A stretch of 64,000 nt of DNA from Eubacteriales bacterium (GCA_045543615.1 JAZPXL010000005.1:68436-132435), one strand, 5' to 3'; counted from the stretch's first letter, positions 1 to 64,000 are shown. Translations and numbers: made by a program. Notes: generated from the letters alone by a model not told the origin.

Positions 1-2835
1 AATTGCAGAAACGACAACTGCAACACGGCGCAGCTTCGTTATTTCAGGCATTTGCCTTGTTATCTCTATGCTTCTGCCTCCTTTAAGCTTGCCTACGCAA
101 ACACTTGCGTACGGTACGGCATCCGAAAGCACAAAGCCGTCGGGGGACGCAAGATAATAATCAGCTTTGACCTCGCTCATAGTGCTGTCCGTCGGGTTTT
201 CAAGCTTTACTGTAACAGCTGTCGACTCGCTTGAGCTTTGCGACGCGCATCTGCGCATTTGTGAAAGCTTAATTTTGCTTCTCTTCTCTATCCAGATAGG
301 TGCTGTTACCGAATACTGACCTTCATTTGTAATGCGAAGATAATAATAATCAAACTCAGGTGGAAGTGTGATTTTATAACCAAAGCTCTTGCGTGCGCCA
401 ACATTCTTCTGCAGGACAACAATATTGTCCTCTGCCACTATTTCCAGCTTACCTATCCCAATATCATTTTCAGTAGAAATATTAATCTCGACAGAAAGCT
501 CGTCAGGGTTCTGAAGTCTCGCACCCATCCACTCACCGTTGATTGAGTAATATATCTTCATCGTAGGATCGGCAGTTGAGTAAGCTCTGCGCTCACGAAA
601 CGCATCCATAATATTCTCTCTTGTGAGTGCAGGAGCGATAACACCCGTGATATACGGACTTGCAGTTGTCCAGAATGGTCGGTGATTGTCCTCGTTGTAG
701 GTAGGCGCAACGTGCCATCCCTTTGAAAGCATAAGCGCATACTCACGGTCATAATTAGCACCCTTTATTTCAGCAAGTGCCATTGTGCTGTCCGCCGTGA
801 CTGTGTGGTACGCGTATTCCTCAAAGTCTCCCCAAGCAACACCGGGATGGTTGAACATTCCGACAGCATCACTCTCAGTGGCAAACCATCTGTAAAGCTC
901 AGGAAGTGTGATGTTGTTCATATTATTAATAATCTGTTTAGCACCGAGGATGTTGATATGTCCCCAATAGCCACAGGAATTGTTCCAGGTCATCTCCCAG
1001 CCATAAAGTGCAGCAAACGCACCGGGTACATTGTGGTAGTCTGCTATGCGCTTTTGTCTGCGATACTGTTCGGGAGTGATGTAATGCGAGTGGTCGGTGA
1101 CCGAGAAGAAATCAGCTCCATTATCTCTTGCGTAAGTGAGAGCATTTTCACAAAATCCCGTTCCATCGGACTCGCTTGTATGGGAATGTACCTCGCCGAA
1201 GTAGATGGATGGATGAGCCATATCGGATACCGAGAACTCTATTTTTCTTGTAGTTTTGTTGCCAAGCGAGTCTTTCAGGCAAAACTGAAGCAGATGTTGT
1301 CCTACATCAAATGGCTTTTTGGGGATATATTCAAAAGACTTTTCCGTCCAACTTGCCTTTCTTGTGACGTCAATTCCGTCGACAATTATATAGCATTCGC
1401 TGAGCCTCAGCCCCGACTTGTCGCAAAATTCGACCCTAACTGTTGTGTCTTTTCTGCCATCGTATGCATATCCACGTGTTGGAAGCATTTTTGTTATTCT
1501 CGGGCCACGGTTATCATAAACGGGAACGGAAAGGTTCTTGCTCTTGCACAAAGCTACATCCCTCGTTCCATCACTCGCTGTGATATAGTAGGAGAGTGTA
1601 TCAAGATTCTCAAATATCTCCTCGGGAAGAGTGGCTTTGCGTGTTCCCTCGTTTGTTTCTACTGCCTCAAGCTTGATTTGTTGTCCGTCGTCAAGCAGTA
1701 CATACACAAAAGTACCACATACATCCCTGTGAGGCTCGGTAGGAACAACTGCAAACTCAATTTCGCAGTCATACTCCCCGTGATAGCTCTCGCAAAGTGG
1801 AGAGAGTGGCAATATAACCGGGAGTGATGCTGTGGGATCAACATTTGCACTCTGCCAAACTGACGGATAACCGGGTGTTATAGGTGATGCGTGTGAATAG
1901 CGAACAGCCCTACGTGGTTCTCTGACATCAAAGCCCCACTCAGACGAACGCAAAACAGGTGTATCCCAGCTTGCGAACACATCGTTATATACAAGCGTGA
2001 AAACTCCTGCATCAGCATCCATTTCTCTTGGAACTAACACAAGTGTAGTTGGAGTGAATTTTTCGGGAAGTGCGCACACGCCTATTTTCAGCACACGCTT
2101 GCCGTTTTTTTCGTCAATTTCGGTATAGTCAACAGTAAAGCCGTTAACAATTGCCCGATCTATCGGAGCTTTTTCATATAAATACAGGCCGTTTACGCCC
2201 TCAATTATCTCGTCAACCGTGCATATAGGTTCGTCTTCAAAGTAAGCGGGTGTAAGTGGCCATACTGCTCCAAAGCTCGCTCCATCAAGAATGCTTACGC
2301 CCGGTGCATCTGCAAGCGGAAGCCTTGCAGACGGTTGCTTATCAATAGCACCATCGTATGCAGCAGTCTCAGGGAAGACCAGAATTTCAAAGTCAAACAA
2401 ATCAACACTCTTGTTTGTCGGATTGAAAAGCTCAATATAAGGAAACCTTCCCTTGCTTCTTGTTCTAACAAAAAATTCCGAAATCGCAAGAGGTGGAACA
2501 CCAACGCTATCGGGCGAGAGGACGTCACACTCAAAGACTTCTGTTTGCTCCTTGCCATCCTCTTGCTCTATTCTATACCGAATTTTGTCTCCTGTAACAT
2601 AGGACGGAGGTATTTCTGCACAATAAAGCTGATATGACACACCTTTTCGGTCATATCTGTCGTATGGAAGCATAACAAAACTGTGCTTATCGTCAAGCAC
2701 AACTCTAAGCTTCTCGGGGCAAACCTCACCAAAAGCACGGCAAGCTGCGCCGATCGGGACAGGACTGCCGGAGAGTACATATTGAGGTGATGCGTGAAGT
2801 ATTCTCGGTACTGAAGTAAAATATCTTTTGCCCAT
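1..2835 (-). CDS. PHP-domain (CehA/McbA-like) metallohydrolase with N-terminal lamin-tail-like region; partial, 3' end lies beyond the window edge
   Basis: Absent from the ORF track because it has no stop inside the window. My reverse-complement translation is open for all 945 codons from ATG 2835-2833 to base 1. AGGAG at 2846-2850 precedes the start. PHP motifs FGEVHSHTSESDGTG and FFSVTDHSH are present. All listed minus-strand ORFs in 1-2903 are in a different frame. Confidence 0.75.
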   Translation of the reverse strand, partial: MGKRYFTSVPRILHASPQYVLSGSPVPIGAACRAFGEVCPEKLRVVLDDKHSFVMLPYDRYDRKGVSYQLYCAEIPPSYVTGDKIRYRIEQEDGKEQTEVFECDVLSPDSVGVPPLAISEFFVRTRSKGRFPYIELFNPTNKSVDLFDFEILVFPETAAYDGAIDKQPSARLPLADAPGVSILDGASFGAVWPLTPAYFEDEPICTVDEIIEGVNGLYLYEKAPIDRAIVNGFTVDYTEIDEKNGKRVLKIGVCALPEKFTPTTLVLVPREMDADAGVFTLVYNDVFASWDTPVLRSSEWGFDVREPRRAVRYSHASPITPGYPSVWQSANVDPTASLPVILPLSPLCESYHGEYDCEIEFAVVPTEPHRDVCGTFVYVLLDDGQQIKLEAVETNEGTRKATLPEEIFENLDTLSYYITASDGTRDVALCKSKNLSVPVYDNRGPRITKMLPTRGYAYDGRKDTTVRVEFCDKSGLRLSECYIIVDGIDVTRKASWTEKSFEYIPKKPFDVGQHLLQFCLKDSLGNKTTRKIEFSVSDMAHPSIYFGEVHSHTSESDGTGFCENALTYARDNGADFFSVTDHSHYITPEQYRRQKRIADYHNVPGAFAALYGWEMTWNNSCGYWGHINILGAKQIINNMNNITLPELYRWFATESDAVGMFNHPGVAWGDFEEYAYHTVTADSTMALAEIKGANYDREYALMLSKGWHVAPTYNEDNHRPFWTTASPYITGVIAPALTRENIMDAFRERRAYSTADPTMKIYYSINGEWMGARLQNPDELSVEINISTENDIGIGKLEIVAEDNIVVLQKNVGARKSFGYKITLPPEFDYYYLRITNEGQYSVTAPIWIEKRSKIKLSQMRRCASQSSSESTAVTVKLENPTDSTMSEVKADYYLASPDGFVLSDAVPYASVCVGKLKGGRSIEITRQMPEITKLRRVAVVVSAI

Positions 2836-2874
2836 ATTATTTCTTCTCCTGATACCAAAATGTTATATACATAT

Positions 2875-2903
2875 ATTATACCATTATTTTGCGATTTCTG
2901 CAA
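2875..2903 (-). promoter_or_regulatory. sigma-A-type promoter for the PHP-domain gene
   Basis: Minus strand reads TTGCAG (2903-2898), 17-nt spacer, TGgTATAAT (-10 at 2880-2875), about 40 nt upstream of the ATG. Confidence 0.45.
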
Positions 2904-2928
2904 TATTATTTTCTTTCTTTTAAATAAT

Positions 2929-2956
2929 AAGGAATCGTCCTGCCGGACGATTCCTT
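2929..2956 (-). terminator. hairpin terminator downstream of ftsZ
   Basis: 12-bp stem aaggaatcgtcc / ggacgattcctt with a 4-nt loop, followed on the minus strand by a U-rich tract. It lies 20 nt after the ftsZ stop. Confidence 0.55.
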
Positions 2957-2975
2957 ATGTAGTATAAAAGTGTTA

Positions 2976-4223
2976 TTATCTGCGACCACGCTGACGAATG
3001 ATAGCCATAATATCATCAAAGCTATCGCCGGGGGCCTGATTATTACCGGGCTGGTTACGTGTCTGAGGCTGCGCAGGTGCAGGCGCGGGTGCAGGCGCAG
3101 GTGCAGGCGCAGGTGCGGGTGCAGGCGCAGGAGCGGGTGCAGGTGCGGGAGCAGGCGCGGGAGCGGGTGCAGGTGCGGGAGCGGGTCTTGCCGCAGGAGC
3201 AGGACGAGCATTACCGTGAGCCGCAGGGCGAGCAGCGTTTGAGCGTGTAGTCTCAGGCTCGCTTGAGGGGCTATCAAAACCTGTTGCAATGATCGTAATC
3301 TTCATCTCGTCCTCGAGATCGGAGTCGAACGCAACTCCCCAAATTACGTTTGCATCGGGATGAGCTTCTTCAGCAATCATAGTTGATGCGAGATCAGCAT
3401 CCTCAAGTCCTACATCAGGAGACATAGAAATGCTTACAAGAATGCCTGTTGCGCCCTTGATGGAGGTTTCGAGAAGAGGGCTGGAGATAGCTGCCTTTGC
3501 TGCGATCTCTGCCTTGTCCTTACCTGTTGCGCTACCAACGCCCATATGTGCGTAACCTGCGTCACGCATTACGGATGTAACGTCAGCGAAGTCAAGGTTG
3601 ATAAACCCGGGAACATTGATAAGCTCGGAGATGCTCTGTACGCCTCTTCTAAGCACATCATCGGCAATTTCAAATGCATTTTTAAGTGTTATGCGAGTTT
3701 CGGAAACCTGCTTGAGTCTCTCGTTGGGAATAATAACGAGGGAGTCAACATAGTTGCGAAGCTCTTCAATACCCTTTTCAGCCTGGAGCATACGGCGACG
3801 TCCTTCAAAGAGGAAGGGCTTTGTTACAATTGCAACTGTGAGAATATCCATTTCACGAGCAATTCTTGCTACAACGGGAGCTGCGCCTGTTCCGGTGCCA
3901 CCACCCATACCTGTTGCAATAAATACCATATCAGCACCGGCGAGAGCTGCTCTGATTTCCTCAGCATTTTCCTCTGCGGCACGCTGACCGATCTCGGGAT
4001 TAGCACCGGCTCCGTGTCCCTTTGTGATCTTTTCTCCAATCGGAATCTGGTTTGGCGAGTTAGAAGTGCGAAGTGCCTGACGATCGGTGTTGATCGCAAT
4101 AAATTCTACGCCTCTAATATTGGTAGAAATCATTCTGTTTACAGCGTTGTTACCGCCTCCGCCAACACCTACGACCTTTATGCTGACACCACTTTCAAGA
4201 ATATCATCGTGTTCAAATGCCAT
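2976..4223 (-). CDS. ftsZ: cell division GTPase FtsZ
   Basis: 415 aa with the tubulin signature [11 protein letters not shown] and N-terminal [17 protein letters not shown]. Position is at the end of the dcw cluster. AGGAG RBS present. Confidence 0.97.
3068..3210. repeat. imperfect hexanucleotide (GCAGGN) tandem repeat encoding the (Pro-Ala)n C-terminal linker of FtsZ
   Basis: The plus strand reads gcaggtgcaggcgcgggtgcaggc and so on. The translation gives about 20 consecutive PA dipeptides before the conserved C-terminal peptide [16 protein letters not shown]. Confidence 0.85.
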
Positions 4224-4398
4224 TTTTTCTATCTCCTTATTTTTTCAATCTTTTTTAAACGCCACAAGGGCCACACATATACATATATATATGATATATG
4301 TTTTTTTACTTTTTTTCAAGTCCTTTTAGGAAAAATTAATAATTTATTCGTAGTAATATTTTCCCACCGGTCTTTGCGTGCCGCAATTGCACAATTGC

Positions 4399-5406
4399 TC
4401 AATCTCTTGCTTCAATATCAAGCCTTGTCTCGTATTTTATTCCCGATTTTTGAGGAATTGTTACATCGATAATAGCGTACTCTGTCTTCCCGCCGTTCTC
4501 TTCAATAAGCTTGTTTACTATCTCGAATTTCAGCATATGCTCCTTGGGCGAACCCAATCGAACTCTAAATCGTCCGTCAACAGTAAAAACAATATTAAAC
4601 TTTTCTTCAAGGAAGATTTTATTGACTCTTGTCTTGAGCTTACTTTCGGAAAGCAGATTCAGAAACTCTGCAATATAGTCTGTATTAACATCTATATCAA
4701 ACTTCAAGCTATCTCCCACAATTGCGCTTGATGCTCGGGGAAGCTCGATATAAATAAGGTTTTCAAATGTTTTGCTCTCCTCGCTTCTCTCAAGCACACG
4801 CAAGCTCTCGCTCAATGCGTAATACTCGCCGGAAATCTTAGTGTATGCCACTGCTTTTGCCTCATCAAGCTCATATATGAGCTTGTTGGGAAACTCCACA
4901 TTGACCTTACAGCTTTCGATGTATGGAAGAGTCAGCACAGTCAGCTCTTCAATTACGTCCTTATCGAATACGGGCAAGCCATCTCCTATGGCAAGACCTC
5001 CTGCATCAAGGACTTCTTCGACCGAATAAAAATCACAACCGATTATCTCTACATCCGTTATAACAAGAGACGAAGAGACAAGCTTTGCTATTGGATATGA
5101 GAGCAAAAGCAGAAGTGCTACTGCAACTGAAACAAGCATCAGAACACGTGCTTTCTTTCGTCTTTCGGGATCATTTGCAACATTCTGTGCGCTCGTCTTC
5201 TGTCCTGCGTTGTCGAATATCAACTGCTCAGCATTCTCAGGGTAATGAGTCATCAGCCAACGCTCACGCTTACCACTCGGCATAACATAGCGATGGACGA
5301 ACTCTCCACTCTTGCCAACCTCTCTGCTTGAGGTGCGCTCGACGGTGTATTCGTGCTTTTTTTTCTTTCTCTTCATCCAAGCAAATGAGAATTTCTCTTT
5401 TCCCAT
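4399..5406 (-). CDS. ftsQ: cell division protein FtsQ/DivIB (POTRA domain)
   Basis: 335 aa with a basic N-terminus, one TM helix (VLMLVSVAVALLLLLSY) and a POTRA-like VTDVEIIGCDFYSVEEV. It sits between murG and ftsZ. GGAGG RBS present. Confidence 0.8.
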   Translation of the reverse strand: MGKEKFSFAWMKRKKKKHEYTVERTSSREVGKSGEFVHRYVMPSGKRERWLMTHYPENAEQLIFDNAGQKTSAQNVANDPERRKKARVLMLVSVAVALLLLLSYPIAKLVSSSLVITDVEIIGCDFYSVEEVLDAGGLAIGDGLPVFDKDVIEELTVLTLPYIESCKVNVEFPNKLIYELDEAKAVAYTKISGEYYALSESLRVLERSEESKTFENLIYIELPRASSAIVGDSLKFDIDVNTDYIAEFLNLLSESKLKTRVNKIFLEEKFNIVFTVDGRFRVRLGSPKEHMLKFEIVNKLIEENGGKTEYAIIDVTIPQKSGIKYETRLDIEARD

Positions 5407-5448
5407 ACAAGCGACCTCCTTTGTTTTTCTTTATATATGTTTTTGTCT

Positions 5449-6570
5449 TTATTTCTTTTTTGCTTCAATCAGGCGAAGCATTTCTTCGAATATCAGCTTA
5501 TTTGCATCGCCGGGCGAGAAATGACCGATGTTTGCCTCAAGCACGCCTCTCAGGCTCTCGTCGCCAAGAATACCTATAACTGTCTTACAAATAAGCTCGT
5601 CTGTAAGATCGCTCTCTTTAATAAGTATTGCGCAATCTCTGTCAGCAAGTGCCTTTGCGTTTTTATATTGCTGATCATCGGTTACATTCGGTGAGGGAAT
5701 GAGAATTGCTGCTTTCTTTTGTCTTGAAAGCTCCGATATTGTTATCGCTCCTGCACGGCTGATAATCAGATCTGCTGCCGCCATACGAATCGGCATATCG
5801 TAAATATACTCTTTAAGCTCAATACTCGGGTACTTATCAAGTCCCATCTCGCAAAAACGCTTATATGTTTCTTCATAACCGTCGCTGCCGGTTGCGTGTG
5901 TATAAAGCACATCGGGGTGCGCCTCTCCTATCTCCTTCATAAGTGAGAGAGCCATTTTGTTCATAGCGTCAGCACCGAGGCTACCACCAAACGAGACTAT
6001 ATAGTGCTTATATTTGCCAAAGAAGCCAAGTGTTTCTCGCGCATAATCTTTAGTAATCTCGCCAAACTCGCCAAGCATAGGGCAACCGACCTGCATTATC
6101 TTGTCTGTGCCACCAAGTACATCAGAGCTTATTGGGAAGTTGGTGAATATTCTGTCAACATAGGGAACAAGCTTTTTAACTGCAAGGCCGGGGATTGCAT
6201 TTGACTCGTGTACTGCTGTGGGTATTCCCATTTTTGATGCCGCAACAAGTATTGGCCAGCTTACGTATCCTCCTGTTCCAACCACTATGTCGGGCTTAAA
6301 CTCTTTGATTACCTTTTTCGCTCTCACGGGCGATACAAGTGCCAGATATAAAGAACGAATATTGTATAGTGAAAGGGATCGTCTGATACCTCTTACATCC
6401 ACGTGGTAAAGCTTATAACCAGCCTTTGGAACAAGTTGATTTTCAAGTCCACGAACCGTTCCCACAAAAGCTATCTCAGCATCGGGAATATTCTTTTTTA
6501 CTATGTTTGCAATAGCGAGTGCAGGATTTACGTGACCTCCCGTACCGCCACCTGTCATAAGGACTCGCAT
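5449..6570 (-). CDS. murG: UDP-N-acetylglucosamine-N-acetylmuramyl-pentapeptide pyrophosphoryl-undecaprenol GlcNAc transferase MurG
   Basis: N-terminus is MRVLMTGGGTGGHVNPALA. I chose the internal ATG at 6570 (AGGAG 11 nt upstream) because the track start at 6639 would overlap ftsW. Confidence 0.93.
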   Translation of the reverse strand: MRVLMTGGGTGGHVNPALAIANIVKKNIPDAEIAFVGTVRGLENQLVPKAGYKLYHVDVRGIRRSLSLYNIRSLYLALVSPVRAKKVIKEFKPDIVVGTGGYVSWPILVAASKMGIPTAVHESNAIPGLAVKKLVPYVDRIFTNFPISSDVLGGTDKIMQVGCPMLGEFGEITKDYARETLGFFGKYKHYIVSFGGSLGADAMNKMALSLMKEIGEAHPDVLYTHATGSDGYEETYKRFCEMGLDKYPSIELKEYIYDMPIRMAAADLIISRAGAITISELSRQKKAAILIPSPNVTDDQQYKNAKALADRDCAILIKESDLTDELICKTVIGILGDESLRGVLEANIGHFSPGDANKLIFEEMLRLIEAKKK

Positions 6571-6598
6571 AATATATGTCGCTCCTTTCGATTGTTGC

Positions 6599-7864
6599 TC
6601 ACGCCTTTTGAGTACAGAATCTCGACAGGCCGAGCACAAGTGCCATATCTATCATTTGTGTGATGGTGGCACTTCCTCCGCTACTGAAGAATGGAAGTGA
6701 TATACCCGTGTTCGGCAGTATTCCCGACACAACGCCTACATTTAAAATAACGTGAAGTGCAAGCTTGAAGGTGATGCCGAATATAACGAGGGATGTGAAT
6801 TTATCAGGTGCGTGAAGACCGACTACAACTCCTCTTGCAACTAAAACTGCAAAGAGAATGAGAATTGCAGTAGCTCCGACAAATCCGAGCTCCTCACACA
6901 CGATAGTGAAAACAAAGTCATTTTGTGGCTGTGAAACATAGCCGTATTTCAATCTCGACTCGCCAAGTCCAACTCCGAAGAGTCCACCTGAGGAAATTGC
7001 GTACAGACCTTGAGTTGACTGCCAGTTGTCCGTCAGCGCACCTGCGTCCTTATTGAGCCAGCTCTGCACTCTATCCATAGCGTAGTCAGTATTAATTATG
7101 GCAAGAACGACGGCTGCGGCAGGTACTAAATACAGAGTGAACCACCTGAATTTCATTCCGCCGAGAAAAAGCATTCCTATTCCTATGGCAGCGATAATGA
7201 TAACGCCTGAGAAATGTCTCTCGAATATAACGAGGATGCAGACAAGCCCAAATATCAGCGTTGGAATGAGAAAGCCGTGAAAGAATGAATGAAGATTGTT
7301 CTTTGATCTAACTGCCTCCTCGTTCTGCGTAAGGTAAAGTGCGATAAGAAGAATTATCGCAGTTTTTGCAAGCTCTGAGGGCTGAATTGTAAATAGTCCG
7401 AAGTCAAGCCATCTCTGTGCTCCACCACCCGTTCTACCAACTATGAGTACGGCGATGAGCAGGAGTATTGAGCCTCCGTAGAAGGCTATTGAGAAGAGCT
7501 TCATATTTCTCGGTCTTGAGAGAAAATAGATAACTGCCGAAACAACCCCACCGACCAGAAGGTGTTTGAGATGATTAGTAACGAAATAGAAGCCTGAAGA
7601 ATATTCCTCTTGTGCGTAGGCAGAGCCTGCGCTGAATGAAAGGATCGTGCCGAGGACAAGCAGAAGTGCGTAAGTGATAAGGAAGAAGGCGTCAGGGCGA
7701 GCCTTGACAACTATCTCTCCACTCTCCGTATGAGTTGTAATCATACTTGGGTCACGCTGGCTTACAAGCAGCTCAGATCTCTTTGACGGACGGCGTTTGC
7801 GAATTTTTCTGCTTGGATTGAGCTTGTCGTCTATTTTTTTGATCAAATCACCAAACCAAGCCAT
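6599..7864 (-). CDS. ftsW: SEDS-family peptidoglycan polymerase FtsW (or SpoVE-like)
   Basis: 421 aa and polytopic, with SEDS motifs (ELAKTAIILLIA, GLPFFSSGGSA-like LPFFSSGGS). Sits in dcw context. Confidence 0.9.
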   Translation of the reverse strand: MAWFGDLIKKIDDKLNPSRKIRKRRPSKRSELLVSQRDPSMITTHTESGEIVVKARPDAFFLITYALLLVLGTILSFSAGSAYAQEEYSSGFYFVTNHLKHLLVGGVVSAVIYFLSRPRNMKLFSIAFYGGSILLLIAVLIVGRTGGGAQRWLDFGLFTIQPSELAKTAIILLIALYLTQNEEAVRSKNNLHSFFHGFLIPTLIFGLVCILVIFERHFSGVIIIAAIGIGMLFLGGMKFRWFTLYLVPAAAVVLAIINTDYAMDRVQSWLNKDAGALTDNWQSTQGLYAISSGGLFGVGLGESRLKYGYVSQPQNDFVFTIVCEELGFVGATAILILFAVLVARGVVVGLHAPDKFTSLVIFGITFKLALHVILNVGVVSGILPNTGISLPFFSSGGSATITQMIDMALVLGLSRFCTQKA

Positions 7865-7900
7865 CTTCTGTCCTCTCCGTATTTGTTATACTTTTTTATG

Positions 7901-8905
7901 TTAAAGTCCGAAATAAGCCAATACGCAAGCTATCACGGTGATGGATGTGAACACCGCAACGATTTTTATCTCACTCCAACCACATTTTTCAAAATGGTGG
8001 TGGATGGGAGCCATTTTAAATATTCTCTTGCCGTGCGTCAGCTTGAAGTAACCTACCTGGATAATGTCGGAGGCAACCTCGATAATGTAAATAATTCCGG
8101 CTACAAGAATTATAAGTGGCTCGTTTATGAGGAACGCCATACCAATGACAAGACCACCGATATAGAGCGAACCTGTATCACCCATAAAAATCTTTGCGGG
8201 ATAGAAATTATACATCAGAAAGCCTATTGTTCCACCGATGAGCGTTGCAGGAAGCACAGCAAGATTTGGTGCTTCGTATGCAAATGCCACAACTGCAAAG
8301 AATGCGCCCACAACAGCACTAACGCTACTGCAAAGACCATCGATGCCGTCTGTAAGGTTAACTGCATTTGACATACCTGCTACAAGGAGGATGGCTATTA
8401 CATAGTATACGATGCCAAGCTCGATTTCAATATCGAAATACGGAATTTCAAGCGTTGTATCAATAAATCCACAGCTGCTCATAGCCCATACATAAGCTGC
8501 AGCCACAAGAATTTGAAGAGCAAGCTTCTGCCAAGCCCTAAATCCCTGATTTTGTTTCTTTACGAGCTTTGTGTAATCGTCAAAGAAGCCGATCATCGCA
8601 CAAAGCAGAGCCATTACAAGTGTAAGTGCCGGTGCAAGCAGTTCTTCAAGTCTACCAAAGTAGAGGTAGACGCCACCGAGGGCGAGAAAAGCTACAACAG
8701 TTGAGATGATAAATCCAAGGCCACCCATTATAGGAGTGCCTTCCTTGCCCTTGTGCCAACGAGGGCCTATGTCGTATATCTTTTGACCAAGCTTCTTGCT
8801 CTTCAAATATGGAATGAGACGGCGCAGTATCAGAAATGTCAGAAGAAATACGCCGACTAAAACTGACGCAAACTCAATAAGCATACGACTCTTTAATGGA
8901 TCCAT
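7901..8905 (-). CDS. mraY: phospho-N-acetylmuramoyl-pentapeptide transferase MraY
   Basis: 334 aa with motifs GTPIMGG, NAVNLTDGIDGL and APIHHHFE. Confidence 0.96.
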   Translation of the reverse strand: MDPLKSRMLIEFASVLVGVFLLTFLILRRLIPYLKSKKLGQKIYDIGPRWHKGKEGTPIMGGLGFIISTVVAFLALGGVYLYFGRLEELLAPALTLVMALLCAMIGFFDDYTKLVKKQNQGFRAWQKLALQILVAAAYVWAMSSCGFIDTTLEIPYFDIEIELGIVYYVIAILLVAGMSNAVNLTDGIDGLCSSVSAVVGAFFAVVAFAYEAPNLAVLPATLIGGTIGFLMYNFYPAKIFMGDTGSLYIGGLVIGMAFLINEPLIILVAGIIYIIEVASDIIQVGYFKLTHGKRIFKMAPIHHHFEKCGWSEIKIVAVFTSITVIACVLAYFGL

Positions 8906-8924
8906 TTATATTTGTCCTTCCTAC

Positions 8925-10352
8925 TCAATCGTTAAACAAGAGCCTAAGCTCTTCCACTATTCTTTCGGCTGCAATCATTCTGCTCGCCTTAAATAGAATA
9001 GTGTCCCCCTCCACGCTTATCTCACAGAGCCTTTCTGCTACTGCACGGGGGTTAGAGATGTCGGCAAAATACTCGACCTTATCGTCTCCGATATAAGCCT
9101 TAGCTCCTCTTCCTATTGCCTCAGCACGACTACCAAATGCTAAAAGTGCGTCAACACCTATCTTTCCGAAAGCCTCGCCAACCCCATAATGAAGCGACTC
9201 ACTACTCTCGCCAAGCTCAAGCATATCGCCAAGTACAGCTATCTTTCGTCCACCACGCATCCTTGACACTTCGTCAAGCACCGTAGACGAAGCTTTCATT
9301 GACTCCGGACTTGCGTTATAGCAGTCACAGATAATATGTCTTCCACCGATTTCAAGCATCAACTGACGAAGCCCAACGCTTCTGTATGACGCCAGTCCTC
9401 GTCTTATTGCATCCTCGTCAAGTCCGAGTGTGGTTGCGATGCCGACGGCCACAAGAGCAGCTGCAACGTTATGCTTGCCAACACACGGAATTTCAAGATC
9501 ATAAATCATCTTTCCTCTGCAAAAAGCATCAAAAGTGATTCCTGCATTATCGGTGCGAATGTTAAGTGCGTAATAATCCGATGCTTTATCATCGGGTGAG
9601 AAATATCTTACATTTTTGCGTGTTTTGAACACCTTTGAGAGAAGAGGTTCGTTTCCACAGAGGAAGAGATAGCCGTCATCGCTAAGTCCCTTCGTTATAT
9701 CAAGCTTTTCCTTTGCGATATTCTCTCTTGAACCAAGATATTCTATGTGGGAGGTGCCTATTCTTGTTATAACTGCGTAGTCGGGGCAAGCAGTTCTCGA
9801 GAGCATCTCTGTCTCGCCCGGCTTGTTCATACCCATTTCGATTACTGCATAATCTGCATCGTCGGGAATTGTGAGAAGTGAGAGAGGAAGTCCTATTACG
9901 CTGTTGTAATTTCCTTGTGTCCTCCAGACCTTTCCTGATGTACCAAGTACAGATGCTATAAATTCCTTTGTTGTGGTCTTGCCGACGCTTCCCGTAACGC
10001 CGATGCGCACAGCTCGGGTAGTCTTTGAATACTCCCTGCCAAGACGGCTGAGAGCAGTTAGCATATCGTCAACGATAATAATCGGGAAATCATATACATC
10101 ATCAGGGATGCGCGTACAAATTGCGCAAACAGAACCGTGTGCAGCAGCCGTTGAAACAAATTTGTGTCCGTCGACCTTCTCGCCACAGATGGCGATGAAT
10201 GCGCCACCTCCACCTGCTTCTCTTGAGTCTGTGCAAACGGAGGCGACAGGCGTTGAGAGAACGCTTCCCTCAAAGCTTCCACCTATACGACCGCCACAAA
10301 GCGTGGCAAGTTCTGTTATGCTCGGAATTTTATTTGCAAATTCTACCTTCAT
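8925..10352 (-). CDS. murF: UDP-MurNAc-tripeptide--D-alanyl-D-alanine ligase MurF
   Basis: 475 aa with the Mur ligase P-loop GVTGSVGKTTTKE. Position is between murE and mraY. Confidence 0.93.
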   Translation of the reverse strand: MKVEFANKIPSITELATLCGGRIGGSFEGSVLSTPVASVCTDSREAGGGGAFIAICGEKVDGHKFVSTAAAHGSVCAICTRIPDDVYDFPIIIVDDMLTALSRLGREYSKTTRAVRIGVTGSVGKTTTKEFIASVLGTSGKVWRTQGNYNSVIGLPLSLLTIPDDADYAVIEMGMNKPGETEMLSRTACPDYAVITRIGTSHIEYLGSRENIAKEKLDITKGLSDDGYLFLCGNEPLLSKVFKTRKNVRYFSPDDKASDYYALNIRTDNAGITFDAFCRGKMIYDLEIPCVGKHNVAAALVAVGIATTLGLDEDAIRRGLASYRSVGLRQLMLEIGGRHIICDCYNASPESMKASSTVLDEVSRMRGGRKIAVLGDMLELGESSESLHYGVGEAFGKIGVDALLAFGSRAEAIGRGAKAYIGDDKVEYFADISNPRAVAERLCEISVEGDTILFKASRMIAAERIVEELRLLFND

Positions 10353-10384
10353 TTTTCTACCTATCGGCTTTAAGCCTTATATCT

Positions 10385-11887
10385 TTATGAGCGTCTGTAT
10401 TTCAGAGCATTCCTAACTATTTCCTCTTCGTTAAAGGTGTGCCGTCCGTCCGCTCTGATTTCGTACTGCTCGTGTCCCTTGCCTGCAAGGATCAAAACAT
10501 CTCCGGAGTCTGCATTTTGAACGGCGTATTCAATAGCACTCCGTCTTGATGGAATAACTGCGTGATCTTTACTTGCGTCTACTCCTCTGAGAATCTCGCT
10601 TATTATATCTTCTGCAAGCTCGCCTCGGCTATTGTCCGAGGTTATTATACAGACGTCAGCAAGTGTGGATGCTATTCTGCCCATAAGTGGCCTTTTGGAT
10701 CGGTCTCGCTCGCCTCCACATCCGAAGAGCACCCATAACCTTTTGCACTCAGGCGTAAACTCTCTTGCAGACAAGAGAAGCTTTTTGAGTGCATCCGGCG
10801 TGTGCGCATAATCAATATAAACCGACAGAGCAACACTTGGTGGAAGAATAACTCTTTGCATCCGTCCGGGTGCGCCACCGAACGAGGCAAGCGCATCAAT
10901 TATTGCATTTCCTTTTATGCCAAGCTCTGCAGCAAGAGCACCTGCCGCAAGCGTGTTTTCTACTGTAAAGCTGCCGGGAATAGGGCTTGTTATCTCCCAT
11001 ACATGCTTGATTGAGCGCAGCGTATATGAAATTCCACTATCGTTGCACGTTTTGATTTTCTCAGCCCTGTAATCTGCCTCTCGCTTTCCATTTGCTGAAT
11101 AAGAAACTATGCGACAGTCAAGATTTCTCGCTCTTTTGTAAGCAACATACCTATCAAAATACGGATCGTCAAGGTTTATGAGAGCCGTTTTTGTTGCCCC
11201 CAGAAGTGTTGCTTTTGATAGAAAGTAGCTTTCCATATTCCCGTGATAATCGAGATGTTCGGGCGTAAGGTTAGTAAATATTGCAGAATCAAACTTAAGT
11301 GGTGCTACTCTGCCCTGGTCAAGTGCGTGTGAGCTGACCTCCATAAAGACGTATTCTGCGCCGTCTTTTTTCATCTCGTAGAGAAGATGATACAATCGCT
11401 CAGGGTCGGGAGTTGTCATTGATGGCAGTCTTTCGTCCGTCTCAATGATTCTCTTTGGTGTGCGTGCCATCACCGTTCCGATTATGCCACAACGAAAAAG
11501 TGCTGTTCTAAATATCCACTCAAGCATAAACGATGTTGTTGTCTTACCGTTTGTGCCTGTAACAGCTATCAGCTTCAGATCCCTCGAGGGATGCAAGTAC
11601 CACGCATCCCACAGCTGCGAGAGAGCAGCTGTGGTGTTTTGCGTGTATAACAATGTCGTGCCCGGGGAATAGGCGATCTCTTCTTCGGCAACGACTGCCA
11701 CCGCTCCCCTTGCGATAGCCTCGCTTGCCATTTTATGCGAATTATATTTGCGGCCTCGAATGCACACGAATATATTTCCCTTTTCGACTCGTCTTGAGTC
11801 CGAACTGATTCCACTGATCTCGATATTCTCGTCTCCAACAGCTCTGTAAAACAGACCTGCTCTGCGCAACAGCTCGTATAGAAGCAT
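10385..11887 (-). CDS. murE: UDP-MurNAc-L-Ala-D-Glu--2,6-diaminopimelate (or Lys) ligase MurE
   Basis: Mur ligase P-loop AVTGTNGKTTT. The track start at 11890 is TTG. The adjacent ATG at 11887 has GGAGG 6 nt upstream. Confidence 0.94.
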   Translation of the reverse strand: MLLYELLRRAGLFYRAVGDENIEISGISSDSRRVEKGNIFVCIRGRKYNSHKMASEAIARGAVAVVAEEEIAYSPGTTLLYTQNTTAALSQLWDAWYLHPSRDLKLIAVTGTNGKTTTSFMLEWIFRTALFRCGIIGTVMARTPKRIIETDERLPSMTTPDPERLYHLLYEMKKDGAEYVFMEVSSHALDQGRVAPLKFDSAIFTNLTPEHLDYHGNMESYFLSKATLLGATKTALINLDDPYFDRYVAYKRARNLDCRIVSYSANGKREADYRAEKIKTCNDSGISYTLRSIKHVWEITSPIPGSFTVENTLAAGALAAELGIKGNAIIDALASFGGAPGRMQRVILPPSVALSVYIDYAHTPDALKKLLLSAREFTPECKRLWVLFGCGGERDRSKRPLMGRIASTLADVCIITSDNSRGELAEDIISEILRGVDASKDHAVIPSRRSAIEYAVQNADSGDVLILAGKGHEQYEIRADGRHTFNEEEIVRNALKYRRS

Positions 11888-11950
11888 CAAACACCTCCGA
11901 AGAATATTATTTCTTTCTTCGTCCGTTGTTTTCTCTTCTCTCCTCTACTT

Positions 11951-14218
11951 TTAATCTGTTACATCGAGATATCTGAAGGTTACGCTGATTATGTCTCCCT
12001 TGGTGGCTATCGTTCCACCCTCAGGGAACTGGGACACAACCTTTGCATCGCTTCCTTCGTTATAATTTGTAGTACCCTCGATATTGATGTTTAATCCTGC
12101 GTTTATCAATGTTTGGTTTGCGGCTGATGCCGTCATACCAACAACATTTGGAACTTTAATATTATTTGTCGGTGCAGATTCTCCAATATAGAGAATGACC
12201 TTTCCGTTTTCCTTTGAAAGCATACTGCCTGCTGAGGGAACTTGGGAGGTAACCACAGTACCAACTCCGATAATCTCGCAGTCAAGTCCGAGTGCTTCGA
12301 TTTTTTCACGGGCGTTGTAGGATACAACGCCTCTGAAATCGGGCACTTCAACCTCAAGCTTTGCCGCCTCATCGTCAGTATAGACAGCTTCAACTCCGAG
12401 AGCAGGAAGCATCTGTGAGAGACAATTTGCAATATAGGGAGCAGCAACCACACTACCGTATGAGCTACCTATTGTAGGCTCATCGACAACGATTATGATT
12501 GCGATTTCAGGATCATCTGCAGGAGCAAAGGCAACACAAGAGCCTATGCGAAGCTCGTTGTTATCACCGATCTTCTCGGATGTACCTGTCTTAGCGGCTA
12601 CACGGTAGCCTGCAACGTATGCGTTTTTCGATCCACCGTTGCCTGCAACGCCTTCTCTGAGTATATTTGAAACAGTTTCACAAACCGATGAGGAAACAAC
12701 CTGTCTGATTTCCTTTGTTTCGTGCTTCCAAACTACGTTTCCATCCTCATCCGTCATTGAATCGACGAGATACGGAGTTACGAGCTTGCCATCGTTTGCA
12801 ACGGAAGCAATGGCCGTGAGGTGTTGGATCATACTAACCTTAAAGTTCTGTCCAAAGGATGCAACCGCAAGGTCAACCGGACCAAATGCGTTTTTATCGT
12901 AGAATATGCTCTGACCTTCACCGGGAAGATCGATGCCTGTTTTTTCAAGATAACCGAAATTCTTTACATAATCGTAAAATGTATCCGTTCCGATTTTTGA
13001 TGCAACCGTCATCATTATCGGGTTGCAGGATTGTTGAAGTCCCTCAGCAAAGCTTAGTCTGCCGTGTCCGTAGACCTTGTGACAATGAATGATGCTACCG
13101 TAAACATTAAGCGAGCCTGAGCAGTTGTAATGATCACCGATGCTCGTTACACCTGTTTCAAGTGCCATAGCCGTTGTAATAATCTTGAATGTCGAGCCCG
13201 GAATATAAGTAAAGGTGAGAGCTTTGTTCTGCCACATTTGGTTGAGAAGGGCTGCACGCTTGCTTGAATATTCAGCCGTCCCTTCGACAAGACCACTTGC
13301 CGCAAGCTGTTCTGCATAGACATCATTAAGCGTCCAGGCGTTGTTGCTGTCGAAGTCGGGATATGTTGCCATAGCGTAGATAGCACCCGTTTTGACATTC
13401 ATAACTATACCGGAAACGCCCGCCTGTGCGCCCGATTCAATGTAGCTGGCTTTAAGCTGTTCTTCAAGTATTGCTTGAATTTTGACCTTTATTGTTGTAT
13501 TGAGGTCGTAGCCGTCAATTGCATCAATATAGCTTTGATATTCATAAGGCATCTCGTTGCCGTACGCATCACGGGCTATGATGAATTTTCCGGGAGTGCC
13601 TGTAAGCTGCTCGTCATAGTAATACTCAAGGCCATAAAGACCGTTTCCGTCAGTTCCCGTAAATCCGAGAACGTGAGTTGCAAGGTCGCCGTAGCAATAA
13701 TATCTTACGCTTGTCGGCTCTACATAACAGCAATTGTAAATCTTGTTTTCCTTGATAAATTCAAGAACCTTATCTGCCGTCTCGCTCGACGCCTCACGCA
13801 TCAAGGTTGCGTCAAGGCTGTTTGTCTTCTCGGTTTGTGCGAAAACGGTATCGTAGGACAGACCAAGTATTTCGGAAAGCCCTGCGCTGATTATCTCGTC
13901 AAGACGGCTTCTGACAAGGTCGCCGCTTTTCTCTGCTTTTTGCATCTCGCTGTGTATTGTAGCGGGTGCAATAAATATTCTGTATGCCGTGGCGTTGGTC
14001 GCAAGCAGGACTCCGTCGGCATCGTAAATATCTCCTCTTTCGGAAAGGATCGTTGATTCAGTAGTCAGCTGATTTATAACTTTTTTCTGATAATATTCAA
14101 ACTCTACGGTCTGCAAGCAGAAGATTTTTACTATCAGCGCAAGGAAACATATTCCTATAACGGCAAGAGCGAGATACGCACGCTTTGCGTGTCCGCTACT
14201 GAGTCTGGTATTTTGCAT
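11951..14218 (-). CDS. class B penicillin-binding protein (FtsI/PBP2B/SpoVD type) with two C-terminal PASTA domains
   Basis: Transpeptidase motifs STFK, SCN (SxN) and KTGTS, plus a TM anchor and PASTA repeats at the C-terminus. ATG 14218 has AAGAGG 5 nt upstream. The track start at 14239 is TTG. Confidence 0.92.
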   Translation of the reverse strand: MQNTRLSSGHAKRAYLALAVIGICFLALIVKIFCLQTVEFEYYQKKVINQLTTESTILSERGDIYDADGVLLATNATAYRIFIAPATIHSEMQKAEKSGDLVRSRLDEIISAGLSEILGLSYDTVFAQTEKTNSLDATLMREASSETADKVLEFIKENKIYNCCYVEPTSVRYYCYGDLATHVLGFTGTDGNGLYGLEYYYDEQLTGTPGKFIIARDAYGNEMPYEYQSYIDAIDGYDLNTTIKVKIQAILEEQLKASYIESGAQAGVSGIVMNVKTGAIYAMATYPDFDSNNAWTLNDVYAEQLAASGLVEGTAEYSSKRAALLNQMWQNKALTFTYIPGSTFKIITTAMALETGVTSIGDHYNCSGSLNVYGSIIHCHKVYGHGRLSFAEGLQQSCNPIMMTVASKIGTDTFYDYVKNFGYLEKTGIDLPGEGQSIFYDKNAFGPVDLAVASFGQNFKVSMIQHLTAIASVANDGKLVTPYLVDSMTDEDGNVVWKHETKEIRQVVSSSVCETVSNILREGVAGNGGSKNAYVAGYRVAAKTGTSEKIGDNNELRIGSCVAFAPADDPEIAIIIVVDEPTIGSSYGSVVAAPYIANCLSQMLPALGVEAVYTDDEAAKLEVEVPDFRGVVSYNAREKIEALGLDCEIIGVGTVVTSQVPSAGSMLSKENGKVILYIGESAPTNNIKVPNVVGMTASAANQTLINAGLNINIEGTTNYNEGSDAKVVSQFPEGGTIATKGDIISVTFRYLDVTD

Positions 14219-14393
14219 AGAAACCTCTTTTTTCTTCAATTTAAGATCAAAAAAGCACGCTTTTTATCTCACAAAAACCCGAGAAAAGAAGAAATATTTG
14301 ACTATGTGTCGGAAATCGGGGCGTCGTGAGCTTTCACGCCACCCCGCTTTTACGGTGCTTTTCTATAAGAATATTATTTTCGAAGCTCAAAAA

Positions 14394-15308
14394 TTATTCG
14401 CCACTGATGCGTATTCCAAGCGCACTCAGAAGTGTTGGAACAACTCCACCGTCTCCCTCGTCTGCATAGCTTTCGATGATGTCGATATCATTGAGCCTGA
14501 GCAGATGCATTGTGCTTTCGTTTATGCTTATCATTCCGTATTCATTTACGGCGATATCCTCAATAACTCTGAGATCGTTTTTGCTGTCAAGCTCAACTCC
14601 AAGATCATCAATCTCTTCCCTGAGCTCTCCCAAAGTATCCTTCATCTCGATCATATCAGCTGACGCCTCGCTCTTGAGGACGCTGAGTGTGATCGGTAGT
14701 GCAAGCATTATTGCAAATATTGCTACCCAAGCCATACCTGCTACTGCAGAAGACATTCTCTTTCGATAGCGTCTGCCCGGAGTGACAACTGTGTTTCCGG
14801 GGAACCACTTATCAAACAATCTGAGAATCGAACCTGTAAGAGTGGTATCGGAGGACTCAACACGGCTTACTCTTCTTCCGTCAGCTTCAATAACGCTCTC
14901 GTTTGCCGAATTATCACGCTCTGCACTCACAAGTGCAGTATCGCATCTGCGTACGTTGAAAACTGTTGCAGGACGAATATCCTCAGGAGCAACCTTAAGT
15001 CCTTCGCTTACTCTGTAATTTGGTATTCTCGTTCTTTCTTTTATAAATCTTTCGTAATCCTCATAGGTCATAACGGCTACGCCGTCAACGTTTCCACTTC
15101 TGTACTGAGCAACATCACCGCTCGAGAGGAATGAAAGGCAAGCACGAGCTTCTTCGCTGTAATCAAGAAACGATCTTCTTTCACGACGCAGCTGCTCTTC
15201 AAGCTCTTCTCTTACCTCGCAAGCAACACGCCACTCATTATCACCCTGTGCGATTGCTTCGAAGGTCGAACTATACGCCTGAGTTTTCATTTTGCTGTTC
15301 TTCTTCAT
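14394..15308 (-). CDS. ftsL: FtsL-like division protein with an unusually long (about 190 aa) cytoplasmic N-terminal extension
   Basis: Occupies the rsmH-pbp slot. It has a single TM helix (MAWVAIFAIMLALPITLSVL) followed by a coiled-coil and then IEDIAVNEYGMI, typical of the FtsL periplasmic part. Confidence 0.6.
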   Translation of the reverse strand: MKKNSKMKTQAYSSTFEAIAQGDNEWRVACEVREELEEQLRRERRSFLDYSEEARACLSFLSSGDVAQYRSGNVDGVAVMTYEDYERFIKERTRIPNYRVSEGLKVAPEDIRPATVFNVRRCDTALVSAERDNSANESVIEADGRRVSRVESSDTTLTGSILRLFDKWFPGNTVVTPGRRYRKRMSSAVAGMAWVAIFAIMLALPITLSVLKSEASADMIEMKDTLGELREEIDDLGVELDSKNDLRVIEDIAVNEYGMISINESTMHLLRLNDIDIIESYADEGDGGVVPTLLSALGIRISGE

Positions 15309-15326
15309 TTCTCGTCCTTTCTGCTC

Positions 15327-16316
15327 TCAAAGCTTTTCTGCCACTCGAAGCTTTGCGCTGTGTGCTCTCGGATTGTCCTTCAGCTCCGAGGGGCTTGATA
15401 TAATCGGTTTTTTGGTAATAATCTTAATATCCGGAGTCTTTCCACATACACAGATGGGGAAATCTCTCGGGCAGATGCATCCCTGTGCAAGTGAAGCGAA
15501 GGCTTCCTTTACTGCCCTGTCCTCAAGCGAATGGAATGTGATTATCGCAAGTCTGCCACCGGGAGCAAGCAGGCTCACTGCATCCCGAATTGTCTGGGGG
15601 ATAATCTCAAGCTCGCCGTTGACCTCAATTCTAATTGCCTGGAAGGTCCTCATCGCAGGATGATGCTTCATTGAACGACCGTGATCGGGATATGCGTTTC
15701 TGATAATCTCGACAAGCTCGCCCGTAGTTATTATCGGTGTGACACTACGTGCCTTGCAGATGTTGTCTGCAATCCTAAGCGCAAGCTTCTCTTCTCCGTA
15801 GTCACGGATGATGCGTGTCAGCTCTTCACGGCTATAATTATTTACAACATATGCCGCATCGAGCGGAGATGTGCGATCCATTCTCATATCAAGAGGCGCA
15901 TCACTCATATATGAAAATCCTCTTTCGGGGGTGTCAAGCTGATGCGACGAAACGCCGAGGTCAAGAAGAATGCCATCAAGAGCACCAACTCCAAGCTCGC
16001 GAACAACGCTTGCCATATCCCTGAAATTAGACTTGATTACTTTAGTGCGGTCGCCAAACACGGAGAGCCTTTCTCTTGCAACTGCAATTGCCGTATCATC
16101 ACGGTCAAGCGCAATAAGCAAACCTGAAGAAAGCCGTGAGGCGATGGCGCTCGAATGCCCCGCACCGCCAACAGTTCCATCGAGATATATACCGTCCTCG
16201 TGCAAGGAAAGTGCATCGAGAACCTCGTCGAGCAACACGGGCTTGTGTGAAAACTGTGGTATGCCCTCGCCCGTTTTGGAGGCAACCGTAGTAGAAATTT
16301 TCTCGTTCATACTCAT
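15327..16316 (-). CDS. rsmH: 16S rRNA (cytosine1402-N4)-methyltransferase RsmH (MraW)
   Basis: 329 aa with HKPVLLDEV, DGTVGGAGHS, DLGVSSHQLD and ITFHSLEDR. Its start overlaps the mraZ stop by 1 nt. Confidence 0.96.
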   Translation of the reverse strand: MSMNEKISTTVASKTGEGIPQFSHKPVLLDEVLDALSLHEDGIYLDGTVGGAGHSSAIASRLSSGLLIALDRDDTAIAVARERLSVFGDRTKVIKSNFRDMASVVRELGVGALDGILLDLGVSSHQLDTPERGFSYMSDAPLDMRMDRTSPLDAAYVVNNYSREELTRIIRDYGEEKLALRIADNICKARSVTPIITTGELVEIIRNAYPDHGRSMKHHPAMRTFQAIRIEVNGELEIIPQTIRDAVSLLAPGGRLAIITFHSLEDRAVKEAFASLAQGCICPRDFPICVCGKTPDIKIITKKPIISSPSELKDNPRAHSAKLRVAEKL

Positions 16317-16765
16317 CAGAGATCTGCGTCCTCAAATTTGCTGCTGAGGCTATCAAAGTCAGTTGCAGCCTCTTCAAGCTCATAGGACTCAACCGACATA
16401 ATCTCTGCGTGGTCATCACAACCAACAATAACAGTTGGACCTTCAAGCTTCACAAGCTCTATAAGTGCCGACGAGAGAACCACCCTTCCCTGTGCGTCAG
16501 GTGTGAGCGTGTCACCGTTCTTTGTCAGATACTTTATAATAGCGGCCTTATCCTTTCCGCTGAGCTTATCGTTTTCTCTGATCTTTGAAACATAGGACTC
16601 CCACTCTTCAAGTGAAGATACTATGAGAGAGTACCTGTTTCTTATATTCGGGTAGATAACGAAGGTGGTTCCGAGAGCATCACGATGCTTTGCAGGAATA
16701 AATATTCTGTTTTTTGAATCGATATTGTGTCTAAATGTGCCGAGAATTGGCGCAGGTGCTGACAT
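16316..16765 (-). CDS. mraZ: transcriptional regulator MraZ
   Basis: 149 aa with two SpoVT/AbrB-like halves and the N-terminal FRHNIDSKNRIFIPAKHR. It is the first gene of the dcw cluster. Confidence 0.96.
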   Translation of the reverse strand: MSAPAPILGTFRHNIDSKNRIFIPAKHRDALGTTFVIYPNIRNRYSLIVSSLEEWESYVSKIRENDKLSGKDKAAIIKYLTKNGDTLTPDAQGRVVLSSALIELVKLEGPTVIVGCDDHAEIMSVESYELEEAATDFDSLSSKFEDADL

Positions 16766-16876
16766 TTTGCTTCTCGTCCTCCTTTCATATCATTTTCACA
16801 TCCCCTTTGGACGTGGGATTCTTGTAATCGGTGGCAGTAAACAATGGGATTCCCAAACATTTTTGTGGATTTCGCC

Positions 16877-16894
16877 CCACTTTTCACCACTTTT
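16877..16894 (-). promoter_or_regulatory. candidate MraZ operator: two AAAAGTGG direct repeats in 10-bp phase
   Basis: The minus strand reads AAAAGTGGtgAAAAGTGGgg immediately downstream of the predicted -10. It resembles the AAAGTG[T/G] direct-repeat MraZ boxes described for Mollicutes and Firmicutes. Confidence 0.45.
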
Positions 16895-16903
16895 GTTGAC
16901 TCT

Positions 16904-16932
16904 ATTATATAACAAACTTTTAAAGAACGCAA
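16904..16932 (-). promoter_or_regulatory. sigma-A-type promoter of the mraZ/dcw operon
   Basis: Minus strand reads TTGCGT (16932-16927), 17-nt spacer, TATAAT (16909-16904), about 140 nt upstream of the mraZ ATG. Confidence 0.5.
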
Positions 16933-17180
16933 TAGTCTTTTGTAAAAAAGATAAATTTTTTTGTTTTTTGTGTCGCAAATTTCGCCACATCAACTCCATA
17001 ATCAGCCTTCTATCTGTAAATTAGTGTTTGCTCTTCTTGTTATTCTCTAAAATGTTATTTATTTACATTTTATAATTTATTGTGCCGAAACTCATCCTCT
17101 CTCTTCCCCTCTCCACCGTCTTTGCTAAACTATGACAAAAAAGAAAAAGCGCACGCATAAAGCGTGCGCCGCAAAGACGC

Positions 17181-17212
17181 AAAAAAGCAGATGCAAACGC
17201 ATCTGCTTTTTT
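17181..17212 (-). terminator. bidirectional rho-independent terminator after the CofE-like gene
   Basis: aaaaaagcagatgc-aaac-gcatctgctttttt lies 7 nt after the stop. A second GC hairpin gcgcacgc-ataaa-gcgtgcgc is at 17149-17169. Confidence 0.7.
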
Positions 17213-17218
17213 ATTGTA

Positions 17219-18409
17219 TCAGTTTGTGTAGTTATCGAAATAACCCTGAATCCAAACAATCGGCGTACCCTTGTCTCCACTACCTGAGGTCAGGTCGCAA
17301 AGAGATCCGATAAGGTCTGTAAGTCTGCGAGGTGTTGTTCCCTGCGACTCCATCTGACCTACAAGGTTTGAGCCCTTCTGCTTAATTCTCTCGGAGATAG
17401 CGGCCTTGAGAGCCTCTCCGGACAGAGCAGAAAAGTCGTTGTCCGCAAGATACTTGAGCTTAATTTCGTTAGGCTGACCCACAAGTCCCTCCGTGTATGC
17501 AGGAGACACTACCGGGTCTGCAAGCTCCCAGATCTTGCCCACAGGATCTTTAAATGCGCCATCACCGTAAATCATAACCTCAACGCATTTGCCTGTTGCT
17601 GCGAGTATTTTCTCTCTTATAGCATTGACAACTGTCTGGCAATCTCTCGGGAAAAGCTTTACTGTTGTCTCTGTTGCCTTATTAGAACCAAGGAGTCCAT
17701 AGCTTTCGTTGCATCCACTTCCGTCAACGGGAGATGAAAGAATGTCGTCAAGACCTACTACAATCTCTGCGCCTGTGGATTTAAGCAGACGCTTTGTGCG
17801 TGCTCTTGAATGGATATCACAGCAGATAATGTTCTTTGTATAGTCAAGGATCGCACGGCAATCATTGGCGAGCACAACACGGCACTCACAGCCACAGCTT
17901 TCAATCACCTCACGGTAATACGCAATATAGTCTACTCCTGTAAACTCGTGTTTACGGTAGCCGAAAAGCTCACGGTATTTCTCCTCGCTAAGAACATCGA
18001 CAGTAGGATTAATTCCCGCTGCATCGAGATCATCAAGAGAAATGAGATGGTTGCCAACCTCGTCAGAGGGATATGAAAGCATAAGTGTAATAGACTTAAG
18101 TCCCATAGCTATGCCCTTAAGGCAGATAGAAAATCTATTTCTCGACAAGATCGGGAAAATAACAGCAGCCTCGCCGCCCGGGAACTTTGCCTTTACATCC
18201 TTAGCTATCTGCTCAACGGAGGCGTAATTGCCCTGTGCACGAGCTACAACTGCCTCTGTTACAGCAATAACATCACGGTCACGAATTTCAAGATTTTCGG
18301 ATTTTGCAGCTGCAAGCACGCTGTCAGCCACTATTGAGGCAATATCATCACCCGCACGAATAATAGGGGCACGAACTCCTCTTGAAACAGTACCAATAAG
18401 TCTTTCCAT
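17219..18409 (-). CDS. CofE-like (F420-0:gamma-glutamyl ligase family) protein, long form
   Basis: 396 aa. The N-terminal RAPIIRAGDDIASIV...RDRDVIAVTEAVVARAQGN pattern recalls the CofE/PF01996 fold. The assignment is from memory of the family only. Confidence 0.5.
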   Translation of the reverse strand: MERLIGTVSRGVRAPIIRAGDDIASIVADSVLAAAKSENLEIRDRDVIAVTEAVVARAQGNYASVEQIAKDVKAKFPGGEAAVIFPILSRNRFSICLKGIAMGLKSITLMLSYPSDEVGNHLISLDDLDAAGINPTVDVLSEEKYRELFGYRKHEFTGVDYIAYYREVIESCGCECRVVLANDCRAILDYTKNIICCDIHSRARTKRLLKSTGAEIVVGLDDILSSPVDGSGCNESYGLLGSNKATETTVKLFPRDCQTVVNAIREKILAATGKCVEVMIYGDGAFKDPVGKIWELADPVVSPAYTEGLVGQPNEIKLKYLADNDFSALSGEALKAAISERIKQKGSNLVGQMESQGTTPRRLTDLIGSLCDLTSGSGDKGTPIVWIQGYFDNYTN

Positions 18410-18464
18410 AAAACATTCACCTTCCTTGGTGTTTAGAATACGTAGCTACAAATAGTTACACTAT

Positions 18465-18493
18465 ATTATACTACTCCACCCCTCAATTGTCAA
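18465..18493 (-). promoter_or_regulatory. sigma-A-type promoter for the CofE-like gene
   Basis: Minus strand reads TTGACA (18493-18488), 17 nt, TATAAT (18470-18465). Confidence 0.5.
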
Positions 18494-18562
18494 TAAAAAA
18501 ATTGCCGATTTGTCCGTTTTATATGCCGATTATTGCAAAAAATTCACAAAATATATAATTTG

Positions 18563-19354
18563 TCATCGGTCAATATCCACACGCACAAATCCACCAAAGC
18601 CATATTGCAGAGCGAGCTTTTCTGCTTCCTCAAAGCAGCAAAGCAGAGTGTCAGAACGGTGGCTGTCAGATCCAAATGTAACCTTGCCACCCACGCTTTT
18701 TATCTTCTCAAGAAATACCGGGGATGGATATGGCGTAGTCTTCCAGCCTCTCGATATAGCACCTGTGTTAATTTCAAATACAGGGCAGGTCTTTGTTATC
18801 GTCTCGATGGCTTCAAGACCCCTCGCTATATATTCCGGATTCTGCTCATTAAAATACTTATTGCCGCTGTTAAACTTCGACACCAGATCAAAATGCGCCA
18901 CAATATCACATCCTGTGATCTCAGCAACACTCGCCACCTTCTTCATATAAGCGATAGCAAATGCGTCTCCATCTCCACCAAATACACTCAGGATACCCTC
19001 GGCAAAACGTTCGGGAGATGCGTCAACCTCAAAATGCTCGCCCCTGTACTCAATTGAATGGACAGCTCCAAGCACATAGTCATACTCACCGTCGTCATCA
19101 TAGGAATAAATATCCCTCTCGATTCCACAAAGAATTCTTATCTTGTGAGAGTATTTATCCTTTAGGCGAGCTATGACATCTCTGTATACGCGTGCTGATT
19201 TCATACAGTATCTCTCGCCACCCTCGGTTGGTGCGTGTCCTGAAAAGCCTATCGTTTCCATTCCAAGAGCTATTGCAGAGAGCACAACATTCTCCGGCGT
19301 GTCACGCCCATCGCAAAGATTTGTGTGGGTGTGATAATTAAAAAGCGCACTCAT
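18563..19354 (-). CDS. hisK: histidinol-phosphatase, PHP family
   Basis: 263 aa with N-terminal [11 protein letters not shown], the PHP His motifs, and a 4-nt ATGA overlap with hisIE at the end of the his operon. Confidence 0.85.
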
Positions 19355-19995
19355 TGCATTCTCTCCTGCTTGACCTTTTTATCAACAACGTGCCTGCGTG
19401 CAAGCTCGGCGTGTACCTCGTCAAGTGAAATGCCCATTTCGGTCATCATAACCATTACGTGATAGGTAAGGTCTGCAATTTCATATATCGCCTCTTCTCT
19501 GTCTCCACCCTTACCTGCAATTATAACCTCAGTTGACTCCTCGCCGACCTTTTTGAGAATCTTATCAATACCCTTTTCAAACAGATAGGTGGTATATGAG
19601 CCTTCCTTTGGATAGAGCTTTCTGCCCTCTATCTGCTCCATAAGTGCGCCAAGGGTAAATGTCTCCTCCTCTGCCTCCACGATGTCCTCAAAGAAGCAGG
19701 AACGCTCTCCGGTGTGGCAAGTCGGGCCGTGTGGCTTTGCCACCACAAGCAGAGTATCACCGTCGCAATCGGTCTTGATTGAGACTACATCGAGAAAATT
19801 TCCCGATGTCTCGCCCTTAAGCCACAGCTTCCCACGAGAACGGCTGAAAAAGCAGACTTTTCCGCCGTCAATTGTAATTTTGAGGCTTTCTGCATTCATA
19901 TATCCAAGCATCAGCACCTTGCCGTCCGCTACATCGGTAATGATTGCAGGAATAAGTCCACTCTCATTGTATTTCAAATTATTAATATCAAACAT
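19351..19995 (-). CDS. hisI: bifunctional phosphoribosyl-AMP cyclohydrolase / phosphoribosyl-ATP pyrophosphatase HisIE
   Basis: 214 aa with the cyclohydrolase motif [25 protein letters not shown] followed by a MazG-like PRA-PH half. Confidence 0.94.
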
Positions 19996-19996
19996 T

Positions 19997-20755
19997 TTAG
20001 TACCTCACACTAATACCCGAATTGTAAAGCTCTTTCTTGAGATCGGGAATTTTTATCTTACCAAAGTGGAACACACCTGCTGCAAGACCTGCGTCAATCG
20101 TTGGCAAGGTCTTGAAAAGCTTAATGAAATCCTCAACAGAACCTGCTCCACCCGATGCAACTATCGGAACATTGGCAACCTCTGCCACAGCGGCGAGCAT
20201 TTCAAGGTCAAATCCGCCACCAACGCCATCTGTGTCAATGGAATTGACAACTATTTCGCCGGCTCCTCGCTCAACGCCCTTCTCTATCCATTCGATAGCG
20301 TCTATACCCGTGTCAATTCTTCCACCGTTTTTGAACAGACGGAACTGTCCGTCAACTCTCTTGATGTCTGCGCTAAGCACAACGCATTGACTTCCGTATC
20401 TCTCAGCAGCCTTGGAAATCAGACTTGGATCGGTAATTGCGCCGGAATTTACGCTGACCTTGTCAGCTCCGCATTTGAGCACACGGTCAAAATCGTCAAC
20501 CGTTCTGATGCCGCCACCAACTGTAAGTGGGATAAATACGGTGGATGCAACTCGCCTGAGCGCATCCGTAAACAGCGCACGTCCGTCCGAGGATGCCGTT
20601 ATGTCATAGAAAACAAGCTCGTCAGCTCCACTTTCACTATAAAACTGTGCAAGCACCTCGGGAGAGGAAATGTCTCGCAAATCAGCGAAATTTACACCCT
20701 TGACAACCCGACCATCTCGCACGTCAAGGCAAGGAATTATTCTTTTTGTAATCAT
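19997..20755 (-). CDS. hisF: imidazole glycerol phosphate synthase cyclase subunit HisF
   Basis: 252 aa with [16 protein letters not shown] and GADKVSVNS. Confidence 0.96.
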
Positions 20756-21483
20756 CTTGCCCCTCCTTTTGCAAGCTTGAGTGCCTCGCTCAGCTCAATA
20801 TCACCTGTATAGCAAGCTCTTCCGATAATAGCACCCCAAACTCCACCAACCTCGCACAATGCCGATATATCCTCATACGAGGACACACCACCTGATGCAA
20901 CGAAATTACATTCAGGGTACTTTTCTACAAGAGTGCGATAAAGACAAACATTTGTTCCTCTCATCGCACCATCACGGGAGATATCCGTAACAATAAAATC
21001 ACGTACTCCCTTCTCTATCATAAGAGCGAAAAACTCATCTTTTTTAAGTGGTGCTTCTTCAAGCCAGCCCTTTATTGCCACGCTCTCGCCCCTGAGATCT
21101 ACTCCCAGGGCAACACGCGTGCCGAATTTTTCAAGCATTTTATCAAGGACGTCCGGGTTTGTCACGGCAACTGTGCCGAGAATAACTCTGTTTACGCCTA
21201 CCGAGAGATATCTCTCAGCAAGCTCAAGAGAGCGTATTCCACCACCAATTTCAACGTTAAGAGAGGTATTGGCGACTATTGCGGCAACTGTATCAATATT
21301 TGGTGTGCCGCCATCCCGTGCTCCCTCAAGATCTACAACGTGAAGCCATTTTGCTCCTGCAGACTCAAATCTCTTTGCAACGGCTACGGGATCTGTATCA
21401 TAAACCGTCAGCTTATCGTAGTCTCCGTGTAGCAGGCGAACAGCCTGACCATTTATTAAATCTATCGCAGGAAGTATCAGCAT
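20752..21483 (-). CDS. hisA: ProFAR isomerase HisA
   Basis: 243 aa with LILPAIDLINGQAVRL and SGGVSSYEDI. Confidence 0.95.
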   Translation of the reverse strand: MLILPAIDLINGQAVRLLHGDYDKLTVYDTDPVAVAKRFESAGAKWLHVVDLEGARDGGTPNIDTVAAIVANTSLNVEIGGGIRSLELAERYLSVGVNRVILGTVAVTNPDVLDKMLEKFGTRVALGVDLRGESVAIKGWLEEAPLKKDEFFALMIEKGVRDFIVTDISRDGAMRGTNVCLYRTLVEKYPECNFVASGGVSSYEDISALCEVGGVWGAIIGRACYTGDIELSEALKLAKGGAR

Positions 21484-22127
21484 CTCACGCCTCCTCCAAA
21501 GTCGCCCTTACAAAAGCCTTCGAGCATAAGCAGTCCTGCCTTTGAGCTCTTTTCGGGATGAAACTGACATCCCATTACATTACCTCTTACAACTGCGGCA
21601 GTAATAGGCACGCCGCAATCGCAAACGGCAACGGTATCAGCCTCACACTCAGAAGCATAGTATGAGTGAACAAAATACACAAACTCGCCTTCAGGCGTAT
21701 TTCTAAACACAGGCGAGCTGTCCTTAAGCTCCTTGTTCGGAAAATGGAGTGCATTCCAACCCATTTGTGGAATTTTCAGCTCAGGAGCAATAACTCCCTC
21801 CATAGAACGAACAATGCCCGGAATGAGTGACAGACCCTTGTGTCGGCCAAATTCAAGTCCCTCATCAAAGAGAAGCTGCATTCCAAGGCAAATACCCATA
21901 AGAGGAACGCCTGCTGCTGCCCTGTCACATACCACACGGTCAAGGCCTGTCTCCCTAAGCTTAGCGGCGGCATCACCAAACGCACCAACACCGGGCAGAA
22001 TAATTCTGTCAGCAGCTATAATGTCCTCTGCCCTGCCGCTAACTATCGGATTTTCTCCAACGGCCCTGAGCGAAGAGCAAAGCGAAAAAAGATTGCCGAC
22101 TCCGTAATCAACTACACAAAGCATCAA
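21477..22127 (-). CDS. hisH: imidazole glycerol phosphate synthase glutaminase subunit HisH
   Basis: 216 aa with VDYGVGNL, the GICLGMQ nucleophile elbow and FHPEKS. ATGA overlap with hisB. Confidence 0.95.
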   Translation of the reverse strand: MMLCVVDYGVGNLFSLCSSLRAVGENPIVSGRAEDIIAADRIILPGVGAFGDAAAKLRETGLDRVVCDRAAAGVPLMGICLGMQLLFDEGLEFGRHKGLSLIPGIVRSMEGVIAPELKIPQMGWNALHFPNKELKDSSPVFRNTPEGEFVYFVHSYYASECEADTVAVCDCGVPITAAVVRGNVMGCQFHPEKSSKAGLLMLEGFCKGDFGGGVRC

Positions 22128-22717
22128 AGGACTCCTTTGCTTGACGGAATTCTGTCGGGAAAACGCAAGTCTGCCGACGTTGCCGCCCTCAGTGCTCTTG
22201 CAGTAGCTTTGAATGCACCCTCAAGGATGTGATGAGCATTCTTTCCTGCAAGACGGCGAAGATGCAGGCAAATACCTGCCTCACGAACAAATGCCGTAAA
22301 GAATTCCTCACCAAGTTCAGTATCAAAATTTCCAATTTTCTTTGCCTTAAGTGGAATGCGATAATCAAGGAAAGCTCTGCCCGAAAGATCAACTGCAGCC
22401 AAAACGAGTGTTTCATCCATCGGAAGAATTATATCTCCATATCTGACAATGCCACATCTTGTACCGAGAGCTTCACCAAAAGCCTTGCCAAGACAAATTC
22501 CGACGTCCTCAACCGTGTGGTGAGAATCGACTTCAAGATCGCCATTACATTCAACAGTCAAATCAAAACCACCGTGGCGTGCGAAAAGCGTCAGCATATG
22601 GTCAAAAAATCCCACACCTGTGTTTATCTCGCTCTTCCCCTCGCCATCAAGACAAAGCGTAAGCTTTATATCCGTCTCAGCAGTTTTTCGCTCTATACTT
22701 GCAACTCTTTTTTCCAT
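22124..22717 (-). CDS. hisB: imidazoleglycerol-phosphate dehydratase HisB
   Basis: 197 aa with ERKTAETDI, DSHHTVEDVGI and NAHHILEG. Confidence 0.96.
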   Translation of the reverse strand: MEKRVASIERKTAETDIKLTLCLDGEGKSEINTGVGFFDHMLTLFARHGGFDLTVECNGDLEVDSHHTVEDVGICLGKAFGEALGTRCGIVRYGDIILPMDETLVLAAVDLSGRAFLDYRIPLKAKKIGNFDTELGEEFFTAFVREAGICLHLRRLAGKNAHHILEGAFKATARALRAATSADLRFPDRIPSSKGVL

Positions 22718-23784
22718 TATTTCTTCTCCTTAAGTATCTCGCCAACAGCCTGACAAAACGCTTGCATATCTTCTTTTGTTCCAATAGATACCCTGAAATA
22801 GTCGCTGACTCTTGCGTTTGAGAAATATCTCACAAGTATTCCTCGCTCACGCAAGGCTGTGTAAGCCTCAGCTCCGTCAATCCCCGTCAGCTTTACAAAC
22901 AGGAAATTTGTCTTTGAGGGCATAACCTCAGCTCCCATATCCAAAAGGGCTTTTGCAGTATCCTCTCTTACACTTACAACCAATTCGACCTTTTCCTTAT
23001 AATATGCAACAGAAGCCTCGCTTAGTGCCGCAACGCCGATTTTCTGCGCAAGTGCGTCAAGGTTGTAGGGATTGGTCGAATATTTCATAAATTCAAGGTC
23101 GGAGATAAGTTCGCTGTTGCCGATGGCAAAACCAATTCTTGCTCCCGCAAGACCTCTTGATTTTGAGAAAGTGCCACAAACAAGCAGATTATCGTACTTC
23201 TTTGTAAGTTGTATCGCGCTCTCTCCTCCAAAGTCAACATAAGCCTCGTCGACTACAACAACCCTGTCTCTGTTTGATGAGACAATGCGTTCAATATCGG
23301 AGAGTGGCAACGCTTTTCCCGTGGGAGCGTTGGGATTTGCAATCACAACACCCTCGTCAATTCCTATATAATCGTCAGGATTTATTGAATAATCATCAGC
23401 AAGCGGAATTATTTTTGTCTCAAGTCCGTACAGCTTTGCAAAAACGCCGTAAAAGCCGTAGGTGATGTCTGCGAACGCCACGCCATTTTGGAAAAGCGTT
23501 GCAAATGCAAAGTTAAGCGACTCGTCAGAACCGTTTGAAACGAACACCATCGACTCATCGACCGAATAATGCTTTGCAAGTGCCTTTTTGAACGCATTTG
23601 AAGTGGGGTCGCAATAGAGCCTGAGGTCTGAGATAACATCGGCGTTTATCGCAGCCACTACATCGGGGGACGGTGGATAGGGAAACTCGTTTGTGTTGAG
23701 CTTAATATAACTTTTGTCCCTCGGCTGCTCACCGGGAGTATAAGCATCGAAGGTGCGATACTTTTGCGTCAAAAACCTGCTCAT
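22717..23784 (-). CDS. hisC: histidinol-phosphate aminotransferase HisC
   Basis: 355 aa, class-II aminotransferase, with the PLP lysine motif TFSKSRGLAG. Confidence 0.94.
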   Translation of the reverse strand: MSRFLTQKYRTFDAYTPGEQPRDKSYIKLNTNEFPYPPSPDVVAAINADVISDLRLYCDPTSNAFKKALAKHYSVDESMVFVSNGSDESLNFAFATLFQNGVAFADITYGFYGVFAKLYGLETKIIPLADDYSINPDDYIGIDEGVVIANPNAPTGKALPLSDIERIVSSNRDRVVVVDEAYVDFGGESAIQLTKKYDNLLVCGTFSKSRGLAGARIGFAIGNSELISDLEFMKYSTNPYNLDALAQKIGVAALSEASVAYYKEKVELVVSVREDTAKALLDMGAEVMPSKTNFLFVKLTGIDGAEAYTALRERGILVRYFSNARVSDYFRVSIGTKEDMQAFCQAVGEILKEKK

Positions 23785-25061
23785 TCGTATTCTCTCCCCA
23801 TACGTCTCATAACGCTTCTTGCGTGTGCATCAAAGCCCTCGCTTCTTGCGAAAAGGTCGATATCGTTTGCTATCTCTGCCAAAGCTTTGCTTGAATAGTA
23901 TGTAAACTGCATCTTTTTTACAAAGTCATCAACGGAAAGTGGGCTGTAAAATCTCGCTGTGCCGGATGTGGGAAGCGTGTGGTTAGGCCCTGCCATATAG
24001 TCTCCGACTGCCTCAGGGCAGTTTCTGCCAAGGAATACCGAGCCTGCATTTTTCACTTTATCAAGGCATCCAAACGGATCGTCGACACAGATTTCAAGAT
24101 GCTCAGGAGCTATTCTGTTGGACATCTCAATAGCCTCATCAATGCTCTCGACAATAATAATCAGTCCGTGTTCGTCAATTGACGCACTTGCAATCTCACG
24201 ACGTGGGAGACTGCGAAGCTGTCTTTCAATCTCGTCCGTGACCGCCTTTGCAAGTACGGGACTTGTTGTAACAAGCACAGCCGATGCTCTGCGATCGTGC
24301 TCTGCCTGCGAGAGAAGGTCGGCTGCAACAAATACGGGATTTGAGTTTTCGTCAGCTATGACGAGAATTTCACTCGGACCTGCAATCATATCCACACCGA
24401 CTTTACCGCTGACCTGTCTCTTTGCCTCTGCAACGTATGCGTTGCCGGGGCCGACAATCTTGTCAACCGCAGGGATAGATGCTGTGCCGTATGCAAGGGC
24501 AGCTACTGCCTGTGCGCCACCTGTTTTGAATATTCTGCTGACACCTGCAACCTTTGCGGCGGCAAGAATTTGCGAGGATATTGCTCCACCCGTGGGAGGT
24601 GTTACCATAACAATTTCGCTGACACCTGCGATTTTAGCAGGTATTGCGTTCATAAGCACGGATGAGGGATATGCGGCAGTGCCACCGGGAATATAAAGTC
24701 CAACTCTCTCAAGAGGAATTACTTTCTGACCTGCAATAACACCACTGCGTTCATTGGCTATAAAGCCCTGTCTAACCTGTCTTGAGTGAAAGTCCCTGAT
24801 ATTCTCTGCGGCACGGTCAAGCATTGAGAGGTAGTCCTCACCAACCCTCAGGCACGCCTCGTCAATCTCCGATTCTGCAACCTGAAGATCGTCAATAACT
24901 GCCTTGTCAAATTTAAGTGCGTATTCGACAAGTGCCGCGTCGCCACGTGCGACAACATCGGCAATTATTTCCGAAACAACACCCGACACATCCGAAGCAC
25001 CACCAATGCGCTCGAATATTTCTTTTTCGCTTATGTCCTTTTTGTAAACTGTTCTGATCAT
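23781..25061 (-). CDS. hisD: histidinol dehydrogenase HisD
   Basis: 426 aa with IPGGTAAYPSSVLM, AGPSE and QAEHD. Confidence 0.96.
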   Translation of the reverse strand: MIRTVYKKDISEKEIFERIGGASDVSGVVSEIIADVVARGDAALVEYALKFDKAVIDDLQVAESEIDEACLRVGEDYLSMLDRAAENIRDFHSRQVRQGFIANERSGVIAGQKVIPLERVGLYIPGGTAAYPSSVLMNAIPAKIAGVSEIVMVTPPTGGAISSQILAAAKVAGVSRIFKTGGAQAVAALAYGTASIPAVDKIVGPGNAYVAEAKRQVSGKVGVDMIAGPSEILVIADENSNPVFVAADLLSQAEHDRRASAVLVTTSPVLAKAVTDEIERQLRSLPRREIASASIDEHGLIIIVESIDEAIEMSNRIAPEHLEICVDDPFGCLDKVKNAGSVFLGRNCPEAVGDYMAGPNHTLPTSGTARFYSPLSVDDFVKKMQFTYYSSKALAEIANDIDLFARSEGFDAHARSVMRRMGREYE

Positions 25062-25072
25062 CGCTATATACC

Positions 25073-25705
25073 TTATTTTACTGCCGCCTCAAATGCTCGG
25101 CAGACCTTTTCTATCTGTTCATATTTGAATTTCTGACTTGCCTTGTTAGCAACAAGCCTTGCGCTGATATCGCAAATAGTCGCAAATTCGCAAAGTCCAT
25201 TTGCCTTCAGCGTGCTTCCTGTTTCAACAATATCAACAATAACATCTGAAAGCCCCAAAAGTGGAGCAAGCTCGATTGAGCCGTTAAGTTTAATTATATC
25301 TATCTTCCGTCCAAGCGAGGAATAATAGCTTCTTGCGATATTCGGGAACTTCGTTGCAACACGGAGCGTGCGACTTCTGTCATCAACAAAATCGCTCTTT
25401 GCGGCAACTGCCATTCTGCATCTGCCAAGCCCAAGATCGAAAAGCTCATATACATCGGGTGTATATTCAAGCAAAATATCCTTGCCTGCAACGCCGATAT
25501 CTGCTGCGCCACGCTCAACATAAATTGCAACGTCCGACGGCTTGACCCAGAAGAAACGAAGCGTTCCCTCTGCGTTTTCAAAAACGAGCTTTCGACTCTC
25601 TTCCCTGATGCCCTCAGCACTCATTCCTCCACTCTCAAAGAACGAATAAACCTTCTCGCCAAGGCGTCCCTTAGGAAGTGCCACATTTAAATACTTTCCA
25701 CTCAT
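25073..25705 (-). CDS. hisG: ATP phosphoribosyltransferase, short form HisG
   Basis: 210 aa with ALPKGRL and DIVETGSTLKANGL. The short form matches the adjacent hisZ. Confidence 0.95.
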   Translation of the reverse strand: MSGKYLNVALPKGRLGEKVYSFFESGGMSAEGIREESRKLVFENAEGTLRFFWVKPSDVAIYVERGAADIGVAGKDILLEYTPDVYELFDLGLGRCRMAVAAKSDFVDDRSRTLRVATKFPNIARSYYSSLGRKIDIIKLNGSIELAPLLGLSDVIVDIVETGSTLKANGLCEFATICDISARLVANKASQKFKYEQIEKVCRAFEAAVK

Positions 25706-25706
25706 A

Positions 25707-26822
25707 TTATACCTCTCTTAGACTTCCGTCCTCGCAAAGAATTACGGTGCGCTTGCATCTGTCTCTGCCCTTCGCGCTCTTTTGAACAAGCACTCTTTCG
25801 TCCGAAGAAGATAACTTCGCAACAGCTTCGGCTACCAAAGCAGGAGACGCGTCGCCAATGACAAGCAATATATCACCGACATAGTTCTTGACTCCATCAT
25901 CAAGACGCTCAAGGAGGTCAGCGTAAAGCGCAAAGCCGAGCGCACTGCCATCCCTACCCATCTTCGATATAAGTCTACCGTATTCGCCACCCTTGAGTAT
26001 TGCTTCACTCACTCCATCAACATACCCAGACAGTACGATCCCGTCATAATAATTCATATCGTGGATAACTGAGAAATCAAAGCGAATATGCGCTCTCTCA
26101 TCCTCGCCCACTGCGCAAGCGATTTTTTCTATAAGACGAATGGAGCTATCAGCTGCATCAATGCCAAAGCAGATTTCCCTAAGAGCATCAACGGCTTTAT
26201 CAATCTCCATCGACATTTTCGACATACTAAGCAGAACGTCACTGCTCTTTCCAAGTGAGTCACAAAGACGCACGAGAGCTGCCGAGTTTTTACTTTTGAG
26301 AGCCTCAACTGCCTCGTCTCTTGCCTTGCCCGAAAGTGACAGGCTATCGAGGATTGCACCGACAAGTGACATTGAGGATATATCAATTATATAATCCCGT
26401 CCTGTTGCCGCAAGCGTGCGTGCAGCAAGCGTCAGCACCTCAGCTCTGTCATAGTCGCTGACGTCACCAATGCATTCAAGTCCAATCTGCAAAATTTCCT
26501 TGTACTCGTCACCACCGGCAGGAACTCTGTAAACATTCTCACTATAATAATACTTATCAATAATGCCCTCCTCATCGGTTGCATCCTTGATAATTGACAT
26601 TGTAATGTCAGGCTTCAGCGCAAGCAATCTGCCGCCAACGCCTGTGAATGTGATTATCTGCTGACTTCCGAGAAAATCACGGTAAGGCGTATAGCTATCA
26701 TATTCTTCAAAGCCACAAGTGCGATAAAGCGCATAGCCACATTTTGAATAAAGCTCTCCAAGAAGAGCCGGCATCTGTTCGGATTGTCTGATTTTTCTAT
26801 CAATCATTTTCATTGTCCTCAT
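25707..26822 (-). CDS. hisZ: ATP phosphoribosyltransferase regulatory subunit HisZ
   Basis: 371 aa, HisRS-like without an anticodon domain, directly upstream of short hisG. The start is taken from the ORF track; see the register caveat in the rejected list. Confidence 0.85.
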   Translation of the reverse strand: MRTMKMIDRKIRQSEQMPALLGELYSKCGYALYRTCGFEEYDSYTPYRDFLGSQQIITFTGVGGRLLALKPDITMSIIKDATDEEGIIDKYYYSENVYRVPAGGDEYKEILQIGLECIGDVSDYDRAEVLTLAARTLAATGRDYIIDISSMSLVGAILDSLSLSGKARDEAVEALKSKNSAALVRLCDSLGKSSDVLLSMSKMSMEIDKAVDALREICFGIDAADSSIRLIEKIACAVGEDERAHIRFDFSVIHDMNYYDGIVLSGYVDGVSEAILKGGEYGRLISKMGRDGSALGFALYADLLERLDDGVKNYVGDILLVIGDASPALVAEAVAKLSSSDERVLVQKSAKGRDRCKRTVILCEDGSLREV

Positions 26823-27108
26823 TTTTAATTCGACCTATAACGGCTCTGTAACCACCGTTACCGTAATAAAGCGATCTTTTGACTCGGCTTATCGTTGCTG
26901 TGCTTGCACCCGTAAGCGCAGCTGCATCCCCATAAGACATTCCCGAATCAATGCAAAGAGCAACATCAAGTCTCTTTGCCATCTCCTCAAGCTCTGCAAT
27001 CGTGCAAAGATCCGCAAAAAAAGCTCGGCACTCCTCGGGGCTTTCAAGCGAAAGAATAGCCCTCCAAAGCTTTTCAGTTCTCTCTGTGCTATTATGATGA
27101 ATATCCAT
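26800..27108 (-). CDS. TrpR-like YerC/YecD-family DNA-binding protein; candidate his-operon regulator
   Basis: 102 aa with ELEEMAKRLDVALCIDSGMSYGDAAALTGASTATISRVKRSL, the YerC/YecD helix-turn-helix. It overlaps the hisZ start by 23 nt. Confidence 0.75.
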   Translation of the reverse strand: MDIHHNSTERTEKLWRAILSLESPEECRAFFADLCTIAELEEMAKRLDVALCIDSGMSYGDAAALTGASTATISRVKRSLYYGNGGYRAVIGRIKNEDNEND

Positions 27109-27174
27109 TTTTATCTCCGTTTCAGTTATTTATGGAAGTAAATCTGCGTTTTATCGCCCGATTTCGCTTCAACT

Positions 27175-27218
27175 CTTTAATATGCTAAAATGATAACATA
27201 TTAAAGCGCATTTGTCAA
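27175..27218 (-). promoter_or_regulatory. promoter of the yerC-like/his operon with a 10-bp inverted repeat bracketing the -10
   Basis: Minus strand reads TTGACA (27218-27213), 17 nt, TATCAT (27195-27190). The inverted repeat CTTTAATATG (27175-27184) / CATATTAAAG (27197-27206) spans the -10. Confidence 0.45.
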
Positions 27219-27247
27219 TAGCAAATATGACAAATTTTAAAATAGAA

Positions 27248-27280
27248 AGACGGAGAGAATAATGCAATATCTCTCCGTCT
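27248..27280 (-). terminator. hairpin terminator after the HAD hydrolase gene
   Basis: 11-bp stem agacggagaga / tctctccgtct, 4 nt after the stop, with a U-rich tail on the minus strand. Confidence 0.5.
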
Positions 27281-27284
27281 ATTT

Positions 27285-27959
27285 TTATTTGATGGGGAAA
27301 TTGCGCCAGTTGCTAAAATCGTCATACGCAGCATCGACACCACCGACGCTCTCAAAGCTCTCGGCGGTAGTGCCCGGACCAAACGCAAGTACGCATCCAA
27401 TGGATGCACGCTTGGCTGCGAGGACACCTGAAAGCGAATCCTCAAACACTACGCATTCGGACGGATCTCGGTCAAGAAGCTTTGCCGAGCGAAGATAAAT
27501 CTCGGGGTCGGGCTTGCACCCAAAGCTACCGTCATCGTATATTATTTTGTCCCAATCGAACCAACGGTCGAGATGGAAAAAGTCATAATAAAGCTCGACG
27601 TTGCGAATTTCCGAACCTGTTGCAATCATCATAGGATACCCCTCGCTCTTGAGGAAATCCAGAAACTCCTCTACTCCGTCAACAAGGTGGAATGACGGGT
27701 CCAGCACAGCTCTGCGACGGTATTCGGCTTCCTTTTCGTATGTCAGCTGTGCGATCTCCTCGGGTGTTATCGGGCTGAAGAAATCAAGCAGAATGCGTGT
27801 GTTTCCACGTCCGAGAACTCTTGCAGCAAATTCCTCGTCGCTGACGTGTCCTTTACCGTGAAGTGGAAAGAAATCCTGCCACACTGCCTTATGAATATGG
27901 GAATCGAGCACAAGCGTGCCGTTGAAATCAAATATCATACCCTTTTTCTGCATTTTCAT
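27285..27959 (-). CDS. HAD-superfamily hydrolase (beta-phosphoglucomutase-like subfamily IA)
   Basis: 224 aa with the N-terminal nucleophile motif MIFDFNGTLV, then ATGS, and a C-terminal VFEDSLSGVLAA. Confidence 0.85.
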   Translation of the reverse strand: MKMQKKGMIFDFNGTLVLDSHIHKAVWQDFFPLHGKGHVSDEEFAARVLGRGNTRILLDFFSPITPEEIAQLTYEKEAEYRRRAVLDPSFHLVDGVEEFLDFLKSEGYPMMIATGSEIRNVELYYDFFHLDRWFDWDKIIYDDGSFGCKPDPEIYLRSAKLLDRDPSECVVFEDSLSGVLAAKRASIGCVLAFGPGTTAESFESVGGVDAAYDDFSNWRNFPIK

Positions 27960-28054
27960 TCCATCCTCGCTTTTTTAAGCTCACATAATTGTACTCTATT
28001 TTTCCCACTCTGTCAATACCTTTATGCTTTTTTCTCTCCTCTGTTAACAAATAC

Positions 28055-28080
28055 AAAAGCCACCCGTATGGGTGGCTTTT
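28055..28080 (-). terminator. bidirectional terminator after the 404-aa surface protein gene
   Basis: aaaagccaccc-gtat-gggtggctttt, with U-runs on both strands. Confidence 0.65.
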
Positions 28081-28097
28081 GTATTAAGAATCAGAGA

Positions 28098-29312
28098 TTA
28101 GTGTCTCTTCTTGAAAACAATTGCTGTTCCAAGGATTGCGATGAGAGCGATACCTGCTGTTGCAACGGAAGCGCAACCACCGTCTGTGGTGTTGCCTGCG
28201 TCACCACCTGCTGTTGTAGCGTCATCTGCAGGAGCATTTGTTGCGTCGTCAGCAGGAGCCTGTGTTGCGTCATCTGCAGGAGCGTTTGTTTCGTCATCTG
28301 CAGGAGCGTTTGTTGCGTCGTCCTCGGGAGCTGCAGTTGTCTCATCCTCTTCGGGAAGAGTTGTGGGAGCGTCGGTGTAACCGGGAAGGTCAAGGCCGAT
28401 GCCCTTGTAAACTGTAACGTCCTTAAGGCCAAGGTTCATTGTCTCGTTGTAAAGTCTGCCAATGAAAGCAAGATCGTGGGATGTTGCACCGTCTTTTGTT
28501 ACCCATTCAGTGTGATCATAGAATACATCTTCCTGACCCTCGCCAAGACCGAGCTTCCAACCGTTGAAACGGATCTGCATCTTGTAGCCGTCGATCTCAA
28601 CGCAAACGTTGTACCACTGACCTACGCCATCCATAAGGCCGATCTTGAAATCAGCAGAGGTAAGGTCGTCAAGCTTAAGGTTGGAGCTGCCGTCAGCTTC
28701 AATACGATGCCAACGCATAGGTGTCTTGAAAACGGAGTTGCAGGTGTGACCCCACCAGCCGTATGTGCCGAGGTGACCTGTGGGGGAATCGGGAATGGAC
28801 ATAATGGTTCTGCCGTCTTCGTCTGTGCTTACTGCAAGCTCGGATGCTACGCAGAAGTAGAAGCCGGACTGACAGTTGTCAGAGTCCTCGTCATCGAAGA
28901 GAGCCTTGAGTGTGAATGTGTACTGATAGGGGTTGCCGGACTCATCGTAGCCCCACTTGAGACCGTCGATCTTGCCGCCGTAAAGAAGTGTGCCGTAGTC
29001 ATCGCCCTCTTTACCCTGATCGTCATAGAACATATTTACGCTCTTGTTGTCATCAGAAACGGTGATAACGGGTGTGCAGTGGTAGCGAACACCTGTGTGG
29101 ATGGTCTCGTCTGCAGAGTTAGCAAAAACGATGGGCTGATATGCGCCTGTTGTCTGACCGAAGAGAAGCTCGATAAGCTTGTCGCCGTCTTTTGCAGCTT
29201 CGTATGTAGTGAGAAGCTCATTTTCAAAAGCAGCAGATGTGCTTACTGTCATAGGTACGAGCATAGCTACAACCATTGCAAGCACAAGAACGATAGAAAG
29301 TGTCTTTTTCAT
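28098..29312 (-). CDS. secreted protein of unknown function with an acidic octapeptide repeat and a C-terminal membrane anchor
   Basis: 404 aa with a signal peptide (MKKTLSIVLVLAMVVAMLVP...SAAFE), five DDATNAPA-type repeats, then a hydrophobic helix plus KKRH at the C-terminus. No LPXTG or SPXTG motif. Confidence 0.7.
   Translation of the reverse strand: MKKTLSIVLVLAMVVAMLVPMTVSTSAAFENELLTTYEAAKDGDKLIELLFGQTTGAYQPIVFANSADETIHTGVRYHCTPVITVSDDNKSVNMFYDDQGKEGDDYGTLLYGGKIDGLKWGYDESGNPYQYTFTLKALFDDEDSDNCQSGFYFCVASELAVSTDEDGRTIMSIPDSPTGHLGTYGWWGHTCNSVFKTPMRWHRIEADGSSNLKLDDLTSADFKIGLMDGVGQWYNVCVEIDGYKMQIRFNGWKLGLGEGQEDVFYDHTEWVTKDGATSHDLAFIGRLYNETMNLGLKDVTVYKGIGLDLPGYTDAPTTLPEEDETTAAPEDDATNAPADDETNAPADDATQAPADDATNAPADDATTAGGDAGNTTDGGCASVATAGIALIAILGTAIVFKKRH
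28205..28330. repeat. 24-nt tandem repeat (about 5 copies) encoding DDATNAPA units
   Basis: The plus strand repeats gcgtcatctgcaggagc(a/g)tttgtt with small variations. Confidence 0.8.
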
Positions 29313-29350
29313 TGTTTTTTTCCTTTCAACAATAAATATTTGTTACTTGA

Positions 29351-29416
29351 ATTATATCACAAAGTAATTATATTGTCAACTGCACTTTTGATTTTTCTAT
29401 CAAATTCTGCACTTTT
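29351..29416 (-). promoter_or_regulatory. consensus sigma-A promoter of the 404-aa protein gene, preceded by two AAAAGTGCAG direct repeats
   Basis: Minus strand reads TTGACA (29379-29374), 17 nt, TATAAT (29356-29351). The 10-mer AAAAGTGCAG occurs at 29389-29380 (abutting the -35) and at 29416-29407, 27 bp apart. Confidence 0.5.
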
Positions 29417-29464
29417 CAGTTGCTTTGTTTATGTAAGCTTTACCCCTTTTTCTGATAAACAGAT

Positions 29465-29491
29465 GCGTCGCTGTCAAACTGACAGCGACGC
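29465..29491 (-). terminator. hairpin after the giant adhesin gene
   Basis: 11-bp stem gcgtcgctgtc / gacagcgacgc, 26 nt after the stop. The U-tail is weak. Confidence 0.45.
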
Positions 29492-29516
29492 TGAAATATT
29501 AATTTCTATCTGTTGC

Positions 29517-32500
29517 TTAGTCCTCTACTCTGCGCTTCTTGCCAAGCACTGCGCCTACTGTGAGTGCGAGAACTGCGCCACCAATCCAGAGCACAAGTGC
29601 GGAGTTATCGCCTGTGTCGGGAGATGGAGAAGTGTAGGTGTTGGTGAAGACAACTGCCTCGGCATCGAGAATATCTGTGCTTATGATAAGCTCTCCGTTG
29701 CCACCATCAACTGCGCTTACAGTTACTGTGTAAACTGTTGCATCATATGTGATAGCTGCGTCTTCGCCTGCAACCTCGCTTACTGTGTAGGTGTATGTTC
29801 CTGCTTTTTCGATTGCAATAGAACCAAATGCGAAGCTTCCGTCTGCCTTGACGGTTGTAGTCTCAAGCACGTTTCCATCGCTGTCCTTAAGCTCAAAGCT
29901 GAACTCACCGTCAACTATGTCACGGCCAACAAGAACCTTTGTGCCACTGATAACTGCGCTGCTGCTTGAAAGAGCGTAGGTATTGACAAACTCAATCTTC
30001 TCTGCACTCTGCTCGCCCTTTGTAATGACTGCTTTTGCAACGAGTCTGCCCTCGCCGTTATCGCTTACCGTAACACTTACGGTATAAACCGACTCGTCAT
30101 AGCTTACTCCACCAAGAACGCCCTTGATCTCGTTTACCGTGTAGATGTATGTGCCGACCTTGTCAAATGTCAAAGTGGAGAATGCAACCTTTCCGTCAGC
30201 TGTATTCTTGACTGTCTCAACAACATTTCCACTTGCATCCTTAAGCTCAAAGCTGAACTCACCATCTGCAAGCTCACGGCCGCTCAGTGTCTTGTTTGCC
30301 TCAACCTTTACGGAGTCTGCCTCTGCCTTGTATGTGTTTGCAAACACGATATTGTCTGCACCCACTACATTTGCTACGAGCTTTCCGTTCAGGTCATCAA
30401 CTACCGTTACGGTAATTGTATAAACCGACTTGTCGTATGTTACACCACCGAGTGTTTCTTCAAGCTCACTTACAGTATAGGTGTATGTTCCTGCCTCTGT
30501 ATACGTAATGCTGCTAAAGCCGAACTTACCGTCCTTTGCGTTCTTGACCGACTCAATAACAGCACCACTTGCATCCTTAAGCTCAAAGATAAACTCGCCA
30601 TCAGCAAGCTCACGGCCGGAAAGTGTCTTGTTGCCACCAAAGCTTACGCTTGTGGAGTCTGCCTTATACTTGTTTGCAAACTTGATTGCCTGAGCACCCT
30701 CTACACTTGCTATAAGCTTGCCCTCGCCGTTATCGGTGACGACAACCTTAACTGCGTAAACTGTGCCATCGTAGCTTACTCCACCGAGTTCGCCCTTAAC
30801 CTCGCTTACTGTGTAGTTGTATGTGCCTGCCTTGTTGTATGTGATTGTGCTGAATCTGAATGTGCCGTCTGCCTCATTCTTAACAGTTTCAAGCTCCTTG
30901 CCCGACTCATCCTTGAGTACGAACGAGAACTCGCCTGCGACAAGTGCTCTGCCGTCTATCGTCTTTGTACCTGCAAGGCTTGCTGTTGCGCTGTCTGCGC
31001 TGTATGTGTTTCTGAATACTATGCCTGTGTCCCCACTAACGCTTGCTGTAAGCTTGCCGTTCATATCGTCTGTAACGGTTACGGTTACGGTGTAAACGTG
31101 TGTATCGTAAGAAACGCCACCTGCATTTCCGGAAACCTCGCTTACTGTGTATACGTATGTTCCTGCCTCGGTGTAGGTGATGGGACTGAATACGAACTTG
31201 CCGTCAGCCTTGTTCTTTACTGTCTCAAGCTCATTGCCCGATGCGTCCTTGAGTACGAATGAGAACTCGCCATCAAGAAGAACTCTGCCGTCAAGAACCT
31301 TGTTTCCACCAAACTCCGCATCTGTGGACTCTGCCTTATAGCTGTTCGTGAATACGATAGCATCAGCACCCTCCACGCTTGCTACAAGCTTACCCTCGCC
31401 GTTATCGGTAACAACGACCTTGATGGTGTAAGCTGTGCTATCATAAGTAACGCCACCTGCGTTGCCTGCAAGCTCAACAACCTCATAGGTGTATGTACCA
31501 ACGGATGTATAGGTAATAGGCGCGAATGCAAAGCCACCGTTTGAAAGGTTATAAACAGTTTCTATCGTGTTGCCGTCTGCGTCAACAAGTGCAAATCCAA
31601 ACTCGCCGAGAGCGAGAGGTCTGCCGTTAAGCTTCTTGCTTCCGCTGAACTGAACGGTTGTGGAATTTGCCGAATACTTGTTATTGAACTCGACGCTGAG
31701 AGGCGGGATGTTTGCTGTGAGTGTGCCCTCGCCGTCATCTGTAACGGTTATGGTAAGTGTATATACGGTGTCGTCATACTCTACTCCGCCAAGGAAGCCG
31801 GAAACCTCATATATTACATAAGTGTACTCGCCCGGGGCGGTGAATGTAATTGCATCGAATGCAAAGTCTCCGTTTGCTTCATTCTTTACAACGTCAATTA
31901 TCTGACCGTTGGAGTCAATGAGGTTGAACGAGAACTCGCCGGCTTTAAGAAGGCGTCCGTCAAGTACCTTTCTGCCACGGATGGTCGCCTCTGTTGAGGT
32001 TGCTGCGTATGTATTGGTAAAGATGATATTCTCTGCACCGTTTACGTCTGCAACAAGGCTACCCAAGCCATCGTCACTTACAATTACTGTGACTGTGTAA
32101 ACTGTCTCGTCATATCTGATACCACCAACAGTACCCTTTACCTCGTTTACGGTATATACGAATGTACCTGTGGTGTCGAAATCAAGCTCTGTGAACGAGA
32201 AATTTCCAAGTGCGTCATTCTTTACTGTCTCGATTGTATTTCCGTCTGCATCCTTGAGTATGAAGCTGAATTCGCCATCTCTGAGAGGACGGCCAACGAG
32301 AACCTTTTCGCCACTTATATCGGCAGTTGTTCCACTGGGAAGATATGTGTTTGTGAAAACGGGAGCTTCAACGGGAACATTTTCGCTGTTGTAGATATTA
32401 ACAACGGAAACAAGAGATCCCCTTCCGTCATCGCTTACAGTAACCTTTACTCGATATACGGAGTCATCGTATGTGATACCGTTGATTACCTGACCACCGT

Positions 32501-35500
32501 GACTCTCGCTGATGAGGTAGTAATATGTACCTGCATCCACATACTCGATTTCAGAGAATGCGAAGACGCCGTTTGCGTTGTTGGATACATTTTCAATGAG
32601 CGCGCCCTTTGTCCAGGATGCGTCTGAGAGATAGAGGTTAAATCCGAACTCACCGGCTGTGAGCACCTTGCCCTCAAATATCTTCGATCCACCCAAGCTT
32701 TCCTTTGTAGGTGATGGAACATAGGAGTTTACAAACTCGATCTCGTCAACGCCGGATCCACCTTCAATATGCATCTCAACCGTAGATACTACAAGCTGAC
32801 CAAGTCCGTTATCAGCAATAACAACTTCAACGTGATAACGAGTGGTATCGTATGTAATTCCGTAGATCTTGTCTTCATCGGACTCTGCAACGATATAGTA
32901 ATATGTGCCGGCCTCTGTATAGGTAATTGCGGGGAATGCGAAATGACCATCGCTGAAGTTGCGTGCTGTGTATGTCTTAGCACCGTTTGCGATATTGCCT
33001 GCGCTGTCGGATTCTGTGAGAGTGAATACAAACTCATCGTTGAGAAGTACTCTGCCATCAAGAACCTTGCTTCCTCCGATAGAATAATCTACCGAGGATG
33101 CATTATATGTATTGTTGAACTCGATTACATTGTTTGCTACATTGAGTACGCTGTATGTAGCGACAAGCTTTCCACCGTTATCGGTAACCGTTACAGTTAC
33201 ACGGCGAACGCTCTTGTCAGTAGTAACACCGTTTGCATCTGCAGAAGTCTCAACTATATCGTAATAGTATGCGCCAACCTTGTCAAATGTAAGTGCCTTG
33301 TCAAATGTAACCTTGCCCTGAGCATTGTTTTTGCCGGTTGCAACCAAAGCTCTCGTGTCTCTCTCACGGATCTCGAATGTAAACTCACCATCACGGAGAG
33401 GTCTGCCCGAAAGGTTCTTTCTTACATCAAGTGCAAGTGTGGCCTCTGCGGGAGCGTATGTGTTCTCAAATGTTACGCTTGTCTGCGAGCTTGCTCCATC
33501 GGGTTTTGTTGTTCCGATGTATGCGTATGCTACAAGATAACCATTGTTGCTGTCAACAACCTCAACTGTTACTGCATACTCTGCACTTGAGTAGCTCCAG
33601 CCATCTGCAGTTGCAGCAGGAACGATTTCCTTGAGAACATAAGCGTATGTGCCCGCCTCTGTGTAGGTCATATTGAATCTGGTAAAGCCACGCTCAGTGG
33701 TCTTATCAGATGTTGCAACAAGGTTGCCGTCTGCATCGTAAAGGCCGAATGTAAAGCCTGCCAGAGTTGCCAGAGGGCTTGCGCTGTTGTTTACAACACT
33801 CTTGTTGATTTCAATGGAAGCTGTTGTTGAAGCTGCGTCATAAGTATTTGTGAAGTCTGCATCAACCGACCAATTGCCGTTGCCGTCCTGTGTAACGTGA
33901 ACTGTGTCACGGTATGCAACAACATCTGCAATCTCAAGCTTGCCGTCGAGGTCACTGTCACCGATAATTACGCCGAATGCGTGAACTGTTGTATCATAAT
34001 CCATACCACCCTGAGTACCTGCATTCTCTTTGATGCGATAGTAATATGTGCCTGTGGTGGTGTAGATCTCATTTGCAAGTGCGCTACCAAAGTCAAATAC
34101 ACGGTCAGCATCACTTCCGTTTACGCCTGCAGTTCCGAGAGCCTTCCAGCTACCAGTTGCTGCGTCATATCTCTCAAGAACGAATGTAAAGCTGTCGGAG
34201 GATACCCACTCACGTCCGATGAGGTACTTTGTTCCTGATACCTTGACGGATGCAGATGTAAGCTCTTCGGGTGTGTAGTAGTTGCCGATGATTACCGAAA
34301 CAACATTGTCCTTGAGGATTGTAACCTTACCGTCACCTGCAATACCGTTGTCATAGTAACCTGCGACAAATCCGTCTCCGGGGTTCTTCTCTACTACGGT
34401 AGCCTCAGTTCCCTCAGGAAGACCGAAGATCTCGAAGCTCTCATCGTGACCGAGGAGAACAACTACCTCGCCGTTTGCGTTAACTGTAACTGATGTAACG
34501 CTTGCGTCGCCCTTGTGCTTAGCCTCAAAGCTCTTGCCCTTAACGCCAACACCGTCAAGTGTGATGGTGATCTCAAACTTCTTGTCTGCGGGAATTACGA
34601 AATCTGTGCCGAAGGAATGAGCAATTTCCTTGGTTACTGTGAGGTCGCCCTCTCCACGTGCTGTGTTTACAAAGTTTACTCTGGAAAGCGTCTGATTCTG
34701 AAGAACCACCTCAGCTCCACTTACGGATGTTGTTCCGTTGATGGAGGAAACGATATAGTACTCGCTCTCAGTCTCGTCGATGGAGTATCTTGTACCTGCG
34801 GCAAGACCTGTGATGTAAGCGGACTCGCCGTCCTTAAGGTTAACAACTGCGCTGCCACCTGTAAATGTTACTGTGCTCTTTGTAACGTTTGCGTCTGCAT
34901 CTACGTGGTAGTAGGTGTATGTGCCATTGTCAGCAGGGTTTGTGAGGTTTGTAACTGTAAACTCAAAGGAAGTGTTTGCACCGGATGTTGTGTTTACAAC
35001 ATCAATTTCCTTTGTGATCTTGATTCCCGTTGCGGGAACAACTGTAATTCTACCGTTGTTGCCGTGTGTTGCACCTACGATGTAGGAATACTCAGCGTCA
35101 ACAAATGGCTCGTATGCGTATTTGAGAGATTCGGTTTTGTTCTCTGCCTTGAGGATTTCAAAATCCTCAATGAGAGTGTGGACAGTTCCTGCGGGAACAT
35201 ACCAGTTGCCGTTTGAGCCACTCTGCGCCTTTGCAAGCGATTTAGAAGAGATTCTCTCATATACAACTGTTGTTCTCAGCGGATTGTCTGCGTATGTCTT
35301 TATTGCTCGGTAGTATGTTCCCGATGCCAAGGGAGCAGACGTGCCGGAATAAAGAGTGCCGTTTGTGTCTGTGTAGATAAGCGAATCGGTTGTGTAATAG
35401 TATCTGTCGTTTTCGGTAGCAGGTCTGAAGTAAGAATATGTATTCTTTTCGTTGTAAACGATCTCGTTCTGCCACTTGTTTGTATAAAAATCGTAAGAGC

Positions 35501-37562
35501 CGTCTGCGTTGATGTATTCGTAATTATCGCCAACAATACTCTCAACTGTAACCTCGTTGATCTCGCTGTCAAGCGCAACCTCATACACAAGTCTGATGGG
35601 GTGGTTAGCACCACTTACTGCAAGGCTTGTAAGAGAGCCGTTTTCGTCAAGCTCAACCTCGTATGTTACTGTGGGAATAAGGGATGCGGGAACTGAGAAA
35701 TGGAGGCTTACGCTACCTGTTGCAATCTCCTCGGATACACGGATGCTTGCATACATCATATCACTTGCTGTAACGCCGTGGTCCTCATCAACTGCGCCAA
35801 GATAGCCGTAAGATTTGTAAATATATGCAGGTCTTGTTGCGTCTGTGAGTGTGGGATCGGAGGGATCGGGCATTGTGGTGATGCCCTCGTGCCAGAAGCC
35901 GAGGAACTCGCCGGCTGCATTTGCGTACCAACCGATATAGTTGCTGTACTCGCCTGTGGAGGCATTGTAGGAAATCTGTCCCTCTGCAAACGCAAGGCTT
36001 GCAAGAGTTCTTGCTTCATCTGCGCTGATGCCGAGTCTGGCACCGATTGCCGCAATCATTGTTGTTCCGAGAGCGGTGGGGTTGTCGGGAGTGCCGAGAG
36101 CGCCGCCTGATGTTACGAAATTACTTGCAAGAGTTGCTCCTGAGTAGAGCGTGTTATTGATGAGAAGTCCCTTGATATCTACTACATCCATATAGTAGCC
36201 AATCTCGTCCTCAAAGGTTACCCATCCCGAGAGATGCTCATTGGTCTCAACGAGAGTCGGGAAATAACGGGACTGAAGCTGAATTGTACCAACGATCTCG
36301 TCAAATGCAGATTCAAGCTCAGCACCGGGGTTTGAGGAGGCAGTGTCAGCCTCAAAGTAGCCGTCTACATAATTCTTATCAAGTGCAAGATCAATCTTCT
36401 CTACATTATAATATGTAACTCTGAAGCCGTTTCTTTCTGTGTGAACGGTAACATCGTCGCCAACTTCTGCTGCATTGTAATTTGTCCAAAGCTCAGAGAT
36501 AGCCGAGCTCGAGTTCGAGGGGTTTACAACGCTTGTTGCGATGCTGTCATTTGAAACGCCGAGTCCAAGTGTATAAAGGAGAGCCGAACCATAAACCTCG
36601 GTCATCTTTGCCTTTACGTACGCTATTGAGAGCTGGCTGAGGAAGCCTGTTGCTGCAGTTGCAGTGCTACCGTTACCGAGATTGTTGTCACCGGGGTTTG
36701 TAAAGCTTGTGGTTGCGAGTGTGGGAGCACCGTCTGTCATAAGAACCATAACGGGCACACGGTCAAGAACGCCGAGAACGGGGTCTGTAACCTTTGTGTC
36801 GCCAAGCTGATCCATAAACTCTTCCATAGCACCGACAACACCCCTCTGGATGTATGTTGCGCCATATACCTGCTTGGATGCGCTTTGGGGTGCTCTGCCT
36901 GTCTCTTCATTTACTACGTCAGAGTCAATGGAAACTGTCTCTACACTTCTATCTCCATAACCCGTCTTGCTGTAAGAGAGGTACTCACCATCGCTACCTG
37001 TGGTATATCTGCCAAGAGGAAGCAGGGTCAAAGCTGCGTCTGAGTTATTCGTGCTTGAAGAGCCTGAATAAAGAATAACGCCTACACGGTTGTACTTTCC
37101 ACTCTCAAGAAGTGTTTTGATGCTGGAGTTTGCTGCATCAACCATTTCATCGGAAAGAGCGTTGTTACCTTCTCTTGAATTCATCGAGCCTGAAACGTCA
37201 AGCACGAGCATTGTGTCTGTGGGAACATAGGACATACCTGCAACTGCAATATTTGATGCAATAGCAGAAAGAGCAACGAGGAAGCTGTCATCACGTTGCA
37301 TTGTGATGCCTGTTCCACCAAACGCCGATGCATTTGTGAATACGGACTTATCCGTCCATACACCACCTGCGTTTTCTGTGCTCAGATGTGTAGGACCGAA
37401 AAGATCCTTCCAACCATCCATTGTGGAGAGGTCAGCAACTCTGCTGTCCTCGTCTGCTGCAAGTGCAGTGGTAAATGTAATTGCTGTAAGAGGAACAAGT
37501 CCAATTACCAACATTACCGAGAGCAAGATGCTTAAAGCTTTTTTACCAATAGTTCTTATCAT
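29517..37562 (-). CDS. giant cell-wall-anchored adhesin: signal peptide, vWA (MIDAS) domain, about 13 tandem Spy0128/FctA-type isopeptide pilin-like domains, SPDTG sorting signal
   Basis: I take ATG 37562 as the start (GGAGG 7 nt upstream, MIRTIGKKALSILL signal), giving 2681 aa. MIDAS motif in VLDVSGSMN. Recurring K-x-L-x-GR-x-L-x-x-GEF-x-F-x-L ... Y-x-V/I-x-E ... F-x-N-x-Y modules. C-terminus is SPDTG (29610-29624) plus a hydrophobic helix plus KKRR. Confidence 0.9.
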   Translation of the reverse strand: MIRTIGKKALSILLSVMLVIGLVPLTAITFTTALAADEDSRVADLSTMDGWKDLFGPTHLSTENAGGVWTDKSVFTNASAFGGTGITMQRDDSFLVALSAIASNIAVAGMSYVPTDTMLVLDVSGSMNSREGNNALSDEMVDAANSSIKTLLESGKYNRVGVILYSGSSSTNNSDAALTLLPLGRYTTGSDGEYLSYSKTGYGDRSVETVSIDSDVVNEETGRAPQSASKQVYGATYIQRGVVGAMEEFMDQLGDTKVTDPVLGVLDRVPVMVLMTDGAPTLATTSFTNPGDNNLGNGSTATAATGFLSQLSIAYVKAKMTEVYGSALLYTLGLGVSNDSIATSVVNPSNSSSAISELWTNYNAAEVGDDVTVHTERNGFRVTYYNVEKIDLALDKNYVDGYFEADTASSNPGAELESAFDEIVGTIQLQSRYFPTLVETNEHLSGWVTFEDEIGYYMDVVDIKGLLINNTLYSGATLASNFVTSGGALGTPDNPTALGTTMIAAIGARLGISADEARTLASLAFAEGQISYNASTGEYSNYIGWYANAAGEFLGFWHEGITTMPDPSDPTLTDATRPAYIYKSYGYLGAVDEDHGVTASDMMYASIRVSEEIATGSVSLHFSVPASLIPTVTYEVELDENGSLTSLAVSGANHPIRLVYEVALDSEINEVTVESIVGDNYEYINADGSYDFYTNKWQNEIVYNEKNTYSYFRPATENDRYYYTTDSLIYTDTNGTLYSGTSAPLASGTYYRAIKTYADNPLRTTVVYERISSKSLAKAQSGSNGNWYVPAGTVHTLIEDFEILKAENKTESLKYAYEPFVDAEYSYIVGATHGNNGRITVVPATGIKITKEIDVVNTTSGANTSFEFTVTNLTNPADNGTYTYYHVDADANVTKSTVTFTGGSAVVNLKDGESAYITGLAAGTRYSIDETESEYYIVSSINGTTSVSGAEVVLQNQTLSRVNFVNTARGEGDLTVTKEIAHSFGTDFVIPADKKFEITITLDGVGVKGKSFEAKHKGDASVTSVTVNANGEVVVLLGHDESFEIFGLPEGTEATVVEKNPGDGFVAGYYDNGIAGDGKVTILKDNVVSVIIGNYYTPEELTSASVKVSGTKYLIGREWVSSDSFTFVLERYDAATGSWKALGTAGVNGSDADRVFDFGSALANEIYTTTGTYYYRIKENAGTQGGMDYDTTVHAFGVIIGDSDLDGKLEIADVVAYRDTVHVTQDGNGNWSVDADFTNTYDAASTTASIEINKSVVNNSASPLATLAGFTFGLYDADGNLVATSDKTTERGFTRFNMTYTEAGTYAYVLKEIVPAATADGWSYSSAEYAVTVEVVDSNNGYLVAYAYIGTTKPDGASSQTSVTFENTYAPAEATLALDVRKNLSGRPLRDGEFTFEIRERDTRALVATGKNNAQGKVTFDKALTFDKVGAYYYDIVETSADANGVTTDKSVRRVTVTVTDNGGKLVATYSVLNVANNVIEFNNTYNASSVDYSIGGSKVLDGRVLLNDEFVFTLTESDSAGNIANGAKTYTARNFSDGHFAFPAITYTEAGTYYYIVAESDEDKIYGITYDTTRYHVEVVIADNGLGQLVVSTVEMHIEGGSGVDEIEFVNSYVPSPTKESLGGSKIFEGKVLTAGEFGFNLYLSDASWTKGALIENVSNNANGVFAFSEIEYVDAGTYYYLISESHGGQVINGITYDDSVYRVKVTVSDDGRGSLVSVVNIYNSENVPVEAPVFTNTYLPSGTTADISGEKVLVGRPLRDGEFSFILKDADGNTIETVKNDALGNFSFTELDFDTTGTFVYTVNEVKGTVGGIRYDETVYTVTVIVSDDGLGSLVADVNGAENIIFTNTYAATSTEATIRGRKVLDGRLLKAGEFSFNLIDSNGQIIDVVKNEANGDFAFDAITFTAPGEYTYVIYEVSGFLGGVEYDDTVYTLTITVTDDGEGTLTANIPPLSVEFNNKYSANSTTVQFSGSKKLNGRPLALGEFGFALVDADGNTIETVYNLSNGGFAFAPITYTSVGTYTYEVVELAGNAGGVTYDSTAYTIKVVVTDNGEGKLVASVEGADAIVFTNSYKAESTDAEFGGNKVLDGRVLLDGEFSFVLKDASGNELETVKNKADGKFVFSPITYTEAGTYVYTVSEVSGNAGGVSYDTHVYTVTVTVTDDMNGKLTASVSGDTGIVFRNTYSADSATASLAGTKTIDGRALVAGEFSFVLKDESGKELETVKNEADGTFRFSTITYNKAGTYNYTVSEVKGELGGVSYDGTVYAVKVVVTDNGEGKLIASVEGAQAIKFANKYKADSTSVSFGGNKTLSGRELADGEFIFELKDASGAVIESVKNAKDGKFGFSSITYTEAGTYTYTVSELEETLGGVTYDKSVYTITVTVVDDLNGKLVANVVGADNIVFANTYKAEADSVKVEANKTLSGRELADGEFSFELKDASGNVVETVKNTADGKVAFSTLTFDKVGTYIYTVNEIKGVLGGVSYDESVYTVSVTVSDNGEGRLVAKAVITKGEQSAEKIEFVNTYALSSSSAVISGTKVLVGRDIVDGEFSFELKDSDGNVLETTTVKADGSFAFGSIAIEKAGTYTYTVSEVAGEDAAITYDATVYTVTVSAVDGGNGELIISTDILDAEAVVFTNTYTSPSPDTGDNSALVLWIGGAVLALTVGAVLGKKRRVED
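29650..34250. repeat. about 13 diverged tandem coding repeats (about 336-375 nt each) inside the adhesin gene
   Basis: The antisense ORF track shows recurring MYVPA/MYVPT peptides at 29791, 30145, 30481 and 30817 (336-354 nt spacing). The same GTY-Y-Y codon block recurs at about 31150, 31490, 31822, 32152, 32520, 32897, 33260, 33640 and 34040. Confidence 0.8.
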
Positions 37563-37588
37563 ATCTGTACCTCCATTGAATCTCTTGC

Positions 37589-37891
37589 TTAATTTTTTTG
37601 CGTGCGTGTCTGGTCGTGTATGCACACTCCGATAAGATCACCCTCTTTTTCGCGCAACATATATTTGCACGAGCCGCAATCAAGACAGCGTCCCTGCCCA
37701 TCCTTGTCAGTCGCATATTGACAAGAATCGGTAAAAACATTAACCCATCTCAATCCGCCGGGGGTGAATCTTGGAGCTTCATCAAAGTCCGGATACTCTC
37801 CGAAATATTTGCCAAGCTTCTCGTTGTATATGAATCTAACTTTACATTCATCTCCATCGAGAACAAAACTGCGAACGATCATTGGTTTCAC
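37589..37891 (-). CDS. small Cys-rich protein of unknown function, co-transcribed with the adhesin
   Basis: 100 aa with a GTG start and AAGGAG 7 nt upstream. Cys pattern is C-x11-C-x2-C-x2-C (CQYATDKDGQGRCLDCGSC). It ends 26 nt before the adhesin start. Its own TTTACT-17-TATAAT promoter is just upstream. Confidence 0.6.
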   Translation of the reverse strand: MKPMIVRSFVLDGDECKVRFIYNEKLGKYFGEYPDFDEAPRFTPGGLRWVNVFTDSCQYATDKDGQGRCLDCGSCKYMLREKEGDLIGVCIHDQTRTQKN

Positions 37892-38049
37892 AACAGCGCT
37901 CCTTATTCATTGTTGTATTTATTATAACAGACTCCTGCGTTGCAGTAAAGGATTTTTCCTCCGTCATTTGTACACTTTTTAGATTGATCAAAAGTCCTAA
38001 AATGAGCTTTGTTCAAAATAATATGAAATTTTATGCAAAAATAATCAAA

Positions 38050-38077
38050 GGATCTGTTCGCATAAGCGAACAGATCC
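38050..38077 (-). terminator. terminator after the LuxR-type regulator gene
   Basis: 12-bp stem ggatctgttcgc / gcgaacagatcc with an ATAA loop and a U-rich tail on the minus strand. Confidence 0.65.
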
Positions 38078-38083
38078 AAAAAA

Positions 38084-39259
38084 TCATCTTACAAAATATT
38101 TAAGAAGCTCCCCTCGGCTCGAAATATCAAGCTTTTCATAAATGACTGAAATTGTGTGCTTGACAGCCCTAGGCATAATTCCAAGGTAATCAGAGATCTC
38201 CTTGACGCTCCAGCCCTGACGATAAAGTCCTGCAACAGCAATCTCTTCGGGTGTGAAATGCTCAACCATCGAAGCGTTCTTTTCGATGTTTTGAAGCTGA
38301 CGCCACGCAACTCCAAAGCCCTCGCCAAGTCGGCTTATCACCTCAAGCTCACGAGCGTCGCTCTTGTGCAGACAAATCTCTGCCATACCCTTGATCATAT
38401 CGTAATGTTCTGTTACAACCAAAAGCATTTTGTATCGGCTTGCAATATCCCAACCGGTCAAAAACGCCCTCTTTGCTCTCTCGATGTCCTTGACATTTAC
38501 ATAAGCAGCGGTAAGTATCATACTTGTATATACAGCAACAATGGGATATTTCTCGCAACCGACAGCAATTGAGGCATCGGCCATACCAATAGCTCTTGCG
38601 ATATCACCATTCATATACACCTCGTGCGCGAGCAGATAGCAAGCAAAAAATCTGCATCCCTCAGGGAGCTGTGACACTATTTCGGAAAGTGGCCTGTCGG
38701 CAGTATGATCGAGGTTGAGCAATATAGAAGCAAGGTGCTCGGCATAACATCCGAATGCTCTGAGAGTCTTCGATTTGCTTCCCTTAGCCTCTTTCGTGCG
38801 AACACGAAGGACGTCAAGTCCAAGCTCTGCAAGATGGCTCTTTCCACAAACCAGATTTGCAAAGAGATATAGAGTTGCGGCAGATATTGATATTGATGCG
38901 TTTGAGTGGTCTATGTAAAGCTCGCAAATCTCAGCCGTTTTCTCAGGCTCTCCTGTGTAGTAATAATACTCTGCTCTTGCAATCGCAGCAACCTTCTCAT
39001 CGTCAAAGATCTCGTCTACCATATCGACGCTGTCGGGAATAACGGACGAATGCATCAGCGGCAGAATAGTGTAAACCACATTTCCGTCTCCACTCTCGAC
39101 TCTCTTCTCTCCCTTTTGAGCATCGGTCGGAATAAGCCAGGCTCTGCCAAGTCGATATGCACCCTCAAAGCGACCCTCGCTTGCCCATTTCTGAACAGCC
39201 CTGACCGTAACGCCAAGTCTTTTTGCAGTCGTCTCTGCGCTTTCATATCCTTTTTGCAA
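38084..39259 (-). CDS. transcriptional regulator with an N-terminal excisionase/MerR-like HTH, a helical-repeat middle region and a C-terminal LuxR/FixJ-type HTH
   Basis: 391 aa. N-terminus AKRLGVTVRAVQKWASEGRF. C-terminus FTPEEIAVAGLYRQGWSVKEISDYLGIMPRAVKHTISVIYEKL. TTG start with GGAG upstream. Confidence 0.8.
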   Translation of the reverse strand: MQKGYESAETTAKRLGVTVRAVQKWASEGRFEGAYRLGRAWLIPTDAQKGEKRVESGDGNVVYTILPLMHSSVIPDSVDMVDEIFDDEKVAAIARAEYYYYTGEPEKTAEICELYIDHSNASISISAATLYLFANLVCGKSHLAELGLDVLRVRTKEAKGSKSKTLRAFGCYAEHLASILLNLDHTADRPLSEIVSQLPEGCRFFACYLLAHEVYMNGDIARAIGMADASIAVGCEKYPIVAVYTSMILTAAYVNVKDIERAKRAFLTGWDIASRYKMLLVVTEHYDMIKGMAEICLHKSDARELEVISRLGEGFGVAWRQLQNIEKNASMVEHFTPEEIAVAGLYRQGWSVKEISDYLGIMPRAVKHTISVIYEKLDISSRGELLKYFVR

Positions 39260-39491
39260 TTATATCATCTCCCCGTTTATCTTTGCCCATTATCCGTACT
39301 TTGACGAAAGCTATATAATAAATCAAAAATCAATAATATTATATATTTTTATAACTCAAAAATCAAGCAAAACACGAAAAAAAACAATTTTTTATATTAT
39401 TTTAGACAAATGCTCGTTTTTGTGTTGATTTAAGCTCACAAATATGATAAAATAATTATAATATCCCAATATATTGCAGAAAGGCTATGTT

Positions 39492-40217
39492 ATGGAACGC
39501 AAGGTTGCAAAATTCTTTTCGTCAGCGCATATATCGCACAATGATATTCTGTATATAATCCACACAGACAGGAAGACCGAGCTTCATCTTCACAGCGGAG
39601 AGGTTGCCGAAACCTATATCCCGATGAAGCACATAGTCTCCTCTCTGCCAAATGACTATTTTCTGAGCATCACCAAGGGTGTTGTAGTTGCTCGCTCTGC
39701 AATCTACTCAATAAATGGCGCAGAATATACGATGATTGACGGCAGAGTGTTTGAGGGACGGCACAGAGGAAAGGGTGAGCACAAACGAAATCGCAAGAAT
39801 CTTCTTGACACATCTCCCCATCCTGTTATGAGCGAGAACGCTCTTGAACGTTTTTCTGCCTTCGATCGTTTGCCGCTCCCGGCCTGCGTTGTTGAGGTGG
39901 TTTATAACTCTCAGGGACATAGCGTTGACTTCATATACCGATATTGTAATTACTCACTTGCAAGTTCATTTGGCCTTGAGATCGAGGAGGTTGTTGACAG
40001 GCTCAACAGCGACTTTAACCGAGGGCTTGGCAGAAAATGGACACTTGCGTATTCCGAATGTGCAATAAACGGCACGCCACGGATACTGAAGCTCTACAAC
40101 AAACACTACGGTGGAGATATAACCGTATTTTTCTACTGCCCGGCTCCCGGCTATTGCGCAAGCATCATAGTTCCCGACAAGGTTGTAGAAGAAATGACGA
40201 GCGCACCCGAGACATAA
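39492..40217 (+). CDS. LytTR-domain DNA-binding protein with a C-terminal PAS-like domain and no receiver domain
   Basis: N-terminal LytTR pattern (ILYIIHTDRKTELHLHSGEVAETYIPMKHIVSSLPNDYFLSITKGVVV). The C-terminal half has a PAS-like layout. ATG 39492 is preferred over the track TTG at 39474. Confidence 0.7.
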   Translation: MERKVAKFFSSAHISHNDILYIIHTDRKTELHLHSGEVAETYIPMKHIVSSLPNDYFLSITKGVVVARSAIYSINGAEYTMIDGRVFEGRHRGKGEHKRNRKNLLDTSPHPVMSENALERFSAFDRLPLPACVVEVVYNSQGHSVDFIYRYCNYSLASSFGLEIEEVVDRLNSDFNRGLGRKWTLAYSECAINGTPRILKLYNKHYGGDITVFFYCPAPGYCASIIVPDKVVEEMTSAPET

Positions 40218-40247
40218 AAAGTCACGCACAGTAGTGCGTGACTTTTT
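40216..40247. terminator. bidirectional terminator between convergent genes
   Basis: aaaaagtcacgcac-agta-gtgcgtgacttttt. Confidence 0.75.
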
Positions 40248-40253
40248 CCATAA

Positions 40254-41063
40254 TTACATATTCTCTTTTCTTATCTTGCGAACAAGGTGCGTAATGCCCC
40301 AGACCAAAAACGCAAAGCTATTGAAGAGCAAGAGATAGCACACAACGAAAAGTGGATACGAGAACTCTTGCACCACTCCAAGAAGTGGGAGCTGCGTGGG
40401 ATAATAAGGAGAGATATAGAACATACTCAGATTGTCACCCTCGTGGCAAGCGGGAGTATTGAGGTGAAGATTATACACCAAAACATTTCCGACTATTGCA
40501 ATTATAACAAATCCAAGCAGAATAGCGGACGGAATCAAAAGCTCCTTCGGCTTCTTGCCATATCCACGGGAAACGATGAGATACACGCCCATTACAACAA
40601 GCACGACGTGCCAAAGCATTGCGTGGATGGACATAGGAATAAAATATGTGTAAAGGACTGCATTTGGAACGAGCATTACTGCAAGTCCACCTATAATACC
40701 AAAGAATGCAAGGAAGCGATAGCAGATCTCACGCACCTTCTCGGACGGGAAGATGGACGCAAAAATCGCAACGTAAATCGGCACAGAGCAGAACTGATAG
40801 GGAAAGATCTCAAATCTGTAATATCCGTAGAACTCAAACCAAAACAGCTGCTTGAAAACCTCACAGCAAATTAGGATCACGGAGAAAACAGCGACCACAA
40901 TTCTATCAGCCTTGGGGCTGTGCTTACGCGCGACGGTGAGGGCAAGCACTACGCAGGCTATTACCATAATGCCGAGCCAAAGAAGATGGAACCAACTATA
41001 AGGACCCGGGCCAACGTCACCGTTGTTAATGTCTCCCCAGGTGCAGTTAATCATACTTTCCAT
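40254..41063 (-). CDS. polytopic membrane protein, YwaF/TIGR02206-like
   Basis: 269 aa with about 7 TM helices. FPYQFCSVPIY resembles the lP-x-hlC motif of the YwaF family. The assignment is from memory only. Confidence 0.4.
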   Translation of the reverse strand: MESMINCTWGDINNGDVGPGPYSWFHLLWLGIMVIACVVLALTVARKHSPKADRIVVAVFSVILICCEVFKQLFWFEFYGYYRFEIFPYQFCSVPIYVAIFASIFPSEKVREICYRFLAFFGIIGGLAVMLVPNAVLYTYFIPMSIHAMLWHVVLVVMGVYLIVSRGYGKKPKELLIPSAILLGFVIIAIVGNVLVYNLHLNTPACHEGDNLSMFYISPYYPTQLPLLGVVQEFSYPLFVVCYLLLFNSFAFLVWGITHLVRKIRKENM

Positions 41064-41337
41064 AAAGAATTCCTCTCGTTTTTTATAATAAGGATAATAA
41101 TACCGGAGCTGTCTGTGACAGAGAATGAGATTTTGTCCTCACTCAAAATTCACATAAAGCACAGACACCGATTGCAATTATATCACTAAAAGAAAGATAA
41201 TTCAACATTATTAAGAAATTCTTAATAATCGCAACACTTTTTCTCTCAATATCCTCATTATTCTCAATTATCACCACAAAATGCAAAGAAATAAACAAAA
41301 GAGCGGGTTATTTTCTCGTTTTGTTTGTGAATATGTA

Positions 41338-41366
41338 TTGAAAAAAGGAAGCTGTTGTGCTATAAT
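41338..41366 (+). promoter_or_regulatory. sigma-A-type promoter with extended -10
   Basis: TTGAAA (41338-41343), 17 nt, TGcTATAAT (-10 at 41361-41366). Confidence 0.5.
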
Positions 41367-41413
41367 GATTTACGGAGCATAGCTCAAAAAATCACAAAGG
41401 AGAATTCTGTATT

Positions 41414-42271
41414 ATGAAAAACCGCACACTTCTTCGCTTCTTCATTCTGACCTTAGCGTTGCTTATGACACTTTCGGCATTCGTTGCTTGTGATCCTCCT
41501 GTTGAAACCCCCGATGATACCACAGCCGCTGACAACACAACCGAGGGTGGCGACGTAACAACTGCGGGTGGCGATGACGTAACAACTGCTGCACCCGATG
41601 ACGTTACAACTGCTGCACCCGACGATGTTACAACTGCAGGCAGCGGCGAGGAGAAACATATTCACGTTTACACAAACAACAAGTGCTCTTGTGGTGTCAG
41701 TGGCTTTGCTACCACAAACAATGCATTCGGTCTTACAAATATGACAGAGAAGGCATCCTCTTTTGACGGCGACGGAGACGGAGTCAACGACAAGTTCTAC
41801 TTCGCTCCTGCACTTGCAGATAAGTTCTCTGCTGATAGCGCAATCAAGTTCGAGTCGGGACGCTTCACCGCCGACTCCAAGTCCCCCTCCAGCAACACAA
41901 ACAGCTACGAAGGACTTCCCCACTTCTACATTACAGAAAAGACCGACCAGACTCTCGTTTACACCTTCTCCGTTGAGGAAGAGGGCGTTTACGATCTCGC
42001 TATCCATCTCAGACTCAAGGACACAAAGGAGCGTGGCAACAAGTTCACAGTAAATCCCGGAACAGATTCTGCTTACACCTTTGAAACCTCCTTCAAGCCT
42101 GCTGATGATACTGAGATTTCTGCTATGAAGTCAACCGACGGCAAGGATTCCACATATATGTACGGTATGCAGATCTATCTCAATAAGGGACAGAACACCA
42201 TTCTTATTGAAGCATCAACAACCGAAAAGTGCCAGCATTACAGACATTTCTATCTCGCAAAGGCTGAGTAA
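41414..42271 (+). CDS. lipoprotein with a D/T/A/P-rich linker and a CBM6/35-like beta-sandwich C-terminal domain
   Basis: Lipobox LSAFVAC. DDVTTAAP repeats. C-terminal GVYDLAIHLRLKD...IYLNKGQNTILIEAS resembles carbohydrate-binding modules. Confidence 0.6.
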   Translation: MKNRTLLRFFILTLALLMTLSAFVACDPPVETPDDTTAADNTTEGGDVTTAGGDDVTTAAPDDVTTAAPDDVTTAGSGEEKHIHVYTNNKCSCGVSGFATTNNAFGLTNMTEKASSFDGDGDGVNDKFYFAPALADKFSADSAIKFESGRFTADSKSPSSNTNSYEGLPHFYITEKTDQTLVYTFSVEEEGVYDLAIHLRLKDTKERGNKFTVNPGTDSAYTFETSFKPADDTEISAMKSTDGKDSTYMYGMQIYLNKGQNTILIEASTTEKCQHYRHFYLAKAE

Positions 42272-42298
42272 TCAAAAATAATCTTTGCTAAATCAACA

Positions 42299-42335
42299 AG
42301 CACCCCGATGCAACGCATCGGGGTGCTTTTCTTTT
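42299..42335 (+). terminator. rho-independent terminator shared by convergent genes
   Basis: agcaccccgatgc-aac-gcatcggggtgct followed by ttttctttt. Confidence 0.8.
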
Positions 42336-43977
42336 AATCTGAAATGCTGTAAACTACACCTTTGTAATATAGCTTATTGCCGCCGTCGCCCTCTCCACTC
42401 ACAAGAGTTACCACTCCGGCAGAGGAAAGCTTATATGTGCTCTCACCAACCGTGAATGTCTCAAAGATCTCAAGAGCATCCTCATTTGAATAAGCAGTAG
42501 TTGCCCGAGTCGGCAGGGGCTTGTTGAAATACAGGCCGTACTGATATGCAGGTGTCGGCTTGTGCGTTGTCATCGCTGCGTCCATCCGACAGAAATAGTC
42601 GTAAACATTCGTGCGACCATCGCCCCAGGTGAGATCGAACCAGTACCAGCCACCGTCATCCATTCTGACAAGATTCCAACAATGGCTGCCCGAGGCGTCT
42701 CCGACAATGTAGATGTTCTCAACCTCGTATAGATTGAGTAGTAGCTGGAAGAGCTTTGCATATCCCTCGCAGACAAATTTGTCATAAAGGAAATCACCCA
42801 TAACGCTGTGCGCCCATTGCGCAGGCTCTTCTCTGTTGTCGGGAGTAAAAGCGTAATCATTGTTTTTCGTGATAGCATCATAGAAAATCAATGCGATATT
42901 GTACGCACTGCTTTCTCCATCAGCAAGAGTAGCGTATTTTTCAATGCCCTCATAGAGTATTTTGTTGTATTCGCATCTGTCTTCTGCGCTTGCATACTCT
43001 TCAACAGTAGTAATAATTATCTCGCCAAAGCTCCAATAGAGCCAATAAGACATCCAATAAAACGCAGGATGGTCTTTTCTGAAAACGGTATAAACCGTCT
43101 GAGCCTCCTCAAGCGTTAGATTATGCCTGTTGTAGTTAAATCTTGCTACCGTGTAGAGATCTCCAATCTCGTCATTACTTTGGAAGAAATACGCATTTGT
43201 GTTTCCGTTGTGGAACACAGTCAGTCTCTGCTCCATCTCGTCGTACAGCTTGCGCATATTCTCGCCGTTGTAGGCAATATCAAAGAAATCATATCCCTCG
43301 CTTGACTTATAAAGACTTACATCGGTGTAGTCAATATCCTCTTTGTTGCAATGCGAGCATTTGCCATTCTCAAATCTGTGTCCAAGCGGCTCTATATACG
43401 CCTGCACAGAGAGCACCTCTTTGCAAACTGCACAGCTTTTGTCACCCGACGCACCCCATTTGGTGCAGGTGGGAGCAAGCGCGTTTTCGACAACCTCTGT
43501 GTGACCGAGAGCCTTTATAGTCTCGCTCTTTTGCAAAATCTCACCACAGACAGAGCAGTGGCGGCCCTCGCTCTTTCCGTCCTCGGTGCAGGTAGGCAGA
43601 ACTGCTTTATCAACAACCTCAGTATGTCCAAGCTCGCTAATTACAGCGCCCTCTGCCAAAACCTCACCGCACAGAGAACAATGCTTGCCCTCGCCCCTAC
43701 CCTTTTCGGTACAGGTGGGTGCGACAGGCGCATCAATGACCTCGGTGTGACCCGTGGCAGATATGCTCTTTTTTTCGCTCTCACCACACGCACAGGAGCG
43801 CACCTCTTCTCCATCGTCAGTGCAGGTGGCGGCAAGTGATACTCTCCACTCGCCAAACTCGTGAATATGCGACTCGGTTGTGTCGGAAGGCAGGAAGGAT
43901 ATCTCGCCGTCACAGCCAAAGAGGCAAATTGCCATTACAAAAACAAGCACAAATACCAATGCCAATCTCTTTTTCAT
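42334..43977 (-). CDS. lipoprotein with four Cys-rich HTEV...PTCT...C-x2-CGE repeats and a C-terminal transglutaminase-like cysteine protease domain
   Basis: Lipobox LFGC. Repeats are GHTEVIDAPVAPTCTEKGRGEGKHCSLCGEVL, two more full units and one shorter. Candidate Cys/His/Asp positions lie in CEGYAKLF ... HCWNLVRMDDGGWYWFDLTWGD. Confidence 0.7.
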   Translation of the reverse strand: MKKRLALVFVLVFVMAICLFGCDGEISFLPSDTTESHIHEFGEWRVSLAATCTDDGEEVRSCACGESEKKSISATGHTEVIDAPVAPTCTEKGRGEGKHCSLCGEVLAEGAVISELGHTEVVDKAVLPTCTEDGKSEGRHCSVCGEILQKSETIKALGHTEVVENALAPTCTKWGASGDKSCAVCKEVLSVQAYIEPLGHRFENGKCSHCNKEDIDYTDVSLYKSSEGYDFFDIAYNGENMRKLYDEMEQRLTVFHNGNTNAYFFQSNDEIGDLYTVARFNYNRHNLTLEEAQTVYTVFRKDHPAFYWMSYWLYWSFGEIIITTVEEYASAEDRCEYNKILYEGIEKYATLADGESSAYNIALIFYDAITKNNDYAFTPDNREEPAQWAHSVMGDFLYDKFVCEGYAKLFQLLLNLYEVENIYIVGDASGSHCWNLVRMDDGGWYWFDLTWGDGRTNVYDYFCRMDAAMTTHKPTPAYQYGLYFNKPLPTRATTAYSNEDALEIFETFTVGESTYKLSSAGVVTLVSGEGDGGNKLYYKGVVYSISD

Positions 43978-44072
43978 TATCTCTTCCCTCTCTTGACGAT
44001 AAGGTAATAATCATTTATATAATTATAACGCATATATATGAACAAATCAACATTCAAATAAAGCAAAGGCTC

Positions 44073-45401
44073 TCAAAGCCCTCTTTCTCTCAGCTCACTT
44101 ACAAGACTTGTATAGAAAGCTCTGACATCAAAGCCCTTGATGTTCTCTCGGTTTAAATCTATCATATCTCCGTGTGATATTCCACGTTTGCCCTTTGTGC
44201 GCAACAGCGTGTACCTCTCTCCCCACGAAAACGAAGCCTCACCGACCAAGCCATCATTCTCACCGTCAAAATTTTTTACATACCGATAGGACAGGTTGAG
44301 TGGAAACTGTCCCTTTTGAGGATGCTCAAGAACAGAGCCAACGCTCTGTGCGTAAATAGTTGAAGGAAAGCTCAGCTTTTCGTTCAACGCCTGACACGCC
44401 TCTGCTGTCAGGTCGCCAACAGCAGCAAGAAAGTCGGGTGATTCATCACCAAGCACCGAAAGCGTGGTGTTGTAAGCCGCCGCAACCTTGTCCTTTATCT
44501 TTTGTGGGATCGAATAGAGCAAACGCTCGGCAAATAAACAACCCCTGTGAGGAGTGTTGATGGTTGTTAATGATGCAACATAGGGCGCAAGCCCAAACTC
44601 TGATATAGCATATCGGCAATCAAGGCCTCCCTTTGAATGTGCTATAATGTTGACCTTTTCGCATCCATACTGCTCAACAATGAGCTTGATTCTGTACGAC
44701 AGCTCCCTTGCGCTGTCCTCAACGCATAGCGCAGATTGATGCTCTCCATAATATATCGTAGCACCGTGGAGCTTGAGCGTATTTGGCACTCGTCCCCAAT
44801 AGTTAAATAGTCTTGAGTCACGGAAAAACACACCGTGAACCAACACTATTGGATATTTGGTCTTGCAAATGGCAGACAGGGCAGGGTCGGTTGCAACAAG
44901 CTCCTTCTCAATCTCAAATTCCACCTCTTCGCTCGTGATGCGAATAATCTTGGTAAGAACCAAGATGTTAAGGATAGGGATCATACCACATAGCGCACCG
45001 ATAACACGCCACTTTATTCCCATCTGTACCGAGGTGCAATAGACGCATATTATGCCGTTCCAAAAGACCACTGCTGAAAGCAGTATGCAATATAATAAGC
45101 TGAAGATAAGATCAAGAAAAAAGACGGGGAGCAGACAAAAGGCAAGAATAATATGCCAAAGCAGAGACGGTATCAGCGACAAGAGAAACAAGGTAAGCAA
45201 TACAACTCCGTGGTTGCACACCTTTATGCGAAAGCTTTTTGCACCCAAAGGCTTAAATCCGGGGATGATGTTCAAAAGCACGAAGAGTGGTACTATGAGA
45301 AACAAACACATAGGCGAAAATTTTACAAGCACGAAGCTGTTGAGCAAAAAGCTCAGCAAAACAAAGTAAATAATTTTCGAAACGCTTATGTATTTCCTCA
45401 T
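44073..45401 (-). CDS. membrane-tethered alpha/beta-hydrolase (lipase/esterase) with an N-terminal multi-TM domain
   Basis: 442 aa with about 6 N-terminal TM helices, then YPIVLVHGVF and the nucleophile elbow IIAHSKGGLD (A-H-S-x-G, Bacillus LipA-like). Confidence 0.7.
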   Translation of the reverse strand: MRKYISVSKIIYFVLLSFLLNSFVLVKFSPMCLFLIVPLFVLLNIIPGFKPLGAKSFRIKVCNHGVVLLTLFLLSLIPSLLWHIILAFCLLPVFFLDLIFSLLYCILLSAVVFWNGIICVYCTSVQMGIKWRVIGALCGMIPILNILVLTKIIRITSEEVEFEIEKELVATDPALSAICKTKYPIVLVHGVFFRDSRLFNYWGRVPNTLKLHGATIYYGEHQSALCVEDSARELSYRIKLIVEQYGCEKVNIIAHSKGGLDCRYAISEFGLAPYVASLTTINTPHRGCLFAERLLYSIPQKIKDKVAAAYNTTLSVLGDESPDFLAAVGDLTAEACQALNEKLSFPSTIYAQSVGSVLEHPQKGQFPLNLSYRYVKNFDGENDGLVGEASFSWGERYTLLRTKGKRGISHGDMIDLNRENIKGFDVRAFYTSLVSELRERGL

Positions 45402-45524
45402 AACGCCAAAGCCATCCTTTCTGAAATTCTGCGAACTAAAACTATGTTACACAACCATTATATCACACCTTTATGCTTTTTTCAACCACCTCTCTTCCAA
45501 AAATCACAAGAGCATAAGACAGAG

Positions 45525-45564
45525 AAAAAGCAGTCCGGGACACGCCTACGGCGTGTCCCGGACT
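45525..45564 (-). terminator. rho-independent terminator after the 139-aa lipoprotein gene
   Basis: 15-bp stem agtccgggacacgcc / ggcgtgtcccggact with a U-run on the minus strand. Its apex is identical to hairpin H1 of the ladder at 48096-48110. Confidence 0.75.
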
Positions 45565-45616
45565 TTGAATATTATCATAAGCCGCCTTTGCGAAAAGCAA
45601 ATAGAGTAAAGTGCAC

Positions 45617-46036
45617 TTATGTATTTATTTCGAGATTATTAATCCCATAACCCGCTTCATTTTTTACAAGCTCAATTGTAAATATTACCGTTTTATCCCC
45701 CACTTTTGTACGCATAGTCAATTCATACCTTGATCCGTCGACAGTACTGTCATAAAGCGCAGAGGCAAAACCGGTATATTTTTCAATCTCAATGCCTGCC
45801 TGAAAATCTACATCCTCATCTTTTTCAAAATTCAGGAAAAGCTTTTCTATGTCGATAAGGCATTTCGGGTGAAGTAATTCTTCTGCTTTTTCATAATCCT
45901 CAACAACAATTTCCGCAAAGAAATCATTGATGTAGGCTTTCGCTTCGTCACCTTTTATACCTTCCCCGCAAGACGCAAGAGGTAATACACAAAGGCACGC
46001 AATAATTATCAATGCTTTTTTAAACAGTTTTTTCAT
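45617..46036 (-). CDS. small lipoprotein of unknown function
   Basis: 139 aa with lipobox LPLASC. Confidence 0.7.
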   Translation of the reverse strand: MKKLFKKALIIIACLCVLPLASCGEGIKGDEAKAYINDFFAEIVVEDYEKAEELLHPKCLIDIEKLFLNFEKDEDVDFQAGIEIEKYTGFASALYDSTVDGSRYELTMRTKVGDKTVIFTIELVKNEAGYGINNLEINT

Positions 46037-46119
46037 TTATCCAATACCTCCAAGAGTAATTTCTCAAAAAAGAACAAAATATCTTTGTCACAAATTTTGA
46101 TTGAAAACGGATTTATGTA

Positions 46120-47154
46120 TTAATACTGACACAGATTAATGTGGGTGAAAGCTCCACTTTTATTAAATCGGAGCAAATACAACTCGCTTTCATTGCGATA
46201 GAAACTGAACGTTCTGTCAATTTCTGTAGGTTTATGATCTAAATAGTTATAATCAATAAATGTATAATGGTCAGTTATATACCCTGACACATTTGCTTGT
46301 GCAATCCAGTAGATATGTCCGTCATGGCAATCAATTTTATCCAGATAAGCGTAGTGATTTTGAGAGAATGTAACAACAGAAGCAATTTCGGTTTGCCCCT
46401 CTTTCAAAATACCAATATCTTCACTGTCATTGTCGGCATAGTAAAGAGCGCAGGTGTCGTTTTTGCTATCGTAGGAAACTCTATATACATATTTAACATC
46501 TGCGGGCAAAGTGGAATCGAATACCGTTTTGTCGTTTTGAAGATTAAGCACCTTAATTTGATCAGAGCATACAAAGCTCAAATATTCATTCTCCAAGTTG
46601 ATGGAATAAGGTTGCTTCGATATGTCAAATTTCACCTTGTAAACAGCATTCGTTGTTTTTGTTGTGATGTCGTATGTAATTACTTGTGCAACTTCCTGAT
46701 CATAATTGATGTCACAGTAATAAACAGTGTTGAGATAAATACCGATGTTTTGCGGTTGATATCCCTTGTCTACTGCCACTTGGAAAATGGTTTCAGCTTT
46801 TTGCGTTTCAAATACATAAATCTTGTAAGTATAGAATTCTTGCGATTTTTCACACCATACAATTCCGTTATTATTGGCTTCAAAATACCAGATATCAACA
46901 TCATCGACAGAGTAAATGTTCTTTGTTGAATCCAAATTTTCTCCGACAGAGATGTAATAATTATTACTTCCGTAAGTATTATGCAGCAAAACCCATTGTT
47001 TTCCCGCTTTTGCTATCTGTGACGGCGCATTTTCATTGGAATGCGTACTCATTATTTGTGGTTGCTTTTTGTGTAAAAAAAACGAGCACCCCGACAAAAC
47101 TAAAAGTGACAAAACTAAAAGTGACACAAGAACAAAACGAACAAATTTTTTCAT
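46120..47154 (-). CDS. lipoprotein of unknown function (possible beta-propeller, DUF5050-like)
   Basis: 344 aa with lipobox LVLSGC, rich in Y/N/D, AAGGAGG RBS. Confidence 0.65.
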   Translation of the reverse strand: MKKFVRFVLVSLLVLSLLVLSGCSFFLHKKQPQIMSTHSNENAPSQIAKAGKQWVLLHNTYGSNNYYISVGENLDSTKNIYSVDDVDIWYFEANNNGIVWCEKSQEFYTYKIYVFETQKAETIFQVAVDKGYQPQNIGIYLNTVYYCDINYDQEVAQVITYDITTKTTNAVYKVKFDISKQPYSINLENEYLSFVCSDQIKVLNLQNDKTVFDSTLPADVKYVYRVSYDSKNDTCALYYADNDSEDIGILKEGQTEIASVVTFSQNHYAYLDKIDCHDGHIYWIAQANVSGYITDHYTFIDYNYLDHKPTEIDRTFSFYRNESELYLLRFNKSGAFTHINLCQY

Positions 47155-47216
47155 AACGGCCTCCTTGTTTAGTTTTAAATTAAGTTCAAAGTTTGAATGG
47201 ATTAAACTGCATACTC

Positions 47217-47270
47217 ATTATACCATAAGTTTGTGAACATTTCAAGTGCGGCGGTTCGAATCTGTCTACA
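47217..47270 (-). promoter_or_regulatory. promoter cassette copy A (consensus sigma-A promoter plus conserved 25-nt upstream block)
   Basis: Minus strand reads TTGAAA (47245-47240), 17 nt, TGgTATAAT (-10 at 47222-47217). 48 of 54 nt are identical to copy B at 48003-48056. Confidence 0.6.
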
Positions 47271-47321
47271 TGCCCGAAATGCCCGAAATGCATCTACAAA
47301 ATTTTGAAAAACTTTAGAGTC

Positions 47322-47355
47322 AGAAAAATTGCCCCATCTGCAGAGCAGATGGGGC
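47322..47355 (-). terminator. rho-independent terminator about 200 nt downstream of 47559..47975
   Basis: gccccatctgc-aga-gcagatggggc, followed on the minus strand by aatttttc. Confidence 0.6.
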
Positions 47356-47401
47356 GGGAGAAATCTCTCGAAATCTCCGCTTTTCTCGTTTTTTCGTGCC
47401 T

Positions 47402-47449
47402 GCATCTAAATCAGACACTCATCATGTGTCGTATGTCCGATTTAGATGC
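47402..47449. other. nested hairpin (11-bp outer stem enclosing a 5-bp inner hairpin) in the 3' UTR / intergenic region
   Basis: The outer stem gcatctaaatc (47402-47412) pairs with gatttagatgc (47439-47449). The inner hairpin gacac-tcatcat-gtgtc is at 47414-47430. Confidence 0.5.
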
Positions 47450-47558
47450 ACGCTGTTTTTACAGAGGGTACACTAACCCACGGGCGTGTATGGGAGTTGC
47501 ACTTAACCGCTATCTTCCGGGGCGCAACGCCATGCTTGCAAACGAGTCCTATGTATCC

Positions 47559-47975
47559 TTAAAAAATATCGTGTTTTCCTTCCATTGCAAACAAATTACC
47601 AAAAGTAACCTTTTTGAAAAGACCGACTTTATAAGGCTCACCAACAATAACAGAATAATCGTCTTTGTGTTCCAAGCTTACAATAATCGCGTCGGTGGGT
47701 TTGCCATCTGCGGAAACTATACCCGCATTCCAAACGATACCGCTGGCTTTGATTTTATCTTCGGCAGCCAGTTGCTTGTGTATCTGTATCAAGTCAGCAA
47801 GAACGTCTTTTGATTCGGGATGTTCGTTACCGCCATAGCTGCCGGTCAATTCTACGGAATCATCCATAAGAATAACGGTGGCAAACGGGTAGAATTCGCG
47901 ATACTTTTTCATTTGATCTTCTGCAAACGGGAGTAATTTATCTAACAATACTTCACATTGTTCCTTGGGGGTCAT
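47559..47975 (-). CDS. cytoplasmic protein of unknown function
   Basis: 138 aa with ATG and AAGGAGG RBS. No signal peptide and no motif I recognise. Confidence 0.65.
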   Translation of the reverse strand: MTPKEQCEVLLDKLLPFAEDQMKKYREFYPFATVILMDDSVELTGSYGGNEHPESKDVLADLIQIHKQLAAEDKIKASGIVWNAGIVSADGKPTDAIIVSLEHKDDYSVIVGEPYKVGLFKKVTFGNLFAMEGKHDIF

Positions 47976-48002
47976 AGTAGTTATCCTCCTTGTTTTTTAT
48001 TT

Positions 48003-48056
48003 ATTATACCACAATTTTGTAAGCATTTCAAGTGTGGCGGTTCGAATCTGTATACA
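48003..48056 (-). promoter_or_regulatory. promoter cassette copy B
   Basis: Minus strand reads TTGAAA (48031-48026), 17 nt, TGgTATAAT (-10 at 48008-48003). It has the same upstream block CAGATTCGAACCGCC as copy A. Confidence 0.6.
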
Positions 48057-48073
48057 GGCTCAAAATGGTCGAC

Positions 48074-48346
48074 ATGCGCACCTCCGCATTTCAATCACGC
48101 CGTAGGCGTGTATGAAATCAAGGCGAAGCCTTGTATGGAATCCGCAACTTGTTGCGGGATGGAATCATCACGAAGTGATGTATGGAATCACGGCAACGCC
48201 GTGTATGGCATCAATCCGAAGGAGGAATGCACGCTTTGCGTGATGCTATACGCCCTTTGGGCGATTACATACTCACCTGTGGTGAGATTACATACCAATC
48301 CTTCGGATTGGATAAAACTCCGATGCGAAAGCATCGGAGTTTTGGC
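48074..48346. repeat. ladder of 11-12 short GC hairpins at about 23-nt period joined by a conserved 8-nt linker (TATGGAAT or its complement); candidate structured ncRNA or DNA element, function unknown
   Basis: Hairpins are at 48074-89, 48096-110, 48119-133, 48142-157, 48166-180, 48189-203, 48212-229, 48230-242, 48251-263, 48272-286, 48295-311 and 48318-339. My reading of this stretch reproduces the two spurious plus-strand ORF translations in the track exactly. Confidence 0.7.
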
Positions 48347-48404
48347 GGCGAATGCGAACCGACGCATTTGCTTGCAAATGCTCGGCGATTCTTGCATCCC
48401 GGCC

Positions 48405-48440
48405 AAAAACAGGGGCAACCCGAAGGTTGCCCCTGTTTTT
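48405..48440 (-). terminator. bidirectional rho-independent terminator immediately after tRNA-Gln
   Basis: aaaaacaggggcaacc-cgaa-ggttgcccctgttttt. It overlaps the terminal A of the tRNA CCA. Confidence 0.8.
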
Positions 48441-48514
48441 GGCTGGGATGGCCGGATTCGGACCGACGAATGCGGGAGTCAAAGTCCCGTGCCTTACCGC
48501 TTGGCTACATCCCA
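48440..48514 (-). tRNA. tRNA-Gln (anticodon UUG) with encoded CCA
   Basis: Reverse complement is TGGGATG TA GCCAAGCGGTAAGGC A CGGGA CTTTGAC TCCCG CATTC GTCGG TCCGAAT CCGGC CATCCCA G CCA. The cloverleaf pairs throughout and is very close to Bacillus tRNA-Gln as I remember it. The T-loop has C where U55 is expected. Confidence 0.85.
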
Positions 48515-48522
48515 ATATTATC

Positions 48523-48550
48523 CCTCTCAAGCGTTTTTGCGCTTGAGAGG
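48523..48550. other. 11-bp hairpin between the DUF3048 gene and tRNA-Gln
   Basis: cctctcaagcg-tttttg-cgcttgagagg. The U-run is only on the plus strand, so on the minus strand it is more likely a processing or attenuating structure than a terminator. Confidence 0.45.
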
Positions 48551-48579
48551 TTATTTGTTTTTTGTTCGTTTTTATGTGC

Positions 48580-49857
48580 TCAACCCAAGCGATAGTTGAG
48601 AACTACCGATGCTGTATCCTTGAGATTTGCATTCACCACAGAAATAAACGTCTTTCCTCTGTTTACAAACAGCGGCACTCCGTTATCCGTTGTGAAATAG
48701 AACATTGAAGAGTCAGACGTTCTGGTCCACTTGATTGGTGTATACTTTCCACCGTTTATGTAATAACCGTCACCTGTGCCCGTTACGCTTACGTCAAGTC
48801 TGCCCTCTGTGTCTCCTGCAATATTCTTTGTATTAGCAAAGAGCACAAATACATTCTCATAGCAGAGCTGTTCGCCGTTTTCTGCATCAAGATGTGGTTG
48901 GTCACCGTACTGATAACGGTAATACTTTCCTGTGGATGAGCTATATACCATCTGTATCTGCTGATATGCCGAATACTTAAGTATAACGTGTGCAGCAGAG
49001 CCACCTGCAAGTGTTATGGGGCTGTCCTCGGGTGCAAAGTTGAATGCATCTGCAGAGTCTGTCGTAAGGTTGAACTTATTAAGCTCAGCAAGCTTGAGTA
49101 TTCCCTTGCCTGTGATCATAAGCGAATGCTCATATCCACTATTCTTGAATCTGTCAGCGTCACGGTAGAAACCCTGAAGTGCGTATCTGTCGTGTGTACC
49201 GTTGATATAATCTGCGCCAAGCTTGGTTATCAGCTCATAGCCCTGTGGACTATAACCTGCGCCGACCATAAGTGATCCGAAAGCCTGCGACAGACTTACC
49301 ATATAAGGTCTTGTTGAACGGATAGGGCCGTAGGACTCAAGTCCTCCAAACTCGTTATCAGCTCCATACTTATTGGTTATACCAATGAGTCTTGATATAC
49401 CACCCTCAACCATACATTCTATGAGAATATCTGCTCTTGATATTCCACTCTGAGGGGACGCCGCAGAGAGATTATCAAAAACTATGGAAACGGGGCGAAC
49501 CTTTGAAACATCAACTACTGTTTTAAGTCCTGTCAGCGGATCGTGATAGATCGCCACCACAGGCTCCGTTGTTTCGTCGCCATCATCGGGTGCTTTCGTG
49601 GTGTCTTCCGGGATAATACCACCCGTCTGATCGTCATCATCAACAGTTGTTGTGACATCGCCCTCGCCCGTTGTATCATCGGGCACAGGCGCAGTTGTTA
49701 CATCACCGTCAGGTGTGCGCTCAGTCGTGCTCTCCTCGGTTGTCACTTCACCGACAACACCAAACAGGTCACAACCAACGAGGCTGATTATCATCAAAGC
49801 CACCATAAGCACAAGAAGCACTCGAATGGGAGCAAGAGTGTTTTTTGTCTCTTTCAT
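48580..49857 (-). CDS. DUF3048 (YerB-like) lipoprotein
   Basis: 425 aa with lipobox LVGC, a D/T-rich linker, then PVSIVFDNLSAASPQSGISRADILIECMVEGGISRL, typical of DUF3048. Confidence 0.75.
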   Translation of the reverse strand: MKETKNTLAPIRVLLVLMVALMIISLVGCDLFGVVGEVTTEESTTERTPDGDVTTAPVPDDTTGEGDVTTTVDDDDQTGGIIPEDTTKAPDDGDETTEPVVAIYHDPLTGLKTVVDVSKVRPVSIVFDNLSAASPQSGISRADILIECMVEGGISRLIGITNKYGADNEFGGLESYGPIRSTRPYMVSLSQAFGSLMVGAGYSPQGYELITKLGADYINGTHDRYALQGFYRDADRFKNSGYEHSLMITGKGILKLAELNKFNLTTDSADAFNFAPEDSPITLAGGSAAHVILKYSAYQQIQMVYSSSTGKYYRYQYGDQPHLDAENGEQLCYENVFVLFANTKNIAGDTEGRLDVSVTGTGDGYYINGGKYTPIKWTRTSDSSMFYFTTDNGVPLFVNRGKTFISVVNANLKDTASVVLNYRLG

Positions 49858-49884
49858 TTAGCAATTCCTTTTGACAAAATACTG

Positions 49885-50181
49885 TCAGGCTCTATTTGCT
49901 CTGTCAAGCCAGATCATACCGATCGACAGGGCGTTGTGAAGTCCGTCCTTCTCTCCCTGCTTGACGATCTTTGTGGGATCTGCAGATTCTACAACCTGTA
50001 CAAGAATGTGTCCCGGAAGATCTTTTCCGTTAACCTTATTATAGGTCATTATCTCAAGAATAAGGAAGCACTTTTCGCTTTTGTCGCCATAGCAAATGGT
50101 GTTGCCCTCACGAACAAGAGGACGCTCCATATAAGTGATATACTTACCTTCAACAGGCAGGAACTGTTCCTTTTCAGCCAT
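49885..50181 (-). CDS. small protein of unknown function
   Basis: 98 aa with ATG and GGAGG RBS. A TTGACT-17-TACAAT promoter lies upstream. Confidence 0.6.
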   Translation of the reverse strand: MAEKEQFLPVEGKYITYMERPLVREGNTICYGDKSEKCFLILEIMTYNKVNGKDLPGHILVQVVESADPTKIVKQGEKDGLHNALSIGMIWLDRANRA

Positions 50182-50359
50182 TTGTTACCTCCAAATCAAT
50201 ACTTGTTCGGTTGCCTCTAAGTACTTGTGGCATACCGTTTTATTATTGTATCACATTTCATCAATAAAGTCAATCATTATTTTGATTTTCGCATCAAAGT
50301 TCACTTTTTTATAAAGATTTTTTCGAATATTCGTGATTTTTGTCCGCTTTGTGCTGTAA

Positions 50360-51520
50360 TTAATTTACTATTGGGCTTATTTTCAAATACGCGGCCGCAC
50401 TTTTTTTGCTTGGAAGCGCAAGTGTAAAGAGTGCATCGAGGCGGCGTGAAAGCTCAAACTGACGCAAAGCATCCTCTCCTTTTGGTATGCGTGACGGCTT
50501 GCTTATTACCTCAAGCTCGCCCCGTCGCATCTCAGAGAGCATCTCTCGCCCCAAATTGTCAGCACCGAGAAGCTCGACGTATGCTACCTCCCTTCGCAAA
50601 TCGTCGGGTGTAACTCCGAGCATACCGAACAGCACTGCACGGCGTAGTTTAGCATCGGTATATCTCTTTGTTGCGGCAAGCGTCATCATCTCCTCAAGGC
50701 TTCTCGCCTCTCTCGCTGCCGATATAAGTCTCTCAGCCACGCCACCTGTGCATTCAGCACAGCGTGAAATCAAGGCTGCATCTGCAAGCCTCCAAAACGC
50801 AAGAGGCACGCTCTCAATTGACGTGGGAGTTATCGGGCATTCTCCGTTTTGTTCGGCTAAAAGCATTTCTCTTCTCGTTTCGGGTGGTAATTGCTTTTCG
50901 TCAAACATCTCAAGAGTTGCTCTGATACCATTCTTTTCTATGCTTTTTCGCAACTGTGTCGCTGACGGAAACTCTCCATTCTCCCCCTCGCCTCTGTAGC
51001 CTGCTCCCTCTCTTTTTACTGTAAAAAAGCTCATCGTGGGAGCAATTTTCTTTGCCGCCTTTATGTATTCAATAGCGAGAATATCATTTGATGCGCCATC
51101 AAGTCCTATCTGCGAAAAATACTCGCCTGTACTGAAAGCCTCGCCACTGTGCTCACTCTCTCTATAAAGAATGGCGCGCTCTGCGGCAATTGAGAGCTTG
51201 TCTATATCTCCACTTTCAGAGCCAAAGGCTATCGTATCAACTCCAAGTCTCGCAAGAGCTCCAACTGCGGCAGTCGCAAAAAACTCGGCTGATGCTGCAG
51301 AATAAGGAAATGGAAGCTCTATCACCACATTTGCACCTGCACAAAGTGCCATTTCTGCACGATAGTTTTTCGGCAGGAGTGCAAGCTCGCCACGCTGAAC
51401 GGCGTTGCCGCTCATAATGCAGATTATTCTGCCCCCCGTCTCCTTTTTTACTCTTTCGATTAGATATTTATGTCCACCGTGGAGGGGATTATACTCACAA
51501 ATGATACCTATATTATTCAT
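50360..51520 (-). CDS. tmcAL: tRNA(Met) cytidine acetate ligase TmcAL (YlbM family nucleotidyltransferase)
   Basis: 386 aa with N-terminal IGIICEYNPLHGGHKYLI, characteristic of the family. Confidence 0.85.
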   Translation of the reverse strand: MNNIGIICEYNPLHGGHKYLIERVKKETGGRIICIMSGNAVQRGELALLPKNYRAEMALCAGANVVIELPFPYSAASAEFFATAAVGALARLGVDTIAFGSESGDIDKLSIAAERAILYRESEHSGEAFSTGEYFSQIGLDGASNDILAIEYIKAAKKIAPTMSFFTVKREGAGYRGEGENGEFPSATQLRKSIEKNGIRATLEMFDEKQLPPETRREMLLAEQNGECPITPTSIESVPLAFWRLADAALISRCAECTGGVAERLISAAREARSLEEMMTLAATKRYTDAKLRRAVLFGMLGVTPDDLRREVAYVELLGADNLGREMLSEMRRGELEVISKPSRIPKGEDALRQFELSRRLDALFTLALPSKKSAAAYLKISPIVN

Positions 51521-51639
51521 TTTGGTAGAAATCTCTCCTTTTTTTGTACGATTTTTTTCGTTTGATATTGAAAATTATTCTTTTTTGTTGTATAATATAT
51601 AAGTTAGAATTTAAATTATCATTTCATTGGAGGAAAATA

Positions 51640-52878
51640 ATGAAAGTACTTGTTGTTAACGCAGGTTCAAGCTCTCTCAAGTATCAGCTTTTCGACACCA
51701 CCGATTATTCCGTTGCCGCAAAGGGCATTTGCGAAAGAATCGGCGAGGCTGTTGGTAAGCTCGACCACAAGAATCTTGTAAAGGGAACACGCACCGAAAA
51801 GGAGCTTCCCATCAAGACACACACAGACGCAGTTAGAATTGTTATTGACGCTCTTACAGATGCAGAAATCGGCGTTATTGCTGATATGGCAGAGATTGAG
51901 GCAGTTGGTCACCGTATAGTTCACGGTGGTTACTTCTTCTCCGAGTCTATGCTCCTCTCCGACGAGGTTCTCGAAAAGCTCGAGCTTTGCTATGATTATG
52001 CACCTCTTCACACAGGCGCACACCTTCAGGGTATCCGTGGCTGTCTTGCAGTTATGAACGATGTTCCTCAGGTTCTCGTATTTGACACAGCCTTCCATCA
52101 GAGTATGGCTCCCGAGGCTTATATGTACGGCCTTTCCTATGATATGTACGAGAAGTACGGTATCCGTCGTTACGGTGCACACGGTACATCTCATCGCTAT
52201 GTTGCAGGCGAAATGATCAAGATTCTCGGTGGCAACGCTGAGGGCACAAAGATTGTTACTTGTCACATCGGTAACGGCTCGTCCATCTCTGCTGTTAAGG
52301 ACGGCAAGGTTATGGACACATCTATGGGCTTTACACCTCTTGCAGGCGTTCTTATGGGAACTCGTTGTGGTGATATCGACCCTGCTATCGTTCCCTACAT
52401 TATGCAGAAGGAAAATATGAATGCAGATCAGGTTGCCGCTTATATGAACAAGAAGTGTGGTTACATCGGTCTGACAAACGGCTTCTCCTCTGACTCCCGT
52501 GACCTTGAAACTGCAATTGCAAACGGTCCTTCCGATCCCAACTACGAAAACAGCAACCTCGCTGTTAATATGCTCAAGCACCAGATCAAGAAGTACATCG
52601 GTGCATACAGCGCAATTATGAACGGTCTTGATGCCGTTGTATTTACTGCAGGTCTTGGCGAGAACAATCCCCGTCTCCGTGAGATCATCTGCGAGGATAT
52701 GGAATTCTTCGGAATCAAGATCAACCGTGAGATCAACGATAAGACACTCCGTCAGGGTAATATCGTAAAGATTTCTACCGATGACTCCAGAGTTGCAGTT
52801 TACGTTATTCCCACAAACGAAGAGCTTGTTATCTGCCGTGATACCGAGTGCATCGTTAACGCTCTGAATAACAACTGA
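51640..52878 (+). CDS. ackA: acetate kinase
   Basis: MKVLVVNAGSSSLKYQLF at ATG 51640 with GGAGGA at 51629-51634. The track start at 51544 adds an implausible N-terminal extension. Motifs GHRIVHGG and TCHIGNGSS are present. Confidence 0.96.
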   Translation: MKVLVVNAGSSSLKYQLFDTTDYSVAAKGICERIGEAVGKLDHKNLVKGTRTEKELPIKTHTDAVRIVIDALTDAEIGVIADMAEIEAVGHRIVHGGYFFSESMLLSDEVLEKLELCYDYAPLHTGAHLQGIRGCLAVMNDVPQVLVFDTAFHQSMAPEAYMYGLSYDMYEKYGIRRYGAHGTSHRYVAGEMIKILGGNAEGTKIVTCHIGNGSSISAVKDGKVMDTSMGFTPLAGVLMGTRCGDIDPAIVPYIMQKENMNADQVAAYMNKKCGYIGLTNGFSSDSRDLETAIANGPSDPNYENSNLAVNMLKHQIKKYIGAYSAIMNGLDAVVFTAGLGENNPRLREIICEDMEFFGIKINREINDKTLRQGNIVKISTDDSRVAVYVIPTNEELVICRDTECIVNALNNN

Positions 52879-52892
52879 TCAGAATTATAAAT

Positions 52893-52930
52893 AATACCGA
52901 CACCTCAAGGAGAGGTGTCGGTATTATTTT
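52893..52930 (+). terminator. bidirectional terminator between ackA and the spoIIIA-linked ATPase gene
   Basis: 14-bp stem aataccgacacctc / gaggtgtcggtatt followed by atttt. Confidence 0.75.
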
Positions 52931-52948
52931 ATCACATTTTTCCGTCTC

Positions 52949-53992
52949 TTACAAGTCCCCCGACCATATTTCACGGCAAAGACGTGCGCTGTACTCTTCT
53001 TTTTTATCAAAATCCATAGCACCGGAGTATATTTTTTCTATCTCAGCGTGCGCCTCTCCGGCTTCGCTGAACGCCGCCTCTGCAGACAGAATTGCGTTTT
53101 CGCCAAGTCTCCTGAGTACGTCAATCCTCTCTTTGAGCAAGAGATAGGCACTTCTGTCGACATACATAGAAACGTCAATTGCGCTGTCGGTTTTTGTTGG
53201 GACAGGTGCGCTCACCATTCCGACACCTCCCGCAAGCACTCCATCGGCTCTGTCGGGGAATATCGCCGTTGGGGATATACGGCATCTGCCATCAAGCGCA
53301 GAGATGAGCGCATCGAAATAGGCAAATGAAATTCCGTAGGATCTTGAGTCAACGACCTCAACTACAAGCTCCGCCATCTCCCTGAAGGTGTCAAAAGCCA
53401 CCCTGCCTCTCATTCCGATTGCAGATAGAGGTGATCGAAGAGGTGCTGTTTGTGGCAGATGTGCCGCAATATCACGGGCATCGGTTCTCATCGCCGCAAG
53501 ATCTGTGCATTCAAGCATCAGCTCGCTTGATGCTCTGAGTAGCGCACCTGCCGCCGCAAGCGCACGGTAGCCCTCAGTGTATGCCCTCTGTTTTTTTGCG
53601 CCAAGTCTTGCGATATCCTCTCTTGCCTCCCAAAGTCTGCTTCTGTTCCAGAATGATCCGAGGTCAATAATATTGTCCCTGACTCCCGCAAGAGAAATAT
53701 CCTCGCTGTGTGGTGGTGTGCCGTCGATGACGGAGATTTTTCTTTCGCCCAAAGTAATAAAAATACCGTCAAGGGACAATGGGTCTGACGAGCAGTAGTA
53801 GTATTCAACCTCGCCCTGTACCTTCTCTGCCGCCTCTGCAAGCTCTAAGAGCAAACGTGACTTGCCTGTTCCCGGGCCACCCTTTATTATGTAACACCTG
53901 TCTGTTCTGCCACACCTGAAATTTTCGGGGAAAAAGCTTACAAAGCCCCTCTCTGTATTTGATGCGGCAAAGAACTTTTTTCTTTGCGTCAT
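52949..53992 (-). CDS. P-loop NTPase of unknown function, translationally coupled to spoIIIAH
   Basis: 347 aa with Walker A IIKGGPGTGKSRLL. Its ATG overlaps the spoIIIAH TGA (ATGA at 53992-53989). Confidence 0.75.
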   Translation of the reverse strand: MTQRKKFFAASNTERGFVSFFPENFRCGRTDRCYIIKGGPGTGKSRLLLELAEAAEKVQGEVEYYYCSSDPLSLDGIFITLGERKISVIDGTPPHSEDISLAGVRDNIIDLGSFWNRSRLWEAREDIARLGAKKQRAYTEGYRALAAAGALLRASSELMLECTDLAAMRTDARDIAAHLPQTAPLRSPLSAIGMRGRVAFDTFREMAELVVEVVDSRSYGISFAYFDALISALDGRCRISPTAIFPDRADGVLAGGVGMVSAPVPTKTDSAIDVSMYVDRSAYLLLKERIDVLRRLGENAILSAEAAFSEAGEAHAEIEKIYSGAMDFDKKEEYSARLCREIWSGDL

Positions 53993-54555
53993 TTCTCGAT
54001 TATCACCGTCTTATCGGGAGTGATACCCGTCTGCTCGTATACTATTGTGTTGATCTGTGCGATCTGTGCGGCGTTGAGCGTTGTGCCATCAACATCTACC
54101 ACAACGGAAATACCGTTTGAGGATATTACTGCAATACATCTCTCAAAGCCCTTTGACATCACAAGGCTTTCAACATTAGCCTCGTTCTCCATATCCTTTG
54201 CCATCTGCGCAATATCTGCAAGTGCACCTGCTCGCGCCTCCTCGCCGGCTGTATCGTCATCAACAACGCTCTGAAGCACAGCAAGTGCTTCATCTCTTGC
54301 TTTCTGACGGCTAAGTGCTGATGCAGCAAAATAGCTGTCTGCATCGGACGGACTTGATGCGCCTGCGTCCTCGGTAGAGGTGTCATCAGCTCCTGCGCCT
54401 GCACTTGCAGGATCTTTGTTTGCAGTTGCCGCGATAATGCAGTTGACGCCTACTGCAATTGCAACAAGCATCACGCTGCAAATAATAATGAGATTGCGCT
54501 TTCCAAGCCTTGTAAAAAACGCTTTAATCTTTTCTGCAATTTGTTCCTTATTCAT
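53989..54555 (-). CDS. spoIIIAH: stage III sporulation protein AH
   Basis: N-terminal TM helix, acidic/Ala-rich linker and a YscJ/FliF-like C-terminal domain. It occupies the last canonical slot of the operon. ATG 54555 has GGAGG 7 nt upstream, while the track start at 54585 has no RBS. Confidence 0.8.
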   Translation of the reverse strand: MNKEQIAEKIKAFFTRLGKRNLIIICSVMLVAIAVGVNCIIAATANKDPASAGAGADDTSTEDAGASSPSDADSYFAASALSRQKARDEALAVLQSVVDDDTAGEEARAGALADIAQMAKDMENEANVESLVMSKGFERCIAVISSNGISVVVDVDGTTLNAAQIAQINTIVYEQTGITPDKTVIIEK

Positions 54556-54619
54556 TCTCTTTCCTCCAGATAATTTTGTTTGCATTACATCTTATTGCCG
54601 CTCTCCCCTAAATATTCCA

Positions 54620-55129
54620 TCAGCCTGCCTCAGTTATATATATTTTGTTTGTTCCCACACCAAAGCTTGCAGACAGGAGTGCCGTTAGCTCTGCTTTCGT
54701 GGTGCTGTCCTTGCACCCCTTACAGCTGATGCCTATGCCTGCAATAGTCGGTGCCCTAACCGATGTAGCGCACAGCTTTGAGGATGAGCCACTTCCAAGT
54801 TTTACGTATTCAACCGATTGCCCACTCTGCGTTATCTGCCTGTCAGTTGCATACACCTGCTCAAAGCCACCCTCCAGCGTGATAGTCACTGTCACACCAC
54901 TTATCCCCTTAACACTTTCGCAAAGCTTCTTTGCCTGTCCCTCAAGGTATTCGCCATATTCCACGATCTCGGATATATTGCTCTTTTTCGTCTCCTCTGT
55001 GGGTGCGCTCTCCCTTCCCGAACTCCAAAGCAAAAGTAATATTCCTGCCGTTGCGGCAATCACAACAGCAATAAGCGCACCTCGTCTATCAAGCTTACCC
55101 AAAGCTTTCTTTCCACTCTTCTCGCTCAA
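54620..55129 (-). CDS. spoIIIAG: stage III sporulation protein AG
   Basis: 169 aa with an N-terminal TM helix and a ring-forming C-terminal domain. TTG start with GGAGGAG RBS. Assigned partly by operon position. Confidence 0.8.
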   Translation of the reverse strand: MSEKSGKKALGKLDRRGALIAVVIAATAGILLLLWSSGRESAPTEETKKSNISEIVEYGEYLEGQAKKLCESVKGISGVTVTITLEGGFEQVYATDRQITQSGQSVEYVKLGSGSSSKLCATSVRAPTIAGIGISCKGCKDSTTKAELTALLSASFGVGTNKIYITEAG

Positions 55130-55138
55130 AATCTCCTC

Positions 55139-55654
55139 CTATTCTCTGCCCGATACTATTACGCATTCGACATCTGTAAAACGCCCAATATAAGCTTTTA
55201 CTTCTCTTGGGTTTGCCATAATTGCACTTCCCGACAAATAAACCACTACCCTGAGCAGCTCAACTCCATTCTCGTCAGCACTCACAACAGCCGAGAGCGA
55301 TACGTTCTTTTCCGAAAAGCCAAACTCACTAATAAGTCCTGACAGCAACGCCTCTTCAATAGCTCTCGCGCTCTCCTCTTCAAGACTTCCATAAAGCCCC
55401 GAAAGATCACCCTCGCTTATCTCGGGTAATGCAAGCTCAGGCTCAAGCCTCTCTGCATCCTCCACAGCTTTTGATATAACGCTTGAAAGAGGTGCTAAAA
55501 CTGCGCAGATAAGGCAGAATGAAAGAGCTGTTGTAGTTGACGACTTGATTGACGGCGAGAGCGTGTCGGGAAGCAGAACGGATACAAGTGATATTATCAC
55601 GCTCGCAATCGTAATTCCTACAAGATATTCACCTATCCCATCATAACCCTCCAC
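55139..55654 (-). CDS. spoIIIAF: stage III sporulation protein AF
   Basis: 171 aa with two N-terminal TM helices. GTG start. Assigned partly by operon position. Confidence 0.75.
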   Translation of the reverse strand: MEGYDGIGEYLVGITIASVIISLVSVLLPDTLSPSIKSSTTTALSFCLICAVLAPLSSVISKAVEDAERLEPELALPEISEGDLSGLYGSLEEESARAIEEALLSGLISEFGFSEKNVSLSAVVSADENGVELLRVVVYLSGSAIMANPREVKAYIGRFTDVECVIVSGRE

Positions 55655-56792
55655 TTTGAGAAGAAGTCAGCGCAAAAACCGTCAGTGCGAAGCAACACAT
55701 TATTGACGCAAGAGCCACAGCCGCAATCAGATAACCATAAATAGACGCAACTTCCCTAAAAAATCGTACGCTCTCCCTAACACCGACCATCTCGCCTATT
55801 GCCGCCGCCGTATTGAGTGAAAGCCTGCAAAGCAATAGATCCACAAGTGTGGGCAGCAATATCATAAGTATCACGATAATGCCACCCACACCAACGGTAC
55901 TGCGCAATATCTTTACAGAGGTTGCAACCGTCCTGAGAGCCTCGCCAACGGTTGAGCCTACAACGGGAATAACGTTGCCTGCGACATATCGCACAGCCCT
56001 CGCCTTTGCGCTGTCCGCCGCCGCTGAGAGTATGCTCTGCGCCGAAAGTGCCGCCGTAAGCAAGGTACAGCACATTCCAAGCACATAGCCTACACTACGC
56101 TTGATTACAGCACATACGCCCGAAAGCGATCCTGTATCGCTACATCTCAAACAGTCCGACAAAGAGAGAGCAATACAAGCGCAGACGCCCGGAAGAACAA
56201 GTGCGCTGACGGCAAGCTCAAGAACGTTGAGCCAGAACACAAGTGTTGTGTTATTTGTTGCGGCTGCCGCTGCGTTTCCACCTGCCATATACAGCACTCC
56301 CATAAGTGGCAAAAGGGAGTTCATAATCGCTCCTATCCGTTTAAAATACTCAGCAGCAGACAAAAGCTTAGGCATTTGCATTGTTATCGTTGTAACACAA
56401 AGTGCAAGCGAGCTTGCATACCTGACCGCTCTCACCGTACTGCCACTACTGCCACTCACCACACTTCCAAGAACTGCGCAAAGCGCAACGAGCGCAAGTG
56501 ATGAGGCAAAGCTTTTAAGTGCGCCACCAAGCCCGTCCGAGATAAGTTCAAACAAATATCTGAGCAAATACTCACCCCGACTTATCTCAACAAGCGCATC
56601 ACCAACATCATCTGCATCCCCTGAGAAAAAGCCGTCGGGAAGAAGCTCCCTTACGTCCTCGGGTATTGCGTCAAGAAAGTCGCCGTATTCCTCAGGCAAG
56701 GTGTCTGCGCTTTTCTCCTCTCCAAAGACCACGAGAGCAAAAAAGCATACAAACAGAAGCAGAAACGTCAAAAACACTACGCCCCGTCTCAA
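55641..56792 (-). CDS. spoIIIAE: stage III sporulation protein AE
   Basis: 383 aa, signal peptide plus polytopic permease-like. TTG start overlapping the spoIIIAD stop, with GGAGG upstream. Confidence 0.85.
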   Translation of the reverse strand: MRRGVVFLTFLLLFVCFFALVVFGEEKSADTLPEEYGDFLDAIPEDVRELLPDGFFSGDADDVGDALVEISRGEYLLRYLFELISDGLGGALKSFASSLALVALCAVLGSVVSGSSGSTVRAVRYASSLALCVTTITMQMPKLLSAAEYFKRIGAIMNSLLPLMGVLYMAGGNAAAAATNNTTLVFWLNVLELAVSALVLPGVCACIALSLSDCLRCSDTGSLSGVCAVIKRSVGYVLGMCCTLLTAALSAQSILSAAADSAKARAVRYVAGNVIPVVGSTVGEALRTVATSVKILRSTVGVGGIIVILMILLPTLVDLLLCRLSLNTAAAIGEMVGVRESVRFFREVASIYGYLIAAVALASIMCCFALTVFALTSSQSGGL

Positions 56793-57193
56793 AACCCGGC
56801 CTCCGACAAAAGTCCTCTGACCGTTTCAAGTGCTGTACTTACAAGTGGCAAGGTCAGTATCACTATCTCAAGCTTACCCACATATTCAAGGCCACCTGCC
56901 ACCCCCTGTGCTCCCATATCCCTGCAAATATCTGCGCTTACCTTTGTCAACATCACAATTCCAAGCACACGCATTAGCGTAAGGGCTATGTCTCCCGAAA
57001 GTGGACTTGCATCCATCATCTCCACTATGTACTCAACCACTCCCTCTGCCATCGCAAGCGATGCTCCGACAAGCAACACAAAACCGCAAAGAGACAGAAC
57101 GCTTTCGTAATCTTTGTTTATATGTCGCATCACCACAAGCGAGATCGCAACTGCTATTGCAACTCCGCAAAGCTTAAATGTTGTACTGTCCAT
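56789..57193 (-). CDS. spoIIIAD: stage III sporulation protein AD
   Basis: About 134 aa and polytopic. ATG 57193 lies 1 nt after the spoIIIAC stop. The track GTG at 57214 would overlap spoIIIAC. Confidence 0.8.
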   Translation of the reverse strand: MDSTTFKLCGVAIAVAISLVVMRHINKDYESVLSLCGFVLLVGASLAMAEGVVEYIVEMMDASPLSGDIALTLMRVLGIVMLTKVSADICRDMGAQGVAGGLEYVGKLEIVILTLPLVSTALETVRGLLSEAGF

Positions 57194-57194
57194 C

Positions 57195-57389
57195 TCAAAA
57201 ACCAAAAATATCACGCACGGTGCTAAGTAGCGAACCTATATCATCAATAAGCATAAGCATTACTGCCACTATCCCGGCTACAACAAGCCACGTTACCTGC
57301 TCGTCCCGTCCTGTTTTCGATAGTATTTGCGTTGATACAGCCACTAAAATGCCAACGCCAAGAACCTTAAGCACCAAAGTTATATCCAT
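57195..57389 (-). CDS. spoIIIAC: stage III sporulation protein AC
   Basis: 64 aa with two TM helices. MDITLVLKVLGVGILVAVSTQILSKTGRDEQ is typical of SpoIIIAC. Confidence 0.88.
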   Translation of the reverse strand: MDITLVLKVLGVGILVAVSTQILSKTGRDEQVTWLVVAGIVAVMLMLIDDIGSLLSTVRDIFGF

Positions 57390-57403
57390 TTTTGTCTCCT
57401 ATT

Positions 57404-57919
57404 CTATAAAAGAAGTATCAATGCGGCAGCGGCAAGACAAAACAAAAGCACCGTTCTGCTTTTGTGCCGTTTAGGAAGCTGTTCGCGCATATGCGCACGG
57501 ATTTCGCAAAGAGTCGCCAAGCACTCGTCGCACGCCGCAACCTCCTCATCGTGATATGACGATCCAAGCTTTATGAGAAATCGTTCAAGTGCCTCTCCAC
57601 CGTCAGCAAAATATTCACTCTCCAACAGCCTCGCCCTCAGCTCGTCCTTGTCCTTTATCCGTCCACTCTCACCCTCGCAGCCGATAAATATTCCGTCCAA
57701 AATTCCTCTGTCGCATCTATAAAGAATATCTCCAAGTGGGGTCAGGTATCTGTCTATCTGCTCTCTTATATATTTAACAAAGCTGACAATAGCATCAATA
57801 CGAACAAGCTGTTCCCTCTGTCTTTGGTAGGAGAGATAGGAAATCGTGCAGACAGAGAAAAAGATCAAGAGTGCTCCTGCAAGCTTACAAATTACCGTTA
57901 AGGAAAGCAATATCAGCAT
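57404..57919 (-). CDS. spoIIIAB: stage III sporulation protein AB
   Basis: GspF-like protein. The start is uncertain (TTG 57952, ATG 57937 or ATG 57919). I chose 57919 because MLILLSLTV... matches the usual hydrophobic N-terminus. Confidence 0.75.
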   Translation of the reverse strand: MLILLSLTVICKLAGALLIFFSVCTISYLSYQRQREQLVRIDAIVSFVKYIREQIDRYLTPLGDILYRCDRGILDGIFIGCEGESGRIKDKDELRARLLESEYFADGGEALERFLIKLGSSYHDEEVAACDECLATLCEIRAHMREQLPKRHKSRTVLLFCLAAAALILLL

Positions 57920-58790
57920 CCTCTCTTTTACAAACATCGTATACAAAACCAAAGTTGCCCTGTCTTTTTATGCCGACATAAGCACCAAAACATCCACTTT
58001 TATGTAGAATACCAATGCCACTTTTGCCAAGCATCTCACCTACGCTTGCAGCGTGAGTTGTGGCTATGAGTGGCACTCCACAATTGTGGGCCGAGCGTAT
58101 AGCCTCTGCCTCAGAATAGGTGGATATTTCATCGCAGATAATAACCTCCGACCCAAGAGTTCTTGATGCAAGAGATATTCCTATCTCTTTTGGATAACCT
58201 GAAAGCAAATCAAGGCAAAGCGATGGGTTATCGAGCGAATAGGCAAGCTCTCCCCTTGTATCAACAACCGACACCCGTCTCGCTCTCTCACCTGTCGAAA
58301 GAAGTATTGCGAGCGAGCGCAGAAGCGTTGTTTTGCCCACACCCGGTGGTGCGTATAAGAGCACGCCCTTTGTATAATGCATACTTTCTATAAGCTCAAC
58401 GATCTCGCGCCCAAGTGGTGGAGACGGATGTGGTATTCTTATGATGAGCGAATCTATATCATAAACCCCACTGACTTTCCCTGATCTTGTAACTGCTCTT
58501 CCACAAATGCCAACTCTTATGCCATCACGGAGAGTTATATATCCCTCTGCTATCGTGTCTCTGTACGCATATACAGATCCCTCGCAAAGCCTGTTGAGCA
58601 TCTCGTCCATCTCGTTTCTTGTAAACACAGCTCCCGTCGGATTATTTCGCCCAAGACTTGTTAGGCTCACTCTTCTCCTTGCGTGTATGCGTATCTCTTC
58701 AACCCTCTCAAGTGTACCACTCACAGATAGTATTTCGTCACGCAAACGAAGTGGTATTGCCTGTCTTATTACAAATGGAATATCTGCCAT
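57885..58790 (-). CDS. spoIIIAA: stage III sporulation protein AA (secretion-type ATPase)
   Basis: Walker A motif in LLYAPPGVGKTTLLR. ATG 58790 has GAGAGG upstream. The track start at 58799 is GTG. Confidence 0.88.
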   Translation of the reverse strand: MADIPFVIRQAIPLRLRDEILSVSGTLERVEEIRIHARRRVSLTSLGRNNPTGAVFTRNEMDEMLNRLCEGSVYAYRDTIAEGYITLRDGIRVGICGRAVTRSGKVSGVYDIDSLIIRIPHPSPPLGREIVELIESMHYTKGVLLYAPPGVGKTTLLRSLAILLSTGERARRVSVVDTRGELAYSLDNPSLCLDLLSGYPKEIGISLASRTLGSEVIICDEISTYSEAEAIRSAHNCGVPLIATTHAASVGEMLGKSGIGILHKSGCFGAYVGIKRQGNFGFVYDVCKREDADIAFLNGNL

Positions 58791-58823
58791 ACCCCACACC
58801 TCTCTCGCTTTGCTCGATATTTG

Positions 58824-58852
58824 ATTATATTCGGAAGTTGTCCTTTTTATAC
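58824..58852 (-). promoter_or_regulatory. possible sigma-E-type promoter of the spoIIIA operon
   Basis: Minus strand reads GTATAAA (58852-58846), 14 nt, AATATAAT (58831-58824). This is only a loose match to the forespore/mother-cell consensus I recall. Confidence 0.25.
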
Positions 58853-58920
58853 CTTATTGCGCCATCGTTGCCCTCCACGACTCTGTGGGCGTTTAAATTA
58901 TAATAATATAATATATAATG

Positions 58921-58949
58921 TTGACTTTTGATAAATAAGGTGATATAAT
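58921..58949 (+). promoter_or_regulatory. sigma-A-type promoter of alaS
   Basis: TTGACT (58921-58926), 17 nt, TATAAT (58944-58949), 50 nt before the ATG. Confidence 0.55.
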
Positions 58950-58999
58950 TAAGTATCTATGTAACAAATGTATTTTTTCTATTTGAAAGGAATATTCTT

Positions 59000-61630
59000 A
59001 TGAAATGGACATCTCTTAACGATATTCGTGAGAAGTATCTTGCATTCTTTGAATCCAAGGGACATCTCCGTATGCCTTCCTTTTCTTTGATCCCGAACAA
59101 TGATAAATCTCTGCTCCTGATCAATTCAGGTATGGCCCCTATGAAGAAGTTTTTCACAGGCGAGGTTGAACCTCCGAGAAATCGTGTTACAACCTGTCAG
59201 AAGTGCATCAGAACTCCCGACCTTGAGCGTGTTGGTCACACAGCTCGTCACGGCACTTTCTTTGAAATGCTTGGAAACTTCTCCTTTGGTGACTACTTCA
59301 AGGAGCAGGCAATCTCTTGGGCGTGGGAATTTCTCACCGTAGAGCTCGAAATTCCTGCAAATCTTCTCTGGCCCTCCATCTATGAGGAGGACGAGGAGGC
59401 TTATCACATCTGGAAAGACATCATAGGCGTCCCCGAGGAGCATATTGTTAGACTCGGCAAGGCTGACAACTTCTGGGAGCACGGCACAGGTCCTTGCGGT
59501 CCTTGCTCCGAGATTTACTTTGACAGAGGCGAGAAGTACGGTTGTGGCTCTCCCGATTGCAAGCCCGGTTGTGAATGCGACAGATATATGGAAATCTGGA
59601 ACAATGTTTTCTCTCAGTTCAACAGCGACGGTAAGGGCAACTACACCGAGCTTGTTCAGAAGAATATTGACACAGGTATGGGACTTGAGCGTCTTGCTTG
59701 CGTAATGCAGGGCGTTGACAATATGTTTGAGGTTGACACTATTCGCAGTATCATCAACAAGGTATGCGAGATCTCAGGTCAGAATTATGGCGAGGACAAG
59801 GACAAGGATATCTCCATTCGTGTTATTACCGATCACGTTCGTAGCTCAATGTTTATGATCTCGGACAATGTTATTCCCTCAAACGAGGGACGTGGATATG
59901 TCCTTCGTCGAATTATTCGTCGTGCCTGCCGTCACGGTAAGCTTCTTGGAATCAACAACTCATTCCTTGTAAAAGTTGTTGAGGTTGCCATCGCTGAAAG
60001 CGAAGGCGCATACCCTGAGCTCTCCGAGCGTGCCGACTATATCAAGAAGATCCTCTCCATCGAGGAGGAGCGTTTTGATGCTACCATTGATGCAGGTCTT
60101 TCCATTCTCTCAAACCTCATCAGAGGCGCAATTGACAAGAATGCAGATACAATTTCCGGTGAGGAAGTGTTCAAGCTTTACGATACATTTGGATTCCCCA
60201 TTGACCTTACCCGTGAGATTGCAAGCGAAAGCAATCTCGGTATTGATGAGGAAGCCTTCAACGCTCTAATGCTTCGTCAGAAGAACCGTGCTCGTGAGGC
60301 ACGTGCCAATATCAGTGGTTGGAGCTCAAACACTAAGGCTCTTCTCTCTGACGTTCCCGCTACCGTTTTCACAGGCTACACCGAGTACAGAAGCGAGGCT
60401 ACGGTTCTTGCTATTATGAGCGATGACGAGTTTGTGCAGACTGTAAGTGAGGGCGACTGCACAATAATTCTCGACTGCACTCCCTTCTATGGCGAGGGTG
60501 GTGGACAGGTTGGTGACATAGGTACTATCTACGCAGACGGCAAGCTTGTAAATGTATATGACACAAAGAAATCCGACGGCGTTTTCATTCATCTCTGTAC
60601 CATTGTTGAGGGCAGCATCTCAGTTGGTGACAAGGTGATGGCTGACATCACAGACACACGCAGAAACGCTATCAAGCGCAACCACTCTGCAGCTCATCTG
60701 CTCCAGGCGGCACTTCGCAAGGTTCTCGGCTCACACGTTGAGCAATCGGGCTCATTTGTCAGCGACAAGATCTGCCGTTTCGACTTCAACCACTTCTCTG
60801 CTCTCACTCCCTCCGAGCTTTCTGCTGTTGAGTTTGCTGTTAACGCAGCAATTCTTGCTGATCTTGAGATCACAACAACCGAAACCGACCTTGAGAGCGC
60901 AAAGGCGGCTGGTGCAACTGCTCTCTTTGGCGAGAAGTATGGCAAGAGTGTTCGTATGGTAAAGATGGGCGATGTATCAACAGAGCTTTGTGGTGGTACA
61001 CATTGTGAGCGCACAGGTCAGCTTGGTCTGTTCAAGATCATCTCCGAGTCCTCTGTTGCCGCAGGTATTCGCCGTATTGAAGCTATCACAGGCACTGCAG
61101 TTCTTGAGTACATTTACGAAAGAAACAAGCTCATTGAGGACACAGCCCGTGAGCTTAAAACACAGAATCCTGCCGATATAGCAAAGAAAGCTGCTGCCAC
61201 AGTTGCAGAGCTTGCCTCAGCTAAGCACGAAATCGAAAGTCTCAACTCGAAGCTTGCCGCAACAAAGCTTGATTCCATTCTCTCATCTGCAAAGGCAGTT
61301 GGAGCAGTTTCTCTCTGCACAGCACGCTTTGACGGAATGGCAATTGAAGTAGCTCGCTCACTTGCAGACGAGATCAAGGCACGCCGTACTGATATGGTTG
61401 CTGTTCTTGCAGTTAACACAGACGGAAAGCTGAGCTTCATCACAGTTTGTGGTGCTGATGCAGTTAAATGTGGTGCTCACGCAGGACGCCTCGTCTCCTC
61501 CGTTGCAGCAGTTACAGGTGGCAAGGGTGGCGGCAGACCCGACAACGCAATGGCAGGTGGCCGTGATGCATCTCTCATTGATGACGCTCTCGCTTCAGCC
61601 GAGGCAACTCTCCTCTCTATGCTCAAATAA
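59000..61630 (+). CDS. alaS: alanine--tRNA ligase
   Basis: 876 aa with FFESKGH, FEMLGNFSFGDYFK, the editing-domain HSAAHLL and a C-terminal DHHA1-like GGGRPDNAMAGG. Confidence 0.97.
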   Translation: MKWTSLNDIREKYLAFFESKGHLRMPSFSLIPNNDKSLLLINSGMAPMKKFFTGEVEPPRNRVTTCQKCIRTPDLERVGHTARHGTFFEMLGNFSFGDYFKEQAISWAWEFLTVELEIPANLLWPSIYEEDEEAYHIWKDIIGVPEEHIVRLGKADNFWEHGTGPCGPCSEIYFDRGEKYGCGSPDCKPGCECDRYMEIWNNVFSQFNSDGKGNYTELVQKNIDTGMGLERLACVMQGVDNMFEVDTIRSIINKVCEISGQNYGEDKDKDISIRVITDHVRSSMFMISDNVIPSNEGRGYVLRRIIRRACRHGKLLGINNSFLVKVVEVAIAESEGAYPELSERADYIKKILSIEEERFDATIDAGLSILSNLIRGAIDKNADTISGEEVFKLYDTFGFPIDLTREIASESNLGIDEEAFNALMLRQKNRAREARANISGWSSNTKALLSDVPATVFTGYTEYRSEATVLAIMSDDEFVQTVSEGDCTIILDCTPFYGEGGGQVGDIGTIYADGKLVNVYDTKKSDGVFIHLCTIVEGSISVGDKVMADITDTRRNAIKRNHSAAHLLQAALRKVLGSHVEQSGSFVSDKICRFDFNHFSALTPSELSAVEFAVNAAILADLEITTTETDLESAKAAGATALFGEKYGKSVRMVKMGDVSTELCGGTHCERTGQLGLFKIISESSVAAGIRRIEAITGTAVLEYIYERNKLIEDTARELKTQNPADIAKKAAATVAELASAKHEIESLNSKLAATKLDSILSSAKAVGAVSLCTARFDGMAIEVARSLADEIKARRTDMVAVLAVNTDGKLSFITVCGADAVKCGAHAGRLVSSVAAVTGGKGGGRPDNAMAGGRDASLIDDALASAEATLLSMLK

Positions 61631-61653
61631 TAAGGTTTAAATATCATAAGCCC

Positions 61654-61688
61654 AAAAACAGCCTGACGGTTTTCGTCAGGCTGTTTTT
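61654..61688 (+). terminator. rho-independent terminator of alaS
   Basis: cagcctgacg-gtttt-cgtcaggctg followed by ttttt. Confidence 0.8.
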
Positions 61689-61694
61689 CCTATT

Positions 61695-61728
61695 CAAAAA
61701 AGCAACCCACCGCCGTGGCGGTGGGTTG
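61695..61728 (-). terminator. rho-independent terminator of the ABC permease operon
   Basis: caacccaccgcc-gt-ggcggtgggttg, followed on the minus strand by cttttttg. Confidence 0.75.
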
Positions 61729-61755
61729 AAATCTCTCTTAGAGATATGTTTGTGA

Positions 61756-62886
61756 TTAGTCTGCTGTAAGACCGGAACGCTCGATACCCTGTACAAGGAA
61801 GTTCTGGAGGAACGCGTACATAATAACAAGCGGGAAGATAATCATCAGACCACAAGTGTTTCTAATAGCCGAGTAGTAGAGGTTCTGTCCTGCGTAAGAT
61901 GTCTCAAGCGAGGTAGGAATGTCTACGATGTCGGGCATCAGGATTGTCTTGAACGATGTGAAGAAGAGCTCTGTGTAGAAGTCATCAGTCCACTGCCAAG
62001 AGAATGCGAACAGGAATACTGTAATCATCATCGGGATGGACAGAGGAAGGATGATCTGGATAAATGTACGGAATGTACCGGAACCATCGATGTACGCAGA
62101 TTCTTCAAGCTCGTTCGGAACACCCATAAAGAACTGACGAAGCATAAAGATGTAAAGTCCGTTCTTAAATCCAAGACCTGTAATCGAAAGAATGATAAGA
62201 GGCCAGTAGGTGTTGTTGAGGTTGATAGCACCGTCTTCGACGATACCCTTGATTACCTGGTTTTCACTCTCCGGGTCAAAGATATTGATCGAAGCGAGAA
62301 TGTTGTTGAGCCATTCAACTTCGCCAACAGTTGCGTTGCCCGAAAGCAGTTCTACAATTCCAAAGACATCAAAGAATCGGAAATTCATAAACATTGATAG
62401 CTGTATCGTCTGGTGTGGTATTACCATCGTAAGAATTACGCAGAGGAATACCAGGCTTGCGCCCTTGAACTTGAACTTTGCAAGTCCGTAAGCGATGAGA
62501 CAGCAGATGAATGTCTGAATAAGTGCTGTTGAAAGGGACAAAAGGAGTGTGTTACCGAATGCTTCAAAGTAGTTGTTCTCGAGGATGATGAATCTGTACA
62601 TATCGAGCGAGAATTCCTTAGGAATAAGCATAACGGTTACGTCAACAAAGTCGTTTCTACCCATAAATGAGCCTGCGATCTTTGTGTAGAAGGGGAAAAG
62701 GATGATGTAAGCGATACCAATCAGAAGAATGAGACGGAAAATGTACCAAATTACATTTCCAACAAAAGCAAGGTTAATAAACTTCGCTTTAAGTCTTTCC
62801 TTAAGCGGTGTACGCTCAAACTCAACTCTTATCTTGTTCTTAGTTTCTCTCTTGACTTTGGGAGACTGTGTCTGTTGTGCATTCAT
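61756..62886 (-). CDS. carbohydrate ABC transporter permease (MalG/BPD-type) with an N-terminal extension
   Basis: 376 aa and polytopic, with an EAA-like loop ELEESAYIDGSGTFRTFIQIILP. Confidence 0.85.
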   Translation of the reverse strand: MNAQQTQSPKVKRETKNKIRVEFERTPLKERLKAKFINLAFVGNVIWYIFRLILLIGIAYIILFPFYTKIAGSFMGRNDFVDVTVMLIPKEFSLDMYRFIILENNYFEAFGNTLLLSLSTALIQTFICCLIAYGLAKFKFKGASLVFLCVILTMVIPHQTIQLSMFMNFRFFDVFGIVELLSGNATVGEVEWLNNILASINIFDPESENQVIKGIVEDGAINLNNTYWPLIILSITGLGFKNGLYIFMLRQFFMGVPNELEESAYIDGSGTFRTFIQIILPLSIPMMITVFLFAFSWQWTDDFYTELFFTSFKTILMPDIVDIPTSLETSYAGQNLYYSAIRNTCGLMIIFPLVIMYAFLQNFLVQGIERSGLTAD

Positions 62887-62905
62887 TTAACTTTTCCTCC
62901 TTTCC

Positions 62906-63892
62906 TTAGTCCTTACGCTGATAGAATACGAACGCCGAGAAGATCGCCGCGATAACTGCAATAATCAGGATTACTATCAAGAAGTACATCCAAGACATTG
63001 CAGAGGAGATTTCCTGTCCGTTCGCCTCGGTATAAACCGAGGAAATGAACTTCATAACCGAGTTGGAGTCCGTTGTAAACGAGTCGATGATCGTATAGAT
63101 TGCGTTTACCAGGATCATCGGGCTTATCATTGGGAAGGTGATCTTCCAGAATGTTTCCCATCCTGTTGCGCCGTCTATCTGGCAGGATTCGTAAATTGCG
63201 GGAGAGATGGACTGAAGACCTGCAAGGAATATCAGCATCTGTACGCCTGAACGGTTTACGATGTCGTAAATATTGTTGATAGCTGTTACAACGTATTCAA
63301 CAATTTCAGTACCGACCTTCATATTGGCAAAGAGTCGCTCAATATCGATTGCCGATACGATCTCTGCCGCTGTTGAGCTGTCGGAACCGTCTGCGATACC
63401 TTCTGTATCTTCCATATATTCATCCATTACGTTCTGTGCATCGATGGACTCGATAAGACCGGTGGAAAGAATAACAGGGATGAAGAAGATCGCACGGAAT
63501 ACCGCACGTCCTACCATCTTCTGGTTGAGAAGTACAGCCATAAAGAGGGAGAACAGAATGATTGCGGGAATGTCGAAGGCCAGCTCCTGAATACCTGTCA
63601 GGAGTGTTCTTACGAAGTTGGGGTTTACGAAGAGAGCTTCATAGTAGTTTGCCCAACCGACAAACTCAATGGTAAAGCCTTCTCCGGAGATGATCTTGAT
63701 ATGGCTGAAGCTATATCTGATCGAGTCAAAAATCATAGGAAGATAGATCGCAATAAATCCGATAAGGAAGGGGAGTACAAATATCCAACCGGCACGAGCT
63801 TTCCTTCTATCGAGAGATGCGTGACTTCTTTTCTTGCGCTTCTGTGTCTTGGGCGCACTTACAGTATTATTCAACTGTGCGTTGTTTGTCAT
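62906..63892 (-). CDS. carbohydrate ABC transporter permease (MalF-type)
   Basis: Polytopic, with an EAA-like loop IYESCQIDGATGWETFWKITFP. ATG 63892 has GGAGG 8 nt upstream. The track GTG at 63901 abuts the RBS. Confidence 0.85.
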   Translation of the reverse strand: MTNNAQLNNTVSAPKTQKRKKRSHASLDRRKARAGWIFVLPFLIGFIAIYLPMIFDSIRYSFSHIKIISGEGFTIEFVGWANYYEALFVNPNFVRTLLTGIQELAFDIPAIILFSLFMAVLLNQKMVGRAVFRAIFFIPVILSTGLIESIDAQNVMDEYMEDTEGIADGSDSSTAAEIVSAIDIERLFANMKVGTEIVEYVVTAINNIYDIVNRSGVQMLIFLAGLQSISPAIYESCQIDGATGWETFWKITFPMISPMILVNAIYTIIDSFTTDSNSVMKFISSVYTEANGQEISSAMSWMYFLIVILIIAVIAAIFSAFVFYQRKD

Positions 63893-63908
63893 TTTTTGCA
63901 CCTCCTAA

Positions 63909-64000
63909 TTAAAACTGTGTTGTGAAGAACTTCGGTTCAGAGGAATCGGGCGATACTCTTACTCCACCGTAGCTGTCTACTGTGTAGGATACGCCTTCGT
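63909..64000 (-). CDS. 3' end of an upstream gene, probably the ABC solute-binding protein; partial
   Basis: The minus-strand frame is open from the window edge to TAA at 63911-63909 (...EGVSYTVDSYGGVRVSPDSSEPKFFTTQF). The function is inferred only from the usual SBP-permease-permease order. Confidence 0.45.
   Translation of the reverse strand, partial: EGVSYTVDSYGGVRVSPDSSEPKFFTTQF

Follow-up and report, generated by a model that had tools for sequence, protein, structure and literature searches.

The stretch of DNA analysed here, hereafter the window, comprises 64,000 nucleotides of an ordinary Firmicutes chromosome, with a dcw cluster, the spoIIIA operon, alaS, ackA, tmcAL and a gene for a DUF3048 lipoprotein, and with a variable gene island downstream of a tRNA-Gln gene. 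The order on the minus strand is tRNA-Gln, its terminator, a second and bidirectional terminator hairpin, the array of hairpins that is the subject of this work, a promoter, and a gene for a 138-aa protein. The tRNA-Gln (UUG) gene belongs to the upstream transcription unit and occupies 48440..48514 on the minus strand (ARAGORN; Rfam tRNA, 61.8 bits). It is terminated by a long hairpin at 48395..48450, 96% complementary in the inverted-repeat search, whose 26-nt arms take in the 3′ end of the tRNA and an inverted copy thereof. At the other side of the array, the promoter of the 138-aa gene (48003..48031, minus strand, thus read from 48031 to 48003) consists of TTGAAA, a 17-nt spacer with TG, and TATAAT (11/12); it is a near-consensus extended −10 promoter and is kept in homologous loci. 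The gene itself (47559..47975, minus strand) is one among several unrelated genes found downstream of such arrays. Its product has no match in Pfam, NCBIfam or PHROGs, a PDB profile search is also blank, and a look-up of the exact protein encoded in the window returned no record. A mechanical ORF (47958-48599, plus strand) runs across the whole array, the 23-nt period of which is no multiple of 3.

Direct reading of the sequence confirms the array at 48074-48346, with its units at the positions given in the initial annotation. It contains ten GC-rich perfect hairpins at a spacing of 21-24 nt, and the 8-nt linker between them is TATGGAAT in the left part and the reverse complement of TATGGAAT in the right part; the conserved block is G-TATGGAAT-C, i.e., 10 nt rather than 8. 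The two halves had been described as opposite in orientation, and at the level of the linkers they are indeed inverted copies. On the plus strand, the left-hand hairpins lie at 48096-48110, 48119-48133, 48142-48157, 48166-48180 and 48189-48203, each with a 6-bp stem and each followed by a linker, namely TATGAAAT at 48111, TATGGAAT at 48134, GATGGAAT at 48158, TATGGAAT at 48181 and TATGGCAT at 48204. The right-hand hairpins, at 48230-48242, 48251-48263, 48272-48286 and 48295-48311, are separated by ATGCTATA (48243), ATTACATA (48264) and ATTACATA (48287).

In the sense of the downstream gene, the right-hand part becomes the 5′ half (48230..48311), which by reading and hairpin scan runs from H1 (48295-48311) through H2 (48272-48286) and H3 (48251-48263) to H4 (48230-48242), with the minus-strand linkers TATGTAAT (48287-48294), TATGTAAT (48264-48271) and TATAGCAT (48243-48250). 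The 3′ half (48088..48211) comprises H5 (48189-48203), H6 (48166-48180), H7 (48142-48157), H8 (48119-48133) and H9 (48096-48110), and its minus-strand linkers are ATGCCATA at 48204, ATTCCATA at 48181, ATTCCATC at 48158, ATTCCATA at 48134 and ATTTCATA at 48111. Six hairpin units had been counted on the left; five of them stand as such, and the sixth (48212-48229) is better read as an 18-nt centre element, because 48212-48223 matches 48299-48310, the arm and loop of H1, in inverted form over 12 nt without a mismatch. The centre element closes the 5′ half as a domain. The array is abutted by a hairpin resembling a bidirectional intrinsic terminator at 48314..48343 (AAAACTCCGATGC-GAAA-GCATCGGAGTTTT, from the inverted-repeat search), which has 13 bp in an A-tract/stem/T-tract arrangement and forms the array's end on the plus strand. 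A small flanking hairpin, ATGCG-N6-CGCAT, found by hairpin scan and reading, lies at 48074..48090 in the gap between the array and the promoter.

The order of the array exceeds what is expected by chance. A scan for perfect hairpins in the whole 64-kb window yields only two clusters, of six and five in-phase hairpins, which lie side by side at the array, and the largest cluster in 30 shuffles contains four; shuffled controls had been called for in the initial annotation. The fold z-scores are −6.9 for the plus strand and −8.3 for the minus strand, with none of 200 shuffles folding as well. The exact 8-mer linker is non-significant by itself (four copies vs two expected); the order of the array in the window resides in its phasing.

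It had also been suggested that the linkers of the two halves could zip together, with four-way junctions stacked upon one another. The rungs of such a ladder are imperfect in the window, with 8/8 pairs (including one G-T), then 7/8 and 6/8, and the explicit four-way-junction ladder, at −71.0 kcal/mol, is predicted to be only marginally better than the hairpins alone (−67.1 kcal/mol), the MFE being −89.3 kcal/mol. With DNA parameters, the MFE structure of the window uses instead the helix between the first hairpin and the centre. In the best-preserved relative, L097, which has the linkers TATGTAAT/ATTACATA, the nested four-way-junction ladder is the MFE structure on both strands and with both RNA and DNA parameters. 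The proposal is upheld by this fold and by the array-specific complementarity in 13 arrays that is described below. The two conserved long-range pairings, linker with linker and first hairpin with centre, are mutually exclusive.

Relatives of the array were collected by fetching homologues of the 138-aa gene from public assemblies, the loci being drawn from genome, metagenome and viral collections. Upstream of many of these homologues lies an array built in the same way around a different linker, and the total is about 25 related arrays, on contigs from MAGs and metagenomes of Oscillospiraceae-like gut bacteria. The hosts are all uncultured Oscillospiraceae, "Eubacteriales" or Clostridia of the animal and human gut. 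The array in the window represents one member of a family of non-coding modules of about 170-250 bp, dispersed and lineage-restricted, which we call hairpin ladders. In each of them the inverted repeats are nested, so that the two strands read alike. They are built from short GC-rich perfect palindromes and AT-rich linkers of 5-10 nt that are reverse-complementary between the halves, with a period that ranges across the family from 21 to 27 bp. The types are distinguished by their 5′ and 3′ linkers, which are TATGTAAT and ATTCCATA in the window, TATGTAAT and ATTACATA in L097, TATATCAT and ATGATATA in L060, L051 and L057, GTGAAAT and ATTTCAC in L052, L062, L216 and L070, GTGATAT and ATATCAC in L053, L054 and L056, ATGAAGC and GCTTCAT in L061, GAAATC and GATTTC in L058, L059, L077 and L084, and ATGATG and CATCAT in L206-L211 and L073.

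The order terminator, ladder, promoter, gene is found in all ladders except the truncated L074, which is without a terminator. In all but this one, the ladder starts at most 15 nt (mostly at most 9 nt) from the T-tract of a bidirectional intrinsic terminator, and this terminator often follows a tRNA gene. The distance from ladder to promoter varies from 0 to about 300 nt, the last hairpin providing the −35 element in L097 and L060. The genes downstream are mutually unrelated, each with a strong promoter. Besides the 138-aa gene they are of the 23S_rRNA_IVP type (L052, L061, L070), NUDIX-like (L077), a 76-aa gene (L060), a gene for a signal-peptide protein (L097) and a 292-aa gene (L206). Synteny further shows that the 138-aa gene occurs in many contexts and that ladders are not specific to it. 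The same ladder type is found in different contexts and different genomes, and L052, L060, L061 and L062 each carry two ladders on one contig, with more than one type per contig. The ladder is absent from the equivalent position in many relatives (L063, L064, L081) and truncated in L051, in the second ladder of L060 and in L074; it is therefore dispensable. The helix between first hairpin and centre, the link to the terminator and the existence of a dispersed, hypervariable family had no place in the initial annotation.

In every ladder type the 5′-half linker is the reverse complement of the 3′-half linker, though the linker sequence differs by type. In a 13 × 13 matrix of 7-mer complementarity between 5′ and 3′ halves, scores of 8-27 are reached on the diagonal and in the blocks of related arrays for 12 arrays, and the thirteenth (L065) scores 4, no better than shuffles; unrelated types give 0-2 in most cells, and the shuffle mean is about 0.5. 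Complementarity between the halves is array-specific across the 13 arrays.

Unit-by-unit homology between the ladders of the window, L097 and L060 allows the sequence changes to be followed. Where the window has TATGTAAT/ATTCCATA, L060 has TATATCAT/ATGATATA, two of the positions being compensatory, and H1, H6, H7 and H8 are still recognisable between the two despite all linkers changing in concert. Among the three ladders, H1 has CCAATCC vs CCAAGCC, with the complementary change on the opposite arm, H6 has CATCAC, CAACAC or CAAAAC, each compensated, and H7, CCGCAAcaagTTGCGG, is unchanged. The second long-range pairing is present in all hairpin-bearing types, where the first 9-14 nt are the reverse complement of the centre element; the partners are 85-105 nt apart and their sequence is different in each type. 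In the window it joins 48299-48310 with 48212-48223, and in L070 (GTGAAAT type) a change in the hairpin is matched by a compensatory one in the centre. The pairing relations of the ladder are maintained while the sequence turns over, and the earlier statement that structure rather than sequence is kept is supported.

The turnover is seen in closely related contigs. Two strains, L206 and L208, are identical across the 8,000 nt before the ladder and the 5,600 nt after it (13.6 kb), and 29 of 196 aligned positions differ inside it, all of them in hairpin interiors or in the centre, the linkers and the terminator being identical. A second allele of the L206-type ladder is common to five contigs. 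In L207 and L209 an island with a BREX gene, a serine recombinase and a Fic gene lies between the tRNA and the terminator, and the ladder allele is independent of this island. L218 and L216 differ at 2 of 74 nt in the ladder and at none of 3,500 nt in the flank. At a larger distance, the 5′ half of GTGAAAT-type ladders is 97-99% identical among L052, L062 and L216, the adjoining gene is 79% identical between L216 and L052/L062, and the flanks are poorly alignable (36-64%). Hairpins are also shared or exchanged singly, as one 20-nt hairpin is common to the ladders of L206 and L053, whose linkers differ, and in L053 and L054 single hairpins are swapped between identical linkers.

These comparisons show that the ladder has sharp borders and recurs in different contexts, and that it is a hotspot of sequence change limited to hairpin interiors. 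From the identity of the halves, the recurrence and the common hairpins it follows that the ladder is a discrete module that moves or recombines, with hairpin interiors that turn over much faster than the surroundings. The contrast of 29 differences in the ladder with none in 13.6 kb points to hairpin folding that is probably frequent in vivo, accompanied by templated change. Simple arm-to-arm perfecting, as in quasi-palindrome correction, was considered separately and fails to reproduce the differences between the L206 and L207 alleles.

As to which nucleic acid folds, there is one G-T pair in 75 ladder hairpins from 17 arrays, the rest being Watson-Crick, vs about 9% G-U on the gene strand of a conserved 3′-UTR element (module X) at the same loci. 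The loops of 105 distinct hairpins are 3 nt long in 57% of the cases, and 74% are closed by C-G. The commonest loop is GAA (28/105), followed by AAA, GCA and GTAA; in terminator hairpins at the same loci the preferred loop length is 4 nt and GAA is not favoured. The dominant loop type of the ladders is the C-GNA-G triloop, a motif of unusually stable DNA mini-hairpins. Both strands of the ladder fold equally well. No promoter-like site reading into the array was found on either strand of the window by promoter scan, the sole one being the downstream gene's own, and inspection by eye of L052, L060, L077, L097 and L206 revealed no conserved antisense promoter. The scarcity of G-T pairs, the C-GNA-G triloops, the folding of both strands, the lack of an inward promoter and the place of the array past a strong terminator together favour DNA folding on both strands, though RNA could arise by read-through, by antisense transcription or from an unrecognised promoter. 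A stand-alone RNA, for which the initial annotation had allowed, is not indicated in view of the stems without G-U pairs and the missing inward site.

The lack of G-T pairs could, however, instead mean fast turnover, or that both strands are used as RNA, the flanking terminators being perfect palindromes as well. Stems of 5-7 bp, as in the ladders, are poor cruciform formers by themselves. Purine-rich loops change strand from one half of the ladder to the other, and the polarity of the loops relative to the orientation of the linkers is opposite in two groups of ladders, so that there is no universal functional strand. Two further ideas on the motifs were discarded. The linkers as mimics of −35/−10 elements fail across types, the resemblance of TGTGAAATAT in L052 to its own cTTGAAATAT notwithstanding, and box C/D motifs arise in the ladders only by accident of hairpin ends.

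Searches against known elements are largely negative. We found no description of such an element in the literature on tandem hairpin or stem-loop arrays, and blastn of the array against phage and plasmid collections gave no match. A scan of viral contigs for three copies of ATGGAATC returned acidic coding repeats only, and one for three copies of ATTACATA returned, L097 excepted, AT-rich simple tandem repeats only; linker patterns lack specificity unless combined with the hairpin test. The initial annotation could name no RNA family for the array, and this is borne out by Rfam, where only the tRNA-Gln passes the gathering score in the searched sequence. The best hits over 48074-48346, AgrB with 16.9 bits (gathering score 40) and SNORD50 with 15.3 bits (42), remain below it, and MicX (28.8 bits vs a gathering score of 75) clips only the end hairpin from 48311.

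It had likewise been stated that the array does not fit CRISPR, REP/BIME, iterons or integron attC, and for each of them at least one defining feature is indeed missing. A CRISPR array has identical direct repeats of about 23-50 nt and unique non-palindromic spacers of comparable length, usually with cas genes nearby. In the ladder conservation is confined to 8-10 nt, a palindrome of 13-17 nt makes up the variable part, the orientation flips mid-array, and no cas domains were detected by Pfam in the neighbouring genes. Plasmid and phage iterons are near-identical direct repeats of 17-22 bp in fixed helical phase with a cognate Rep gene, and they are dismissed on account of the 8-10 nt of conservation, the variable period, the chromosomal context and the missing Rep gene. 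ToxI-like loci of type III toxin-antitoxin systems consist of a promoter upstream of identical tandem repeats of about 34-45 nt, then a terminator and the toxin gene; the units of the ladder are non-identical, its promoter lies between array and gene, and its terminator is upstream. Integron attC sites resemble the ladder in that the folded single strand is kept rather than the sequence, in their location at cassette borders and in their inverted core-like boxes. An attC site, however, consists of one imperfect hairpin that carries R/L boxes (R″/L″-L′/R′) and extrahelical bases; it lies downstream of promoter-less cassettes and is served by the IntI integrase. The ladder has many hairpins with perfect stems and precedes genes with their own promoter; no integrase was found among the scanned ORFs of the window.

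TIGR arrays share with the ladder short conserved repeats that alternate with variable segments, the absence of overall sequence conservation and a terminator at the end, and in their stem-loop variant the palindromes are likewise variable yet always palindromic (PMC12045711). Their units have alternating edge and loop repeats, or palindromic stems, and hold two guide spacers of 8-12 nt flanked by box C/D motifs, beside a Tas gene with a Nop domain (PMC12045711). The 23-nt unit of the ladder, by contrast, is taken up by the 8-nt linker and a self-complementary hairpin, which leaves no space for guides, and there is no consistent box C/D; Pfam detects no Nop domain or Tas-like gene in 30 ORFs of the window, among them all long ORFs that lie within 8 kb of the array. 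Hairpin clusters in inter-operon regions have been proposed as intrinsic termination signals (PMC8355165), and these, too, consist of several hairpins downstream of a transcription unit. That concept involves no conserved linker, inverted halves or covariation, and the ladder is already preceded by a canonical strong terminator.

In its behaviour the ladder is closest to REP/BIME clusters and to MITEs, and we place it among the dispersed intergenic palindromic repeats, with a real but unproven chance that it is something more distinctive. Like the ladder, the REP/BIME elements and REPINs of proteobacteria are non-coding and intergenic, usually after terminators between co-directional genes; REP/BIME clusters also combine palindromic units with linker motifs in both orientations and are dispersed, multi-copy and lineage-specific. 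In REP/BIME, however, the palindrome is conserved and the linkers are variable, which is the opposite of the ladder; the orientation of REP alternates per unit and that of the ladder flips once, at the centre; and the hypervariable hairpin interiors have no REP counterpart. No RAYT gene is seen in the 64-kb window or in the relative loci (up to 20 kb). Ladder hairpins differ between units and between ladders, and in the 64-kb window nine of the ten hairpin sequences are single-copy outside coding sequence. The exception is H9, a 15-mer that recurs once, in inverted form, where it makes up the tip of a terminator (45541), and H4 has a second copy at 14179 within a gene. The MITEs (Correia, RUP, BOX, bcr1, ERIC) are, like the ladder, small and non-coding, with inverted symmetry at the ends, sharp borders and a fold that is strongly predicted; they occur in multiple copies, and of the ladder two copies are seen on each of several contigs. 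The outermost linkers of the ladder do form inverted repeats, as does the flanking GCTTTTT/AAAAAGC in several types. Reading of the borders of all ladder types revealed no consistent direct repeat such as a target-site duplication would leave. The copies of the ladder vary by rewritten hairpin interiors and those of MITEs by scattered substitutions, and in its internal unit structure with a period of 21-25 nt and its fixed orientation and place directly after a terminator the ladder is unlike any described MITE.

We tentatively favour a reading in which the ladder is a dispersed DNA module constrained by single-strand folding, whose role, if any, would be that of a boundary or insulator, and several rivals have to be weighed against it. 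That the ladder is a selfish non-autonomous mobile element of the MITE, REPIN or PATE kind, without host function, appears somewhat unlikely to us. Such an element would insert in one orientation at the T-tracts of terminators, perhaps as ssDNA via a hairpin-recognising enzyme, with the linkers of the inverted halves as its two ends. The sharp borders, the conservation of the module above that of its flanks and neighbour gene, the occurrence of one type in several contexts and genomes and of several types per contig (L052, L060, L061, L062), the terminal inverted repeats of the outermost linkers, a left border that is always at a T-tract plus C/G or at TTAT, and the truncated copies are all consistent with it. 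They have to be set against the lack of a visible target-site duplication and of a transposase, HUH or RAYT gene in the window or beside the ladders, and against an orientation that is fixed relative to terminator and gene. Same-type copies, moreover, differ chiefly in hairpin interiors, unlike the divergence of MITEs, and homologous ladders retain their hairpins and switch all linkers in concert. A structured RNA, either a fail-safe multi-hairpin terminator or occlusion shield for read-through transcripts of the strongly transcribed upstream unit or an antisense RNA folding into the four-way-junction ladder, is in our judgement unlikely. The array is located past the U-tract of a strong terminator, no inward promoter-like site is found by scan in the window or by eye in the relatives, the stems are nearly without G-U pairs vs about 9% in a genuine RNA element of the same loci, the loops are mainly DNA-favoured C-GNA-G triloops, and most hairpins have no U-tracts and match no Rfam family. 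In its favour are the strong fold z-scores of both strands, the ladder being the MFE fold in L097, the covariation of the linkers and of the long-range helix, the proposal of hairpin clusters as termination signals (PMC8355165), and the adjoining terminator, which, being bidirectional, could end an antisense RNA.

Two further readings, as a recombination site and as a protein-binding array, are weaker still. In a recombination site, the 5′ half would invert via the inverted repeat of 9-14 bp, as a phase switch, or the linkers would serve as crossover or arm-type sites for the exchange of cassettes near tRNA genes. We consider this very improbable: although inverted repeats bracket a segment of 85-105 nt in all types, the 5′ half is never seen flipped among about 25 contigs, the bracketed segment contains no promoter, and the putative sites differ in sequence by type. 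Ladders are found at the borders of shuffled cassettes, often adjoining tRNA genes, single hairpins are swapped between identical linkers in L053/L054, and a serine-recombinase island is inserted just upstream of the L207 ladder; no recombinase is consistently linked, however, and the ladder allele is independent of the L207 island. A duplex array for protein binding, iteron- or centromere-like with the palindromes as incidental spacers, seems hardly probable at all. A short motif every two helical turns or so, in two opposed sets beside a promoter, would suit it, but the motif differs among closely related ladders, the spacers, unrelated in sequence, are perfect palindromes throughout, there is no linked Rep, Par or regulator gene, and the period varies from 21 to 27 bp, so that helical phasing is not kept. 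A further possibility, which we regard as quite unlikely, is that the ladder belongs to a novel sort of dedicated nucleic-acid device. It would be an array of constant linkers with actively rewritten palindromic inserts, by programmed or structure-templated diversification or recording, or else a four-way-junction switch between the two exclusive folds; the partner enzyme would be encoded elsewhere in these genomes.

Returning to the folding DNA module, we infer that the ladder would act by the folding of its single DNA strands, and would be neither a dedicated RNA nor a set of sites for a protein. Opening of the duplex, whether at the replication fork or by negative supercoiling behind the strong downstream promoter, could let either strand snap into a branched rod. 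The ladder would then fold in vivo and would probably evolve by templated copying within and between hairpins. Any role as a boundary or insulator, which is a guess, would be exerted at the 5′ edge of self-contained expression cassettes; it would fit the fixed place of the ladder between a terminator and a strong promoter. The family reverses the usual logic of intergenic repeats, in that the pairing is kept, the palindrome sequence is free and the linkers evolve together. It thereby offers a natural system for palindrome-driven mutagenesis, branched cruciforms and four-way-junction stacks, and may reveal how gene cassettes are insulated in abundant, uncultured gut Firmicutes. The ladder could be a sensitive strain marker, and the family could prove to be a new class of mobile element or RNA if a partner enzyme or a transcript is found.

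A last idea in the initial annotation concerned A-N-GGA motifs in the linkers, of the class bound by CsrA. It fails, as GGA is not a motif that all ladders share: those of the same architecture have the GGA-free linkers GTGAAAT, GTGATAT, ATGAAGC, TATATCAT and GAAATC, and the ladder loops are mostly GAA/TTC. In L055, L065, L086 and L090 the ladder position is occupied by a long inverted repeat that is composed of tandem 7-nt units and has hardly any side hairpins or none, and the copy number of these units varies.

Many unrelated cassette genes, i.e., the self-contained expression units with their own promoters, some of which are preceded by ladders of GC-rich hairpins and linkers, carry a conserved element of ~100 nt that begins a few nucleotides past the stop codon. 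This element, module X, is found in the window at 47457-47555 on the minus strand, and 31 copies of it were counted in loci L048-L095. Its conserved blocks are, in order, TACATAGG...GCAAGCATGGCG...CCAAGGGG..., and its helix shows compensatory changes, GTTGCAC/GTGCAAC in some copies versus GTTAAAAG/CTTTTAAC in others, with G-U pairs amounting to ~9%. A comparison of module X with Rfam gave no family match, and the element looks like an undescribed, putative structured RNA of the 3'-UTR. A long conserved hairpin, GCATCTAAATCrGACAC...GTGTCTGATTTAGATGC (47401-47450, minus strand), separates module X from the terminator that comes next, and it occupies equivalent sites in many loci.

An inverted copy of the tRNA's 3' acceptor strand, CATCCCAGCCA...TGGCCGGGATG, lengthens the terminator hairpin after the tRNA (48395-48450), which allows the 3' end of the tRNA to pair across this terminator. 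Such an extension is likewise present in L196 (~8070-8150), where the tRNA is a different one. At the tip of the terminator after the 139-aa gene (45527-45560, minus strand), the 15-mer of hairpin H9 of the ladder (CACGCCGTAGGCGTG) recurs exactly but inverted, a recurrence for which the chance expectation is ~1e-4 for the window.

A promoter module, ...GTAGATGCATTTCGGG...ACAGATTCGAACCnnCnnAC-TTGAAAtgtt.acaaa.ttgtGGTATAAT, is common to different genes and in the window is located upstream of the 138-aa and 344-aa genes (47215-47330 and 47987-48077, minus strand). It is present in two to three tandem copies in L053, L059, L062, and L081, and in some loci degenerate tandem duplicates precede the real promoter.

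Among the genes directly downstream of ladders, three (L052 283-642, L061 from ~225, and L070 from ~960) encode 23S_rRNA_IVP/four-helix-bundle (Avd-like) proteins. In L207 and L209 (L207 1-8700, compared with L206 and L208), an island encoding BrxL (BREX), a large serine recombinase, and Fic is inserted precisely between the 3' end of the tRNA (..CAAC) and the terminator preceding the ladder; downstream of it, the sequence is otherwise identical. A mechanical ORF of 213 codons on the plus strand (47958-48599) runs the full length of the ladder and on through the terminators and the tRNA gene, which is on the opposite strand; this ORF is most likely a composition artefact.

Elsewhere in the window, a surface protein of 2702 aa (29517-37625, minus strand) contains 13 FctA/Spy0128-type isopeptide domains and is therefore pilin- or adhesin-like. 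Tandem repeats within coding sequence are found at 3071-3182, 28214-28331, and 41552-41642.
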